Under the pieces are notes generated by a model. It was not told the origin of the DNA. It did not search any database and saw nothing but the letters and a program-made list of their open reading frames with translations. The position numbers were made by a program, and so were the translations under genes. 64,000 nt of DNA from Mobula hypostoma (taxonomy: Eukaryota): NCBI RefSeq assembly GCF_963921235.1, contig NC_086125.1:7874001-7938000 (forward strand), read 5' to 3'. Positions within the stretch are counted from its first letter, which is position 1. Every line of letters begins with the position of its first letter. Positions 1-64,000 of this stretch are shown piece by piece.

Positions 1-2600
1 CTCCTGTTTAACACACCTGGGTGTTGACTCATTGTTCTTTCCCTTCTTCTCCAGACAAATTTTCTGAACGGTGTATCTGTACAAATGACTTGGCCATGAT
101 CTCAGCCTTATCCCTACTGGAGACTGCCGTTTCCTCCTCAGATATCATTACTGGATATTCCCATTCCCTTCTATCTCCTCCCATCCTCTTAATCATTCCC
201 CATACCTCTCCCACAGGTGTTGTGCTTCCTATTTTGTTGCAAAAGCTCCTCCAACTTGCCCTTTTAGCTTGACGTATAGTTCTTCTCACCACTGCCTGTG
301 CTTTCTTATATTAATATTTATATTAAATGCTGCATATTATGGGTTCTTTTAACCAACCTGAATGCTCTATTTCTGTTTTTTACAGCCTGACAACATTCCT
401 CTGTCCGCTGTGGTACCAGTTTTCTATTCATCCTATTTTTACTCCTAGGTATAGATCCTTCTGCTGCCATAATAATTGCTGAAGTCACCTGGCTGTTTTA
501 TTCATCTATATTTCCAGAAATATCAATCTTTGTCAATGCTTCTTCACTCAACTTCTGGAACTTACTCCAGTCTGCTTTTCCAAACACCCACTTTGGGGTT
601 CCGCCATCTCATCTTAATTCAACTCTTTCACCCACTGAACGTAAAACTGGGTAGTGTTCACTGCCTACTGTTGAAGCAGTCCAAACTCCCCAGTTACTAA
701 CGGCAGCCAACATATTAGACACTAACATAATATCTAATACTGACTCAGTTCCTGTTGTTATGTCTATCCTTGTGCCTCTACCATCATTCATACACACCAA
801 ATCCCTTTCTTCTATCAAATCTTCAATTACCTTTCCATTTGGATCTGTAATCTGATCCCCCCTTATTGTGCTATGAGCATTGAAATTTGCACACCACACT
901 ACTTTATGGCTGTTTTGTCCTTGTATCCTTAATAGGCTGTCCAAATCCAACCTTTTACATGGATTGTAGTAGTTAATTATAACCACTCCCTCCCCTCTCT
1001 CCCACACTTCCACCACTATGTATTCCTGATCATTTCCTTTTTCCAGTACCGTATATGGTATACCTTGCTTGATTAACATAGCACAACCCCCTTCTCCCCA
1101 TAGATTTCTATCTTTCCTTATCATTGTATACCCATATACCACAAAGTCTAAAGTTGGTTTCAACAAGTTTCCTGAATACACACTACAACCATTTCTTTAA
1201 TAAAGTGCTTGAATTCCTGGCTATTGACCAGTAAGCTCCTTGCATTCCATTGTAAAAGAATCACCATAATTAGTATTAACCAACTCATGACACTTTCTGG
1301 CTTGACTGATTAGTGAGGTTCTCCCTCACTTCCTCTCATGTCAGTCCTACTAACCCTAAATGGTTTACTGCTGCTTTTACCACCAGCTGAATTTTGTCAC
1401 TTTTTGACTTTACCTCAGCAGTACTATTAATCACTGCTGCAATGAATGTTACTAGAGCCTTTTTGTCTACATAAATCCTGTCATTCGTTCTTTGTTGCAT
1501 CTCTCGTATCCCTATTGCTCCCTGTTCGTTAGGAGCATTATTCTGTTCTCTTGACATTCTTACAGCTTCTGCATGAGTGATCTTTCTTTTCACTCTTATT
1601 TCTTGAATTTTATTCTCCCGTCTCATAACCTCACACCCACCATATGCCACATTATGAGCTCCTCCACAATTGCAGCATTTTGGTTGCACTCCTGTTCCGC
1701 ACTTTCCATATTCATGATCACCCCCACATCTAGCACATCTCCTCTGCCTTTTACAGTTTTTAGCTATGCGTCCAAACCTTTGACAATTATAGCACCTCAG
1801 TGGCTTTGGCACATACACCCTTACTGGGTAACTCATGAAACCCAGGAACACCTTCCTTGGCACTCTTTCTTCTTCAAATTCAACCAATACTGATTCACTT
1901 TCCTTTTTCACTCCCTCCTTTGTTGTTTTCAGTCTTTGAACGTTCATTACTTTCCCTCCTTTGATATTCCTCTTTAACTCCTCCATATTTATACTCATTG
2001 GTATCCCCGTGATCACTCCCTTACAACCACTATTTTGTGCTCCCACCCTCCCTGTGTATTCCACCTTGCATTTTCCTATCTTTTAGCTTGAGTGCTTTCT
2101 CAAGTTGTTCCTCATTCACACATCTTACCAATAAGTTGCCGTCATTAAGGACTTTTGCAAATACTATTTCCCCTATCTTATTTGTCAGAGTTGTTGTTAG
2201 CACAAACAGGTTAATTTTCTTCATATGTTCCTGAGCTTTCTCATTAAACCTAATTATGACAACACCTTCTCTCTGAACTTGTTCATCTTCCTCACTTTCA
2301 GAGCTCTCTCCACTGTCATTTCTTATTCTTTTATTCCCTTTGTCTCAGTTTTCATTCATCCATCCCCTCACTATCTCATTCCCTTTATTTCTCCCTTCAC
2401 AATAATCCATCTCTCCCCAGCTGCCTACCTCTGATCCTAAATCCCTACCCCACTCCTTCTCCACTTTGTTTCCCTCAACCCCCCATCTTGTCCACCATTA
2501 CCAGACCCACACAACCCCCTCCCAGTAATTCCCATTCCTTCCCCACTCTCTTTCCCTCAACAAGTTCCAAACCACATTCACACATCAATTCCCAGCCAGC
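1..2600 (-). mobile_element. Nimb/I-clade LINE, 5' part (ORF1 plus start of ORF2), decayed; continues off the left edge
   Basis: ORF1 pieces 2030-2224 and 1336-2064 (frameshifted) carry three zinc knuckles (CYNCQRF..C, CARCGGDH..C, CCNCGGAH..C). The APE endonuclease starts near 1250 (LQWNARSL; NFNAHS and SEHYPV motifs in ORF 609-1181). The linker WRSFCNKI is in ORF 29-292. Confidence 0.85.
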
Positions 2601-3802
2601 AGCCCACACTCAACCTCAAAATTGCAAGCCCAAAGATGGGAATCAGGTGTCTATGATTAACTCAAACAAGGGACAGCTGGAAGACCTGGAGTCCTGAGTC
2701 CACGGACCGGACAGTGAACCGGAATGCAGACTCCACGGACTGGACCATGACAGGCTGGCTCAGCTCCTGCAGTGGTATGTTGAGGTTACGGGCAGTCCCC
2801 AAATCCAGGAAATTACCAGTTGCCCTTGGGTCCAAACAAAGAATTCTCCTTTTGTGGATTCTTTCCCCAGGAGATCTCTGCCTTCAGCGTGACACCGAAA
2901 CCTGTGGGGTTGGGAGTGGTGACTGCAACCATCACAGTCCACCCGACACTGAACTTCGGACATTCGGCCCGCAGTAATATCAGCAACCCCAACTCTAACG
3001 CAGGAACCTCTCATCGATGGAGGGTCTGGCGTGCCCGGTTTGCATGGGTTGACAGGATCCGAAACAGGAGATGGGCTAGTCATTGTCAGAGGTTGTGACG
3101 TGGAACTGTGACACGTTGAGGCCGGGCTCGGATTAGCCCTCTCCGACCTTTTGAGGTAGTCCTACTCTCGCTCTGGCAAGCGATTATCAAGGCGGTGGAC
3201 TGATCAATCAGAGCCTCCAGGTCCTCTACCAGCTTCCCCAAGCCAAGGGCATCATTTAATTTGCTTGGGCGGCTGTGGTGGTAGAGAGTGACCAAGACCA
3301 CTCTTGGACCAAAGTCCGGCTGCTGACCAACTACCCTGACACACCTTCATCAGATGGTCCGATCTCTGTTTGCTTCAGCGGGATGATGGAACGCCCTCCT
3401 CATGGCACCCATGATTTTCTCCAAATCGGAGCAAATCTCCGACCTTCGCACCCAATGCGCGGTGGCTCAGGTGAGGGCTCTCCCGGTCAGGACAGAGGTC
3501 ATTAAGGCCATCTTTCTGCTCTCCAAAGAGTAGTGGGACGGCTGGCAGTTGAACACCAATGAATATTGAGTAAAGAAGCCATGGCAAGAGACCAGGTCAT
3601 TACTGAATCTCTCTGGGGCCGGAAGCTGTACTGGCACTGCAGAGCAACCCATAGCCTCACCCGAATGACTCTGGAGTTCTCCCTTTGATAGTTAGCACAT
3701 GACAACCTGGAGGTGGTGTATCTCCAGGCTCTGTCTTGACATCTTCTTGCTGTGGCTGGCCACAGCTGACAAAAGGGCTCCAATACCCCACTGGATCCAT
3801 GT
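2600..3802 (-). mobile_element. Internally deleted Ty3/Gypsy (PEG10/RTL1-like gag) element: gag remnant, pol remnant and start of the 3' LTR
   Basis: ATGGATCCAG at 3800. ORF 3467-3652 reads PERFSNDLVSCHGFFTQYSLVFNCQP..RKMALMTSVLTGRALT, matching the retrotransposon gag pattern PERF..CRGF.TQC.L.F..QP..K.A...SLLTGRAL.W. The LTR start TGTCATGGTCC at 2752 resembles the LTR starts at 20506 and 44258. Confidence 0.7.
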
Positions 3803-6726
3803 TATAGGAAACATGAAATAGGAATTGATATGAAAGGTGAAGGGAGTAATGAATTAGAAATATTATATATGAATGCACAAAATATAGGAAATAAAGTAGA
3901 TGAGCTTGGGGCACAGTTGGAAATTGGCAAGTATGATGTTGTGGGAATAGCAGAGACATGGCTTCAAGTGGACAGGACCTGGGAAATGAATATTCAAGGG
4001 TATACGTCCTATCGAAAAGTCAGACTGATGGGCCGAGGGAGTGGGGTGGCTCTGTTGGTGAGGAATGATATTCAGTCCCTTGCAAGAGGGGACATAGAAT
4101 CAGGAGATGTAGAGTCAGTATGGATAGAACTGAGAAATTCTAAGGGTGGAAAGACCCTAATGGGAGTTATCTACAGGCCCACAAACAGTAGTCTGGATGA
4201 AGGGTGTAAGTTGAATCAAGAGTTAAAATTGGCATGTCGCAAAGATAATGCTACAGTTGTTATGGGGGATTTCAACATGCAGGTAGACTGGAAGAATCAG
4301 GTCGGTACTGGACCCCAAGAAAGGGAGTTTGCGGAGTCCTTCCGAGATGGATTCTTAGAACAGCTTGTACTGGAGCCTACCAGAGAGAAGGCAATTCTAG
4401 ATTTAGTGTTGTGCAATGAACCAGATTTGATCAGGGACCTCGAGGTAAAGGAGCCATTAGGAGGTAGTGACCATAATATGATAAGTTTTAATCTACAAAT
4501 CGAGAGGGAGGAGGGAAAATCAGAGGTGTCAGTATTACAATTGAACAAAGGGAACTATGGTGCTATGAGGGAGGAGATGGCCAAAGTTCAATGGAACAAT
4601 ACCCTAGCAGGGATGACAGTGGAACAACAATGGCAGGTATTTCTGGGAATAATGCAGAAGGTGCAGGATCAGTTCATTCCAAAGAGGAAGAAAGATCCTA
4701 AGGGGAGTAAGGAGAGGCCGTGGCTGACAAGGGAAGTAAAGGACAGTATAAAGATAAGAGAGAAGTACAGCATAGCAAAAATGAGTGGGAAGCCGGAGGA
4801 TTGGGAAACTTTTAAAGAGCAACAGAAGATAACTAAAAAGGCAATACGCGGAGAAAAAACGAGGTACAAAGGTAAACTAGCCAAGAATATAACGGAGGAT
4901 AGTAAAAGCTTCTTTAGGTATGTGAAAAGGAAAAAAATAGTTAAGACCAAAACTGGGCCCTTGAAGACAGAAAAAGGTGAATTTATTATGGGGAACAAGG
5001 AAATGGCAGACGAGTTGAACAGGTACTTTGGATCTGTCTTCACTAGGGAAGACACAAACAATCTCCCAGATGTAATAGTGGCCAAAGGACCTAGGGTAAT
5101 GGATGAACTGAAGGAAATTTATATTAGGCAGGAAATGGTGTTGGATAGACTGTTGGGTCTGAAGGCTGATAAGTCCCCGGGACCTGATGGTCTGCATCCC
5201 AGGGTACTTAAGGAGGTGGCTTTAGAAATTGTGGACGCATTGGTAATCATTTTCCAATGTTCAATAGATTCAGGATCAGTTCCTGTGGATTGGAGGGTGG
5301 CTAATGTTGTCCCACTTTCCAAGAAAGGAGGGAGAGAGAAAACAGGGAATTATAGACCAGTTAGCCTGACTTCAGTGGTGGGAATGATGCTGAAGTCAAT
5401 TATAAAAGATGAAATTACGACATATTTGGATGGCAGTAACAGGATAGGTCCGAGTCAGCATGGATTTACGAAGGGGAAATCGTGCTTGACTAATCTTCTG
5501 GAATTTTTTGAAGATGTAACTATGAAACTGGACAAGGGAAAGCCAGTGGATGTAGTGTACCTGGACTTTCAGAAATCCTGTGATAAAGTCCCACATAGGA
5601 GATTAGTGGGCAAAATTAAGGCACATGGTATTGGGGCAGAGTACCAACATGGTTCGAAAATTGGCTGGTTGACAGGAAACAAAGAGTAGCGATTAATGGG
5701 TCCCTTTCGGAATGGTAGGTGGTGACCAGTGGGGTACCGCAGCAGTTTACAATATACATTAATGATTTAGATGAAGAGATTAAAAGTAGCATTAGCAAAT
5801 TTGCAGATGGCACAAAGCTGGGTGGGAGTGTGAAATGTGAGGAGGATGTTATGAGAATGCAGTGTGATTTGGACAGGCTGGGTGAGTGGGCGAATGCATG
5901 GCAGATGCAGTTTAATGTGGATAAATGTAAGGTTATCCACTTTGCTGGTAAGAACAGGAAGGCAGATTATTATCTAAATTGAGTCAATTTAGGAAAAGGG
6001 GAAGTACAATGAGATCTCGGTGTTCTTGTACATCAGTCACTGAAAGCAAGCATGCAGGTACAGCAGGCAGTGAAGAAAGCTAATGGCATGCTGGCCTTCA
6101 TAACAAGGGTAATTGAGTATAGGAGCAAAGAGGTCCTTCTGCAGCTGTACAGGGCCCTGGTGAGACCACACCTGGAGTATTGTGTGCAGTTTTGGTCTCC
6201 AAATTTGAGGAAGGACATTCTTGCTATTGAGGGAGTGAAGCTTAGGTTCACAAGGTTAATTCCTGGGATGGCGGGACTGTCATATGTCAAAAGATTGGAG
6301 TGACTGGGCTTGTATGCACTGGAATTTAGAAGGATGAGAGGGGATCTGATTGAAACATATAAGATTATTAAGGGATTGGATACGCTGGAGGCAGGAAGCA
6401 TGTTCCCGCTGATGGGTGAGTCCAGAATCAGAGGCCACAGTTTAAGAGTAAGGGGTAGACCATTTAGAACGGAATTGAGGAAAACTTTTTCACCCCGAGA
6501 GTGGTGGATATGTGGAATGCTCTGCCCCGGAAGGCAGTGGAGGCGAAGTCTCTGGATGTTTTCAAGAAAGAGATGGATAGAGCTCTTAAAGATAGTGGAA
6601 TCAAAGGTTATGGGGATAAAGCAGGAACTGGATACTGATTGTGGATGATCAGCCATGATCACAATGAATGGTGGTTCTGTCTCGAAGGGCCGAATGGCCT
6701 ACTCCTGCACCTATTGTCTATTGTCT
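3803..6726 (+). mobile_element. CR1 LINE, 5'-truncated, near-complete but inactivated ORF2 (APE-RT)
   Basis: 619-aa ORF 3830-5689 has APE motifs (YMNAQNI, AETW, GDFN, SDHN) and RT motifs (YRPVSLTS, QHGF, YLDFQK). It frameshifts near 5640, lacks GSVLGP after VPQ, has FADG in place of FADD, and has later stops. The 3' tail is (ATTGTCT)n at about 6711-6726. Confidence 0.92.
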
Positions 6727-7275
6727 CAATCGTACCATGATGAGGCCCCTAGGCGGGATAGTAAGGACACAGGTGCTGGAGTATCCGAGACCGGATACGA
6801 GAACGAGAAGAAGACAGGGTTCTAAACTAAACGCAAGATGAGAATCCAAAATTGAACTGACAATCGACCACAGAACCTTCTTGTTCTGACTCTTAATGGC
6901 AGGTGGCAGTCCAACTTAAAGGTGCATTACCGCCACCAACTGGACTGGTGTGGTGTAGAGAGTTGGGAAATAAAATCCCTACTAGTTCTTTATCAACTGA
7001 AAACCAAATTACTCCAAAATGCCCTGTAGATTTTAAATAACGGAAAATAAACAATGTTGTGAATTAAAGGTCTCGGATACTCCAGCACCTGTGTCCTTAC
7101 TATCCCGCCTAGGGGCCTCATCATGGTACGATTGAGACAATAGACAATAGGTGCAGGAGCAGGCCATTCGGCCCTTCGAGACAGAACCACCATTCATTGT
7201 GATCATGGCTGATCATCCACAATCAGTATCCAGTTCCTGCTTTATCCCCATTACCTTTGATTCCACTATCTTTAA
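6586..7275. repeat. Long inverted repeat: 207-bp arms at 6586-6792 and 7069-7275 with a 276-bp spacer
   Basis: Direct comparison shows the right arm is the reverse complement of the left arm, with about 2 mismatches. Confidence 0.95.
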
Positions 7276-10200
7276 ACAATGTGGTAAATGAAAACTGAAA
7301 AATAAATTTTTTTTAAATGAAAACTGTCAAACCCCAAAGATAATAGTCCATCTTGCATTTGCTTTCTTTCAACCTGATAAGCTAAAATAGCGTGTTAAAC
7401 TGTTTCATAATAACAAAAGCTACACATCCCAGAGTGATGTTTTTCAACAAGCTAAAAGGAGTAATTAAGCTTAATATGCCCAATCAATCTGCTCATTCCC
7501 CTCAACACCCCTCTGTGCAGAGACCCATAAGAAGTAGACATGTAAATCAATACTTTGAATATGAAATAAAGTTTGAAGAACTTCCAGCAGTAAATCTGAC
7601 CTACTGCTAGAATGACCTGTTTTCAGACTAGTCAAAACTGAAAAAGAATCTGAACAAATTATAACTTTCCAACGATGGATTTCCTCCACCCAGTGATGGC
7701 AACCAGCTCTGCAGTCTATACTGATAAATGTTAATAAGACATTTCTTCGTTACTTGTAACTCAGGCACAAAACAGCCACACTGACATTCCCTGTTAAATT
7801 ATCTTTCGATCCATCCGTAAAAATGGTTAGTATATCACAATAATTTTCCTTAACATATTGATGAACCAACAGACTCTCAGGCATTTCAGGATCCTTGGAC
7901 TTCATTAAATCATGCAACCTAAGATCAACTATGGTCATTGGAAAAAAACACAGTGGGGTTACCAAAAAAGCTGCAGTGGGACATCTTGCATAATCCAGCA
8001 AACTCATATTCCTAACGTGATAAGAACCCAACCACATAAAAACTAAAAACACTCTTCTTGTGATGTTCCCAACAGACTTCCAACACACTTTTTAAACAGG
8101 GAGATCATTTCTCTGCCCTCTCAAATCAATCCGGTATGTTAACAACAACGTCAGCCTCCACAACTGTAAGGGTAGTTGTCTTATTTCAACAAGTAAAGCT
8201 GAAACAGGGGACAGCCTTACTGCACCCCAACACAGTCTTAACATCTGTGCTTGGATCACATCCAAACATTTTAAATTTGAAGACGAAGCTGATCCATAAG
8301 CCATAATCAAGTACAGATCGAAATAAACAAATATAAAATAGGTAAAATATAAATAAACAGGTTCTCCGAGGATCTGTTCTGGGACCCCTCCTCTTTGTGA
8401 TTTTTATAAATGACCTGAATGAGGAAGTAGAAGGGTGGGTTAGTAAGTTTGCTGATGACACAAAAGTTGGGGGTGTTGTGGATGGTCTGGAAGGTTGTCA
8501 GAGATTACAGCGCAACGTCGATAGGATGCAGAACTGGGCTGAGAAGTGGCAGATGGAGTTCAACTCAGATAAGTGTGAAGTGGTTCATTTTAGTAGGTCC
8601 AACTTGAAGACAGAATATAATACTAATGGTAATACTCTTGGCAGTGCATAGGATCAGAGAGATCTTGGGGTCCATATCCATAGGACACTCAAAGCTGCTG
8701 CGCAGGTTGACAGTGTTGTTACGGCGGCGTATGGTGTGTTGGCCTCCATCTCATCAACCGCTGGGTTCAAGTGCTGTGAGGTAATGTAACAGCTATAAAA
8801 GACCTTAGTTAGACCCCACTTGGAGTACTGTGTTCACTTCTGGTTACCTCACTGCAGGAAGGATGTGGATACTATAGAGAGAGTGTAGAGGAGATTTACA
8901 AGGACGTTGCCTGGATTGGAGAGCATGCCTTATGAGAATAGGTTGAGTGGACTTGGCCTTTTCTCCTTGGAGCAGTGGAGGATGAGACGTGACCTGAGAG
9001 AGATGTATAAGATGATGAGAGGCATTGATCGTGTAAGTAACAAGAGGTTTTTTTCCAAGGGTTGAAATGGTTAACACGAGGGGCATAGTTTTAACATGCC
9101 TGGAAGTAGGTACAGAGGGGATGTCAGAGGTAAGTTTTTCACACAGAGAGTGATTGGTGCATGGAATGCACTGCCGGCGGTGGTGATAGAGATGGATACA
9201 TTAGATTCTTATAAGAGATTCCTAGATAGACACATGGGACCTGGAAAAATAGAGGGCTATTCAGTGGGAAAATTCTAGGCAGTTTCTAGAGTAGGTTACA
9301 TGATCGGCACAATGTTGTGAGCCGAAGGGCCTGTAATGTGCTGTAGATTCCTATGTTCTATATTCTATGTAAATGGTTAGAGATTTTTTGTGTAGCACCC
9401 CAAGAATACCCACATAGACACCTAAGGATATTTAATGCCCCTCTACATTTGTTAATTATTTTACTGATATGGTGCTTCCATATCAGCTTATAATCAGACA
9501 CAGGCCAAAACTTCTTACCATTGACACTTCAAGTGTTTTGACCTTATTATTTCAAATTAAGTGCAGGTCTATAAACCTTTTTGTAAGACATTTAATGTGT
9601 TTTAGCTACTGAGAGCTTTAAAACTTCATCTATTTTACTCACTGTTCAACCTTTTTAATTGCAAATTACATCCTATATACAGTTAAGTTGAAATTTCTAC
9701 CTCTGATCCATAATGCTCCATCATCTGCAAAAAGTGATTTACCCACCTCAGTATCTATCTCAGAAAAAATATCATTAATCATAATAGTAAAACAATAAAG
9801 GGCTATAAATACTGCCTTGTGGGGTCCCATTCTCCATCTCATAGAAGCCTGAGTATACTTTCCCTACCTTTACCTGGATAGACAAACCAAATAAAAAAAT
9901 CAGAAGAAAATTATATAGTCTTCCTCTCACTCCTAATTTCTGTAATTTATTTGAAAGATCCTCTTCCCATAACATATCATATGCTTTGCCCTTAGCAAAA
10001 AATACTGCTAATACAACTTTTATTTACCTGTGCTTTCCAAATATCATCTTTCAAACATAAAACTCAACGCAATGTCATTCTACCCTTCCAAAATCGGTTC
10101 TGATAAAACATTATATCACCTCTTTTTTTTTGAAATATTAATTCAACTGCTCCACTATTGTGCATTCCATAAGTTTACACAAGTGAGACTTTAATGATAT

Positions 10201-12240
10201 TGGTCTATAACTAGAAGGATCTGATGGGGGTTTCCCAGGTTTTAGAATAGGCACTACTTCTGCCATTTTCCATGAGGAGAGGAGATAGTCTAAACTCCAA
10301 GTGAGATTGGAAAATTGTAATATTATCTCGAGAGCTGTTGGCCATATGTTTAAACATACAATAACATACATCATCCTTTCCTGGAGCCATCTGATCTGCA
10401 CTATTAATAGCTTTCTTAAATTCACACAAAGAAAATCGATATCACCAATACTATCATTGCTACAGCTGGCTTCCGACATATGCTTTCCAACAAATCAATC
10501 GAAAGCTTTCCAGAAGTGTTGTAAAAATTTACTGCTTTAATGCCCCTACCAGTTGAATCAAGTACTTCAATTACATCCACAAATCTATGTCCAATCCCTT
10601 TCCTCAGAAAACTTGCAACACCACCCTCTATACAAACTAATCTATCATGCCTAATTATAATATAATCCTGCAAGGAAAAACTTAAATGTGGTAACAACCA
10701 GGTTTCCTGAATGCATACAACATCAGTTGGATTTGATAAATCAGAAATAAATTTCTCAAAGTCTTGACCATTAGAAATCAGGCTTCTCGCATTCCACTGC
10801 AATATTCTTATACCGATTATGTACCTTCACAAGGAGACTGAAATACAGGTACCTCACCCATCAGAGCTTCATTCCCACATAACACCAGCCATATGCAGAT
10901 ACTTTTCAGCAGCTTTCACAGTAATTTTAATTTTCTCAGTAGGACTAGATGTCTGAGCATAACAATTCACCAAATCCGTGATGAACATCACAAACTTCAT
11001 TTTATCAACTAGGACGTATCTTTAGTAAGAGAAGTATGATGCTGACATATAGCTGCTGATTTCACATTCTGTTCTGACTGGTAATAGTTTATCAATGTTC
11101 GGTTTAACCTTTTGCAAGGCCTCTGCATAAGACACACTTAACTATACCTTAAGCTGTTCAACTTCAGCTGCCTTCACATCCTCTCTAAGCTCCGCTGCGG
11201 TCTCCTCCGCAATTACAACATTTAAACTTAACACTTATTTCATACTTATTTCCGCACCACACTTACTACACCTTAGTTTCCCACGGCATAGTGCCTCAAC
11301 ACGCCAAACCTCTGCACTTATAACATCTAAGCGGGGGTGGAATATCACCTTGATCATTATATCTAACATACTCCAAACTAACTATCAGGGAGATTCACTT
11401 CATAAACATATCAATACAGATAAACTATCCATCCTTTCCCTATTTCTGACTCCTGTCCTTGCAATCTCTTTACCTCCTTAACCTTGCCTCACAATAGATG
11501 AGATTTAACCTCTTCTATCAAAATTTCCACAGGAACACTCTTTATAACACCCCTAATACCTCTATTTTCATTTGGTAACATAGACACCATCTTTTTACCA
11601 AGTAAAGTCTTTAATTGTAATGTCTTCTCACACTGCTTATTATCCTTACAAATGATTAATATATTCCCTCCTCTTAAAGTACGAGTACAACCTATATTCC
11701 CTATGGCCAATTTTAATTCTGAAATTAATTTAATAGGATTGATCGAAGAAGGCTGTTCCTCGTCAAATTTAACCAGTACCTTGAAACCTTCTTTCCTTTT
11801 TTTTTTACAAAATATCTTGCCTTTCCTGTCTGTCACTTGAAATCATTCTAATATTAAGTTTCTTTTTTCATTTTCCAGATCTAGATTCCACTTCATTCCA
11901 ACCACCTTCCACCAACCCCCACTCACCCGAACCTTCTATTTGTGGTTTCTTTTCCAGATCCCCCCGCCTACCTGAACCTACACTATTTCCTAACATCCTC
12001 ACACTATCCACAGCCAGCACCACCAACCGCCACTCCTACAAGCCAAGCTCTCTCCAACCAAAAATCGAGCCGAGCCGAACCCACCAAAACCTGAGCAGAG
12101 AGCTTCAATTCAGGTTCTCTTTAAATATTAAATACTGGAGCCAAAACAGGGCTTCCAATTAGCAGGGCAGCCTGAATCTTCAAAGGGACCACGCCAGCTA
12201 TCCATATTCCAGAGAGCTAGAGCGTCTAAACCCCGGAAGT
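6877..12240 (-). mobile_element. Second Nimb/I-clade LINE, approximately full length, decayed and interrupted
   Basis: 5' end near 12240. ORF1 remnant 11489-11836, plus knuckle remnants at about 11200-11330. ORF2 begins QWNARSLISNGQDFEKF at 10802, with RT pieces (YRPISL, GTPQGS) at 9400-10480 and 8092-8357. RNase H (IICSDSFS..WVSAQRGVEGNE) is at 7471-7689. The 3' UTR motif GGTGGCGGTAATGCACC is at about 6920-6940. Confidence 0.8.
8358..9370 (+). mobile_element. CR1 3' fragment inserted into the RT of the Nimb element
   Basis: GSVLGPLLFVIFINDL..FADDTK in ORF 8397-8651, with a CTATGTT-type tail at about 9350-9370. The flanking Nimb RT reading continues on both sides. Confidence 0.88.
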
Positions 12241-12476
12241 TGATGAAATTGGGTGCATGTCCTAACACCTGCAGCCTTATGCTTATATTCCTTGATCACC
12301 ATTTTACAATTAAAAACTAAGTAATTTCACTGGGAAATGGCCCCATTGACTGGGGATGTTTTGTGATTTGGGCTACCAGTTCAATCAACAGAGATGCAAC
12401 TGCTTGAGGAAACACCACTGACTAACAACATGAAAATAAGTTTTCATCCTTGTCTGAGTGCAGTGAACATACTCAC

Positions 12477-12770
12477 CATAAACCTCAATGGAAATGCTAT
12501 CGTTCTTCAGTGGAATTGATGGATAATCCTCAAAATCTGCCGTGCAGGAGACTTCAGTCAGACCGGTCTCTCGTGGTGTCCATGTAGTTGTTCCCCTTAC
12601 TGTGGTGGAATTTGACTGATATGTTGCTGAATTCTGTTGTTCACCGTCGCAAAACCATCGTACTCTCACCTTCTCAGCTGGATAGACGTTTGGCACCTCA
12701 CATGTTAATGTGACCTCCTGATTCACTTCTACAAGGTCTCTGCTGAGGATCCTCGGAGGCTCTGGAAAAG
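12477..12770 (-). CDS. ICAM/VCAM-like gene copy A, exon 4 (Ig domain D3)
   Basis: Acceptor tgtcttgcag|CT and donor TATG|gtgagt; 294 bp, phase 1-1. Encodes (S)FPEPPRIL..TLTCEVPNVYP..WF..VSCTADF..IEVY, an Ig fold. Confidence 0.9.
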
Positions 12771-13995
12771 CTGCAAGACACACAAGAAGTTCACTGCAGT
12801 TCAGCTTGCAGTGGTAAATTCTGATGGACGGAGCTGGAGACTGGCCAGGTCACACATCTGGGGGACCTTTATACCTAATCCACCACTTAATGGTCACGTC
12901 CTTCATTCTTCAGAATGTTTTCCCTAATTTTCAGTTTCTCACCCTGTCTGGTGCTCCAGCCACAAGTAGTGGTACATACAACATCATGCACTTATTAATT
13001 GATCTCAATATCACCTTAATTTGAATCTTGTTTTAGCATCGCAGACGAGACTTAAATTTCCTCTTTCTGACTTTAAGCCAACTTTTACTCCTTAGTCCAA
13101 CTGAGCAGAATATTCCATGAGCCGCTTTCACTCACCACACTTCAATATGGGACTATGTCAAACACAGTGTGAAAATCCTTAAGAGGATATCACTCAATTT
13201 CATCAAAGCCCGCTATTACTTCATCAAAGAACTCAATTTCATCTACAAACCCTGTTGGTTATTTTATAAACTCAACTGTCTTCATGCCCCTTTAAGTATT
13301 CCCATATTAATGTTTCCAACATATTCCCCATCACTGCCACTATAGTGATGGACCAGCAGCTGCTGATGACCTCCTCATGACCTCTGTGCCATTCTCCACC
13401 TCTCCTGCACCTTCCCTAGTCGAGGAGGATTGAGAGATTATGTCAAGCCCTTTTACAGTCTCCATCCTTCTGCAGTTCAGATGCACCCTCTCTGCACCAG
13501 ATGAGTTACAAACTTCTAGCATGGTTATCTTGCTAATAACTTCCCATTCATATTTACCCGCCCATTCTCATTCTTCCCTCTGCTTTCTCTGAGTGTTGGC
13601 ATCATATTCTCCCTTGGTAAAGAGTGAACAAAGTATTCATTCCATATTCCATTCCCTCTGCCTGTAGGCACGGATCACTTTCATGCTTTCTGAGTGATAA
13701 CAGTCCACCTTCACTACGCACACATGATTTACACATCTGCAGAGATTTCAATTCCTTTATTGTGTTAACTGTTACATCTTGTTTTCTGCTCCTAAAGTAA
13801 GTCTCAATCCCACTTCCTCCGTTGGAGTAGCCAGTTCGTGACTACAACCTCTGTTCCATAAAGATCACTCTTGGTTGCACTTTACTAAAATGATCAGAAG
13901 GCAGCATGTTAATACTGTATTTATTTTCAACAGAATATTTCAGTTCAAACTATTCCCAAAATCAGGTGTAAATTTATTGTTAAAATGGAACTCAC

Positions 13996-14307
13996 AGTAA
14001 ATTTGCAGAGTCACAGATGCATTTGCGATTTGTTTGGTTGTGTTAGAGTCCAAGTTCAACTCTGCCAAGCAGGTGTACACCATTCCATCGTCTGAAATAC
14101 TTGCATTGAAATGAAGGACATTCTTCAATGGACCATCTTCTGGGAAACCTGGGTCCTCTGTGGAAATATTTGCTATAGTCTCATTCTCTCTGAGCCAGGT
14201 GAGTACGAGTTTGTTCTTTGGATAGACCTTCAGGCCAGTACACTCTAGCTGATATGGTTTGTTAACTTCCAGCACTTCAGGAGGTGGAACAATGCTTAAG
14301 TTTCGAT
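13996..14307 (-). CDS. Copy A exon 3 (Ig domain D2)
   Basis: Acceptor tctcctttgacag|AT and donor TACT|gtgagt; 312 bp. Encodes LEVNKPYQLECTGLKVYPKNKLVLTWLR..DDGMVYTCLAEL..TLQIY. Confidence 0.9.
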
Positions 14308-14828
14308 CTGTCAAAGGAGAATCATGATTGGCAAAATTCTAAATCAAAAATCAACTCAACAACCAATGTGCCTGTGGATCTTCCTACCATGTGACGTTCC
14401 CAGTCTGATGAATCTCTTCAGTCTGCACCAAAAGAAATCCATTCATCTGTCAGAGCAAACTATGGCTCTGTCACCGTGAGACTCACCTCTGAATGTCCAT
14501 TAACCCACTAATCCTGTGAATCAGCACATTGGTCCAAGACTATGGCGTGTGAAACAGCAACACACGTTTCCTGACCTGAGACTCTCTATAGAATTTCTGT
14601 AAAATTGTCTCTGTTCAATATCAATCCCTGAACATGTCTCAGACTGTGAACTCATTGTGGGGGAGTGAAGTGTAAATCTATTTCCCAGCAGGCAGTGCTC
14701 TACCTCACCTGGTACACAACAGCATCGTTCTGCATAATGTTTTCAAGTGATACATATCTTATGTTGCTGCCTTTCGTCTGGTTATACTCTGCTCTGGGAT
14801 GTATTTGGAACAAAGAGATTTCACTTAC

Positions 14829-15104
14829 TGTACACTGGGACCACCCATTTGTCCTCCTTCACTTCATGGTTTTCAGATCCACAGATTACAGTACAGGGCA
14901 CTGTGAAATCCCATGTCTGGACACTTGGAAATTGGTCTGTAATCCATTTATCACCGCAAGTTCTGTTGGGATTTATCCCTGGTTTATATTCCAGAATCGT
15001 CACTGGGTTGTTACACGTTGTACTGCAGGTCACCTCCAGAGAGTGTCCAAATTCCACCACTGGGGGGTTTGTTTTGATCGATACCTCAAATCCCTTCAGT
15101 TTAT
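14829..15104 (-). CDS. Copy A exon 2 (Ig domain D1, ICAM-type with two CxxxC motifs)
   Basis: Acceptor tctctggcag|AT and donor TACA|gtaagt; 276 bp. Encodes FEVSI..VEFGHSLEVTCSTTCNNP..LEYK..PCTVIC..VPVY. Confidence 0.92.
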
Positions 15105-15189
15105 CTGCCAGAGACACATAGCGAAATGGAATCTGTTCAGTGAAGTGTTGTGTGCAGTTCAATCTCAGCTGAGAATGGATATACTTACC

Positions 15190-15460
15190 GTTCAGACAGT
15201 GAGGGGACGGTTCACCAGACTGATTCCGGAGGTGGCAGGACGGGCGTATGAAGAGAGATTGAGTCACTGTGGCCCACTTACACGAAGGTTTGGAAGATTT
15301 AGTGAAGATTGAATCAAATATATGACATTTTGACAGATCTTGAGAAGTTGGATGCAGGAGATATACTTTCCCTGGCTGAGGAGAGTAAACAAGGGTTTGC
15401 AGATTCGAGATGCAGGTGGATGTGTGGAGAAAAATCTTCACACAATCGTAGTGAAGGGCA
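15190..15460 (+). mobile_element. Old CR1 3' fragment in intron 1, shared with copy B (46260-46530)
   Basis: RRFTRLIP..YEERL remnant at the same distance from the D1 acceptor in both copies. Confidence 0.7.
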
Positions 15461-15849
15461 CCTAGTCTATGCGGTTAGTTTCCTGTCTATTTCCACATAA
15501 TATAAATGTTTGTCACCGTAATTTTGGCCTTTTGTGTTCAAACAGAAGGAATATTTTCAAGTCAGGAAGACATTAAATGTCACTCTGTTCTAACATGGGT
15601 GACTCTGATTTGACTCCTCCCTAAGGTCTGATTTGCAGAGACCTGCCAAATTGCAGTTTCAGGATGGAGGGATCGAGCTGTGGAGAAAAATTTTCAGACA
15701 GATGTAGAGAAAGGTCAAGTCACTGAATGTATTGAAGAAGGGTGGGGTAGAAATTGAGACAACAGTGACACATGGAGTTATTCAGAGAACACGGGGCACC
15801 TGTTGTTCAACACTCAGAATTAAAGATTGTTTTAATATCATTTTCTGTA

Positions 15850-16960
15850 AACAAGTGTAGAGGGGAACAAAGTAGTTGTTAGTTCGGATCCAATGCAGGT
15901 GAAAAAAAACAAGCGATAAAAACACAGTAATAATTAAAACACAATAAATATAAATATGTAAGATAGCTTACTGAATATATATCCATTGATTGTATGTCCA
16001 TAAATTGATTCAGAAGGTGACTGACAAATAATAATAAAGAGGTGGTGGAATTACTGGGTGGAGGTGTTGATCAGCCTTACTGCTTGGGTAAGTATCTGTT
16101 TTTGAGTCTGATAGTCCTGGTGTATGGATGCTACGTAGACTCCTCCCTGATGGGAGTGGGACAAACAGTCCATGAGCAGGGTGGGTGAGATCCTTCAAGA
16201 TGCTACTGGCCCTTTTCTGGCACCTCAGGTGGTGTGGCCGGTGCAATGGACAGCCCTGACTATCTGTTGTAGGGCCTCCCTGTCCGTCATGGTACAGTTT
16301 TTGTACTATGCACTGATAAAGTTTGACAGGATGCTCTCTACTACTCATCTGTAGAATGCTATTAGCCTGGATGTACAAAGCTCAGCTCTCTTTCACCTCC
16401 TCAGAAAGTAGAGGTGTTGATGCGCATTCGTGACTGTGGAGGAAGTGGTTGTGGGACCACGACAGGTTATCAGTGATGAACACTCCCAGGAGTTTGAAAC
16501 CAATCGCAGTTTCCACCACTGTGCCACTGATGTAGTAAGAGGTGTGAGTGGTGTGAGTTCTCCTGAAGTCCATAACTATCTCCTTTGTCTTGTTGACATT
16601 AAGGATGAGTTTATTTTCCTGATACCCGTCCTTGAGTTCTTCGACCCCCTTTCTGTAGGTCATCTCATCGTTGTTGGTGATGAGTCCCACCACTGTTGTG
16701 TTGTCGGTGAACTTGACATTGTGATTGCTCGGGTGTTTGTCCGTGAAGTCATGTGTGAGCAGAGTGTACAGCAATGGGCTCACCCTGGGGGTGGTGGGGT
16801 GGGGGGAGATCGGCTGTGTTGAGGACGATAGTGAAGGAGGAATGTTTGTGCACTCAGACTCTCTGATATCTGTTCGTTAGGAAGTCCAACACCCCGTTGC
16901 ACAGTGGTGTATTTAGACCGAGGTTTGTTCACCACGGTCTGGGGGCCAATGATTTCTATT
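15850..16960 (-). mobile_element. Rex/Babar-type LINE 3' RT fragment
   Basis: ORF 16382-16783 reads LLYTLLTHD..VKFTDNTTVVGLITNNDE..LNVNKTKEIVMDFRR. The C-terminal HPAHGLFVPLPSGR motif is in ORF 16010-16378. Confidence 0.82.
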
Positions 16961-17464
16961 TGCACACAATATGAATGTCTGTCAGTATAAGCATGCCCCC
17001 TTTCACGTTAAAACAGAAGAAATAAATAAATAAATAGGCCGAATTGTATCTGGGATCATTTGAATCTTGGCGGCTGATCCGCAATTTCACGTTCAGACGG
17101 GGAGTCGGAATGGATCACCAAGAATCACGAGGTCTGTAACACATCAGCCCGTGTCCAGTCCTCAATACTGAACATGGGGGCAGAGAGCAGTAACCGTGAA
17201 ACAAAATGTCACTCTTCCCACATCATGGGCAAAACGACATGTGCAATTCACAACGTGTGAAATTGTTTGAAAGCCCGTCCATGAATTGTGTAAATATTCA
17301 ATCGGTGCCCATTTTTCCATTTTTCTCTCTCCAGCCATTCCGCAGTTGAGGCACAAATCAATGTGAAATTTCTCTTTTCGTTCTGCCAAGCCAAAGACAA
17401 CGAAGGAAAACGAGAAACGAGCAACGGTTCGCAGAATAAAGCGCACGTTGTAAAAATGCAGTTA

Positions 17465-17680
17465 CTTACACGAGAATATCTGCAGATGCTGGAAATCCAA
17501 GCAACCTCTTCCTATAGATGCTGCTTGGCCTGCTGCGTTCACCAGCAACTTTGATGTATGTTGCTTGAATTTCCAGCATCTGCAGAATTCCTGTTGTTTG
17601 AGCTCAGCAGGTGAGCCAGCATCTATAGAAAAGAGTCAACAGTCGACGTTTCGGGCCGAGACCCTTCATCAGGACCTGTG
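17465..17680. mobile_element. Penelope-type terminal repeat fragments in inverted arrangement
   Basis: TCTGCAGATGCTGGAAAT..CAAGCAAC at about 17478 and its reverse complement at about 17560. The GACGTTTCGGGCCGAGACCCTTC motif resembles the Penelope end at about 60400-60490. Confidence 0.65.
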
Positions 17681-17779
17681 CTTTGTGTGTGTGGCACAGA
17701 TACTAAGTACAGTTATCGGATTCTCTGTGAGTCCGCGTAAATACGTGTATATTGAATGTTTTTAAATCATTTTACCTAC

Positions 17780-17846
17780 CTGTTACGATAAAGAGTAAAG
17801 TGAAAAAGAAAATTGATTCGCCCAGTGAAATCGGCCTGAAATCCAT
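17780..17846 (-). CDS. Copy A exon 1 (signal peptide MDFRPISLGESIFFFTLLFIVT)
   Basis: ATG at 17846, 67 bp, donor ACAG|gtaggt, phase 1 joining D1 in frame. It has a hydrophobic core and is homologous in length, sequence and donor to copy B exon 1. Confidence 0.82.
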
Positions 17847-18334
17847 AGCTTTCGAAATTGCCGACAGGATAGGTTGTTTTGCCGAAACCCTCAGTCTTTG
17901 ATAAACGCCAGAAAGCTCCCGAAGAGAAATCTGTTTCTCACGACTGAATAAGAGCGTCTCTATAGTCTCAGTGAGAACACGAAGCTCCAACGCTTCGAGG
18001 AAGTTCGGTCAAGTGATAATATACGGAAATGCCTGGTCTTACAAGCACCTGCAGATCTCCAGCTCACATTCAGACTGTCATTGTGAAAGTTCTGTGAACT
18101 CGGACAATTTCCACAAGGTCTTCAACTTTCTTCCGAAACCTCAGCTCTCAGACTCTCCAAAATCATCGGCTCAGCTTCAGTTTGTCGGAGAGTTTTCCTC
18201 CCGCTTTGCTTCTTCATCCCCGTCACTGAACCGAGTCCAGCCTAAAGGCAGAAGCCATTGAGCTGACATAATGCGTGGTCTGATCCACCTCAGTTCCTAA
18301 CCCTCCTCGCAATGAGTGGGTGTTCGTGCCGGGT

Positions 18335-18660
18335 CCATAGGACCATTAGACAGAGGAACAGAATTAGACCTTTCGGCCCATCGACTCAGCTCAGAAATTT
18401 CATCATGGCTAATAAATTTCCCTCTCACCCCCATTCTCTTGCCTTCTCCCCGTGACTCATCAAGAACCTATCTGTCTCTGCTTTAACTTTGCCCAATCAC
18501 TTCGCCTCCATCGTCGCCAATGGCAGAGAATTCCACAGATTGACCACGCTCTGGCTAAAGAAATTCTTTCTCATCTCCGTTCTAAATGGACGTCCCTCTA
18601 TTCTGAGGCTGTATCCTCTGATCTTAGACTCCCCCAGCATTGGAAATATCCTCTGCACAT
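18335..18660 (-). mobile_element. CR1 3' fragment
   Basis: ORF 18497-18727 reads FPMLGESKIRGYSLRIEGRPFRTEMRKNFFSQSVVNLWNSLP. Confidence 0.75.
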
Positions 18661-18869
18661 TCCTCCTCTGTGTGTGTTGCTTCACAAAGTTCCACCACCA
18701 GCTCCCTCCTCTACACTCCCTGCACACTCATGGCATGTGGCCAGATCCTGCCGAACCTGGTGTTATAAGAATATTAATTAATACCCTAGTATGATAAGTT
18801 GAACCGTATTTCACCCCTTTATGATCTTATACCCTATTTAATCTTCTGTACCACTCTCTCTGGTAGTAC

Positions 18870-19302
18870 CTTTGATGTCTGGCATGCTGCTCCCTACTAG
18901 ACAGGGTGGACGGGCATCACTGGTCCTCATCCATCTCCCAAATCTCTCACGTGTTGGCTCCAAGCGCCATAGCCCGGTAGACCGCTTCAGCTGGCGGGCT
19001 AAACCACGTGAGGGGGTGGTGTTAACACGACACCACTGGGCAAGTGACTTTCATGATGAAGTCGCCGGCCTGGACGGAAAGGTTCTCAGATGAACTATAA
19101 CGGCCACGTGTTCACGACCAAGGCGAGCCACCTAGTTGGAGGAAATCGGCTGTGGACAAACCTGGAGAGGGATGGGCTCCGCCAGGTTTCTGATGCCCAA
19201 GACACGCCGCATGACGAGCACACCAAAAAGCTGGTGCAAAGCTCGTCACGACGGTGCCCCGATGACTCCACCAGGAGTTAAGGGCGCAAGAAGAAGAAGA
19301 AG
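18870..19302 (+). mobile_element. LINE 3' fragment ending in an (AAG)n tail, clade uncertain (possibly RTE-like)
   Basis: Ends in AAGAAGAAGAAG at about 19289-19300; only a decayed LQLAG-like remnant upstream. Confidence 0.35.
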
Positions 19303-20505
19303 GAGACACTTTCTCTGTCGCTGTTTCCTTTATTCTCCATTCAGATATTGTTTTACCATGTGCTCCCTCAATGCACTATGCACTGGTCTGTTCTGTTTGA
19401 GCAGTGTCTTGGGTTGACTGCGGCAGACTCTGGGCGTCCCTCATTAGCGTCACTGACCATCGCAGAACCCACAGGAAAGAGTGGAAGCAACTTGTCCACA
19501 GCCCCAGGAGTAGTCAGAGAAGAAAGATCTGTGTAATGTCCCGTAAATACATTGCATGAATTAATACCAGCAAAAGGGAGGAGGTTATCATTGTAATTGT
19601 GTAAAGGAGAATATTCCTTCCATCTTCATACCTTGCCCCATGCAGAACTGCCCAGTGCACCTGGCTGCCAACTCCCAATGGTGAAGGGAATTCGTGGCAG
19701 GTGGAGGACATTTGGCTCCTCAGACCAGGCTGATGGTCTTCCTTTGCTCCACCCTACCACACTGTGTCAACACTGCGAAGCATTACAAGAGCTTCCGATC
19801 CATGCCTTTCCACGATGTGAGTGCTGAACATCAAGAGCTGTCGGGCACTGGAAATGAGACTGATGGGTGGAGTAAGCATCAGCCCATCAAAAGGCAGCCA
19901 CATTGTTGAGTTGACCCAGTTAGTCTCAGAACAAATTCCAGGTTTAATCGAGGCAGGGAGTCAAAAGCTGGATTCGTTGTTAACTTCATTTAATTTTTGT
20001 CCATCCTTAATTTGCCTTGAGAGTGTGGTGGTCAGGCAGCTCTTTGCGCTGCTGTAATCCTTTGGCAAAGATTTCCTCCCAGACTTCTAAAGCAGGTTCT
20101 CGCAGTAATGATGGACAATGGCAGTGGGTTCCCATGTCAAGATGGTCTTTGACACGGGGAGAATCTGAAGGAGGTGAAGTTCCAAGGTACCTACTTGTAC
20201 CTATACCACAGCAGTTGGCATGAAACGCTGTTTTACGACATCATTACTTCTGACCCTTGATAAACCCTACAAATATTAGTCAGACAGTAGCAATATAATT
20301 CATATGTACCCAAAAGTAGCATTACTCGAAGATGGACTAGTAGAACACAGAAACAGGCCTCTTGGTCTAGGTCTTATCACCTGGGATAAAGTCTCTGACT
20401 ACACACCACTTCTCTTCTGTGATACACTAGAGAAAACAATTTAACTTTATTTGTTTATTTTAAATACTTTTAGAGATATAGCGTGAAGCAGGCTCTTTCA
20501 AATCA

Positions 20506-22103
20506 TGTCATGGTCCGGATCGGAGTCCCTTTAAATTTACCTTGTTTATGTTACGATCCGGACCGTTGATTCCCTGTTTTCCCGTGTCCCTCGACTTTGG
20601 TGATTAGAGGCAATTAACGCTCGGCTGAACCGGAAGTTTACAGGCTCCGGCTTTCAGCCGTTCGGTGTGGGGGCGTTTGTAAAGTCACGGTGTGTCAATG
20701 TTATCTGGCTGGAGCAAACCTGGTCTCTGCCCGAAGCGAGTGCCGGTGCTTCGCCTTTCCTCACCGGAGCAACCCTGTCCAGTTACCTCGCCGAAGCGAG
20801 CCTGCAAACTTTCCTCTTCAAGGTGGGTCCGTCGGTTAACCCGCTGGAGAGAATCAAGAGCCGCTGTCTACTGTTCCCGGGCCGAGTCGAGAGCTCGACA
20901 CTACCCGGAGGTTCCAAGCACCACGCCCTGGCGCCGGCGGCATCCGAGGCCCACGCCCTGGCGCCGGCGGCATCCGAGGCCCACGCCCTGGCGCCGGCGG
21001 CATCCGAGGCCCACGCCCTGGCGCCGGCGGCATCCGAGGCCCACGCCCTGGCGCCGGCGGCATCCGAGGCCCACGCCCTGGCGCCGGCGGCATCCGAGGC
21101 CCACGCCCTGGCGCCGGCGGCATCCGAGGCCCACGCCCTGGCGCCGGCGGCATCCGAGGCCCACGCCCTGGCGCCGGCGGCATCCGAGGCCCACGCCCTG
21201 GCGCCGGCGGCATCCGAGGCCCACGCCCTGGCGCCGGCGGCATCCGAGGCCCACGCCCTGGCGCCGGCGGCATCCGAGGCCCACGCCCTGGCGCCGGCGG
21301 CATCCGAGGCCCACGCCCACGGTACCATGTCAAATCCTGGCCCTGGCGGCTTCCCAGTTCTGAGTCTAGTCCTGGCCCTGGTGGTCTGTGATTCATGTCC
21401 CACCTCCTTGTCAGAATCCCTTCTGCCCCTCTTGCCTCTAGCCCTCATCTGCAGCCCCTGCCTGCACTTTGGTCTAGTTCCATCACTGGGGCTAGATAGG
21501 TACTGTTTGGTGTTCATTCGTGTTGGTCTTGTCTTGTCCTTGCCTCTGTGGGGTAAGTCAGGCTGTCTTGCTGTTGCCCTGTGGGGAGTCATGTTTTGTC
21601 CTGTCCTTGCCTCCGTGGGGTAAGTCTGGCTGTCTTGCAGTTGCCCTGCAGAGGGTCATGAGTCCTGGCCCTATGTCCTGTACCCAAGGAGGGGTCCCAG
21701 CTCTCTGTTCTGTGTATCTGTCCATGGTTCCATGTACCTGTTCTCCTGAGACCGAGGCTCTGTTTTCCATGTTCCTCCTCTACCTAGCCCATGTCATGTC
21801 CATGCCTGGTTCTGGGGGTCTGAGCCTGAGGCAAGACCCAGGTACTGGGTCCTTGCCCAGCCTCTGGCTCGGAGTCCATACCCCAGCCTCTTCATGTCTC
21901 CTCTAGTTCTGGGAGCCTATTCCGAGTCCTAGCCTAGACCCCTGGCCCCAGCCTAGTCGTAGTCCTCAGTCCTGGTCCAGTTCGCTACTCCTGCTCCTGC
22001 CTAGTTCGCCTGATATCAAACCATAAACTAAATCTAAGTAACCTCTCAAGATGTGTCTTGCATTTGGGTCCACCCTTGTTCCCAATACCCTGCCAATGTG
22101 ACA
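20506..22103 (+). mobile_element. Solo LTR-like element (TGTCA...TGACA, 1.6 kb) with internal tandem repeats
   Basis: TG..CA termini. It shares the TGCATTTGGGTCC 3' motif and the GGGGTAAGTCAGGCTGTCTT repeats with the element at 44258-45788. No TSD seen. Confidence 0.7.
20921..21318. repeat. Perfect 30-bp minisatellite (CATCCGAGGCCCACGCCCTGGCGCCGGCGG), about 13 copies
   Basis: 12 identical full units at 20941-21300 plus partial flanking units. The unit is 25/30 G+C with 5 CpG. Confidence 0.97.
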
Positions 22104-22110
22104 GATAAAT

Positions 22111-22328
22111 GAGCCACACCACCCAGCAACCCACTTTTTTAACATGAGCCTAATCCCAGGATAATTTTAAATGACCAATTAACCTACTAACTGGTACGTC
22201 TTTGGACTGTGTTAGGAAATTGGAGCATCTGGAGGAAACCAAGGCAGTCATAGGGAGAACACAGTGCTGGAATTGAAATCCAAAGTCTAACACCTGAAGC
22301 TGTAATACTGTCGTGCTAACTGCTACAC
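22111..22328 (-). mobile_element. tRNA-derived HE1-like SINE, decayed
   Basis: GTCTTTGGACTGTG..GAGGAAACC core, similar to the copies at 50230-50465 and 58098-58367. Confidence 0.65.
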
Positions 22329-23383
22329 CTGTTGGTCCATTCTCTCCTTACAGGTAATACACTCCAATCTAGGCATCATCCTGGTAAACCTGTTCTGTGC
22401 CCTCTCTCTCCAAAGCCTTCAAATAACTGCACACAATATTCCAAATGTGGCCAAACCAAAGTTTAATACAGCTGCAACATGATTTCCCAATCTTTATACT
22501 CAATGCCCTAAATAATGGCAGCAACAGGAGAATCTCGAGGAGTTTTACAGGTGTATTGGAAGCAAGATGGTAGGAGTCAAAAAAGGTTATGTGCAATCAA
22601 GGACAATGGAGGGCATTTGGTCACAAAGGCAAGAGAAATGGATAAGGTCCTCAGTGAGAACTTTTCATTGATGCTTACCAGAGAGAAGATCATAGATGAT
22701 GGTAAGATTAAGGGGGAGTATGTTGATTTGGAAAAGGATAGACTTTAGTGATGGTCAGCCTGGCTTTCTCATGGAGAGGTTCCTGCTCACAAGCTTGCCT
22801 GGATTTTTTGAGGGAGTGATGCAGATAATTTGTGATGGTTCTCGAAATGCCCTCTATCGTCCAGAATTGGACCAACACTTTTGATTCACAATGCACCTAT
22901 AAAATGCCTTGAGATTCTCCTTAATCCTACTTGGCAAGGACACTTCTTGGCCCTTTGTATTTCTCCACATTCCTGGTCAATTTCTTTCCTACTTCCTTTA
23001 TTTTCTCAAGGGCTTTGTCTGATTTCAGCTTCTTAAACATTGCTTATGCACCCTTTATTTTTCACTATACATTCAATAACTCTTGTCACTCATGCTCACC
23101 GATGCTTCCTATGTTTTACATTTCACCCACACAAGGACATGCACGCCCTGAACTCTAATCAATTGGCCTATAAAACACACTCATCTCTGGACAGGACTAT
23201 AATTAAATACATAGTACTTCATGAGAACAGGAAAAGATGCACATTATTTTTGTCAGCACTTTTTACTGTCACAGTAAAGACAATACATAATACAAAGTAA
23301 CCAACTTCTGCATCAAATATTTTCAACTTTTGCAAGTTCCTCAGAGAAGCTTATCAAAAAGCACAGATGTCTAAAGAAGCATG

Positions 23384-23763
23384 TAAGCCTGAGGACCGGA
23401 AGCAGTTTAGGAAGCAGGGATATTGACCAAGATAAGATAAGGAGGGAGTATTTAGAACAAAGACGAAGATACAAGAAATGCGATATTGACATTAAGGATA
23501 TTATCAGAATGAGCTATTCAAGTGCAAAAAGATTTGTCTGTTTTATCAACTACACAAAAGAATTTGAGAAAGTGAAGCACAATAAGTTATTTGAAATATT
23601 ACAGGAAACTCTAGATCTAGATTCGAAAGACCTCTGCCTAATCAGAAATCTGTACTGGAAACAAACACTGATGTCCCAAGAATCTATAAGCCTGAGGACT
23701 GGAAGCAGCTTTGGAAGTAGGGATATTGACCAAGAAAAGATAAAGAGGGAGTATTTAGAACAA
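23384..23763 (+). repeat. 77-bp direct repeats (23384-23460, 23687-23763) bracketing an RTE-type RT fragment
   Basis: 71/77 identity by eye. The interior encodes FVCFINYTKEFEKVKHNKLFEIL..DLCLIRNLYWKQT (ORF 23509-23769). Confidence 0.75.
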
Positions 23764-25856
23764 GAATAAAGAGAAAGAAGATAGTAAAATTATAACTGCC
23801 TGCATCAGACATTCAACTGGCAGAAATCTGCAGGGTGTTCAAACAGCATCAGTGGGAGAAAAGGAAATGTTGTTTTGAGTGGAAGCCCTTCATCATGACA
23901 GAGTGGGAGAAGTGAGATGGTCCCTCAGGATGAGTGGTGAGACAGACCAAAGTGATCAGTGAGCTGACAAGGTGGAAGGTGATAGATCACTGTTCCAGGT
24001 CGAGGAGGAAAAAGGCTTGGAGTGCAGTTAGACAATGGCAGGTGAATTAGATGGAGGCAGAAAAAGAGAGGGGAAAAATTGAGGGGCAGGTGGAGCAAGG
24101 TGGGAGGAGGGGATTGTGGAGACAGGTACAGTAGGTAGATAAGCAAGAACACAAAGGGCCACCAGTACTGGTATCTTATAAGCAAGAAGTTGAGATTGGG
24201 ATCTATTAGTAGGGAGGTGGATGGCAGATAGAGGACCAGATGGGGAAGAGAGGCTGAGTCTGTGGGCCAACTGTGTGTGGATGGAACAAGGATGGTGAAG
24301 GGAATATAGATAGATCATGGGGGTTGATGGAAAGGGTGGGGCAATGGTTTCTGCAATTGAGGGAAATGGGACAAAAATGGGTAGAGCAGAGGAATATTGG
24401 AAGGGGAAGGGTGAGGGTTCAATGGTTTAATGGTTCCATTTAATATCAGAATGCTTACAACATACAACCTGAAATTCTTGCTCTCCAAAGACATCCTTGA
24501 AACAGAAGAAAACCCCTAAAGAATGAAAGACATAAAAGAAACTAAGAACCCCAAAGCCCCCTGCCTCCCACTAGATAGATCTAACAACTTGATCAAGACT
24601 CATTGTATCATTACAATAATGCTTTTGCCAGCTCTTTTTAGAGGAATCGAGTTCTGTGCTATTCCTGGTACTCGCACCAGGAAGGAGATTGAAACGGATC
24701 ATGAAGACCTTAACATAATTAACGTCACTAAGGAATGAATGGAGAGAGTGAGGTGACTCAAAACTGGCCGGTCCCTCTCGCCTGACGGTCTTTATCCAGA
24801 GAAGTTTTAAGAATTGACTGCAGAGATAATGTTATATTTTTACGATATCCCCAAATCCCCGCGAATCTGGAGCTGCCTCAGTAAACTGAAAGGTAGAAAA
24901 TATAACATTGCAATTCGGTCAGAAATAGAGAGAATATATTGAACTAATCTGCAGTCAAACTGACATCAGGTTTTTGCTACTTGCTTGAATCAGGATGTGT
25001 TAATAGAGCTCAAAGTAAATCAGGAATGTCTATGATCCAAACTTCATTCCCATTGTTGTGCAGGACAGTTGCAATCTCAGTGGCTTTCACTACTGTTCCA
25101 GTTGTCAAGTGATGATCTAGTATCCGTGGGAGTCATTGTTACACACTGGTTCCGACTGCCCCCTCACCCTCCCAAAGCAGAGCATTCTTGGCAATGATTA
25201 TATTAGATTAGATTATGAGGACACTCAGTCCTTGCTCATTGTCATTAAGAAATGCATGCATTAAAAAATGATACAATGTTCCTCCAGAACGATATCACAG
25301 AAACACAGGACAGACCAAGACTAAAACTGACAAAGCCACATAATTATAACATATAGTTACAACAGTGCAAAGCAATACCATAATTTGATAAAAAGCAGAC
25401 CATGGACACGGTAGAAAGAAAAAGTCTCAAGTCCCGGTAGCCCCATCATCTCATGCAGACGGTAGAAGGGAGAAACTCTCCCTGCCATGAACCTCCAACC
25501 ACCGCAAACTTGCCGATGCATTGGAAACACCCGACCGCAGCCGACTGTGAGTCCGTCCGAAAACTCCAACCAGCCCTCCAACACCGAGCACCGAGCGCCA
25601 ACCTCTGCCGAGTGCTTTGACCAATGAGCAGGTAAAATAGAGCTACATATTAACACTGCAGCCAGAAGCTTTCCTTGATAAGAATAAGATCTACAGCATC
25701 ATTAGAACATCTCCCCACAATCAGCATGTTATGCCATTCATATTGAATATTCTTGTCTTAAACACTTGTGCATTACATTACATTTCCAGCATTGTTTTTC
25801 TAAATTAGACTCCCAGCTCATTGCCTTTGGTGTCTGCATTTCTTGCAGATGGTCAG

Positions 25857-25933
25857 TTATAGAGTGATGAGGATTCCAGCAATTACCAATGGTAAAACTA
25901 CTGGAATTATCCATGTTGGTAACCCGGATGAAT
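25857..25933 (-). CDS. Copy B terminal exon: hydrophobic anchor segment (D)SSGLPTWIIPVVLPLVIAGILITL*
   Basis: Acceptor tgattgttttatag|AT, phase 1 and compatible with the D4 donor. TAA at 25859-25857. Linking it to D4 across a 15.5-kb intron is an inference; no other Ig exon was found in between. Confidence 0.75.
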
Positions 25934-26429
25934 CTATAAAACAATCACAAAGGCAGTTGTACAAGTCATTGACAATTGAATTTATATAATCATTGACATT
26001 GATTATAAAACTATTGATTATTCTCAAAACACATATTTTTCCCTGATTCTCATATTTGCCACTCAATCCTCGTGCCTGATATTTATTCCCACATCTTCAT
26101 GTTCAAAATTGACTTACATCTATGTAATGAATTTCACAATATCTTAGTGTTTTATGGCTAATGAATAGATTTCTGAAGAGTATCTGTTGCGAGAAATTCA
26201 GAAATTAATAAGCATACTAAAACCACCCAGAAACAACAGGACCATGATGAGATAATCATTTTAGAATGCTGTAGAGGCTTTCCTACGTTTATGGGATAAC
26301 ATCTTTCCCACAGGAATAATCTTTTCTTCAGTACAAAATTCTTGGTTGGAAATCTGCAGCCTTCAGTTCAGTGTCTTTGCAATACTGGTCAAACTCACTA
26401 TGTGAAATGACTGAGACAGCTGAGCCAGT

Positions 26430-27707
26430 ACCTCATTCCATTTTCATAAATTTTCCATTCACTTCTGTGTAAGCCATATTGCTGTCTGTTGTTTGTTTAC
26501 ACACTGTAAATCTCAAGGCTACATAGTCCTGTCTCACTCTCATCACTCTCACATTTTTCATCAACAACACGCAGACTGGTGCTGCTTTTGGAACTAAAAC
26601 TTGACTTTTTATCTCTTTCTCTTTCCTGTGCAATCCATTTATTTTTGTCCACCTGACATGCTCTTTGCATTTGACCTAATTGTTGCATTTTCTGCGAGTT
26701 CCGCCTTTACATCTGGATTTGTTTGGTGTATATGAGCCGCTGGCACAATGGTAACATAACTTATTTGACTAGGTTGGTTTATGTATAGACGCTGCAAAGT
26801 TATTCATACTCACTTTCCTTCCTGAGCGCAACTCAATTGCATCACTGTCTGCAGTTTCCATTAAAACAGCCATTTCAACTGCACTTTCAAATACAGGTTG
26901 TGCTTCAGTTAGGAGCAGTTTTAGAATGTTTTCTTTTGAGATTCTACAAATGAAACCATCTCCCAGTGCACCATTAAGCAAATTACCAAACTGACAATGC
27001 ACAGACAATCTCTTCAATTCAGCCACATCTGCTGAAAAGGACTCCCCTTCTTTTTGATTCCACTTCTGAAACCCAAATCATTCTACAATAAACAATAGCT
27101 TTGGTTTCAAGTGTTCCTGTATTACTTTGACAACATCAGGAAGGGTCAGTTTGGCTGGTTTAGTTGGAGCAGTAAACTTTGAAGCAAACTGTATGCCTTG
27201 AAACTCAAAGCATTTAACAAAATTGGTACTCATTTCTCATTGGCTATTTCATCTATTTCAAAATACTGTTACAATAGCTCAGTATACATGAGCCAATTAC
27301 CCGTGGTGTAATCCAACAAGTCGATCTTTCCGAAATAGCCAGCCATTTCTGATTTTTAATGATTATTATCATCCAGTACTCACACTTTATGAACCCTGAA
27401 TTTTTCCATTAATGGCCTTTTTTCAAACTCGACATCTCTGCGTGTGTTGGCTGCATTCTCTTACTTGCTGTCTTTTTTTTAGTTCAAACATCTTATTGTG
27501 CTTTAACAGGTCAAAGGCCACCTCATGTTCATTTTAAAGCACCTTGATGCCAATGTTATATTTTGTAACTTCAAAACGTTAAAGTAATTCAAAGGCAGAC
27601 ACTGGAGTCTGAAATGCAGTTCTCACTTCGAGTTTACTGTTAAGCGTGGTGCACCCATGTGGATCTGATGGGATGAGGAGCCTGCCTATCAACCCAGGCT
27701 TGTAACA
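26430..27707 (-). mobile_element. Gypsy fragment: LTR, PBS and decayed gag
   Basis: LTR ends ..TATAACA at 27554, followed by the PBS-like TTGGCATCAAGG. The gag ATG at 27346 gives MAGYFGKID; ORF 26769-27026 reads AELKRLSVHCQFG..LLLTEA..AVEMAVLMETA. Confidence 0.75.
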
Positions 27708-27989
27708 GGAACTTAGCCCAGTGCAGTGGTCAGTAACTGGAGTTGGCAAGTGTGCTGGGAGGTTATGCGCAGGTCAGAATTGAAGAGTTTGTTTTGTGTT
27801 GAAGTCGGCAGTAAGCCTGTGGAACCGTTGCCAACCACAGGATACTGATGTTCTCATATAGTCATAGTGGAGAAACCTCCCCCCATCGGCAGAAAGAGAC
27901 AGTTTCAGATCTGCGAACGCTTGGATACCTGGCTTGTGTACAAGAGCATTCAAACCATTAAGGAAAGTTCCCACTAGGCAACTCAGCTC

Positions 27990-30900
27990 TGAAAGACGGT
28001 TTTGAAACCCAAGACAAAAACATTGTGGAAGTAATGGTTCAGAAATGAGAGGGAGTTACACCCAAGGTGCAGGACACAGGAAACTGGGTGACAGTCAGGA
28101 AGGGAAGTGCAGAGTACCCCTGTGGCCATCCCCCTCAGCAACCGGTATATCACTTTGGATACTGTCAGGTGGGTATTCCCTAACAGATGAAAGTCACAGT
28201 GGTCGGGACTCTGGCATTGAGTCTGCCTCTGGGACTCAGAAGGGAAGGGGAGAAGAAGCACACTGTGGTGACAGAGGATTCATTAGTTAGGGAAACGGAT
28301 GGGAGGATCTGTGGGCAAGAACAAGATTCCCAGAGGGTATGTTGCCTCCTGGGTGCCAAGGTCTGGGATATCTCAGATCAAGTCCTCAGCATTCTTAAGT
28401 GGCAGGGTGAACAGCAAGAAGTCGTGGTCCAGGTAGGTACCAATGCCATGGGTAGGGCGAGGAACAAGTTCTGCATCGGGAGTTCAGGGAGTTAGGTATT
28501 AAGTTAAAAGACAGGATCTTCAGAGTTGTGATCTCATGATTGCTATCCATGGCATGTGCCAATGAGGCCAGAACTAGGAAGATTATACAGTTAATATGTA
28601 GCTAAGGAGTTGGTGTAGGAAGGAGGGCATAGAGTTTTCGATCATTGGGCTCTCTTCATAGAAAATAGAACATAGAACAGTACAGCACAGTACAGGCCCT
28701 TCGGCACACAATGTTCTGCCAACCCTTAAACCCTGCCTCCCATATAAACCCCCACCTTAAATACCTCCATATACCTGTCTAGTAGTCTCTTAAACTTCAC
28801 TAGTGTATCTGCCTCCACCACTGACTCAGGCAGTGCATTCCACGCACCAACCACTCTCTGAGTAAAAAAAACTTCCTCTAATATCCCCCTTGAACTTCCC
28901 ACTCCTTACCTTAAAGCCATGTCCTCTTGTATTGAGCAGTGGTGCCCTGGGGAAGAGGCGCTGGCTATCCACTCTATCTATTCCTCTTATTATCTTGTAC
29001 ACCTCTATCATGTCTCCTCTCATCCTCCTTCTCTCCAAAGAGTAAAGCCCTAGCTCCCTAAATCTCTGATCATAATGCATACTCTCTAAACCAGGCAGCA
29101 TCCTGGTAAATCTCTTCTGTACCCTTTCCAATGTTTCCACATCCTTCCTATAGTGAGGCAACCAGAAATGGACGCAGTACTCCAAGTGTAGCCTAACCAG
29201 AGTTTTATAGAGCTGCATCATTACCCCGTGTCTCTTAAACTCTATCCCTTGACTTATGAAAGCTAACACTCCATAAGTTTTCTTAACTATCCTATCTATC
29301 TGTGAGACAACTTTCAGGGATCTGTGGACATGTACCCCCAGATCCCTCTGCTCCTCTACACTTCCAAGTATCTGCCATTTACTTTGTATTCTGCCTTGGA
29401 GTTTGTCCTTCCAAAGTGTACCACCTCACACTTCTCCAGGTTGAACTCCATCTGCCACTTCTCAGCCCATTTCTGCATCCTATCAATGTCTCGCTGCGAT
29501 CTTCGACAATCCTCTACACTATCCACAACACCACCAACCTTTGTGTCGCCGTAAACTTGCCAACCCACCCTTCTACCCCCTCATCCAGGTCGTTAATAAA
29601 AATAACAAAAAGTAGAGGTCCCAGAACCGATCCTTGTGGGACACCATTAGTCACAACCCTCCAATCCGAATATACTCCCTCCACCACGACCCTCTGCCTT
29701 CTGCAGGCAAGCCAATTCTGAATCCACCTGGCCAAACATCCCTGGATCCCGTGCCTTCTGACTTTCTGAATAAGCCTACCATGTGGAACCTTGTCAAATG
29801 CCTTACTAAAATCCATATAGATCACATCTACAGCACTACCCTCATCTGTATGCCTGGCCACCTCCTCAAAGAACTTTATCAGGCTTGTTAAGCACAATCT
29901 GCCCTTCACAAAGCCATGCTGACTGTCCCTGATCAGACCATGATTCTCTAAATGCCCATAGATCCTACCTCTAAGAATCTTTTCCTACAGCTTTCCCACC
30001 ACAGACATATGGCTCACTGGTCTATAATTACCCAGACTATCGCTACTACCTTTTTTGAACAAGGGGACAACATTAGCCTCCCTCCAATCCTCCAGTACCA
30101 TTCCCGTGGACAATGAGGACATTAAGATCCTAGCCAGAGACTCAGCAATCTCTTCCCTCGCCTCATGGAGCAGCCTGGGGAATATTCCGTCGGGCCCCGG
30201 GGACTTATCCGTCCTAATGTATTTTAACAACTCCAACACCTCTTCTACCTTAATATCAACATGCTCCAGAACATCAACCTCACTCATATTGTCCTCACTG
30301 TCATCAAGTTCCCTCTCATTGGTGAATACCAAAGAGAAGTATTCATTGAGGACCTCGCTCACTTCCATAGCCTCCAGGCACATCTTCCCACCTTTATCTC
30401 TAATCGGTCCTACCTTCACTCCTGTCATCCTTTTGTTCCTCACATAATTGAAGCATGCCTTGGGGCTTTCCTTTACCCTACTCGCCAAGGCTTCTCATGC
30501 CCCCTTCTTGCTCTTCTCAGCCCCTTCTTAAGCTTCTTTCTTGCTACCCTATATTCCTCAATAGACCCATCTGATCCTTGCTTCCTAAACCTCATGTATG
30601 CTGCCTTCTTCCACCTGACTAGATTCTCCACCTCGCTTGTCACCCATGGTTCCTTCACCCTACCATTCTTTATCTTCCTCACCGGGACAAATTTATCCAT
30701 AACCTCCTGCAAGAGATCCCTAAACATCAACCACATGTCCTTCGTACATTTCCCTGCAAAAACATCATCCCAATTCACACCCGCAAGTTCTAGCCTCATA
30801 ATTTGCCCTTCCCCAATTAAAAATTTTCCTGTCCTCTCTGATTGTATCCTGTTCCGTGATAATGTTCAAGGCCAGGGACCGGTGGTCACTGTCCCCCAGA

Positions 30901-33890
30901 TGCTCACCCACTGAGAGATCTGTGACCTGATCTGGTTTGTTACTTCATACTAGATCTAGTATGATATTCCCCCTACTTGGCCTGTCACTATACTTTGATA
31001 GGAATTCGTCCTGGACACACTTAACAAACTCTGGCCCATCTAAACCATTGGAACTAATGAGGTGTCAATCAATATTAGGGAAGTTAAAGTCACTGGTGAT
31101 AACAACCCTGTTATTTTTTGCACCTTTCCAAAATCTGCCTCCCAATCTGTTCCTGGGTATCTCTGCTGCTACCAGGGGGCCTATAGAATACTCCCAATAG
31201 AGTAACTGCTCCCTTCTTGTTCCTGAATTCTACCCATACTGACTCAAAAGAGGATCCTGCTACATTACCCACCATTTCTGGAGCTGTAATATTATCCCTG
31301 ACCAGTATTGCCACCCCTCCTCCCCTTTCTCTCCCCCCCCCCCATCCCTTTTAAAGCACTGAAATCCAGGAATATTGAGAATCCAATCCTGCCCTGGTGC
31401 CAGACAAGTCTCTGTAATGACCACTACGTCATAATTCCAAGTATGTATCCAAGCTCTCAGTTCATCACCTTTGTTCCTGATGCTTCTTGCATTGAAGTAC
31501 CTGCACTTTAGCCCTTCTACCCTACTACCTTTACACCCTTTATTCTGTTTCTCTTTCCTCAAAGCCTCTCTATATGTTAGATCTGGCTTTACTCCATGCA
31601 CTATACTTGCAGTTCTCGCATGACCTTTATCCTCCTCCACCTCACTATCTGCTCTAACACTCTGGTTCCCCTCCCCCTGAAAATCTAGTTTAAACCCCCT
31701 GGACCAGCACCAGCAAACCTTCCTGCAAGGATGTTAGTCCCCCTCCAGTTCAGGTGCAACCCGTCCTGTCGGAACAGGTCCCACCTTCCCTGGAACAAGG
31801 CCCAATTGTCCAGAATCGTGAAGCCCTCCTCCTGCACCATCTTCTTAGCCACGTATTTAGCTGCATTATCTTCCTATTTCTAGCCTCACTAGCACGTGGC
31901 ACGGGTAGCAATCCTGAGATTGCAACCCTGGAGGTCCTGTCCTTCAACTTTGCACCTAACTCCCTAAATTCTCCTTGCAGGACCTCCTCCTCCTTCCTAC
32001 CCACATCATTGGTCCCTGCATGGACCACGACATCTGGCTGCTCACCCTCCCTCTTGAGAATACTGAGAACTCGATCCGAGATATCGCAGACCATCCGGGA
32101 TTCTCGATCTCTTCCACAGAACCTCTTGTCTGTCCCCCTAACTGTCGAATTCCCTATCACTACTGCTCTCCTCTTTTCACTCCTTCCCTTCTGAGCTGAG
32201 GGTCCAGTCTCGGTGTCAGAGGCGCAACCACTGCAACTTGTCCCTGGTAGGTCATCCCCACCAACAGTATCCAAAACGGTGTACTTATTATTGATGGGAA
32301 TGGTCACAGAGGTGCTCTGCTCATTCTGTCTATTCCCCTTCCCTCTCCTGACAGTCACCCAGCTACCTGTCTCCTGACTTTTAAGGGTGACTATCTCCCT
32401 GTAACTCCTGTTTATTTCTGCCTCTGCCTCACGAATGATCCGAAGTTCATCCAGCTCCAGCTCCAGTTCCCTAACTCGGTTTGTCAGGAGCTGCAGTTGG
32501 ATGCACCTTTCCCAGGAGTAGTCATCAGGGACAATTGTGCTCACCCTGACTTCCCACATCCTGCAAATGGAGCACTCAACTGCCCTGACTGCTGCCTCCA
32601 TTACCCATTCCTAAGTTAATTAGATTAATTAAAGGAACTTACCCGGCCTTACCTCACTGGGAACAAGCTCTTCCTCAGCCTCTGCTCGCTGAAGCCTCTA
32701 GTGCCAAAGCCTTCCTACTCTGTCTCCCACTACTCCGTTGCCTGCTCCATTAATTTGCACAGTTTTTAAACTCTCCCACTGTCTCATGGGCCAGCTTTCA
32801 TGCGCTTGTGCAGTCGTGCCCCGTTCAAGCTGCCGAAGAAATGACCCAATCCAGGGAAGGTGGGAGCTGTACAGAACGGATGAACTGGAAGGGCACTAAT
32901 ATCCTAGCGGGAAGGATTGCTGGTGTTGCACAAGGAGGTTTAAACTAGAGTTGCAGGGGAATAGGAATGAGAGTGCCAGAAAGGTTAGTGGAGAGATTGT
33001 GGAGGCAGATGTTGGTAAGACCTCAGACAAAGCTAGGAATTAAAAGTTTGAACATGGTGTGACTAATGTCCACAGCTGCATATATTTCAATGCAAGAGGT
33101 ATCATAGGAAAGGTGGATAACAGTCCTAAAGATGAGGTAGCTGGTATACAGAGGCAATGTGTAGAGAGGAGAGGCTGTTGATAGGGCAAAATTGCAATAA
33201 ACAGGATGAGTTGCAATGTAAAAGGCAGACAAAATCAAAAAGGGTGAATACAGGACTGAAGGTGTTGTATTTGAATGTGTGGAGTATACAGAATAAGGTA
33301 GATGAACTTGTAGCACAGTTGCAGGTTGGCAGGTATGATATTGTAGGCATCACTGAATCATGGCTGAAACATTATAGCTGGGAGCTTAATGTCCAAGGAT
33401 ACACATTGTATTGAAAGGGCAGAAAGTAAGTTAGAGGGGATGGTGTTTCTCTGCTGGTAAAAAATGAAATCAAATCATTAGAGAGAGGTGACATAGGGTC
33501 AGAAGGTGTTGAATCATTGTGGAGAGAGCTAAGGAACTGCAAGGGTAAATAGACCCTTATGGGAATTGTATACAGACCCCCAAACAGTAGTAAGGATGTG
33601 GCCTACAAATTGCAACAGGAGATAGAAAATGGATCCCAAATGGTCAATATTACTATAGTCAAGGGGAACTTAAATATGCAAATAGATTGGGAAAATTAGG
33701 TTAGTGCTGGATCCCAAGAGGGGTTAGCTTCTGGTTGAGGGGATCAGCTATTCTAGATTGGGTGTTGTGCAATGAACCAGAATTGATGAGACAGTTTAAG
33801 GTAAAAGAACCTTTAGGGACAAGTGATCATAATATGATTGAATTCACCCTGAGAATTTGAGAAGGAGTAGCTAAAGTCAGATGTATCAAT
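27990..33890 (+). mobile_element. Old CR1 (ORF1 esterase plus APE remnants) split by the minus-strand CR1 at 28658-32850
   Basis: Esterase remnant (DSLVR..VVVQVGTN) at 28000-28657 ends GATCATTGGGCTCTCTTC and resumes CAGGGAAGGTGGGAGCTG at about 32852. LYLNVWSIQNKVDEL is in ORF 33157-33414. Confidence 0.75.
28658..32850 (-). mobile_element. Near full-length CR1 (esterase ORF1 plus broken APE-RT ORF2)
   Basis: ORF 31750-32601 has a zinc finger (CSIC..C), a coiled coil and an SGNH esterase (GNSTVRG, VHAGTND). ORF2 pieces at 31111-31640, 30473-30799, 29985-30488, 29514-29909 and 28826-29269. The 3' tail (reads ATAGAAC on +) is at about 28658-28680. Confidence 0.9.
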
Positions 33891-33959
33891 TAAAACTTAG
33901 CTAGTCTATATAATATTCTGAATAGTTAAATTAAATAAGTTGTGAGAAAAAGTAGTGAG

Positions 33960-36900
33960 GGTTATTCAGTAGTGAGATTTGGAGCAAGAAGGCTGCGAGT
34001 GAATGGCTGATTTTTTGGAGTGAAGGGAGTTTTTTACTACTCGGGGTAAAAGAGAGGCGAGACTGCGCAGGCGCATGATGTCAGACAGTAGAGCATGAAA
34101 GGTTTAAAAAGAAGACCGCTATATCCAGCGGGCAGCGGAGTGAGAGGCAGCAGAGTGATAGGGCTTTGGCTCGATGGGCTTAGGCAGTACTTGGACGAGG
34201 CGAGGTAGGCTTACCGGTGTTATTTGTGGAAAGGAGGAAGTATGTGTATGAGGCCAGTTTTCTGTGCCCGGTGTCAGACATGGGAGATCCTGGAGTCTCC
34301 CAGCCTCCTGAACAGCCATATCTGCTCCAGGTGTGTTGAGCTGCAGCTCCTGAGGGACTGAGTTAGGGAACTGTAGATGCCGCTCGATGACCTTCCCCTG
34401 GTCAGGAAGAGTGAGGAGGTGATAGATAGGAGTTATAGGCAAGTGGTCACACCGGGGCCACGGGAAACAGACAAGTGGGTCACAGTCAGGAGAGGGAAGG
34501 GGAGGAGTTAGGTACCAGAGAGTACACCTGTGGCTGTACCCCTTGACAATAAGTACTCCTGTTTGAATACTGTTGGGGGGGGGACAGCCTACCTGGGGGA
34601 AAAAACAGTGGCCGTGCCTATGGCACAGAGTCTGGCCCTGTGGCTCAGAAGGGTAGGGAAAGGAAGAGGATGGCAGTAGTGATAGGGGACTCTATAGTTA
34701 GGGGGTCAGACAGATGATTCTGTGGATGCAGGAAAGAAACTTGGATGGTAGTTTGCCTCCCAGGTGCCAGGATCCGGGACGTTTCAGATCATGTCCAAGG
34801 TATCCTGCAGTGTGAGGGAGAACAGCCAGAGGTTGTGGTACATATTGGTACTAATGACATAGGTAGGAAAAGGGAAGAGGTCCTGAAAAAAGACTACAGG
34901 GAGTTAGGAAGGAAGTTGAGAAGCAGGACCACAAAGGTAATAATCTCGGGATTACTGCCTGTGCCACGGGACAGTGAGAATAGGAATAGAATGAGGTGGA
35001 GGATAAATGCGTGGCTGAGGGATTGGAGCAGGGGGCAGGGATTCAGATTTCTGGATCATTGGGACCGCTTTCGGGGCAAGAGTGACCTGTACAAAAAGGA
35101 CGGATTGCACTTGAATCCCAGGGGAACCAATACCCTGGCGGGGAGGTTTGCTAAGGCTATTGGGGAGAGTTTAAACCAGAATTGTTGGGGGGGTGGGAAC
35201 CGAAATGAAGAGATTGGGGAAGAGGAGGTTGGCTCACAAATTGAGAAAGCTTGTAGACAGTGCGAGAAGGAGGATAGGTAGGTGGTAGAGAAGGGAGGCG
35301 CTCAGACCAAAAGTTTGAGATGTGTCTATTTTAATGCAAGGAGTGTTGTGAACAAAGCGGATGAGCTTCGAGCATGGATCAGTACTTGGACATGTGCTGT
35401 GGTGGCCATTACAGAGACTTGGATGGCTCAGAGACGGGAATGGTTACTTCAAGTGCTGGGTTTTAGATGTTTCAGAAAGGACAGGGAGGGAGGCAAAAGA
35501 GGTGGGGGTGTGACACTGTTGATCAGAGATAGTGTCACGGCTGCAGAAAAGGTGTACACCATGGAGAGATTGTCTATGGAATCTCTGTAGGTGAAGGTTA
35601 GGAACAGGAAGGGGTCAATAACTTTACTGGGTGTTTTTTTATAGGCCGCCCAATAGTAACAGGGATATAGAGGAGCAGATAGGGAAACAGATCCTGGAAA
35701 GGTGTAATAATAACAGAGTTGTCGTGATGGGAGATATTAATTTCCCAAATATTGATTGGCATCTCCCTAGAGCAAGGGGTTTAGATGGGGTGGAGTTTGT
35801 TAGGTGTGTTCAGGAAGTTTTCTTGACACAATATGTAGATAAGCTTACAAGAGGAGAGGCTGTACTTGATTTGGTATTGGGAAATGAACCTGGTCAGGTG
35901 TCATATCTCTCAGTGGGAGAGCATTTTGGAGATAGTGATCACAATTCTATCTCCTTTACAATAGCATTGGAGAGAGATAGGAACAGACAAGTTAGAAAAA
36001 CATTTAATTGGAGTAAGGGGAGTTATAAGGCTATCAGGCAGGAAATTGGAAGCTTGAATTGGGAACAGATGTTCTCAGGGAAAAGTACGGAAGAAATGTG
36101 GCAAATGTTCAGGGAATATTTGTGTGGAATTCTGCATAGGTACGTTCCAATGAGACAGGGAAGATATGGTAGGGTACAGAAACCGTGGTGTACAAAGGCT
36201 GTTATAAATCTAGTCAAGAAGAAAAGAAAAGCTTACAAAACGTTCAGAGAGCTAGGTAATGTTAGAGAGCTAGAAGATTATAAGGCTAATAGGAAGGAGC
36301 TTAAGAAGGAAATTAGGAGAGCCAGAAGGGGCCATGAGCAGGCCTTGGCGGGCAGGATTAAGGAAAACCCCAAGACATTCTACAAGTATGTAAAGAGCGA
36401 GAGGATAGGACGTGAAAGATTAGGACCTATCAAGTGTGACAGTGGGAAAGTGTGTACGGAACTGGAGGAAATAGCAGAGGTACTTAATGAATACTTTACT
36501 TCAGTATTCACTATGGACTCGTATGGCCAGATTTGGGAACAGCTTTTTTCCAACTGTGATAAGACTGCTGAACGGATCCTGACCCGGATCTGGGCCATAC
36601 CGTCCAAATACCCAGATCTGCATCTCGGTTTTTTTGCACTACCTTACTTTCCAATTTTCTATTTATGATTTATAATTTAAATTTTTAATATTTACTATCG
36701 ATTTGTAATCCAGGGAGCAGGAAGCACAGAATCAAATATCGCTATGATGATTGCACGTTCTAGTATCAATTGTTTGGCGACAATAAAGTATAAGGTAAAG
36801 TAAGGTAAAAGGATCTTGGTAATTGTAGTGATGACTTTCAGCAGACTGAAAAGCTTGAGCGTGTAGATATTAAGAAAGAGGATGTGCTGGGGCTTTTGGA

Positions 36901-38468
36901 AAACATCAAGTTGGATAAGTCGCTGGGACTGGATGAGATGTACCCCAGGCTATTGTGGGAGGCAAGGGAGAAGATTGCTGAGCCTCTGGCGATGATGATG
37001 CAAAGATCAATGAGGATGGGAGAAGTTCTGGAGGATTGGAGGGTTGCAGATGTTGTCCCTTTATTCAAGGAAGGGAGTAGAGATAGCCCAGGAAATTATA
37101 GGCCAGTGAGTCTTACCTCAGTGATTGGTATGTTGATGGCGAAGATTCTGAGAGGCAGGATTTATGAACATTTGTGGAGGTATAATATGATTAGGAGTAG
37201 TTAGCATGGCTTTGTCAAGGGCAGGTCATGCCTTATGAGCCTGATTGAATTTTTGAGGGTGTGACTAAACACATTGATGAAGGAAGAGCAGTAGATGTAG
37301 TACATATGGATTTCAGCAAGGCATTTGATAAGGTATCCCATGCAAGGCTTATTGAGAAAGTAAGGAGGCATGGGATCCAAGGTGACGTTGCTTTGTGGAT
37401 CCAGAACTGGCTTGCCTACAGAAGGCAAAGAGTGGTTGTAGACGGGTGACATTCTGCATGGAGGTCAGTGACCAGTGGTGTGCCTCAGGGATCTGTTCTG
37501 GGACCCTTACTCTTCGTGATTTTTATAACTGACCTGGATGAGGAAGTGGAGGGATGGGTTAGTAAGTTTACTGATGACACAAAGGTTGGGGGTGTTGTGG
37601 ATAGTGTGGAGGGCTGTCAGAGGTTACAGTGGGACATTGATTGGATGGAAAACTGGGCTGAGAAGTGGCAGATGGATTTCAACCCAGATAAGTGTGAAGT
37701 GGTTCATTTTGGTAGGTCGAATATGATGGCAGAATATAGTATTAATGGTAAGACTCTTGGCAGTGTGGAGGATCAGAGGGATCTTGAGGTCCGAGTCCAT
37801 AGGGCTCTCAAAGCAGCTGCGCAGGTTGACTCTGTGGTTAAGAAGGCATAGGGTGTATTGGCCTTCATCAATTGTGGAATTTAGGAGCCGAGAGGTAATG
37901 TTGCAGCTATATAGGACCCTGGTCAGATCACACTTGGAGTACTGTGCTCAGTTCTGGTCGCCTCACTACAGGAAGGATGTGGAAGCCATAGAAAGGGTGC
38001 AATGGAGATTTACAAGGATGTTGCCTGGATTGGGGAGCATGCCTTATGAGAATAGGTTGAGTGAATTTGACCTTTTCTCCTTGGAGTGACAGAGGATGAG
38101 AGGTGACCTGATAGAGGTGTATAAGATGATGAGAGGCATTGATCCTGTGGATAGTCAGAGGCTTTTTCCCAGGGCTGAAATGGTTGCCACAAGAAGACAC
38201 AGGTTTAAGGTGCTGGGGAGTAGGTACAGAGGAGATGTCAGGGGTAAGTTTTTTACTCAGAGAGCGGTGAGTGCGTGGAATGGGCTGCCGGCAATGGTGG
38301 TGGAGGCTGATGAGATAGGGTCTTTTAAGAGACTTTTAGATGGGTACATAGAGCTTAGAAATTACTCGGCTTACCTATAGCTCTCTATTTTTCTAAGGTA
38401 GGGACATGTTCGGCACAACTTTGTGGGCCTAAGGGCCTTTATTGTGCTGTAGGGTTTCTATGTTTCTT
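33960..38468 (+). mobile_element. Near full-length CR1, decayed
   Basis: Esterase ORF1 at 34745-35281 (VHIGTND, DGLHLN). APE and RT pieces at 35282-38380 (YFNARS, GVPQGSVLGPLLF, FTDDTK). CTATGTTTCT tail at the end. Confidence 0.9.
36518..36807 (+). mobile_element. Rex/Babar-type 3' fragment inserted into the CR1 ORF2
   Basis: NSFFPTVIRLLN-like remnant, AATAAA and a (GTAAA)-like tail. The CR1 reads TTCACTATGGA|..|AAAGGAT across the insert, as in the uninterrupted copy near 52490. Confidence 0.75.
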
Positions 38469-40945
38469 GTGCTCCTGATTTAAATTCTCATTCAGAAATC
38501 GGGTGGTGGAGGGGAAGAAGCTGTTAGTGAATTGTTGAGTGTGTGCCTTCAGGCTTCTGTACCTCTTTCCTGATGGTAGCAACGAGAAGGGAGCATGTGA
38601 TGGGTTTCGTTACTGATGGATGCCGCCTTTTTGAGCGGTTGCTGCTTAAAACTGTTCTGTATGCTGGGGGCGCTTTTGCCCACGACGGCGCTGATCGAGT
38701 TCGCAGCTTTCTACAGCTTCTTTTGACAGCTTTCTCCATGACACGTTTTGTCCTTAACTTTCCAATGTAACTGTCAACTCCAACCTCCACAACCTCTCTA
38801 GCAAAACCAGGCGGAGGGTTTAAATCTGCCTCCAGTTGGCCGAGAAGGAACAGGAAACTCTACTGTTGGTCGGGGGAGGCGGTTTGTAATTACGTGGCCC
38901 GACCACAGTAGTTATTTCAGATGCAGAATTGGAAGTTTTTAAATGTGGATTCTAACTTCCTAAGATTTATTCCACAACAAATGCCTGGATTAAACTTATA
39001 AATCAGTGTACACATACTCAGATGAATATAAAAGAATGATGCCTGCCCACCAGTGGTGTTGCCTTCGTAGGCACAGTGTGTTTGCTCCCACTAGCCCAGG
39101 GATTACTTTAGGACACCCCAAACTGCCCCTCCAGTTTTTTGGGGGGCTGTTGTGCTGTCCACAAACCAATGTAATGCCATGAGTGAAAATAAATGAACTG
39201 TTTGAAATGTCTGTGTCCAGAATCCTTACTTTTATCTATCATAAACCAGTGCAGCACGTTAACTGAGGGGATTATTTTGATTAGCCAAACTAGCTATTGT
39301 CTGACTGGTGGGGTGCGTAAGTGGTGAACTCCCAAAAACTGCAGAGCGGGAGGGCAAAGTTTGTGAACTACTGGGGAAACGAGACCTGGGACGGAACGAG
39401 GAAGAGTGACTAACCGGGCAACGGGGCGAGGTTAGTGGGAGAATTAGCATTGCCAGCCAGTTTTGTCACAGCGCCATACCAAATTTCCTCAGACTCCGAA
39501 TGAAATCAAGCCACTGTCCTGCCTTCTTTGTAACTGCATGGATATGTCAGGCCCAGGATATATTCTCTGCAAAGTTGACACTCAGGAACTTGAAAGTGCC
39601 CAATGCGGTTGTTTTGGCAATAACTGGAGTTGACAACCATAAAGAAACCGTTAAAGGAAGCTCCCAAACATCGGGCTCTGAAAGCCAGGTTTGAAATATA
39701 ACACAAGATCACAGGTTAAAAATTGCAAAAGCAATAGACGCATGCAAGAAGTAAAATTTGTCAAAAGATTTTTATCGCACACAGTAGCATGTTTGAAGGT
39801 AACTTTGAAATTTGCTGCGAATGATTAAAGATTAAATTGGTCATACAATTATGAAACTTCATGCAAGAGGGAAGAAGCAGTAGGTGGTGAAGGACAATGA
39901 GAGGAGCACAGGATCGATACAAGTGGGTGAGCGATGGTCAGCACGGGCAGGTGGCCAAAGTTTCTGTTTCTTTACTGTATCAATCTGAAACTCTGATTAG
40001 GAAGAAGGAGCAGGAAATGAAAGCGCTTGGGACAGAGTACAAGCAAAGATACGGCGGGGAGGGGGGTGGGTAGAGACGGTAAAAAAGATGAGAGATAATA
40101 GAACAGAGAGTGAGAGGAAGGGGATAGGGAAGGGTGAAGGGAGAAACTGAGGTGTCAGGAAAGAGGAGAAGGAGTGAGCATAGAGAGACCAAGCAAGCTG
40201 CAGAGATGAGGCATGAATGGAAGCCAGGCAGGAGAATAGAAGACCTAAGGGGGAGGATAAGGAGAAGAGAGGGAGAAGGATTTGAGGAGGAGGAATGGGG
40301 AAGAATAACATGAGAATCTTGACATTGCAGAGGGGCACACGATTCTCCATTCTGGGGGTGCTCAGGCCATCAGTGGATGGAATATAGAATAATAAAGCAC
40401 AGGGACTGGCCCTTCAGTCCATAACATGTGTCGATGATGAAGCCAAGTTAAACGAAACCAATCTGCCTGTAAGTGATCAATAATGCCTTCATTCCCTGCA
40501 TGGTCACAGTGTGATCAATCACTAAAATACAACTGATCCTACCAACACCCTGCAGCCCTTTTGTGCCTACCACTCTGTTAAATACTCACCCGCACACCAC
40601 CTTTAAACTTTTTAACTGTTCGTCTTGATGCTACGTTCTTTAGCACCTGATATTGCTCCCCGACGAAAATGACTGACTATCTACCCTGTCTCGGCCTCTC
40701 ATAATCCGATAAACCTGCATTACCGGCATGCATTACTAAATGACATTAAAAGAGGACTGCGTGTCCTCATAATCTAATCTAAACCTCTATCAGGCCTCCC
40801 CTCAGGGTCTCACTCAGAGGGAAGAATTCCTCTGATGTCCTCAGCTCAATCCTGTGCAATATTCAGGGATCGGTGGGCGACACTGTGTCCCTTTATTCCT
40901 GTATTTCTTTTACTGTGTATTCCTTTGCTTTATTTCCCCCCTGAA

Positions 40946-41032
40946 AGACAGACAGACACAGACACACACACACACACACACACACACACCAACACACACC
41001 ACACACACACACACACACCACACACCACACAC
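40946..41032. repeat. Compound (GACA)/(CA)n microsatellite
   Basis: Seen directly in the sequence. Confidence 0.95.
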
Positions 41033-41472
41033 TTCCCCATTCCTATTTCATTTAAGTTCAAGTTTAATTGTCATTCAACCATCCCCATGAATACAGCCAA
41101 ATGAAAGACCATTCCTCCGTGGCCAGGGTGCAAAACACAATGGAAACAGTCACGCACAGCACATATAATTACGATAGCAGGAAAACAGTTAAATATTTTA
41201 AGTAATATTAGAAATATAGATAGCCCAAATCCGAGTGTTGTAGCCCATTGTCTTTTTAAAGACTGAACCTCATGTCTGGAACATTGTTAACTCCTGTAGT
41301 CCTGTGCTTTCTTCCCCACTATCAACGCATATCCAGAATTATTAATTAAACCTTTCTGTTTAAAAAAAAAATTGATATATACCACAAAGATAAAAAAAAA
41401 TAAAATGAAAATAACTAGCAACAGATAACCTCACACATCACTACCCGGCAGTACCAGTGTGATGTCACTCAC

Positions 41473-41748
41473 CATGGACAGCGGGAGTGGTGGACTGTCG
41501 TTTAACAATGGTGTTGGAGCGATGGTGAAGTGTCAGCTCGGCCTCACAGGTGAACTGCTGTCCATTCAGCTCTGCTCGTGGATTCACAGTGTGGTAGATA
41601 GTCAGCCCAGTACTGGCTGACCTGTTCACTAATATCTCACTTCCCTTCTTCAGTCTGAGTTGAAGTTCCCCTGAGACGTTAAACACACTGCAGGTAATAT
41701 TCACCCGAGTGCCCTCAGTGGTCATTTGGATTTCAGGGTTGGAGAAAA
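41473..41748 (-). CDS. Copy B exon 5 (Ig domain D4)
   Basis: Acceptor ttctgttgttacag|TT and donor CATG|gtgagt; 276 bp. Encodes (V)FSNPEI..VNITCSV..LRLKKGSEIL..NGQQFTCEAELTL..IVKRQSTTPAVH, resembling the ICAM pattern NGRSFSCSATLEV..HKNQT. Confidence 0.88.
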
Positions 41749-42415
41749 CTGTAACAACAGAAAACATTGTTAGAAACTTTCTCAAAGCAAGTCCTGCATT
41801 CCCTCTGCCTGACTGGACTAATGTAGCTAAAGCTACTGTACGGTCAGTCTGGAACATCACATCCACCCGTCTGTGTGTCATGTGGCTGGATAATTATCAA
41901 AATCCCCACACAATTCCCAATATCACAGCTGGCATTCATCCCTGACCCAGAACACTGGACTCCTACCACATGTAGTTTTTTTTAAATTTGTCTCACTGCA
42001 AATTGCTTATTTCTTTGTGAGATGTTTGTTTCTTCATTTTGATTGCACAATTTCAGCTTTCATTACACAGAAAATTCTGACTGATTTACTTACTGTTAAC
42101 AACTTCTCAGGTAAGTATATTCAGGAAACATCATCAACCAAAGATAAAACTGGGAACAGGACCTAGTCACACGGCCCATTGAGACTGCTCCACCACTCTG
42201 TAAGATCATAATTTGTTACAGATCTACAGCTTTATGCTCATCTTCCAATTAAAAGCTAGTCATTTCACTGGGAAATGGCCCCATTGACTGGGGGCGTTTT
42301 GTGTCTCGGGCTACCAGTTTAATCAATGCTGACACAACTGCTTGAGGAAACACCACTGACTAACAACAGGAAACGTAAGTTCTGGTCCTTGTCTGAGTGC
42401 TGTGAACATACTCAC

Positions 42416-42709
42416 CGTAAACCTCAATGGAAATGCTATCGTTCTTCAGTGGAATTGATGGATAATCCTCAAAATCTGCTGTGCAGGAGACTTCAGTCAG
42501 ACCGGTCTCTCGTGGTGTCCATGTAGTTGTTGCCCTGACTGTGGTGGCATCTGACTGATTTGTTACTGAATTCTGTCGTTCACCGCCCCAAAACCATTGT
42601 ACCCTCATCTTCTCAGCTGGATAGACATTTGGCACCTCACATGTTAGTGTGACCTCCTGATTCACTTCTACAGGGTCTCTGCTGAGGATCCTCGGAAGCT
42701 CTGGAAAAG
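42416..42709 (-). CDS. Copy B exon 4 (Ig domain D3)
   Basis: Same splice sites and length (294 bp) as copy A exon 4; 18 nucleotide differences counted. Confidence 0.9.
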
Positions 42710-43845
42710 CTGCAAGACACACAAGAAATTCACTGCAGTTTGGTTTGCAGTGGTAAATACTGACAGATGGAGCTGGAGACTGGCCGGGTCACACACCCTG
42801 GGAGGCTATTACACCTAATCCATCACTTAAATGTCATATACTTCATTCTTGAGAGACTTCTCTTCCCCTAATTTCAAGTTTCTCACTCTGCCTTCTGCTC
42901 CAGCTGCAAGCAGTCGTCCTTATGATCTCGTGCAGTCATTAATTGAACTCAATGTAACCTTAACTTGAACCTTGTTTTAACATCCCAGTTGAGTATCAGC
43001 TTCAGTTTGGTGATTAGAGGAATAAATTTAGCAGGTTATTTTGTTGATCCTGTATCAAGGTGTGTTCTTTGACCAGAACCTCTACTGACTAGCAAGGTGT
43101 GGAATGGGAGTGAATGCAATTCCATCAGACACCCCTTCACTGTTGGGGGCATTCAGCCGCCATCTAGGCAGAAGACAGGATACTGGAAAACAACCAACCG
43201 CAGTGGCTGCACTGAGTATCAACTAATCTCATATCTACAGGGGCTTCCAGCACCTCCTGTAGGAGGGTTTGCCATATGGGCATCGTGCTGTCTTGCCACT
43301 GCACGGCCAAGCACCACTAACTGACTGACTCACACATCCTCTTACATCTGTCATGATGTTGACAGACTTCCCTTCAAATGGACCCACTCTGCCTTCTCCC
43401 ACTACACTGACAGTGGGTGTCAGGCCAGGGCCTCTGCTGACAGGCTGAAATCAAGTGAAACTAATTCTTAATCTGGAGTTCAGACTGTAACTATTTGCGT
43501 TGAAGGCCCCCCAAATGTTTTTTAAAAAAGCGGACAATTTATTCCTGCCCAGGGGTCTCGCCCTGAAACATCAACTGTACTTTTTTTCATAGATGCTGCC
43601 TGGCCTGCTGAGTTCATTCAGCATTTTGTGTGTGTTGCTTGGATACCTTGCACCTGCAGATTTTCTCTTGTAGACAATTTACATTTACACTCCGTTAGTT
43701 AAACATCTTGGACAGCTGCATAAATGCCCAGCTTCTCATTTCCCCAGATACAATGTGAAAATTATCAGAACATAGCATCTTTCAACGAGATATTTCCATT
43801 CAAGCTATTCCCAAAGCAGCAGCAAATTGTTAAAGTGGAACTTAC

Positions 43846-44157
43846 AGTAAGTCCGCAGAGTCACAGAGGCATTTGTGACAGGTTTTCTGGCATTGGAGTG
43901 CAAGATCAACTCTGCCAAGCAGGTGTACACCAGTCCATCATCTGAAATATTTGGATTGAAATGAAGGACGTTCTTCAATGTATCATCTTCGGGGAAACCT
44001 GGTTCCTCTGTGGAAATATTTGCTATAGTCTCACTCCCTCTGAGCCAGGTGAGTACGAGTTTGTTCTTTGGATAGACCTTCGGGCCAATGCATTCCAGCT
44101 GATATGGTTTGTTAACTTCCAGAACTTTAGGAGGTGGAACAACGCTTATCTCTCGAT
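43846..44157 (-). CDS. Copy B exon 3 (Ig domain D2); missing from the ORF track
   Basis: Acceptor tctcctttaacag|AT and donor TACT|gtaagt; 312 bp, open frame. Encodes (N)REISVVPPPKVLEVNKPYQLECIGPKVYPKNKLVLTWLRGSETI..DDGLVYTCLAEL..TLRTY. Confidence 0.9.
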
Positions 44158-44257
44158 CTGTTAAAGGAGAATCATGATTGACGGTAGAGATTGGAACATT
44201 CCAAATCTAAAGTTAACCCAACAACCAGTGTGCTTGTGGATCTTCCTACCCTATGAC

Positions 44258-45788
44258 TGTCAAGGTCCGGTCCGTGAAGTCTGCATTTCTGTTCACAGTC
44301 CGGTCCGTGGACTCCAGACTCCGGGTCTTCTGGCTATCCTTTGTTTCAGTTGGGTTCAATCGTAGGCTCCTGATGCTCATCTTGGAGCTGGGAATATAAG
44401 TGGCCCTGGGTTTGAGTGTGGTTGCAGGTTTGTCTTGTCAGTATCCCTTCCTTGCCTCTGTGGGGTAAGTCAGGCTATCTTTGCTGTTACACTGTGGTTG
44501 GATCTGTCCCTTCCTGTCCTTGCCTCTGTTGGGTAAGCCAGGCTGTCTTTGCTGTTACCCTGAGGCTCGACTGTTCCCTTACTTTCCCCTTCCTTCTGAA
44601 GCCTTGCCTGCAACCTTGTCAATTCAACCACCGGAACGAGACTGGAGCCTTGCTGTGTCAAGATAAGGAACTATCTATCGTTGAGTTGGAACTGTCTCTG
44701 TGTCCATGCCTTCGCTAGGTAGGTCTGGCTGTTTGCCGCTACCTAGTGTTGGGAACCATCTCTGTGTCCATGCCTTCACTAGGTAGGTCTGGCTGTTTGC
44801 CACTACCCAGTGTTAGGAACTGTTTCTGTCTCCACACCTTCACTAGGTAGGTCTGACCATTTGCCGCTAGCTAGTGTTGGGAACCGTCTCTGTGTCCACA
44901 CCTTCACTAGGTAGGTCTGGCTGTTTGCCACTACCTAGTGTTAGGAACTGTTTCTGTGTCCACATCTTCACTAGGTAGGTCTGGCTGTTTGCCGCTACCT
45001 AGTGTTGGGAGCCTTCTTCTCATGAGCGTTCCGTGTATGAGTCCCGGCCCTACGTCCTGTTCCCATGGAGGGGTCATGGCTCTGTTCCATGTTCCTGTCT
45101 CTCAAGTCCAAGGCTCTGTGTTCCCGTGCTCGAGACCAAGGCTCTGTGTTCCTGTCCTCCCCAAAACCAAGGCTCTGTGTTCTGCGTTCCTGATGTCCCA
45201 AGTCCAAAGTTCCAAGGTTCCTGTCATCTCAAGTCCAAGGCTCGGCTGTTCCTGAGTATCAAGTCAAGGCTTCGTGTTCTCGTGCTGTCCATGTCCCTCG
45301 TCCTGTGCTGGAGTTCCCTTGTCCTGTGCTGGAGTTCCCCCGTCCTGCCCAGGAGTCTCTTGTTCTGTCCTGTAGCCTCGTCTAGTCCTGTCTCCCAAGA
45401 CCACATCATGTCTTCACCAAGTTCCGGAGTCCGAGCCCGAGTCAGGACCCAGGTTATGGGTCCTTGTCCAGACTCTGGCTCGGAGTCCGAACCCAAGCCT
45501 CGTCATGTCCTCACCTCAAAGTACCCAAGCCATGTCATGTTCTCGCCTAGTTCTGGGGTCTGAGCCTGAGTCAAGACCCAGGTTCTGGGTCCTCATCCAG
45601 TCTCCAGCTTGAAGTCCAAGCCCAGGCTCCTAGTTCCCAGTTCTTTGTCCTGGTCCCACTTACCTAGCCAATGTCCTAGCCCAAGTCTGTTTTCTTGTCC
45701 CAGCTCTCTAGTCAAGTACTGTTCCTAGTACTTCAGTGTCTGTGCCTTGCATTTGGGTCCTCCCAGCACCCCCCTTATGTCAATGACA
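44258..45788 (+). mobile_element. Solo LTR-like element (1.5 kb) in copy B intron 2, containing five 64-bp tandem units (44689-45008)
   Basis: TGTCA..TGACA termini, same family motifs as 20506-22103, and absent at the orthologous position of copy A. Confidence 0.72.
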
Positions 45789-45897
45789 GTCTCAGTTTCT
45801 GTGGAACATTTTCAAGTGATACATAATTTAATGTTTCTGCCTTTCATCCTGTTATACTCTGCTATGGGACGTATTTAGAACAAGAGATGTCACTTAC

Positions 45898-46173
45898 TGT
45901 ACACTGGAACCACTCGTTTGCTCTCCTTCACTTCCTTTTCTGCAGATAGACAGATTACAGTACACGGCACTGTCAGATCCCATCTCTGGACACTTGGAAA
46001 TTGGTCTGTAATCCACTTATCACCATTAGTTCTGATGGGGTTTACCCCTGGTTTATATTCCAGAGTTATCAATGGATTGTTACATGTGGTACTGCAGTTC
46101 ACCTCCAGGGAGTGTCCAAATTCCACCACTGGAGAGTTTGTTTTGACCGAAACCTCAAATCCATTCAGTTTAC
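45898..46173 (-). CDS. Copy B exon 2 (Ig domain D1, ICAM-type)
   Basis: Acceptor tctctggcag|GT and donor TACA|gtaagt; 276 bp. FEVSV..VEFGHSLEVNCSTTCNNP..LEY closely resembles human ICAM-2 D1 FEVHV..VEPKGSLEVNCSTTCNQP..LET (recalled from memory). Confidence 0.92.
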
Positions 46174-47169
46174 CTGCCAGAGACACACAGGGAAATGGAA
46201 TCTGTTCAGTGAAGTGTTGTGTGCAGTTCAATCTCAGCTGAGAATGGATATACTTACCATTCAGACAGTAAGGGGACGGTTCACCAGACTGATTCCAGGG
46301 GTGGCGGGACTGGCACATGAAGAGAGATTGAGACAACTATGCCCATGTACATTGAGGTTTGGAAGAATTAGAGAAAATTGAATCAAATGCATAATGTTTT
46401 AACAGATCTCGAGAGGTTGGATGCAGGATGTACGTTTTCCCCAGCTGATGAGTGTAAACAAGGGATTGCAATTTCAGGGTGCAGGGATTGAGCTGTGGAG
46501 AAAAATCTTCATTCACATGTAGCGAAGACCAAATTACTAAACACATGTGAAAAGGAAGACAGACTTTGAGACACCAGTGGCATTTACGTAGAAAACATGG
46601 GCACCGCTTGTGTGCACAGTTTGAACAAACTTCATTACTGTCTGTTCCACACAAAATAAATGTTTGGTTCAATGGTTCCGTTTAATATCAGATAATGCAT
46701 ATAGTGTACAACCTGAAGTTCTTGCTCTTCACACACATCCACGAAACAGAAGGAAAAACCCAAAGAATGAATGACAGAAAACATTCTAACCCTAAAGAGC
46801 CTCCTCCTCCCATGAACAAGCAGCAAAATCATCAGCCATCCCTCTGAGTCCACTTTCCCCAGCAAAAGCATAAGCACCCCCCATTCCACCACCCACCATG
46901 CAAGCAAAACCCCCAGAGACCAAGATCTAGAGTCCATCAAAAACTACTGTCCATCCCAACACAGTGACATCTCAGACAGGATGATTTTGGTAGTATAATT
47001 TTGGCCCTTGCACATTCTAACTGAAGGGATATTTTCAGTCAAAAAAATTAGATACTACTCCATTCTAAAATGGGTGGATCTGATGTCAAACAGTGTTATG
47101 GTCGATTACCGAATTCTGCAAAAGTTTTGCCTCGAGATAATTAAGGTCTGTCTTGTCAAGGATCATTCA

Positions 47170-47600
47170 GCAGAAATGATCAGATTTAGATTTAATATCA
47201 GCATCATATGTTGTGAGATTTGTTAACTGTGCGGCAGCAGCACAATCAAATACATGATAAATGTAGAAAACAACTATATTACAGTAAAGGTATATGGTTA
47301 TTAAATAGTTAAATTAAAATAAGTGCAAAATCAGAAATAATAATAATTTGTAAGGTAGTTCTCATGGGTCAATGTCCATTTAGAAATCGGATGGCGGAAG
47401 GGAAGAAGCTGTTCCTGAATCGCTGAGTGTGTGCCTTCAGGCTCCTGTACCTCCTTCCTGATGCTAACAATGAGAAGAGGGCATGCCCTGGGTGATGTGT
47501 CTGCTTAATGCTGGACGCTACCTTTCTGAAGCACCAGTCCTTGAAGATTTCTTGTATACTATGGAGCCTACTACCCACGATGGAGCTGACTAACTTTACA
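47170..47600 (-). mobile_element. Rex/Babar 3' fragment
   Basis: HHPGHALFSLLASGRRYRSLKAHTQRFRNSFFPSAIRFLNG in ORF 47369-47647. Confidence 0.8.
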
Positions 47601-47689
47601 ATATTTATTAATGATAAATTTCTGCAGTTTTCATAAAGTGAAGCCAAAAAATGAGATAGGAAGCCGGCAACTGCCCATCTTATAAAACA

Positions 47690-48530
47690 CAGTGGCGGTG
47701 GAAAGTTTGTGAACCCTGTAGAATTGTCTTTACTTCTGCATGAATATGACCTAAAATATGATCAGATCTTTATGCAAATCATAAACTCGATAAATAGAAC
47801 CCAATTAAATAAGAAACACCAAAAACATTCTACTTGTTTATTTATATATTGAGAAAAATGACCCAATATTACATGTATTTGCTGGGAAAAATATGTGAAC
47901 CTCTGGGGCAATGCCTTCTACAAAAACTACGTGTTCATCAGTCGACAGTAAGAGAAATCGTCTGCAAATGGAGGAAACTGTTGCTACTGTCCCTGGGAAT
48001 GGGCGTCCTTTAAAGATCACACCAAGAGCTTGAAGTGCAGGGCTGAAGGAGATGAAAAAGAACCCAAGAGTAACAGCAGAAGATTTGGAGAGATCTCTAG
48101 AACTCGCTAAAGTCTCTGTACATGTGTCCACTATATAAAAAAAGAATGGTGTTCCTGGAAGGACATCACGGAGGAAATTACTGTTCTCCAAAAAAAAGCC
48201 ATTGCTGCATGTCTCAAGTTTGCAAAAGACCACCTGCATGTTTTACAGCACTTCTGGGGCAATGTTCTGTGGACAGATGAGACAAAAGTTGAGCTTTTTG
48301 GCAGAAACTGTTCGGAGGAGAAATGGCACGGCACACCAACACCAAACTCTGATCCGAAATGTGAAACATGGTGAAAGGATCGTCATGGTTTGGGGCTGCT
48401 TTGCTGCATCAGTGCCTGGACAGTTTGCAATCGTTGAGGGAACGATGAATTCAAAATTGTGCCAGGACATTTTACAGGAGAATGTCAGGGTAGCAGTCCG
48501 TCACCTGAAGCTTAATAGAAGTTGGATAAC
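47690..48530 (+). mobile_element. Tc1-like DNA transposon remnant, 3'-truncated
   Basis: TIR-like start CAGTGG..AAAGTTTGTGAACCC. Transposase remnant W..VLWTDETKVELFG and KHG..VMVWGCFAAS.PG..NSK..QDIL; it breaks off before the QQDND motif. Confidence 0.82.
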
Positions 48531-48539
48531 ACAGAGAAC

Positions 48540-49520
48540 AGGAAGGAGCCCAACGAAGCGTGGCGTCTGCGACCTGCTAAGCTTTCGCCCAGCGTAAAAC
48601 AGAGAACGTGAAAAAAGGAACGAGTAACCGTGAAACGGTCTGAAACGCTCCCGGCAAGTTATGCAGAATAAAGGGACACTTTCATCAAATGTGGCCGGTT
48701 GAAGATCCGTTCACGAGACGCACTCTAACCGCCTCGCAGAAACATACAGTTGTAAACATTCAGCTTCTCATTCTGCGAGCTCAAACAGATGAATGAACAG
48801 TTATTACGTTTAAAGGTATTTGACCTACCTGTTATGAGGGAAAGTGCTGTGAGAAATAAAACATAACCGCCCGCGGAAATCGGCGTGTAATCCATACTGA
48901 GTGCATGTAAAGGAGGGCGTGATCCGGAGCTGGCGAGGTTCGGGCTCTTGTACTGGTGATCCGCGGCTGTCGATGTCGGTGGGTGGGACCAAACATATCC
49001 GTCCGGCCATCAATCAGCGTCCGTGATGGTGGAACAGAGTTAGTTACTCATGGTCACGAGGTATCCCGGGAGCTCAGGGCGACTTCACTTTGTGGGTGGA
49101 TTCAGAGATTCGAAGTACATTTATTATCGAAGTACTTATGCAGTGTACAACTCTGAGATTCATCGTCCGCGCAGACAGCCACGAAATAAAGAAAACCGTG
49201 GAACCCGTTCAGAGAAAAATATCAACCGCCCCACGAGCAGAATAAAAAAACAAATTGCGCAAATGTAACAAATAAAAGAGCGAAAAATACAGAAACTGAA
49301 ACGCACAATTAAAAGTCCAGGCATATTCAGGTCAGCAGTGTTGGCTATCTGCAGGCTGCCCCAATTCAAAAGCGCCCAAAATAGCAAGAAAAAAAATAGT
49401 AGTGACACGAATCCAGACACACATCATAACGTCAACTACAGAGTCCAGTGTATAAACCGGAACTCCGGCGCCATTCTCCGACTGGATCGAGGGTGAAAGA
49501 GAGAGACCGCCACACGCCAA
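48540..49520. promoter_or_regulatory. CpG-rich region around copy B exon 1 and promoter
   Basis: Visibly high CpG density, and it contains the copy B start codon. Confidence 0.5.
48829..48895 (-). CDS. Copy B exon 1 (signal peptide MDYTPISAGGYVLFLTALSLIT)
   Basis: ATG at 48895, 67 bp, donor ACAG|gtaggt, in frame with D1; 47/67 nt identical to copy A exon 1. Confidence 0.82.
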
Positions 49521-49539
49521 CAATTTCCTCGGGCGGCAA

Positions 49540-50110
49540 AGAGCAAGAGGCCGGTAGACTGGGCTGAACATCTGCAAGATTTGACAAACTTCAGTAGATG
49601 TGTAATGGAGAGTGGTGACTGGCTGCATCAGGGCCTGGTATGGAAACATCAATGTCCTTGAACCAGAATCCTCCAGAAAGTAGTCGATACTTCCCAGTAC
49701 ATCACAGGTAAAGCCGTCCCCACCACTGAGCACATCTACATGAAATGTTGTCAGAGGAAAGCAGCATCCATCATCCTGGACCTCTAGTAACCAGGACATG
49801 CTCTCTTCTCACTGTTGTCATCAGGAAAAAAAGGTACAGGAGCCTCAGGACTCACACCACAATGTTCAGGAACTGTTATTACCCCTCAACCATCAGGCTT
49901 TTGAACCAGAGGGAATAACTTCACTTGCCCCATCATTGTAATGTAAACACAACCAATGGACTCACTTTCCAGGACTCTCCATCTCATGTTCTCGATATTA
50001 TTACTTCTTTTCTTCTTCTTTCTGTATTTGCACAATTTGCTGCCTTTTGCTCACCAGCTGAACGCCCAAGTTGGTGTGGCCTTCATTGATTCTGTTTTGG
50101 TTATTATTCT
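49540..50110 (+). mobile_element. Rex/Babar 3' fragment
   Basis: TGCI.AWYGN..RKAASII.D..PGHALFSLL..GKRYRSLRTHTT remnant. Confidence 0.65.
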
Positions 50111-50229
50111 AATGATGTATTGAGTATGCCCACAAGGAAATGACTCTCTGGGTTGTACATGTTGTCATATATGTACTTTGATAATAAATTTTACTTTGAA
50201 CTTTGCTCAACTTTTTCACTTTGACTGGC

Positions 50230-50465
50230 CCAGTTAATCGCTCCTGCACTATTCTTGTTTTTCCAGGCGCTTTGGTTTCCTTCCACAGTCCAAACACACA
50301 CTGGCGGTAGGGTTATTGTAAATTGTCCAAACACACACTGTTGGTGAGGTAAGTGGTCATTGTAAATTGTCCCATGATTAGTCTGGAGTTAAATTGGGGG
50401 TTGCTGGATGTTGTGGCTCGAAGGGCCTTAAGGGAGTACTCCACACTGTATCTCAATCAATAAAT
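50230..50465 (+). mobile_element. HE1-like SINE fragment
   Basis: GGTTTCCTTCCACAGTCCAAA..TGTAAATTGTCC..CTGTATCTCAATCAATAAA. Confidence 0.65.
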
Positions 50466-50832
50466 ATATATACATATTAAACATTGAGATGATAATGTGG
50501 TAAAGTAGATCAGCAAATTTGTGGATGACACCAAGATACTGGACATCAAAGTATGCAGTGTGATCTGGACTAATTGGAAAAATGGACTGAGAAGTGGCAG
50601 ATGGAATTTAATGCAGACAAGTGCGAGGTGTTGCACTTTGGGAGGACAAACCAGAATAGGACTTACAGAGTGAGGAGTGTAGAACAAAGGGATCAGCGAA
50701 TTATCAGATTGATAATTGCTTGAAAGTGGCGTTACAGGTATATGGGGTCATAAAGTGAGCTTTTGGCCCAATGGCCTTCATAAATCAGAGCACTGAGTAT
50801 AGTAGTTGGGATGTAACGTTAAAGTTGTAGAA

Positions 50833-53215
50833 GAACATAGAACATAGACATAGAAATCTACAGCACGTTACAGGACTTTCGGCCCACAATGTTATGCCGA
50901 CCATGTAACCTAGTCTATCAGGTCACCTCTCATCCTCCATCACTCCAAGGAGAAAAGGAAAGTTCACTCAACCTATTCTCATAAGGCATGCTCCCCAATC
51001 CAGGCTACAGCACGTTACAGGACTTTCGGCCCACAGTGTTATGCCAACCATGTAACCTGGTCTATCAGGTCACCTCTCATCCTCCATCGCTCCAAGGAGA
51101 AAAGGCAAGTTCACTCAACCTATTCTCATAAGGCATGCTCCCCAATCCAGGCAACATCCTTGTAAATCTCCTCTGCACTTTCTCCATGCATCCACATCCT
51201 TCCTGCAGTGAGGTGACCAGTATTCCAAGTGGGGTCTAATTAAGGTTTTAGATAAATGCAACATTACCTCACGGCTCTTGAACTCAATCCCGTGGTTGAT
51301 GAATGCCAACACACCATACACCTTCTTAACAACACTGTCAACCTGCGCAGCAGCTTTGAGTATCCTATCGACACTATTCTGACATTTCTCTGATCCTCCA
51401 CACTGCCAAGAGTCTTACCATTAATACTATATTCTGTCTTTAAATTTAACCTACCAGAATGAACCACCTAACACTTATCTGGCTTGAACTCCATCTGCCA
51501 CTTCTCAGCCCAGTTCTGCATCCTATCGATGTCCCACTGTAACCTCTGACAACCCTCCAGACTATCCACAACACCCCCAGCTTTCATGTCATCAGCAAAC
51601 TTACTAACCCACCGTTCTACTTCCTCATCCAGGTCATTTATAAAAATTACAAAGAGGAGGGGCCCTAGAACAGATCCCTGCAAAATACCTCTGATCACCG
51701 ACCTTCATGCAGAATATCTACAAGCATCAACTCTTTGCTTTCTGTGGGCAAACCAATTCTCAATCCACAAAGTAAGGTCTCCTTGGATCCCATGCCTGCT
51801 TACTTTCTGAATGAAACTCACATGGGGAAGTTTATCAACTGCCTCATGCAGAATGTGACCCGTCTACAACCACTCTTTGCCTTCTGTGGGCAAGCCAGTT
51901 CTGGATCCAAAAAGCAACGTCCTGATGGATCCCATACCTCCTTACTTTCTCAATAAGCCTTGCATGGGGTACTTTATCAAATGCCTTGCTGAAATCCATA
52001 TACACTACATTTACTGCTCTTCCTTCATCAATGTGTTTAGTCACATTCTCAAAAAATTCAGTCAGGCTCATAAGGCACAACCTGCCCTTGACAAAGCCAT
52101 GCTGACTATTCCTAATCACATTACGCCTCTCCAAATGTTCATAAATCCTGCCTCTCAGGATCTTCTCCATCAATTTACCAACCACTGAAGTAAGACTCCC
52201 TGGTCTATAATTTCCTGGGCTATCTCTACTCCTTTTCTTGAATAAAACATCCACAACGCTCCAATCCTCTGGAACCTCTCCCATCCCCACTGATGATGCA
52301 AAGATCATCGCCAGAGGTTCAGCAATCTCATCCCTCGCCTCCCACAGTAGCCTGGGGTACATCTCGTCTGTTCCCGGTGACTTATCCAACTTGACGCTTT
52401 CCAAAAGCTCCATCACATCCTCTTTCTTAATATCTACATGCTCAAGCTTTTCAGTCCACTTCAAGTCAGCACTACAATCACCAACATCCTTTTCCATAGT
52501 GAATACTGAAGTAAAGTATTCATTAAGTACCTCCGTTATTTCTTCCGGTTCCATACACACTTACCCACTGTCAGATTTGATAGGTCCTATTCTTTCATAT
52601 CTCATCCTCTTGCTCTTCACATACTTGTGGAATGCCTTGGGGTTTTCCTTAATCCTGCTTGCCAAGGCCTTCTCATGGCCCCTTTTGGCTCTCCTAATTT
52701 CCTTTTTAATCTCGTTCCTGTTAGCCCTATAATCTTCAAGATCTCTAACATTACCTAGCTCTCTAAACTTTTTGTAAGCTTTTCTTTTCTTCTTGACTAG
52801 ATTTATTACAGCCTTTGTACACTGCGGTTCCTGTACCATACCATAACTTCCCTGTCTCATTGGAACGTACCTATGCAGAACGCCACACAAATATTCCCTG
52901 AACGTTTGCCACATTTCTTCTGTACTTTTTGCTGAGAATATCTGTTCTCAATTCAACTTTCCAATTTCCTGCCTGATAGCCTCATAACTCCCCTTACTCC
53001 AATTAAACACTTTTCTAACTTGTCTGTTCCTATCTCTCTCCAATGCTATTGTAAAGGAGATAGAATTGTGATCACTATCTCCAAAATGCTCTCCCACTGA
53101 GAGATCTGACACCTGACCAGGTTCATTTCTCAATACCAATCAAGTATAGTCTCTCCTCTTGTAAGCTTATCTACATATTGTGTCAAGAAACCTTCCTGAA
53201 CACACCTAACAAACT
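50833..53215 (-). mobile_element. 5'-truncated CR1, same subfamily as 33960-38468, nested in an older plus-strand CR1 3' fragment (about 50480-53710)
   Basis: RT ORFs at 51468-52914. About 96% identity by eye to 35880-36060 over about 180 bp. CTATGTT tail at about 50833-50850. Confidence 0.88.
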
Positions 53216-55550
53216 AAAGGTTGAAAGAGTGCAGAGAAAATTTTCAAAGTCATTGCAGGACTTGAGGACCTGATTTATAGGGAGAGTTGAATGGGTTCAG
53301 ACTTTATTTTTTGGAATGATGGAGAATGAGGGGAGATCTTATAGAAGTAAATAAAACAATGAGAGGTACAGATAGTGTGAATGCATACAGACTTTTTCTA
53401 AGACTGGAGGTCATACATCAGGGGTTCACAGCCTGGGTCCACAGACTCCTTGGCTAATGATATTGGTCCATGGCATGAAAATGGTTGGGAACCCGTGTCA
53501 CCGAGTGAAAGATCCACCTGAGGGAGAACTTCTTCACTCAGAGGGTGTTGGGAATGTGCAACAAGCTGCCAGTGGAAATAGCAGATGCAGGTTCAATTGT
53601 AATATTTAGGAGAAGTTTAGATAGGTATTGGAGGGGTATAGAGGGGTATATGGCTGGGGGTAGATGGGATGAGGCCAACATGGACTAGAAGGGCCAAAGG
53701 GCCTGTTTCTGTGCCGTAGTGCTCAACGGCTATTTGTCATCAACTATTTCCTCCTTTTTCTTTTCAGCAGGAACAAATCACGTGATCGGAGGCTTCGCCT
53801 CTATTGATTCACTGGGTATTTTGCTTCTAATTCTTGGGAAGTTCTCGTTCACCTCTTTTCTCACAACTCCAGTGCATGTCAGGTCTCTCCTTTCTCTTGA
53901 CATTTCCAAGGTCAAGTTACTTGGTGTTTGCAGCAGTTTCTGTTTTTGTTTTGGACTGAACTTGCCCTGGACTGGAAGGCCAGTTGTGTGATACAGATGA
54001 GTGAACTGCCCACAGTCTGGCAGCGTGTGCATTCATGGAGTCCACTCTCCTCTTCCAGAATTATTGCCCTGACAGTCTGGGAAAACAGAGTGGCAGTGAG
54101 CAGCTTCTTCAGCAGATGAGAAATGACCAGATGGGAGGCTGCTTGAGCTCTGATATGAATAAGCGTGGAGAGTGGTTACAGAGCAGGGTGTCAAAGGCAG
54201 GCAATATTTTCTCAGTTTGTTCTGCTTTCCATCACATGATTGGAAGAGGGTTATAAAGAAGAGGGTGAAATATGGATTACAGTTAATAGAACTTTGTAAA
54301 ACAACTCAGCTCTCGAGATAAGTGAGATTCCCTAATGTGAATTGTGAATAAGATAAAATAGCTGACCTTTAATCCTGAATTTCCACTTCCTTCTCATCAG
54401 TTCAATGTCTGTTTGCAGCTCCATGAGTATCAATTCCTTCATGTTCTGATGTTGCTCAGGAAACACAGAACATAGAACAGTACAGCACAATACAGGACCT
54501 TTGGCCCACAATGTTGTGCCGACTTTTAACCTACTCCCCGATCAATCTAACCCTTCCCTCCTACACAGAACATAACCCTTCATTTTTGCTTTCATCCAAG
54601 TTTTTAGCAAAGAAAAATGGGGAGAACTCCTGAAGGATGAATTCCTTGATTGAGATCATCTCACTCTAATGCACAAAGTGTTTTTATTGACTTCCTGGAA
54701 AGTAGTTTCTGTATTTACCACATAGTTATGTTTTGTGGTGAATTTGCCAAAGGATGAGATTAAACAGCCTCTCCCATGAAAGAAGCCCAAACTCAATCAC
54801 AGACTGAATTCTGATCTCCCTCCTCAGAATCAGAATCAAAATTCAGTATCACTGCCATGTAGTACGTCATGAAATTTGGTGTTTTGTGGCAATAAATAAA
54901 AATCTATAAATTACAATAAGAAATAGTCGTATATTTAAAGAAGATGAATTTAGTGCAAAAAGAGGGCAAAAAAAAGTGAGATGTTGTTCATGGGTTCATT
55001 CATTGTCCAGTTGTGCATATATGCAGTTCAGATCAGAGGCGATCCCTACAATCACAATAAAGTCCAAAATATATTACTGCTTGGAGTTTGATATCAGAAA
55101 ACTATTTACTATCAGCCCCAGTGCTAAAGTGTCGTGTATAAAAACAAACTGAGCATCACACTCCTTGTCAGGAATAGCATTTCAGTCCCAGTGCTCATCG
55201 GAATAAAGCACAGTCTCACCGTTAGTTATTGGTTAAAAATCCCAATCCTCACAACCAGCAAACAGAAACTGAAAGACCACAAGATGCACCCTCCCACTTC
55301 TGAACATCTTGCACAATTTACACAGTAGTCCTTGTACACAATTTACACACAGTACTTCCACAGTTTCAGCAATGCTCTTCCCCACCAACAGTGAGTTTCT
55401 CCTCTTCTCCGGTCTGCAGGTTCCAGACTGCAGCCAAGTTTGAGACCTTGGTGCTTCCTCAAACCTCTGCTGTGCTCCTATCAACAAAGTTTTGAACTTA
55501 CTTCTGTGTGTATGTGATATTTCAATAATATTTGAGTAATTATGTATATA

Positions 55551-56530
55551 TGAAGGGTGATTGATAAGTTTGTGGCCTATGGTAGAAGGGGTCAATTTTA
55601 GAAAATCTAGCACATTTATTTTTCAACGTAGTCCCCTCCTACATGTACACACTTAGACTAGTGGTTGAGGAGTATACAGATCCCTTCTTTGTAGAAGTGG
55701 TCCCAGCAGGGGTGATTGATAAGTTCGTAGCCTAAGGTTGAAGGAGATGAGCTATTAGCTTCAAACTTACTGCATTCTCACTCAAAGAGATGAACTGCAC
55801 GTGCATGTAACGAGAGTGTCTTGGACCTCCAGGTGGCCCATAGCAGGGGCAATTGATAAGTTCATGGCCTAAGGTAGATGGAGATGAGTTATACCGCTCT
55901 CGTTACATACACATGCAGTTCAACTCTGAGAGAAAATGCAGAAAGTTTGAAGTTAGTAACTCATCTCCTTCTACCTTAGGCCACAAACTTATCAATCACC
56001 CCTGCAGTGGACCACTTTCTGGAGGTCCAAGACGTCAACTTCTACAAAGAAGGGATCCGTATGGTCCACGACCGCTGGACTAAGTATGTAAGTGTAGAAA
56101 AAATAAATATGCTAGGTTTTCTAAAATTGAGTCCTTCTACCATAAGCCATGAACTTATCTTTCTTTTCAAATCTTTTTATTGTTATATTATACAAAAGAA
56201 ATAGCACAAGTACATTGAAGTAACAACACTTACAATGTCTCAAAAAAGACATTATCTTAAAGATTGAAAAAAATTTTTGTGATAACAAAAAAAACCTACT
56301 AAGCAGAAAAAGTGAGAGAAAAAAACCCCATTAGGTGTACAACCCCGGAGCCATGCGTCATACAAAAAGCTTCTAAAAATAAACATCAAACCGCCAGCAA
56401 GAAAAGAAAATATACCAAAAAATTTGCAATTAGATTGTGGAAAAAATCTATCAATTAGCTCAAATGATAATAACGAGCAAATGAGTCCCATCTTTTCTCA
56501 AAATCAAACGAACTTATTAATCACCCCTCG
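55551..56530. mobile_element. Mariner-derived foldback non-autonomous element, TA-flanked, with an L1/Tx1-like 3' fragment (56159-56509) inserted in its right end
   Basis: Ends TA|TGAAGGGTGATTGATAAGTT and AACTTATTAATCACCCCTCG|TA. Mariner C-terminal remnant FYKEGIRMVHDRWTKYV in ORF 56007-56204. GAACTTAT is duplicated at 56151 and 56510. Confidence 0.75.
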
Positions 56531-56532
56531 TA

Positions 56533-57290
56533 CTGTATGTTGTTTAATGAGGAATTCTTGTTCATTTAAATAACTAATTCCAGGTTATGTGTATAAATAT
56601 GTTAATTACACATGTCATTATACTACCATGTGATATGTGTGTCCTTTGATTAAAGTAAATGCGGTTACGCGCGCATTCCCAGACACTTGCGTCTTCTTTG
56701 AATTAGTTTAATGTTTTGAAGTTGCAAAACTTAACGATGGTGATGAGGATGGGATCATAGTGTGTAATTACATCATCTGATGCCACCATTTCCTTTACCT
56801 TTTTGAAAGCCACCTCACACTGCTTTGTCCACTGCCATTTCTTCTCGATCTATAGTGAAAGAGATGGAGCAGGTTTGGCAGGGACCTTTTATAGTCACTT
56901 ACAAATCCTAAAAAGGTCTGCAGCTGTGACACGTCTTTTGACCTTGGGCCATCCATCACTGCTGATCAGTTGTGTGGCCACAGTAAGTGATGCTTGGTTT
57001 AAAGAATTCACACTCGTCGCGACATGCTCTGAGCTTTTAACACTGTTTTGAGGCTTTGGAGATGTTCCTTGTCATCCTTGCCTGTGACAATGATGTCATC
57101 CAGGTAACACTGAGCGCCTGGGCAGCCTTGCAGAACCTGGCCCATAGCTTTCTGCCAGTGTGCAGGTGCAGATGTCACTCTGTTATAGCGATAAAGCCCT
57201 TTGTCAGTGGTTATGCTGAGAAACACTCTGGACTTTCTCCTTCTGGGAGCCAAAGACATTGATAAAACAAAGATGAAGATTCTGCTAAGA
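56533..57290. mobile_element. Gypsy LTR plus PBS (+ strand) fused to an inverted pol RT/RNase H fragment (- strand)
   Basis: The LTR 3' end matches the 27554 LTR and is followed by TGGTGATGAGG at 56738. The minus strand reads GLYRYNR..SAPAHWQKAM..QCYLDDIIVTG..EFFKPSITYCGH..WQWTKQCEVAF..THYDP. Confidence 0.75.
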
Positions 57291-57589
57291 AACATGAGCA
57301 GCTAAGGAGGAATTGGAAAAGCAGAACTTGACTACAAGGAGAATGATTTTGGAGGAGAGAATGCATGGTGCAAAGATTGCTGTGGGAGAAATATCTTCCA
57401 GTTCATGGGACACCAATACTAGGAAAGAGGGAAGTGTCACATTGGTGCTTTCACTTGAAATGGGCCAGGGCCAGAGACTAAGTAAATTAAATATCTGTGG
57501 CTTAAAACTAATTATCAGGGATTGGGATTGGAGGCATGGACAGGGGAGCAGTGGGGTGAGGAGAAACTTTAAAAGTTAAAGGACCAAGC

Positions 57590-59330
57590 AATAGTGTAGG
57601 TGAGCCAAATGGGTAAAGACCAGCTGAATGCATCAGGAAGGGACAGAGAGGTGTAACTCCAGTGAGAATTCGTGAAGCAAAGATAAACTTGAAGGTTCTT
57701 TACGTGAAGAAATAGCAGAATAACCAAAAGCAAAAGGGCACAATCAAATAACCATTTCATAGTTGGGTTGTAACATGGCCAAGGATGGGAATGAAGTATT
57801 TGAGTTTACTTTTAGAAGTGACAGACAAATGGAAAAGGAATTGGGCAGCAATGGTTTCAAAGGATGGGACAAAGACAGTAAAGGGAAAAAATGTCACTCA
57901 GAAAATCAAATAGTATATTGGCCTTTAAATAGTTCTCATCATGTGCGTGGGGTATAAAATTCATGAGATTAGAAGTGTGTGTAACTAGAAAAACACATTA
58001 ACTATACGAGACAAGAAGCTGCATACAGGCTGGGCAAACCAATCAGCAGCAATAGTGTGCAGGACAAATTTATGGAGTATATAAGATTTCTAAAACAGTT
58101 TTTTTTGATGAGATACAATGCAGACAAGGCCCATCAGGCTCTTTGAGCCACACTGCCCAACAATCCCCTGATTTAATCCCAGCCTAATCATGGGACAATT
58201 TACAATAACTAATAAGCACCAACCAATACATCTTATACTTCGGGAGGAAACCAGAGCACCCGGAGGAAACCTATGTGGTCATGGGAGAAAATACAGGCAG
58301 GGGCGGGAATTGAACCTGGGACGCCTGTACTGTAAAGCATTGTGCTAACCACTATGCTACCGTGCCACCCCTTGTTTCTGGGTCATTGGGATCTCTTCCA
58401 TGATGAGAAACCAATGAAGGAACACATTAGTTGTAAGCATTTTTTTGTTTAATGAGAAATGGTTAATTTGAAGATCTCACAAGGTCCTTCAGAATTTCGT
58501 ATCAAGTTTAAAGGTCATTTAGCTCAAATTGAAACCAGGATCTTAAATCTAAAGGAAGCAAATTGGAGAAGTCATGAGCTGTGAGATGACTAAAGTAGAT
58601 TTGGAAACTAACTTAAAATATTTGGCAATAAACCAGAAATGGATAACTTTTCAAAGAATTCATGTATATAGTTGTAAACACTACATTTATCTCTCATGAA
58701 GGCACAAAAAAGAGAAGAGTTCTGATCGCGACTGGCGAGAGAAGTCAAGGGTTGTATTAGATCACAGGAGAAGGCTGATTACAATGCCAGAGCCAGTTTG
58801 GGAAATCAGCAAAGGAGGACGGAGGCTTTACAGTGAAAAGTGGGGCAGAATACAGGAGCAAACTGACACAGAATATGAAAGCAGGCAGTGCTTTCAGTGA
58901 GAAAGCTCAAACCTCAAGGCCTGTGGTGGTTCAAGGAGGCAGCTCATCGTCACCATCTCAGGGCAGCGAGGGATGGGCAATCAAGTGCTGGTTCAGCCAC
59001 AAAACCCACTTCCCTTGAATGAATATATAAAGAAAATTGATGTCGGTCTTTTGCAGGCTGAAGCGGGTGGGGGGAAATCCTGTGAGAGAAGGAATTGACA
59101 GAGGTGTCAGTGAAAAACACTGAGAGGGAGGGACTGAGCTAACTAAAAGGCTGCAGGTCCCCAAGTCCTGATGAACTGCATCTGACGGCTTTGAAGAGAT
59201 GACCAAGTGTGGATATGCTGGCTGACACCTGATCTGAAAGCGTTTCCTACAGGCTGGAAGATAGCAAACAGACCCCCAATATTTAAACAAGTATGAGCTA
59301 ATGGCCTTTATCCTCAGCACCACTTTCCTG
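57590..59330 (+). mobile_element. Heavily decayed CR1 ORF2 remnant
   Basis: Scattered APE and RT-like remnants (LYVK..QNNQ, DEVPRPAAF on the reverse reading, ANRPP.FK). Confidence 0.5.
58098..58367 (-). mobile_element. HE1-like tRNA-derived SINE, near complete
   Basis: tRNA-like head with A box (TAGCATAGTGG) and B box (GGTTCAATTCC), GGTTTCCTCCGGGTGCTCTGGTTTCCTCCC core, and an A-rich tail. Confidence 0.8.
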
Positions 59331-59667
59331 CACTAATCTCTACTGCTGTCTGGGTGAAGATTTCTTTTTGTTTTTGTCCTGAATGGCTTAAAGCCTTATT
59401 TTGAGGATGTCACCCTAACAAGGTGGCAGGGGGAGCAGCCAATAAACTTCAAATACACTAATAAGGGTCAAGCAAGGTCTCAGGAAATTCAGCACGCTCT
59501 CTGAAAACTGCAGCAGGCTGCCCACAACTGCTTGGCCTAAAGGGACTTGGCCAAGCCCAGGGCTGTCAGAGAGCCCAGGTTGAGTCTCAGGAAACAGAGT
59601 CTGCTCCACCTTACGCACGTCTCCCTTTGTTGTTTGTCTGAAGTTGTCGTTGGTACAGTGTCCTTAT

Positions 59668-60125
59668 GCATCAGCACCCTAGACTGTGAAATGGCAGCAC
59701 CCCATCCCTGACCTGAGTTTGAGTTTTCCTTCACTTTGTTTCTGGAGAGTTGCCTCTGTTCAACGTCATTCCCCTGAACCCGTCTCAGACTGTGAACTCA
59801 CTGCCTGGGTGTGAAGTGAAAATCCATTTCCCAGCATGCAATCACTACCTCATACATGGCAATATCTTTCTATTCAGGTTACTTTTTATTTCTCCTTTAA
59901 ATGTTCTGTTATCAGGTGTGTTTGGAACAAAAGATGCCATGATCACTTGTTCTGTCCTCCTCTGTTTTCTGAATACACAGCAAGACAATGTGAAGCCCCA
60001 CTGCTGGACATTCAGGATCTGATCTGTGATCCTGTCAGTAAGTGCAGTCCTGTTGGTCTGTACACTTGGTTAAAATCTACATCATGCCAGCATTGTACAA
60101 GTCATAACTTGCAGATGCCTGCATA
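59668..60125 (-). pseudogene. Relic D1 exon plus downstream intron of a third ICAM-like paralog
   Basis: Gapless remnant PSVQTNRTALTDRITDQILNVQQWGFTLSCCV aligns to PGINPNRTCGDKWITDQFPSVQTWDFTVPCTV. It has two in-frame stops and a deleted donor. The intron at 59668-59870 aligns to copy A 14520-14720. Confidence 0.75.
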
Positions 60126-60379
60126 ACTCATAGTGAAACAAAATTAGATGAAAATTTGACTGAAATTCTTATTCCTTAGGTGCTGTGGTTTCTTAGTGTC
60201 AGGGCTGAACGTTTCAAACTGACAACAGGCTGGAAAGGAAGCCTTGAGGAGTTTGTTTACTTGACAAAGAGACTTCTGGTCTGTATTAGTGTTATGTGTT
60301 ACACCTGTTAACAAGTCAGCACATTAACAGCAAGACGACTCTAGTGCAGCTCAAATGGTGTGAAGATTAGTGGAAAACT

Positions 60380-61345
60380 AGATCAAAAAACAACATACAT
60401 CAAAGTTGCTGGTGAACGCAGCAGGCCAAGCAGCATCTATAGGAAGAGGCGCAGTCGACGTTTCAGGCGGAGACCCTTCGTCAGGACTAACTGAAGGAAG
60501 AGTGAGTAAGGGATTTGAAAGCTGGAGGGGGAGGGGGAGATGCAAAATGATAGGAGAAGACAGGAGGGGGAGGGATAGAGCCGAGAGCTGGACAGGTGAT
60601 AGGCAAAAGGGGATACGAGAGGATCATGGGACAGGAGGTCCGGGAAGAAAGACGGGGGGGGGGGTGACACAGAGGATGGGCAAGAGGTATATTCAGAGGG
60701 ACAGAGGGAGAAAAAGGAGAGTGAGAGAAAGAATGTGTGCATAAAAATGAGTAACAGCTGGGGTACGAGGGGGAGGTGGGGCCTAGCGGAAGTTAGAGAA
60801 GTCAATGTTCATGCCATCAGGTTGGAGGCTACCCAGACGGAATATAAGGTGTTGTTCCTCCAACCTGAGTGTGGCTTCATCTTTACAGTAGAGGAGGCCG
60901 TGGATAGACATGACAGAATGGGAATGGGATGTGGAATTAAAATGTGTGGCCACTGGGAGATCCTGCTTTCTCTGGCGGACAGAGCGTAGATGTTCAGCAA
61001 AGCGGTCTCCCAGTCTGCGTCGGGTCTCACCAATATATAAAAGGCCACATCGGGAGCACCGGACGCAGTATATCACCCCAGTCGACTCACAGGTGAAGTG
61101 ATGCCTCACCTGAAAGGACTGTTTGGGGCCCTGAATGGTGGTAAGGGAGGAAGTGTAAGGGCATGTGTAGCACTTGTTCCGCTTACACGGATAAGTGCCA
61201 GGAGGGAGATCAGTGGGGAGGGATGGGGGGGACGAATGGACAAGGGAGTTGTGTAGGGAGCGATCCCTGCGGAATGCAGAGAGAGGCGGGGAGGGAAAGA
61301 TGTGCTTAGTGGTGGGATCCCGTTGGAGGTGGCGGAAGTTACGGA
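60380..61345 (-). mobile_element. Penelope-like element 3' part with GIY-YIG endonuclease and terminal repeat
   Basis: ORF 60783-61109 reads VIYCVRCSRCGLLYIGETRRRLGDRFAEH..HFN..EQHLIFRLGSLQPDGMN, open to the stop codon. Confidence 0.9.
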
Positions 61346-61439
61346 GACTAGATAACAGGTTTTAACATGCTGAAAAACTCAATACAAAACTTGTTCTGCT
61401 TCAAAACATCTTCGCTCTGCTAAGGGTTAGTTCAGAATA

Positions 61440-63530
61440 AGAATCAGGTTTAATATTGCCGGCATATGTTGTGAAATTTGTTGTCTCTATGGCAGCAGTA
61501 CAATGAAATACATGACAAACAGAGAGAATTAAACTGAGTTACAGTAAGTTTATATATGTCTATTAAATAGTTACGTTAAAACAAGTAGTGCAAAAAACAA
61601 GTAAAAAAGTACTGAGGTAGTGTTCATGTGTGCAACATCCATTCGGGACTCAGATGGCAGAGAGGAAGAAGCTGTTCCTGAATCACTGAGTGTGTGCCTT
61701 CAGGCTCCTGTACCTCCTACCTGATGGTAGCAATGAGAAGAGGGCATGCCCTGGGTGGTGAGGACTCTCAGTGATGGACTCCGCCTTCCGAAGGCACCAC
61801 TCTTTGAAGATGTCTTGGATACCACGATGGTTGATGCCCAGGATGGAATTGACTAATTTTACAAGTTCCTGCAACTTATTTCAATCCTGTGCTGTAGCCA
61901 CCAACCACGCCCCACCCCCCACCATCCCAGATGGTGGGAAGCCAGTCAGAATGCTCTCCATGGTACATTTGTAGAAATTTATTTGACAAACCAAATCTCC
62001 TCAAACTCCTAATGAAGTATAGCCACTGTCTTGCCTTCTTTACAGCTGCATCAATATGTTGGGTCCAGGTTAGATCCTCACAGATATTAACACCCATGAA
62101 CTTGAAATTGCTCACTCTCTCCACTTCTGATCCCTCTATGAGGATTGGTTTGTGCTCCTTCGCCTCACCCTTCACAATCAGCTCTCTGGTCTCGGTGATG
62201 TTGAGTGAAATGTTGTTGCTAACTGGTATACCTCACTCCTGTACACCCTCATCTCCATCTGAAATTCTGCCAACAATGGTTGTATCATCAGTAAATTTAG
62301 AATGCTGTTTGAGCTATGCTAGCCACACTGTCATGGGTGTAGAGAGAGTAGAGCAGTGGGCCAAGAAACATTTTCCTGTGTAAACTGTCAGTGAGGTGGA
62401 GATGTCACTTCCAATCAGCACAGATGTGGCCTTTCATAGGAAGTCGAGAATCCAGTTGCACAGGGAGGTACAGAGGCCGAGGTCTTGTAGCTTTTCGATC
62501 GGGACTGTAGGAATGATGGTGTTAAATGCTGAGCTACAGTCAATGAACAGCATTCTGACAGTAGTATTTGCATTGTCCAGGACATCCAAGGCTGCCTGGA
62601 GAGCCATTCAGATCACATCTGTTGTTGGCCTGTTGTGGCTGTAGGCAAATTGCAGTGGGTCCAGGTTTTTCCTGAGCCAGGTGCTGATTCTAGCCGTGAC
62701 CAACCTCTCAAAGTATTTCATAACCATACATGCACATGTGAGCTCTACTGGACAATAGTCATTGAGGCATCTCACACAGCCCTTCTTGGACACTGGTATA
62801 ATTGTTGCCCTTTTGCAGCATGTGGGAAATTCTGACCGTAACAATGAAGGATTGAAAATGTCTTTGAGCACTCCTGCCAGTTGTTGGCTCAGGTTTTCAG
62901 AGCCTGGCCTGGGACTCCATTGGGCCCTGCTTCCTTGTGAGGGTTCACCCTCTTTAAAGACAGCCTGATGCCAGCCTCTGAGACAGACATCACAGTGGCA
63001 TCGGATGCTGCGGGTTTTCTCATAGCTGTGGTTTTATTTTCATTTTCAAAGCGAGCATAAAAGGTGTTGAGCTCGTCTGGTACTGAAGCATCACAGCCAT
63101 TCATAATGTTGGGTTTTGCTTTGTAGGAAGTAATATCCTGCAGCCCCTGCCAGAGTTGACATGTATCTAATGTCACCTCCAACCTCTCCCGGAATTGTTT
63201 CTTGGCTCTTGAAATAGTTCTTTGTAAGTCATACCTGATTTTCTTGTACAGACCTGAGTCACCAGACTTAAATGCCACTGATGTAGCCCTCAGCAGACTA
63301 CAAATCTCCTGGTTCACCCACAGCTTTTGGTTTGAGAATGTACAGTAAGCTTTCATAGGCACACACTCGTCCACACGGGTTTTAATGAAGTCGGTGACAA
63401 GTGTGGCATACTCATCCAGGCTTGAAGATAACTCCCTGTACACAGTGCAAAGCAGTCCTGTAGGGGCTCCTGTGTCTTCCTGGTCCATACCTTCTTGGTC
63501 CTCATTATTGGTGCTGCAGTCTTTAGTGTC
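61440..63530 (-). mobile_element. Rex/Babar-type LINE, decayed ORF2 (RT)
   Basis: LNDYCPVELT..LDPLQFAY in 62608-62871, FMGVNICEDLTW in 61876-62175, HPGHALFSLLPSGRRY in 61683-61874, and AGPNGVPGQALK in 62889-63488. Confidence 0.85.
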
Positions 63531-64000
63531 TGCCTATACTCAGGGAGTAGAAGTACAACCAGATGATTAGACTTCCCAAAGTGCAGGTGTGGGACACGAT
63601 TGCACTTAGTGTAATAGTGGTTCAGTGTGTTATTTCCTCTATACTAGTTACTCAGGTGATTCAATCAAGACTATTATTAAATTACCAATGAATTGATTTT
63701 CGATTTAAGTAGGGAGTGCTTAGAGAAAGAGTTGCATTTATGGGTTACAGTGATTAAGGGGCACATTGCACAGAGTCAGAAACAGAATGAGAAGGTCTCA
63801 GGATAGAGAGTACTCTCTGAAGTCAAGGAGAGTCAGAGAATAGACAATATCTAGAGATGGAAGGTAGCTTACAAGGCACCTGAAAACAGGATTAACTACA
63901 TGCAGGGAGAGAGAGGCCAGCAAGTGCATTTAAACACAGAAAGGACAGTATAAATCTGGCATTTCATCCAGTTTTAATGAACTACGTGAATGAGTTCTGA

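What the first reader, a model, noticed from the sequence alone, without database searches (positions are those of the whole stretch)
25818..25933. Stop codon at the end of the membrane segment: candidate transmembrane-to-GPI conversion of an ICAM-like protein
Copy B ends ..AVH-DSSG-LPTW-IIPVVLPLVIAGILITL-TAA. The same frame continues LTICKKCRHQRQ-TGA, which looks like the rest of a TM helix plus a basic, Cys-containing juxtamembrane tail, so the TAA looks like a derived nonsense change. The truncated C-terminus fits a GPI signal: small residues (D/S/S/G) about 22-25 aa from the end, a short spacer, a 17-aa hydrophobic end and no charged tail. The stop is in the presumed last exon, so it would escape NMD, and all upstream exons are open. 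Known precedents are GPI-anchored CEACAMs derived by mutation of the TM exon, FcgammaRIIIb, and a GPI isoform of mouse VCAM-1. A tail-less ICAM could be a non-signalling or sheddable decoy beside TM paralogs. Alternatives are early pseudogenisation (D4 also has an odd Pro in STTPAVH), read-through, or a base-call error.
Basis: partly seen in the sequence, partly recalled or inferred. Interest (0 to 1): 0.8.

Follow-up and report, generated by a model that had tools for sequence, protein, structure and literature searches.

The report
Early stop in ray ICAM-like anchor
In a devil ray, one of two neighbouring cell-adhesion (ICAM-like) genes has a one-letter change that ends the protein inside its membrane anchor; the gene is still transcribed, and the shortened end could now be swapped for a lipid (GPI) anchor, but this has not been tested.

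Summary
On the minus strand, 25933-25818 is the last exon of copy B of two tandem ICAM-like genes. Copy B's exons are 100% identical to Mobula hypostoma XP_062891714.1.

The exon joins in phase after Ig domain 4. It codes DSSGLPT, then 18 hydrophobic residues, then TAA (25859-25857). Twelve more in-frame codons (ending KKCRHQRQ) and a TGA follow.

RNA-like contigs from two runs of this species carry the TAA. They stop exactly at the acceptor and continue at least 1.9 kb as 3'UTR, while the adjacent intron is uncovered. A related species reads TCA (Ser) at this codon. The orthologues of two stingrays and the paralogue encode an unbroken helix plus a short basic tail.

So the stop is real, derived, expressed and in the last exon.

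The fate of the tail-less protein is not shown. Its end fits the loose rules for a GPI signal, as in CEACAMs and MICA*008, although the spacer is short. A young loss of function is nearly as likely.

The public gene model skips this exon and fuses copy B to copy A, which is probably an artefact. No GPI predictor or bench test could be run.

The parts
48829..48895 (-). Copy B exon 1: ATG and signal peptide (22 aa, MDYTPISAGGYV...), donor GTAGGT, phase 1
   Evidence: Scan. Borders checked. Identical to the start of XP_062891714.1 (P0143) and near-identical to the orthologues P0110 and P0109.
45898..46173 (-). Copy B Ig domain 1 exon (ICAM_N type)
   Evidence: Pfam ICAM_N, E 5.7e-8. Matches PDB ICAM-2 and ICAM-3 D1, with the LE(T/Y) Glu aligned. 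AG/GT borders.
43846..44157 (-). Copy B Ig domain 2 exon
   Evidence: Weak Ig_3 and C1-set matches. Open, with AG/GT borders.
42416..42709 (-). Copy B Ig domain 3 exon (ICAM1_3_5_D2 type)
   Evidence: Pfam E 5.4e-11. RNA-like runs X5-X8 hold about the exon share of the words of 41440-42760.
41473..41748 (-). Copy B Ig domain 4 exon, ending ...STTPAVH, donor G|GTGAGT
25934..41472 (-). 15.5-kb last intron holding two LINE copies (about 28.8-32.6 kb on the minus strand, 34.7-38.4 kb on the plus strand)
   Evidence: Reverse-transcriptase-type ORFs. RNA depth is about 0 just upstream of the exon, at 26010-26277.
25860..25933 (-). Coding part of the last exon: (D)SSGLPT followed by 18 hydrophobic residues
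   Evidence: Contigs of four runs from three species end at 25932-25934, the acceptor.
25857..25859 (-). Derived stop codon TAA; a related species reads TCA (Ser) here
   Evidence: no difference in X5 or X25 (same species). In X18 (organism B), 25858 T>G on the plus strand gives TCA on the minus strand.
25818..25856 (-). Former coding remainder (LTICKKCRHQRQ plus TGA): the last 4-5 helix residues and the 8-residue basic tail, now 3'UTR
   Evidence: Aligns with the helix end and tail of P0143 (copy A), P0110, P0109 and P0002.
24000..25817 (-). 3'UTR, running on to about 23600 by the length of the contigs, with a very abundant SINE-like repeat at about 25200-25600
   Evidence: Contigs of X5, X25, X18 and X14 tile 24000-25934, and three of them run 360-400 nt past 24000.
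12477..17846 (-). Copy A (paralogue), 5' part: exon 1 17780-17846, D1 14829-15104, D2 13996-14307, D3 12477-12770. Its D4 and intact TM exon lie beyond the window start
   Evidence: blastn and tblastn. Borders checked. Copy A D3 is 100% identical to residues of P0143, which then ends with an intact TM plus KKCRRRRL. The gene model is 65 kb long.

Best explanation
Shown: 25933-25818 (minus strand) is the transcribed last exon of copy B of a tandem pair of four-Ig ICAM-like genes of a devil ray (Mobula hypostoma by sequence identity). A single C-to-A change (TCA to TAA) in this lineage ends the frame inside the membrane helix. It removes the last 4-5 helix residues and the 8-residue basic tail (KKCRHQRQ). 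Because the stop lies in the last exon, the mRNA is not expected to be degraded by NMD, and it is in fact present. Inferred: the 433-aa product enters the ER through its signal peptide. It ends in 18 marginally hydrophobic residues containing two prolines, with no cytosolic anchor. That end is most likely handled as a GPI-attachment signal: cleaved at a small residue of the stalk (D/S/S/G, or the S of STT) and replaced by a GPI anchor. The result would be a lipid-anchored, tail-less ICAM-like molecule that cannot bind the cortical cytoskeleton and can be shed, sitting beside the transmembrane paralogue. Whether this form is maintained by selection is open.
For: The exon and stop read as stated. 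The exon is used: RNA-like contigs from X5 and X25 (same species), X18 and X14 (two other species) end at the AG acceptor and continue at least 1.9 kb, with zero depth in the intron at 26010-26277. Runs hold 100% of the words of 25560-25940 and about the exon share of 41440-42760. TAA is present in RNA with no second allele at depth 111. The change is derived: organism B reads TCA, and the two other listed exon differences are synonymous. The orthologues XP_072925487.1 and XP_059848257.1 and the paralogue's exon encode an unbroken helix plus KKYKCQRQ or KKCRRRRL, with Ala aligned to the stop. This suggests the path GCA>TCA>TAA. Upstream exons are intact with canonical splice sites. Paralogue dN/dS is 0.46-0.59. 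The rules are as stated in PMC10491789, which also cites Galian 2012 on the need for marginal hydrophobicity. Precedents are stop codons in CEACAM TM exons that give GPI signals, arisen several times independently (PMC2832619), and the frameshifted MICA*008 allele that is rescued by a GPI anchor (PMC10316631).
Against: No GPI predictor and no experiment could be run. With omega in DSSG the spacer is only 3-4 residues against the usual 8-12; the STT site has a less favoured Thr at omega+2. The stop may be recent, so intact exons and continued expression do not prove function. Shortening a GPI-type hydrophobic tail can send a protein to ERAD (abstract of PMC12410294). The D4-to-25933 junction was inferred, not read. 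The public model XP_062891714.1 joins D4 to copy A D3 instead. Fixation in the species is unknown, since the data may come from a single individual.
Confidence: 0.4

Rival explanations
1. Young loss of function. The truncated hydrophobic end is neither a stable membrane anchor nor a good GPI signal. The protein is retained and degraded, or leaks out in small amounts. Copy B would then be at the first step of pseudogenisation in a birth-and-death gene family.
For: The change is specific to this lineage and absent in a species about 3.3% diverged. The family is tandemly duplicated and variable. The spacer is short for a GPI signal. Deleting part of a GPI signal leads to ERAD in PrP (abstract of PMC12410294). 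Paralogue dN/dS of about 0.5 shows only moderate constraint.
Against: There is no second lesion in 1299 nt, and all splice sites are canonical. The mRNA is present at contig depth comparable to its UTR in several runs. Truncated TM segments with nearby small residues do become GPI-anchored in known cases.
Confidence: 0.3
2. Tail-less transmembrane protein. The 18 hydrophobic residues still span the bilayer, so the protein stays a type I membrane protein without a cytoplasmic tail. It would keep adhesion but lose the link to the cytoskeleton.
For: The 18-residue stretch has a Kyte-Doolittle mean of 2.6, as hydrophobic per residue as the intact helices of relatives. The ancestral tail was only 8 residues, so little is lost.
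Against: The segment has two prolines, a summed insertion energy near zero and no positive-inside flank. From general knowledge, a hydrophobic stretch at the very C-terminus leaves the ribosome only after termination. It therefore cannot act as a co-translational stop-transfer signal.
Confidence: 0.2
3. The exon is a minor or by-product end. The main product is the 636-aa fusion of the public model (copy B exon 1 to D4 joined to copy A D3, D4 and TM), so the stop has little consequence.
For: XP_062891714.1 is identical to copy B through D4 and then to copy A D3. No other gene is called inside its 65-kb range. Six-Ig relatives with a repeated D3-D4 pair exist (P0001, P0144). The X5 contig reaches only 30 nt into the upstream exon, as expected if that exon end has more than one continuation.
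Against: The fusion would have to ignore a used terminal exon with a long UTR and skip the good acceptors of copy A D1 and D2. Copy A has its own intact exon 1, D1 and D2. The 25933 exon is present in RNA-like runs of three species. The orthologues in two stingrays are four-Ig proteins ending with this exon. Unspliced pre-mRNA would equally explain the contig break.
Confidence: 0.1

Closest known systems
GPI-anchored CEACAMs (CEACAM5-8 of primates, a pig CEACAM) derived from the CEACAM1 TM exon
   Same: An IgSF adhesion molecule in a tandem, fast-evolving family. A stop codon introduced into the TM exon leaves a short hydrophobic end without a tail, and TM paralogues are kept alongside (PMC2832619).
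   Different: In CEACAMs the GPI anchor is shown experimentally, and extra mutations or deletions accompany the stop. Here a single substitution is seen, the anchor type is untested, and the family is different (ICAM_N-type D1) in a cartilaginous fish.
MICA*008 (human NKG2D ligand allele)
   Same: A natural mutation in the TM-coding segment truncates the helix and removes the tail. The product is rescued to the surface by a GPI anchor and is shed differently (PMC10316631).
   Different: MICA*008 arises from a frameshift with a new short sequence and uses a slow, non-standard GPI route. Here a nonsense codon keeps the original residues.
Mammalian ICAM-1/-2/-3/-5
   Same: D1 is of ICAM_N type with the CSTxC motif, and a Glu aligns with the integrin-binding Glu. 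D3 matches ICAM1_3_5_D2. Exons are one per Ig domain in phase 1, with TM and tail in one last exon. The ancestral tail is short and basic.
   Different: Orthology to any mammalian ICAM was not tested. NCBI names the relatives variously as ICAM-1/-2/-4/-5-like or VCAM-1-like. As far as I know, no mammalian ICAM is GPI-anchored.
GPI-linked three-domain isoform of mouse VCAM-1; Fc gamma RIIIb (from memory, not checked here)
   Same: IgSF adhesion or receptor proteins that exist in both TM and GPI forms.
   Different: The VCAM-1 form arises by alternative splicing to a separate exon. In Fc gamma RIIIb a Ser/Phe difference near the omega site decides the anchor type, not a stop inside the helix.

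Membership tests
ICAM family (IgSF) | N-terminal ICAM_N-type Ig domain | tested here: met
   PF03921, E 5.7e-8, 32.8 bits against a cut-off of 21. Also matches ICAM-2 (1zxq) and ICAM-3 (1t0p) D1.
ICAM family (IgSF) | Acidic integrin-binding residue (the Glu of the I/L-E-T motif) in D1 | tested here: inconclusive
   The Glu of TLEYK aligns with the LET Glu of ICAM-3 and ICAM-5 in the HMMER alignments. Binding itself was not tested.
ICAM family (IgSF) | Type I membrane protein with a TM helix and a short basic cytoplasmic tail | tested here: not met
   The feature is met in the orthologues and in the paralogue. In this copy the TAA ends the frame inside the helix, so there is no tail.
ICAM family (IgSF) | Orthology with a named mammalian ICAM (tree, synteny) | not tested
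   Only automatic names were seen.
GPI-anchored proteins | N-terminal signal peptide | tested here: inconclusive
   Exon 1 has a hydrophobic core and is conserved in the orthologues. No SignalP run was possible.
GPI-anchored proteins | C-terminal stretch of 15-20 hydrophobic residues with no cytosolic tail | tested here: met
   18 residues run up to the stop. The rule is from PMC10491789.
GPI-anchored proteins | Small omega residue, omega+1 not Pro, small omega+2 | tested here: met
   DSS, SSG and STT all qualify by the rule.
GPI-anchored proteins | Hydrophilic spacer of about 8-12 residues between omega+2 and the hydrophobic stretch | tested here: inconclusive
   The spacer is 3-4 residues for DSS or SSG, and 11 for STT, which has Thr at omega+2.
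GPI-anchored proteins | Release by PI-PLC, or chemical proof of the anchor | not testable with these tools
   This is a bench test.
TM-to-GPI conversion by a mutation in the TM exon (CEACAM / MICA*008 kind) | Homologous intact TM exon in relatives, and a derived stop inside the helix | tested here: met
   Alignment. TCA in the related species.
Pseudogene | Further disabling lesions or loss of transcription | tested here: not met
   All exons are open with canonical splice sites. RNA-like contigs are present.

The most novel reading that the evidence does not exclude
A one-base change in the devil-ray lineage turned a transmembrane ICAM-like adhesion molecule into a GPI-anchored one. It is kept by selection as a non-signalling, sheddable partner or decoy beside its transmembrane paralogue. 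This would be the first GPI-anchored member of the ICAM kind, and an independent repeat in cartilaginous fish of the route known from primate CEACAMs.
Probability: 0.22. Interest if true: 0.5.

Novelty: new member of a known kind. Interest (0 to 1): 0.35.

Why it matters
If the GPI reading holds, it adds a third, very distant example after CEACAMs and MICA*008 of how a single mutation in a TM exon changes the anchoring, and so the signalling and shedding, of an immune adhesion molecule. It would also show that this route is open in cartilaginous fish.

There is a practical point too. The public gene model of this locus (XP_062891714.1) most likely fuses two neighbouring genes. It leaves out a transcribed last exon and three intact exons of the paralogue. 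Anyone counting or comparing ICAM/VCAM-like genes in rays should know this.

If the stop is simply a young loss of function, the finding is an ordinary event in a birth-and-death gene family.

Tried and rejected
- **Base-call error: rejected.** The TAA is present in RNA-like contigs of two runs, and all sampled words are held by DNA runs.
- **Heterozygosity: no sign.** There was no second contig at depth 111 in X5. Contigs can drop rare variants.
- **Splicing inside the exon that would remove the stop: rejected.** Contigs are continuous over 25469-25934, and no joint is listed there.
- **Read-through: set aside.** The context is TAA-CTG. From general knowledge UAA is the tightest stop, and no known read-through motif follows. 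It was not tested.
- **Other candidate TM or Ig exons, and copy A's D4/TM, in the window:** none found by blastn or tblastn.
- **Orthologous DNA for a codon-level alignment:** none was returned for P0110, P0109 or P0143, because the files are too large.
- **Searching the exon's ORF for fragments from other species' contigs:** no candidates.
- **The codon in organism D (X14):** its middle base equals this genome's. However, 18 of its 20 differences were not printed, so the codon is unknown.
- **The letters that run on beyond 25934:** not printed, so the upstream exon was not read directly.
- **Galian 2012 (PMC3351287):** not held.
- **Literature search on shark or ray ICAMs:** nothing specific found.

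Full report
**What is there**

The feature lies on the minus strand. After the acceptor ttttatAG, the exon starts at 25933 with AT. Together with the G left over from the previous exon, this gives Asp. It then reads SSGLPT, 18 hydrophobic residues (WIIPVVLPLVIAGILITL) and TAA at 25859-25857. The same frame continues LTICKKCRHQRQ and ends at TGA 25820-25818.

**The gene**

The window holds two tandem copies of a four-Ig gene on the minus strand.

| Exon | Copy B | Copy A |
|---|---|---|
| Exon 1 (signal peptide) | 48895-48829 | 17846-17780 |
| D1 | 46173-45898 | 15104-14829 |
| D2 | 44157-43846 | 14307-13996 |
| D3 | 42709-42416 | 12770-12477 |
| D4 | 41748-41473 | beyond the window start |
| Last exon (TM) | 25933-25818 | beyond the window start |

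- All exons are open, in phase 1, with AG/GT borders.
- D1 is an ICAM_N domain (E 5.7e-8) and D3 an ICAM1_3_5_D2 domain (E 5.4e-11).
- D1 also matches the solved D1 of ICAM-2 and ICAM-3. Its Glu aligns with the LET Glu of ICAM-3 and ICAM-5.
- Spliced through the 25933 exon, copy B gives 1299 nt, or 433 aa.
- The last intron is 15.5 kb and holds two LINE copies.

**Whose genome, and what the public annotation does**

A profile-free search with the D3 exon, followed by two searches with the hits, found a family of shark and ray proteins. NCBI names them automatically as ICAM-1/-2/-4/-5-like or VCAM-1-like.

XP_062891714.1 of Mobula hypostoma (P0143, 636 aa) is identical to copy B over all 408 residues from the start through D4. 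It does not continue with the 25933 exon. It goes on with copy A's D3 (100% identical to 12768-12478), then a D4 and a TM exon that lie outside the window. The model spans 65 kb, and no other gene is called inside it.

So the window is M. hypostoma or something indistinguishable from it. Earlier notes of the scan also say devil ray. The public model skips this exon and copy A's exon 1, D1 and D2, and so fuses the two copies.

**Is the exon used?**

Yes. RNA-like runs of the same species hold about the exon share (0.38-0.42) of the words of 41440-42760. They hold all words of 25560-25940.

Laid on 24000-28000, the contigs behave as follows:
- Contigs of X5 and X25 lie on 25469/25511-25934 without a single difference. 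They stop at the acceptor, with 29 and 10 further letters that do not fit the intron.
- Other contigs tile the stretch down to 24000 and run on about 370 nt further.
- Depth is about zero at 26010-26277.
- Contigs from two other species (X18, X14) end at the same place.

This is the picture of a terminal exon with a 3'UTR of about 2 kb or more.

The one extra matching base at 25934 is the G expected from the end of D4. Only 20-50 letters of the upstream exon are attached. This fits a contig break either at the junction or where D4 becomes identical among paralogues.

The letters themselves were not printed, so the D4 join is inferred. The inference rests on phase, position and the orthologues. 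XP_072925487.1 (Hemitrygon akajei, 447 aa) and XP_059848257.1 (Hypanus sabinus, 457 aa) share copy B's signal peptide and go straight from D4 (...AVH / ...TVP) into DSPGL(P/L)KWIIPVV....

**Is the stop derived?**

Yes.
- In organism B (X18, 12 differences in 364 nt), position 25858 is G on the plus strand, which gives TCA (Ser) on the coding strand. The two other listed differences in the exon are synonymous (Leu13, Pro14).
- The two stingray orthologues, copy A's exon and the H. sabinus paralogue P0002 all encode an unbroken helix of 21-22 residues. A short basic tail follows (KKYKCQRQ, KKCRRRRL, KRRTQQRA).
- The stop aligns with an Ala of that helix. The simplest path is therefore GCA > TCA > TAA.
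- The residues after the TAA (LTIC KKCRHQRQ) are the homologous helix end and tail.
- In organism D the middle base equals this genome's, but its other differences were not listed. Its codon stays unknown.

**What the truncation does: shown and inferred**

Shown:
- The stop lies in the last exon.
- The mRNA is present.
- No other lesion exists in the CDS.
- The protein would end with 18 hydrophobic residues and no tail.

Inferred: the fate of that end. By the usual description of the signal (PMC10491789), it has these properties:
- candidate omega triplets DSS, SSG and STT;
- no Pro at omega+1;
- an 18-residue hydrophobic end;
- two prolines in that end;

Marginal hydrophobicity is what efficient GPI addition is reported to need (Galian 2012, cited in PMC10491789; I could not read that paper).

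The weak point is the spacer. It is 3-4 residues if omega is in DSSG, against 8-12 as a rule. It is 11 only with the less favoured STT site.

Nature has taken this route before. Stop codons in CEACAM TM exons created GPI signals several times (PMC2832619). The truncated MICA*008 allele is rescued by a GPI anchor (PMC10316631). Against this, shortening a GPI-type tail can lead to ERAD (abstract of PMC12410294).

My weighting is as follows:

| Reading | Weight |
|---|---|
| GPI anchoring | 0.4 |
| Degraded or secreted product (young loss of function) | 0.3 |
| Tail-less TM protein | 0.2 |
| Exon is only a minor end beside the fused form | 0.1 |

**Constraint**

Between the two copies, dN/dS is 0.46-0.59 for D1-D3. 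This is moderate constraint, typical of immune IgSF genes. It says nothing about the time since the stop arose.

At about 1.6% change on this lineage, one to three further disabling changes would be expected in a neutral 1.3-kb CDS if the stop were as old as the split from organism B. None is seen. That fits either a recent stop or continued constraint. This is my own rough estimate, not a test.

**Comparison and novelty**

In kind, this is the known way of making a tail-less or GPI-anchored IgSF molecule from a TM one. What would be new is the family (ICAM-like) and the lineage (a ray).

The firm results are a verified, derived, expressed premature stop and a probable fusion artefact in the public annotation. 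The GPI claim remains a reasonable but untested hypothesis.

Noticed in passing
window 12477-48895, extending about 16 kb beyond the window start: The public model XP_062891714.1 (636 aa, 65 kb) joins copy B exon 1 to D4 with copy A D3, D4 and TM. It leaves the transcribed 25933 exon and copy A's intact exon 1, D1 and D2 unannotated. This is probably a fusion artefact of two tandem genes.
   Followed up: partly
window about 25200-25600: A SINE-like repeat inside the 3'UTR attracts RNA-contig depth of 18,000-80,000 in all runs and species, with many variant contigs and internal joints. It appears to be a very abundant transcribed repeat family.
   Followed up: no
window 20900-21330: A minisatellite of about 12-13 perfect copies of a roughly 30-bp GC-rich unit (open in several frames, for example ...HALAPAASEA...) lies between the two gene copies. 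The local GC content is 0.58.
   Followed up: no
window 28800-32600 (minus strand) and 34700-38400 (plus strand): Two long LINE copies with endonuclease and reverse-transcriptase ORFs sit in opposite orientation inside the 15.5-kb last intron of copy B. The orthologous genes of two stingrays span only 13-19 kb in total.
   Followed up: no
window 9775-11836: Copy A's D4 would be expected about 0.5 kb after its D3. Retroelement ORFs lie there instead, and D4 and the TM exon lie beyond the window start.
   Followed up: partly
window 59971-60078 (minus strand): A weak D1-like fragment (tblastn E 0.002) with an in-frame stop. It may be a decayed remnant of a further family member upstream of copy B.
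   Followed up: no
P0115 (Pristis pectinata, 472 aa), C-terminus: Another family member, as annotated, ends in a hydrophobic stretch followed by a single Arg. C-terminal anchors seem variable across this family (long tails, 8-residue tails, almost none). This could also be an annotation effect.
   Followed up: no
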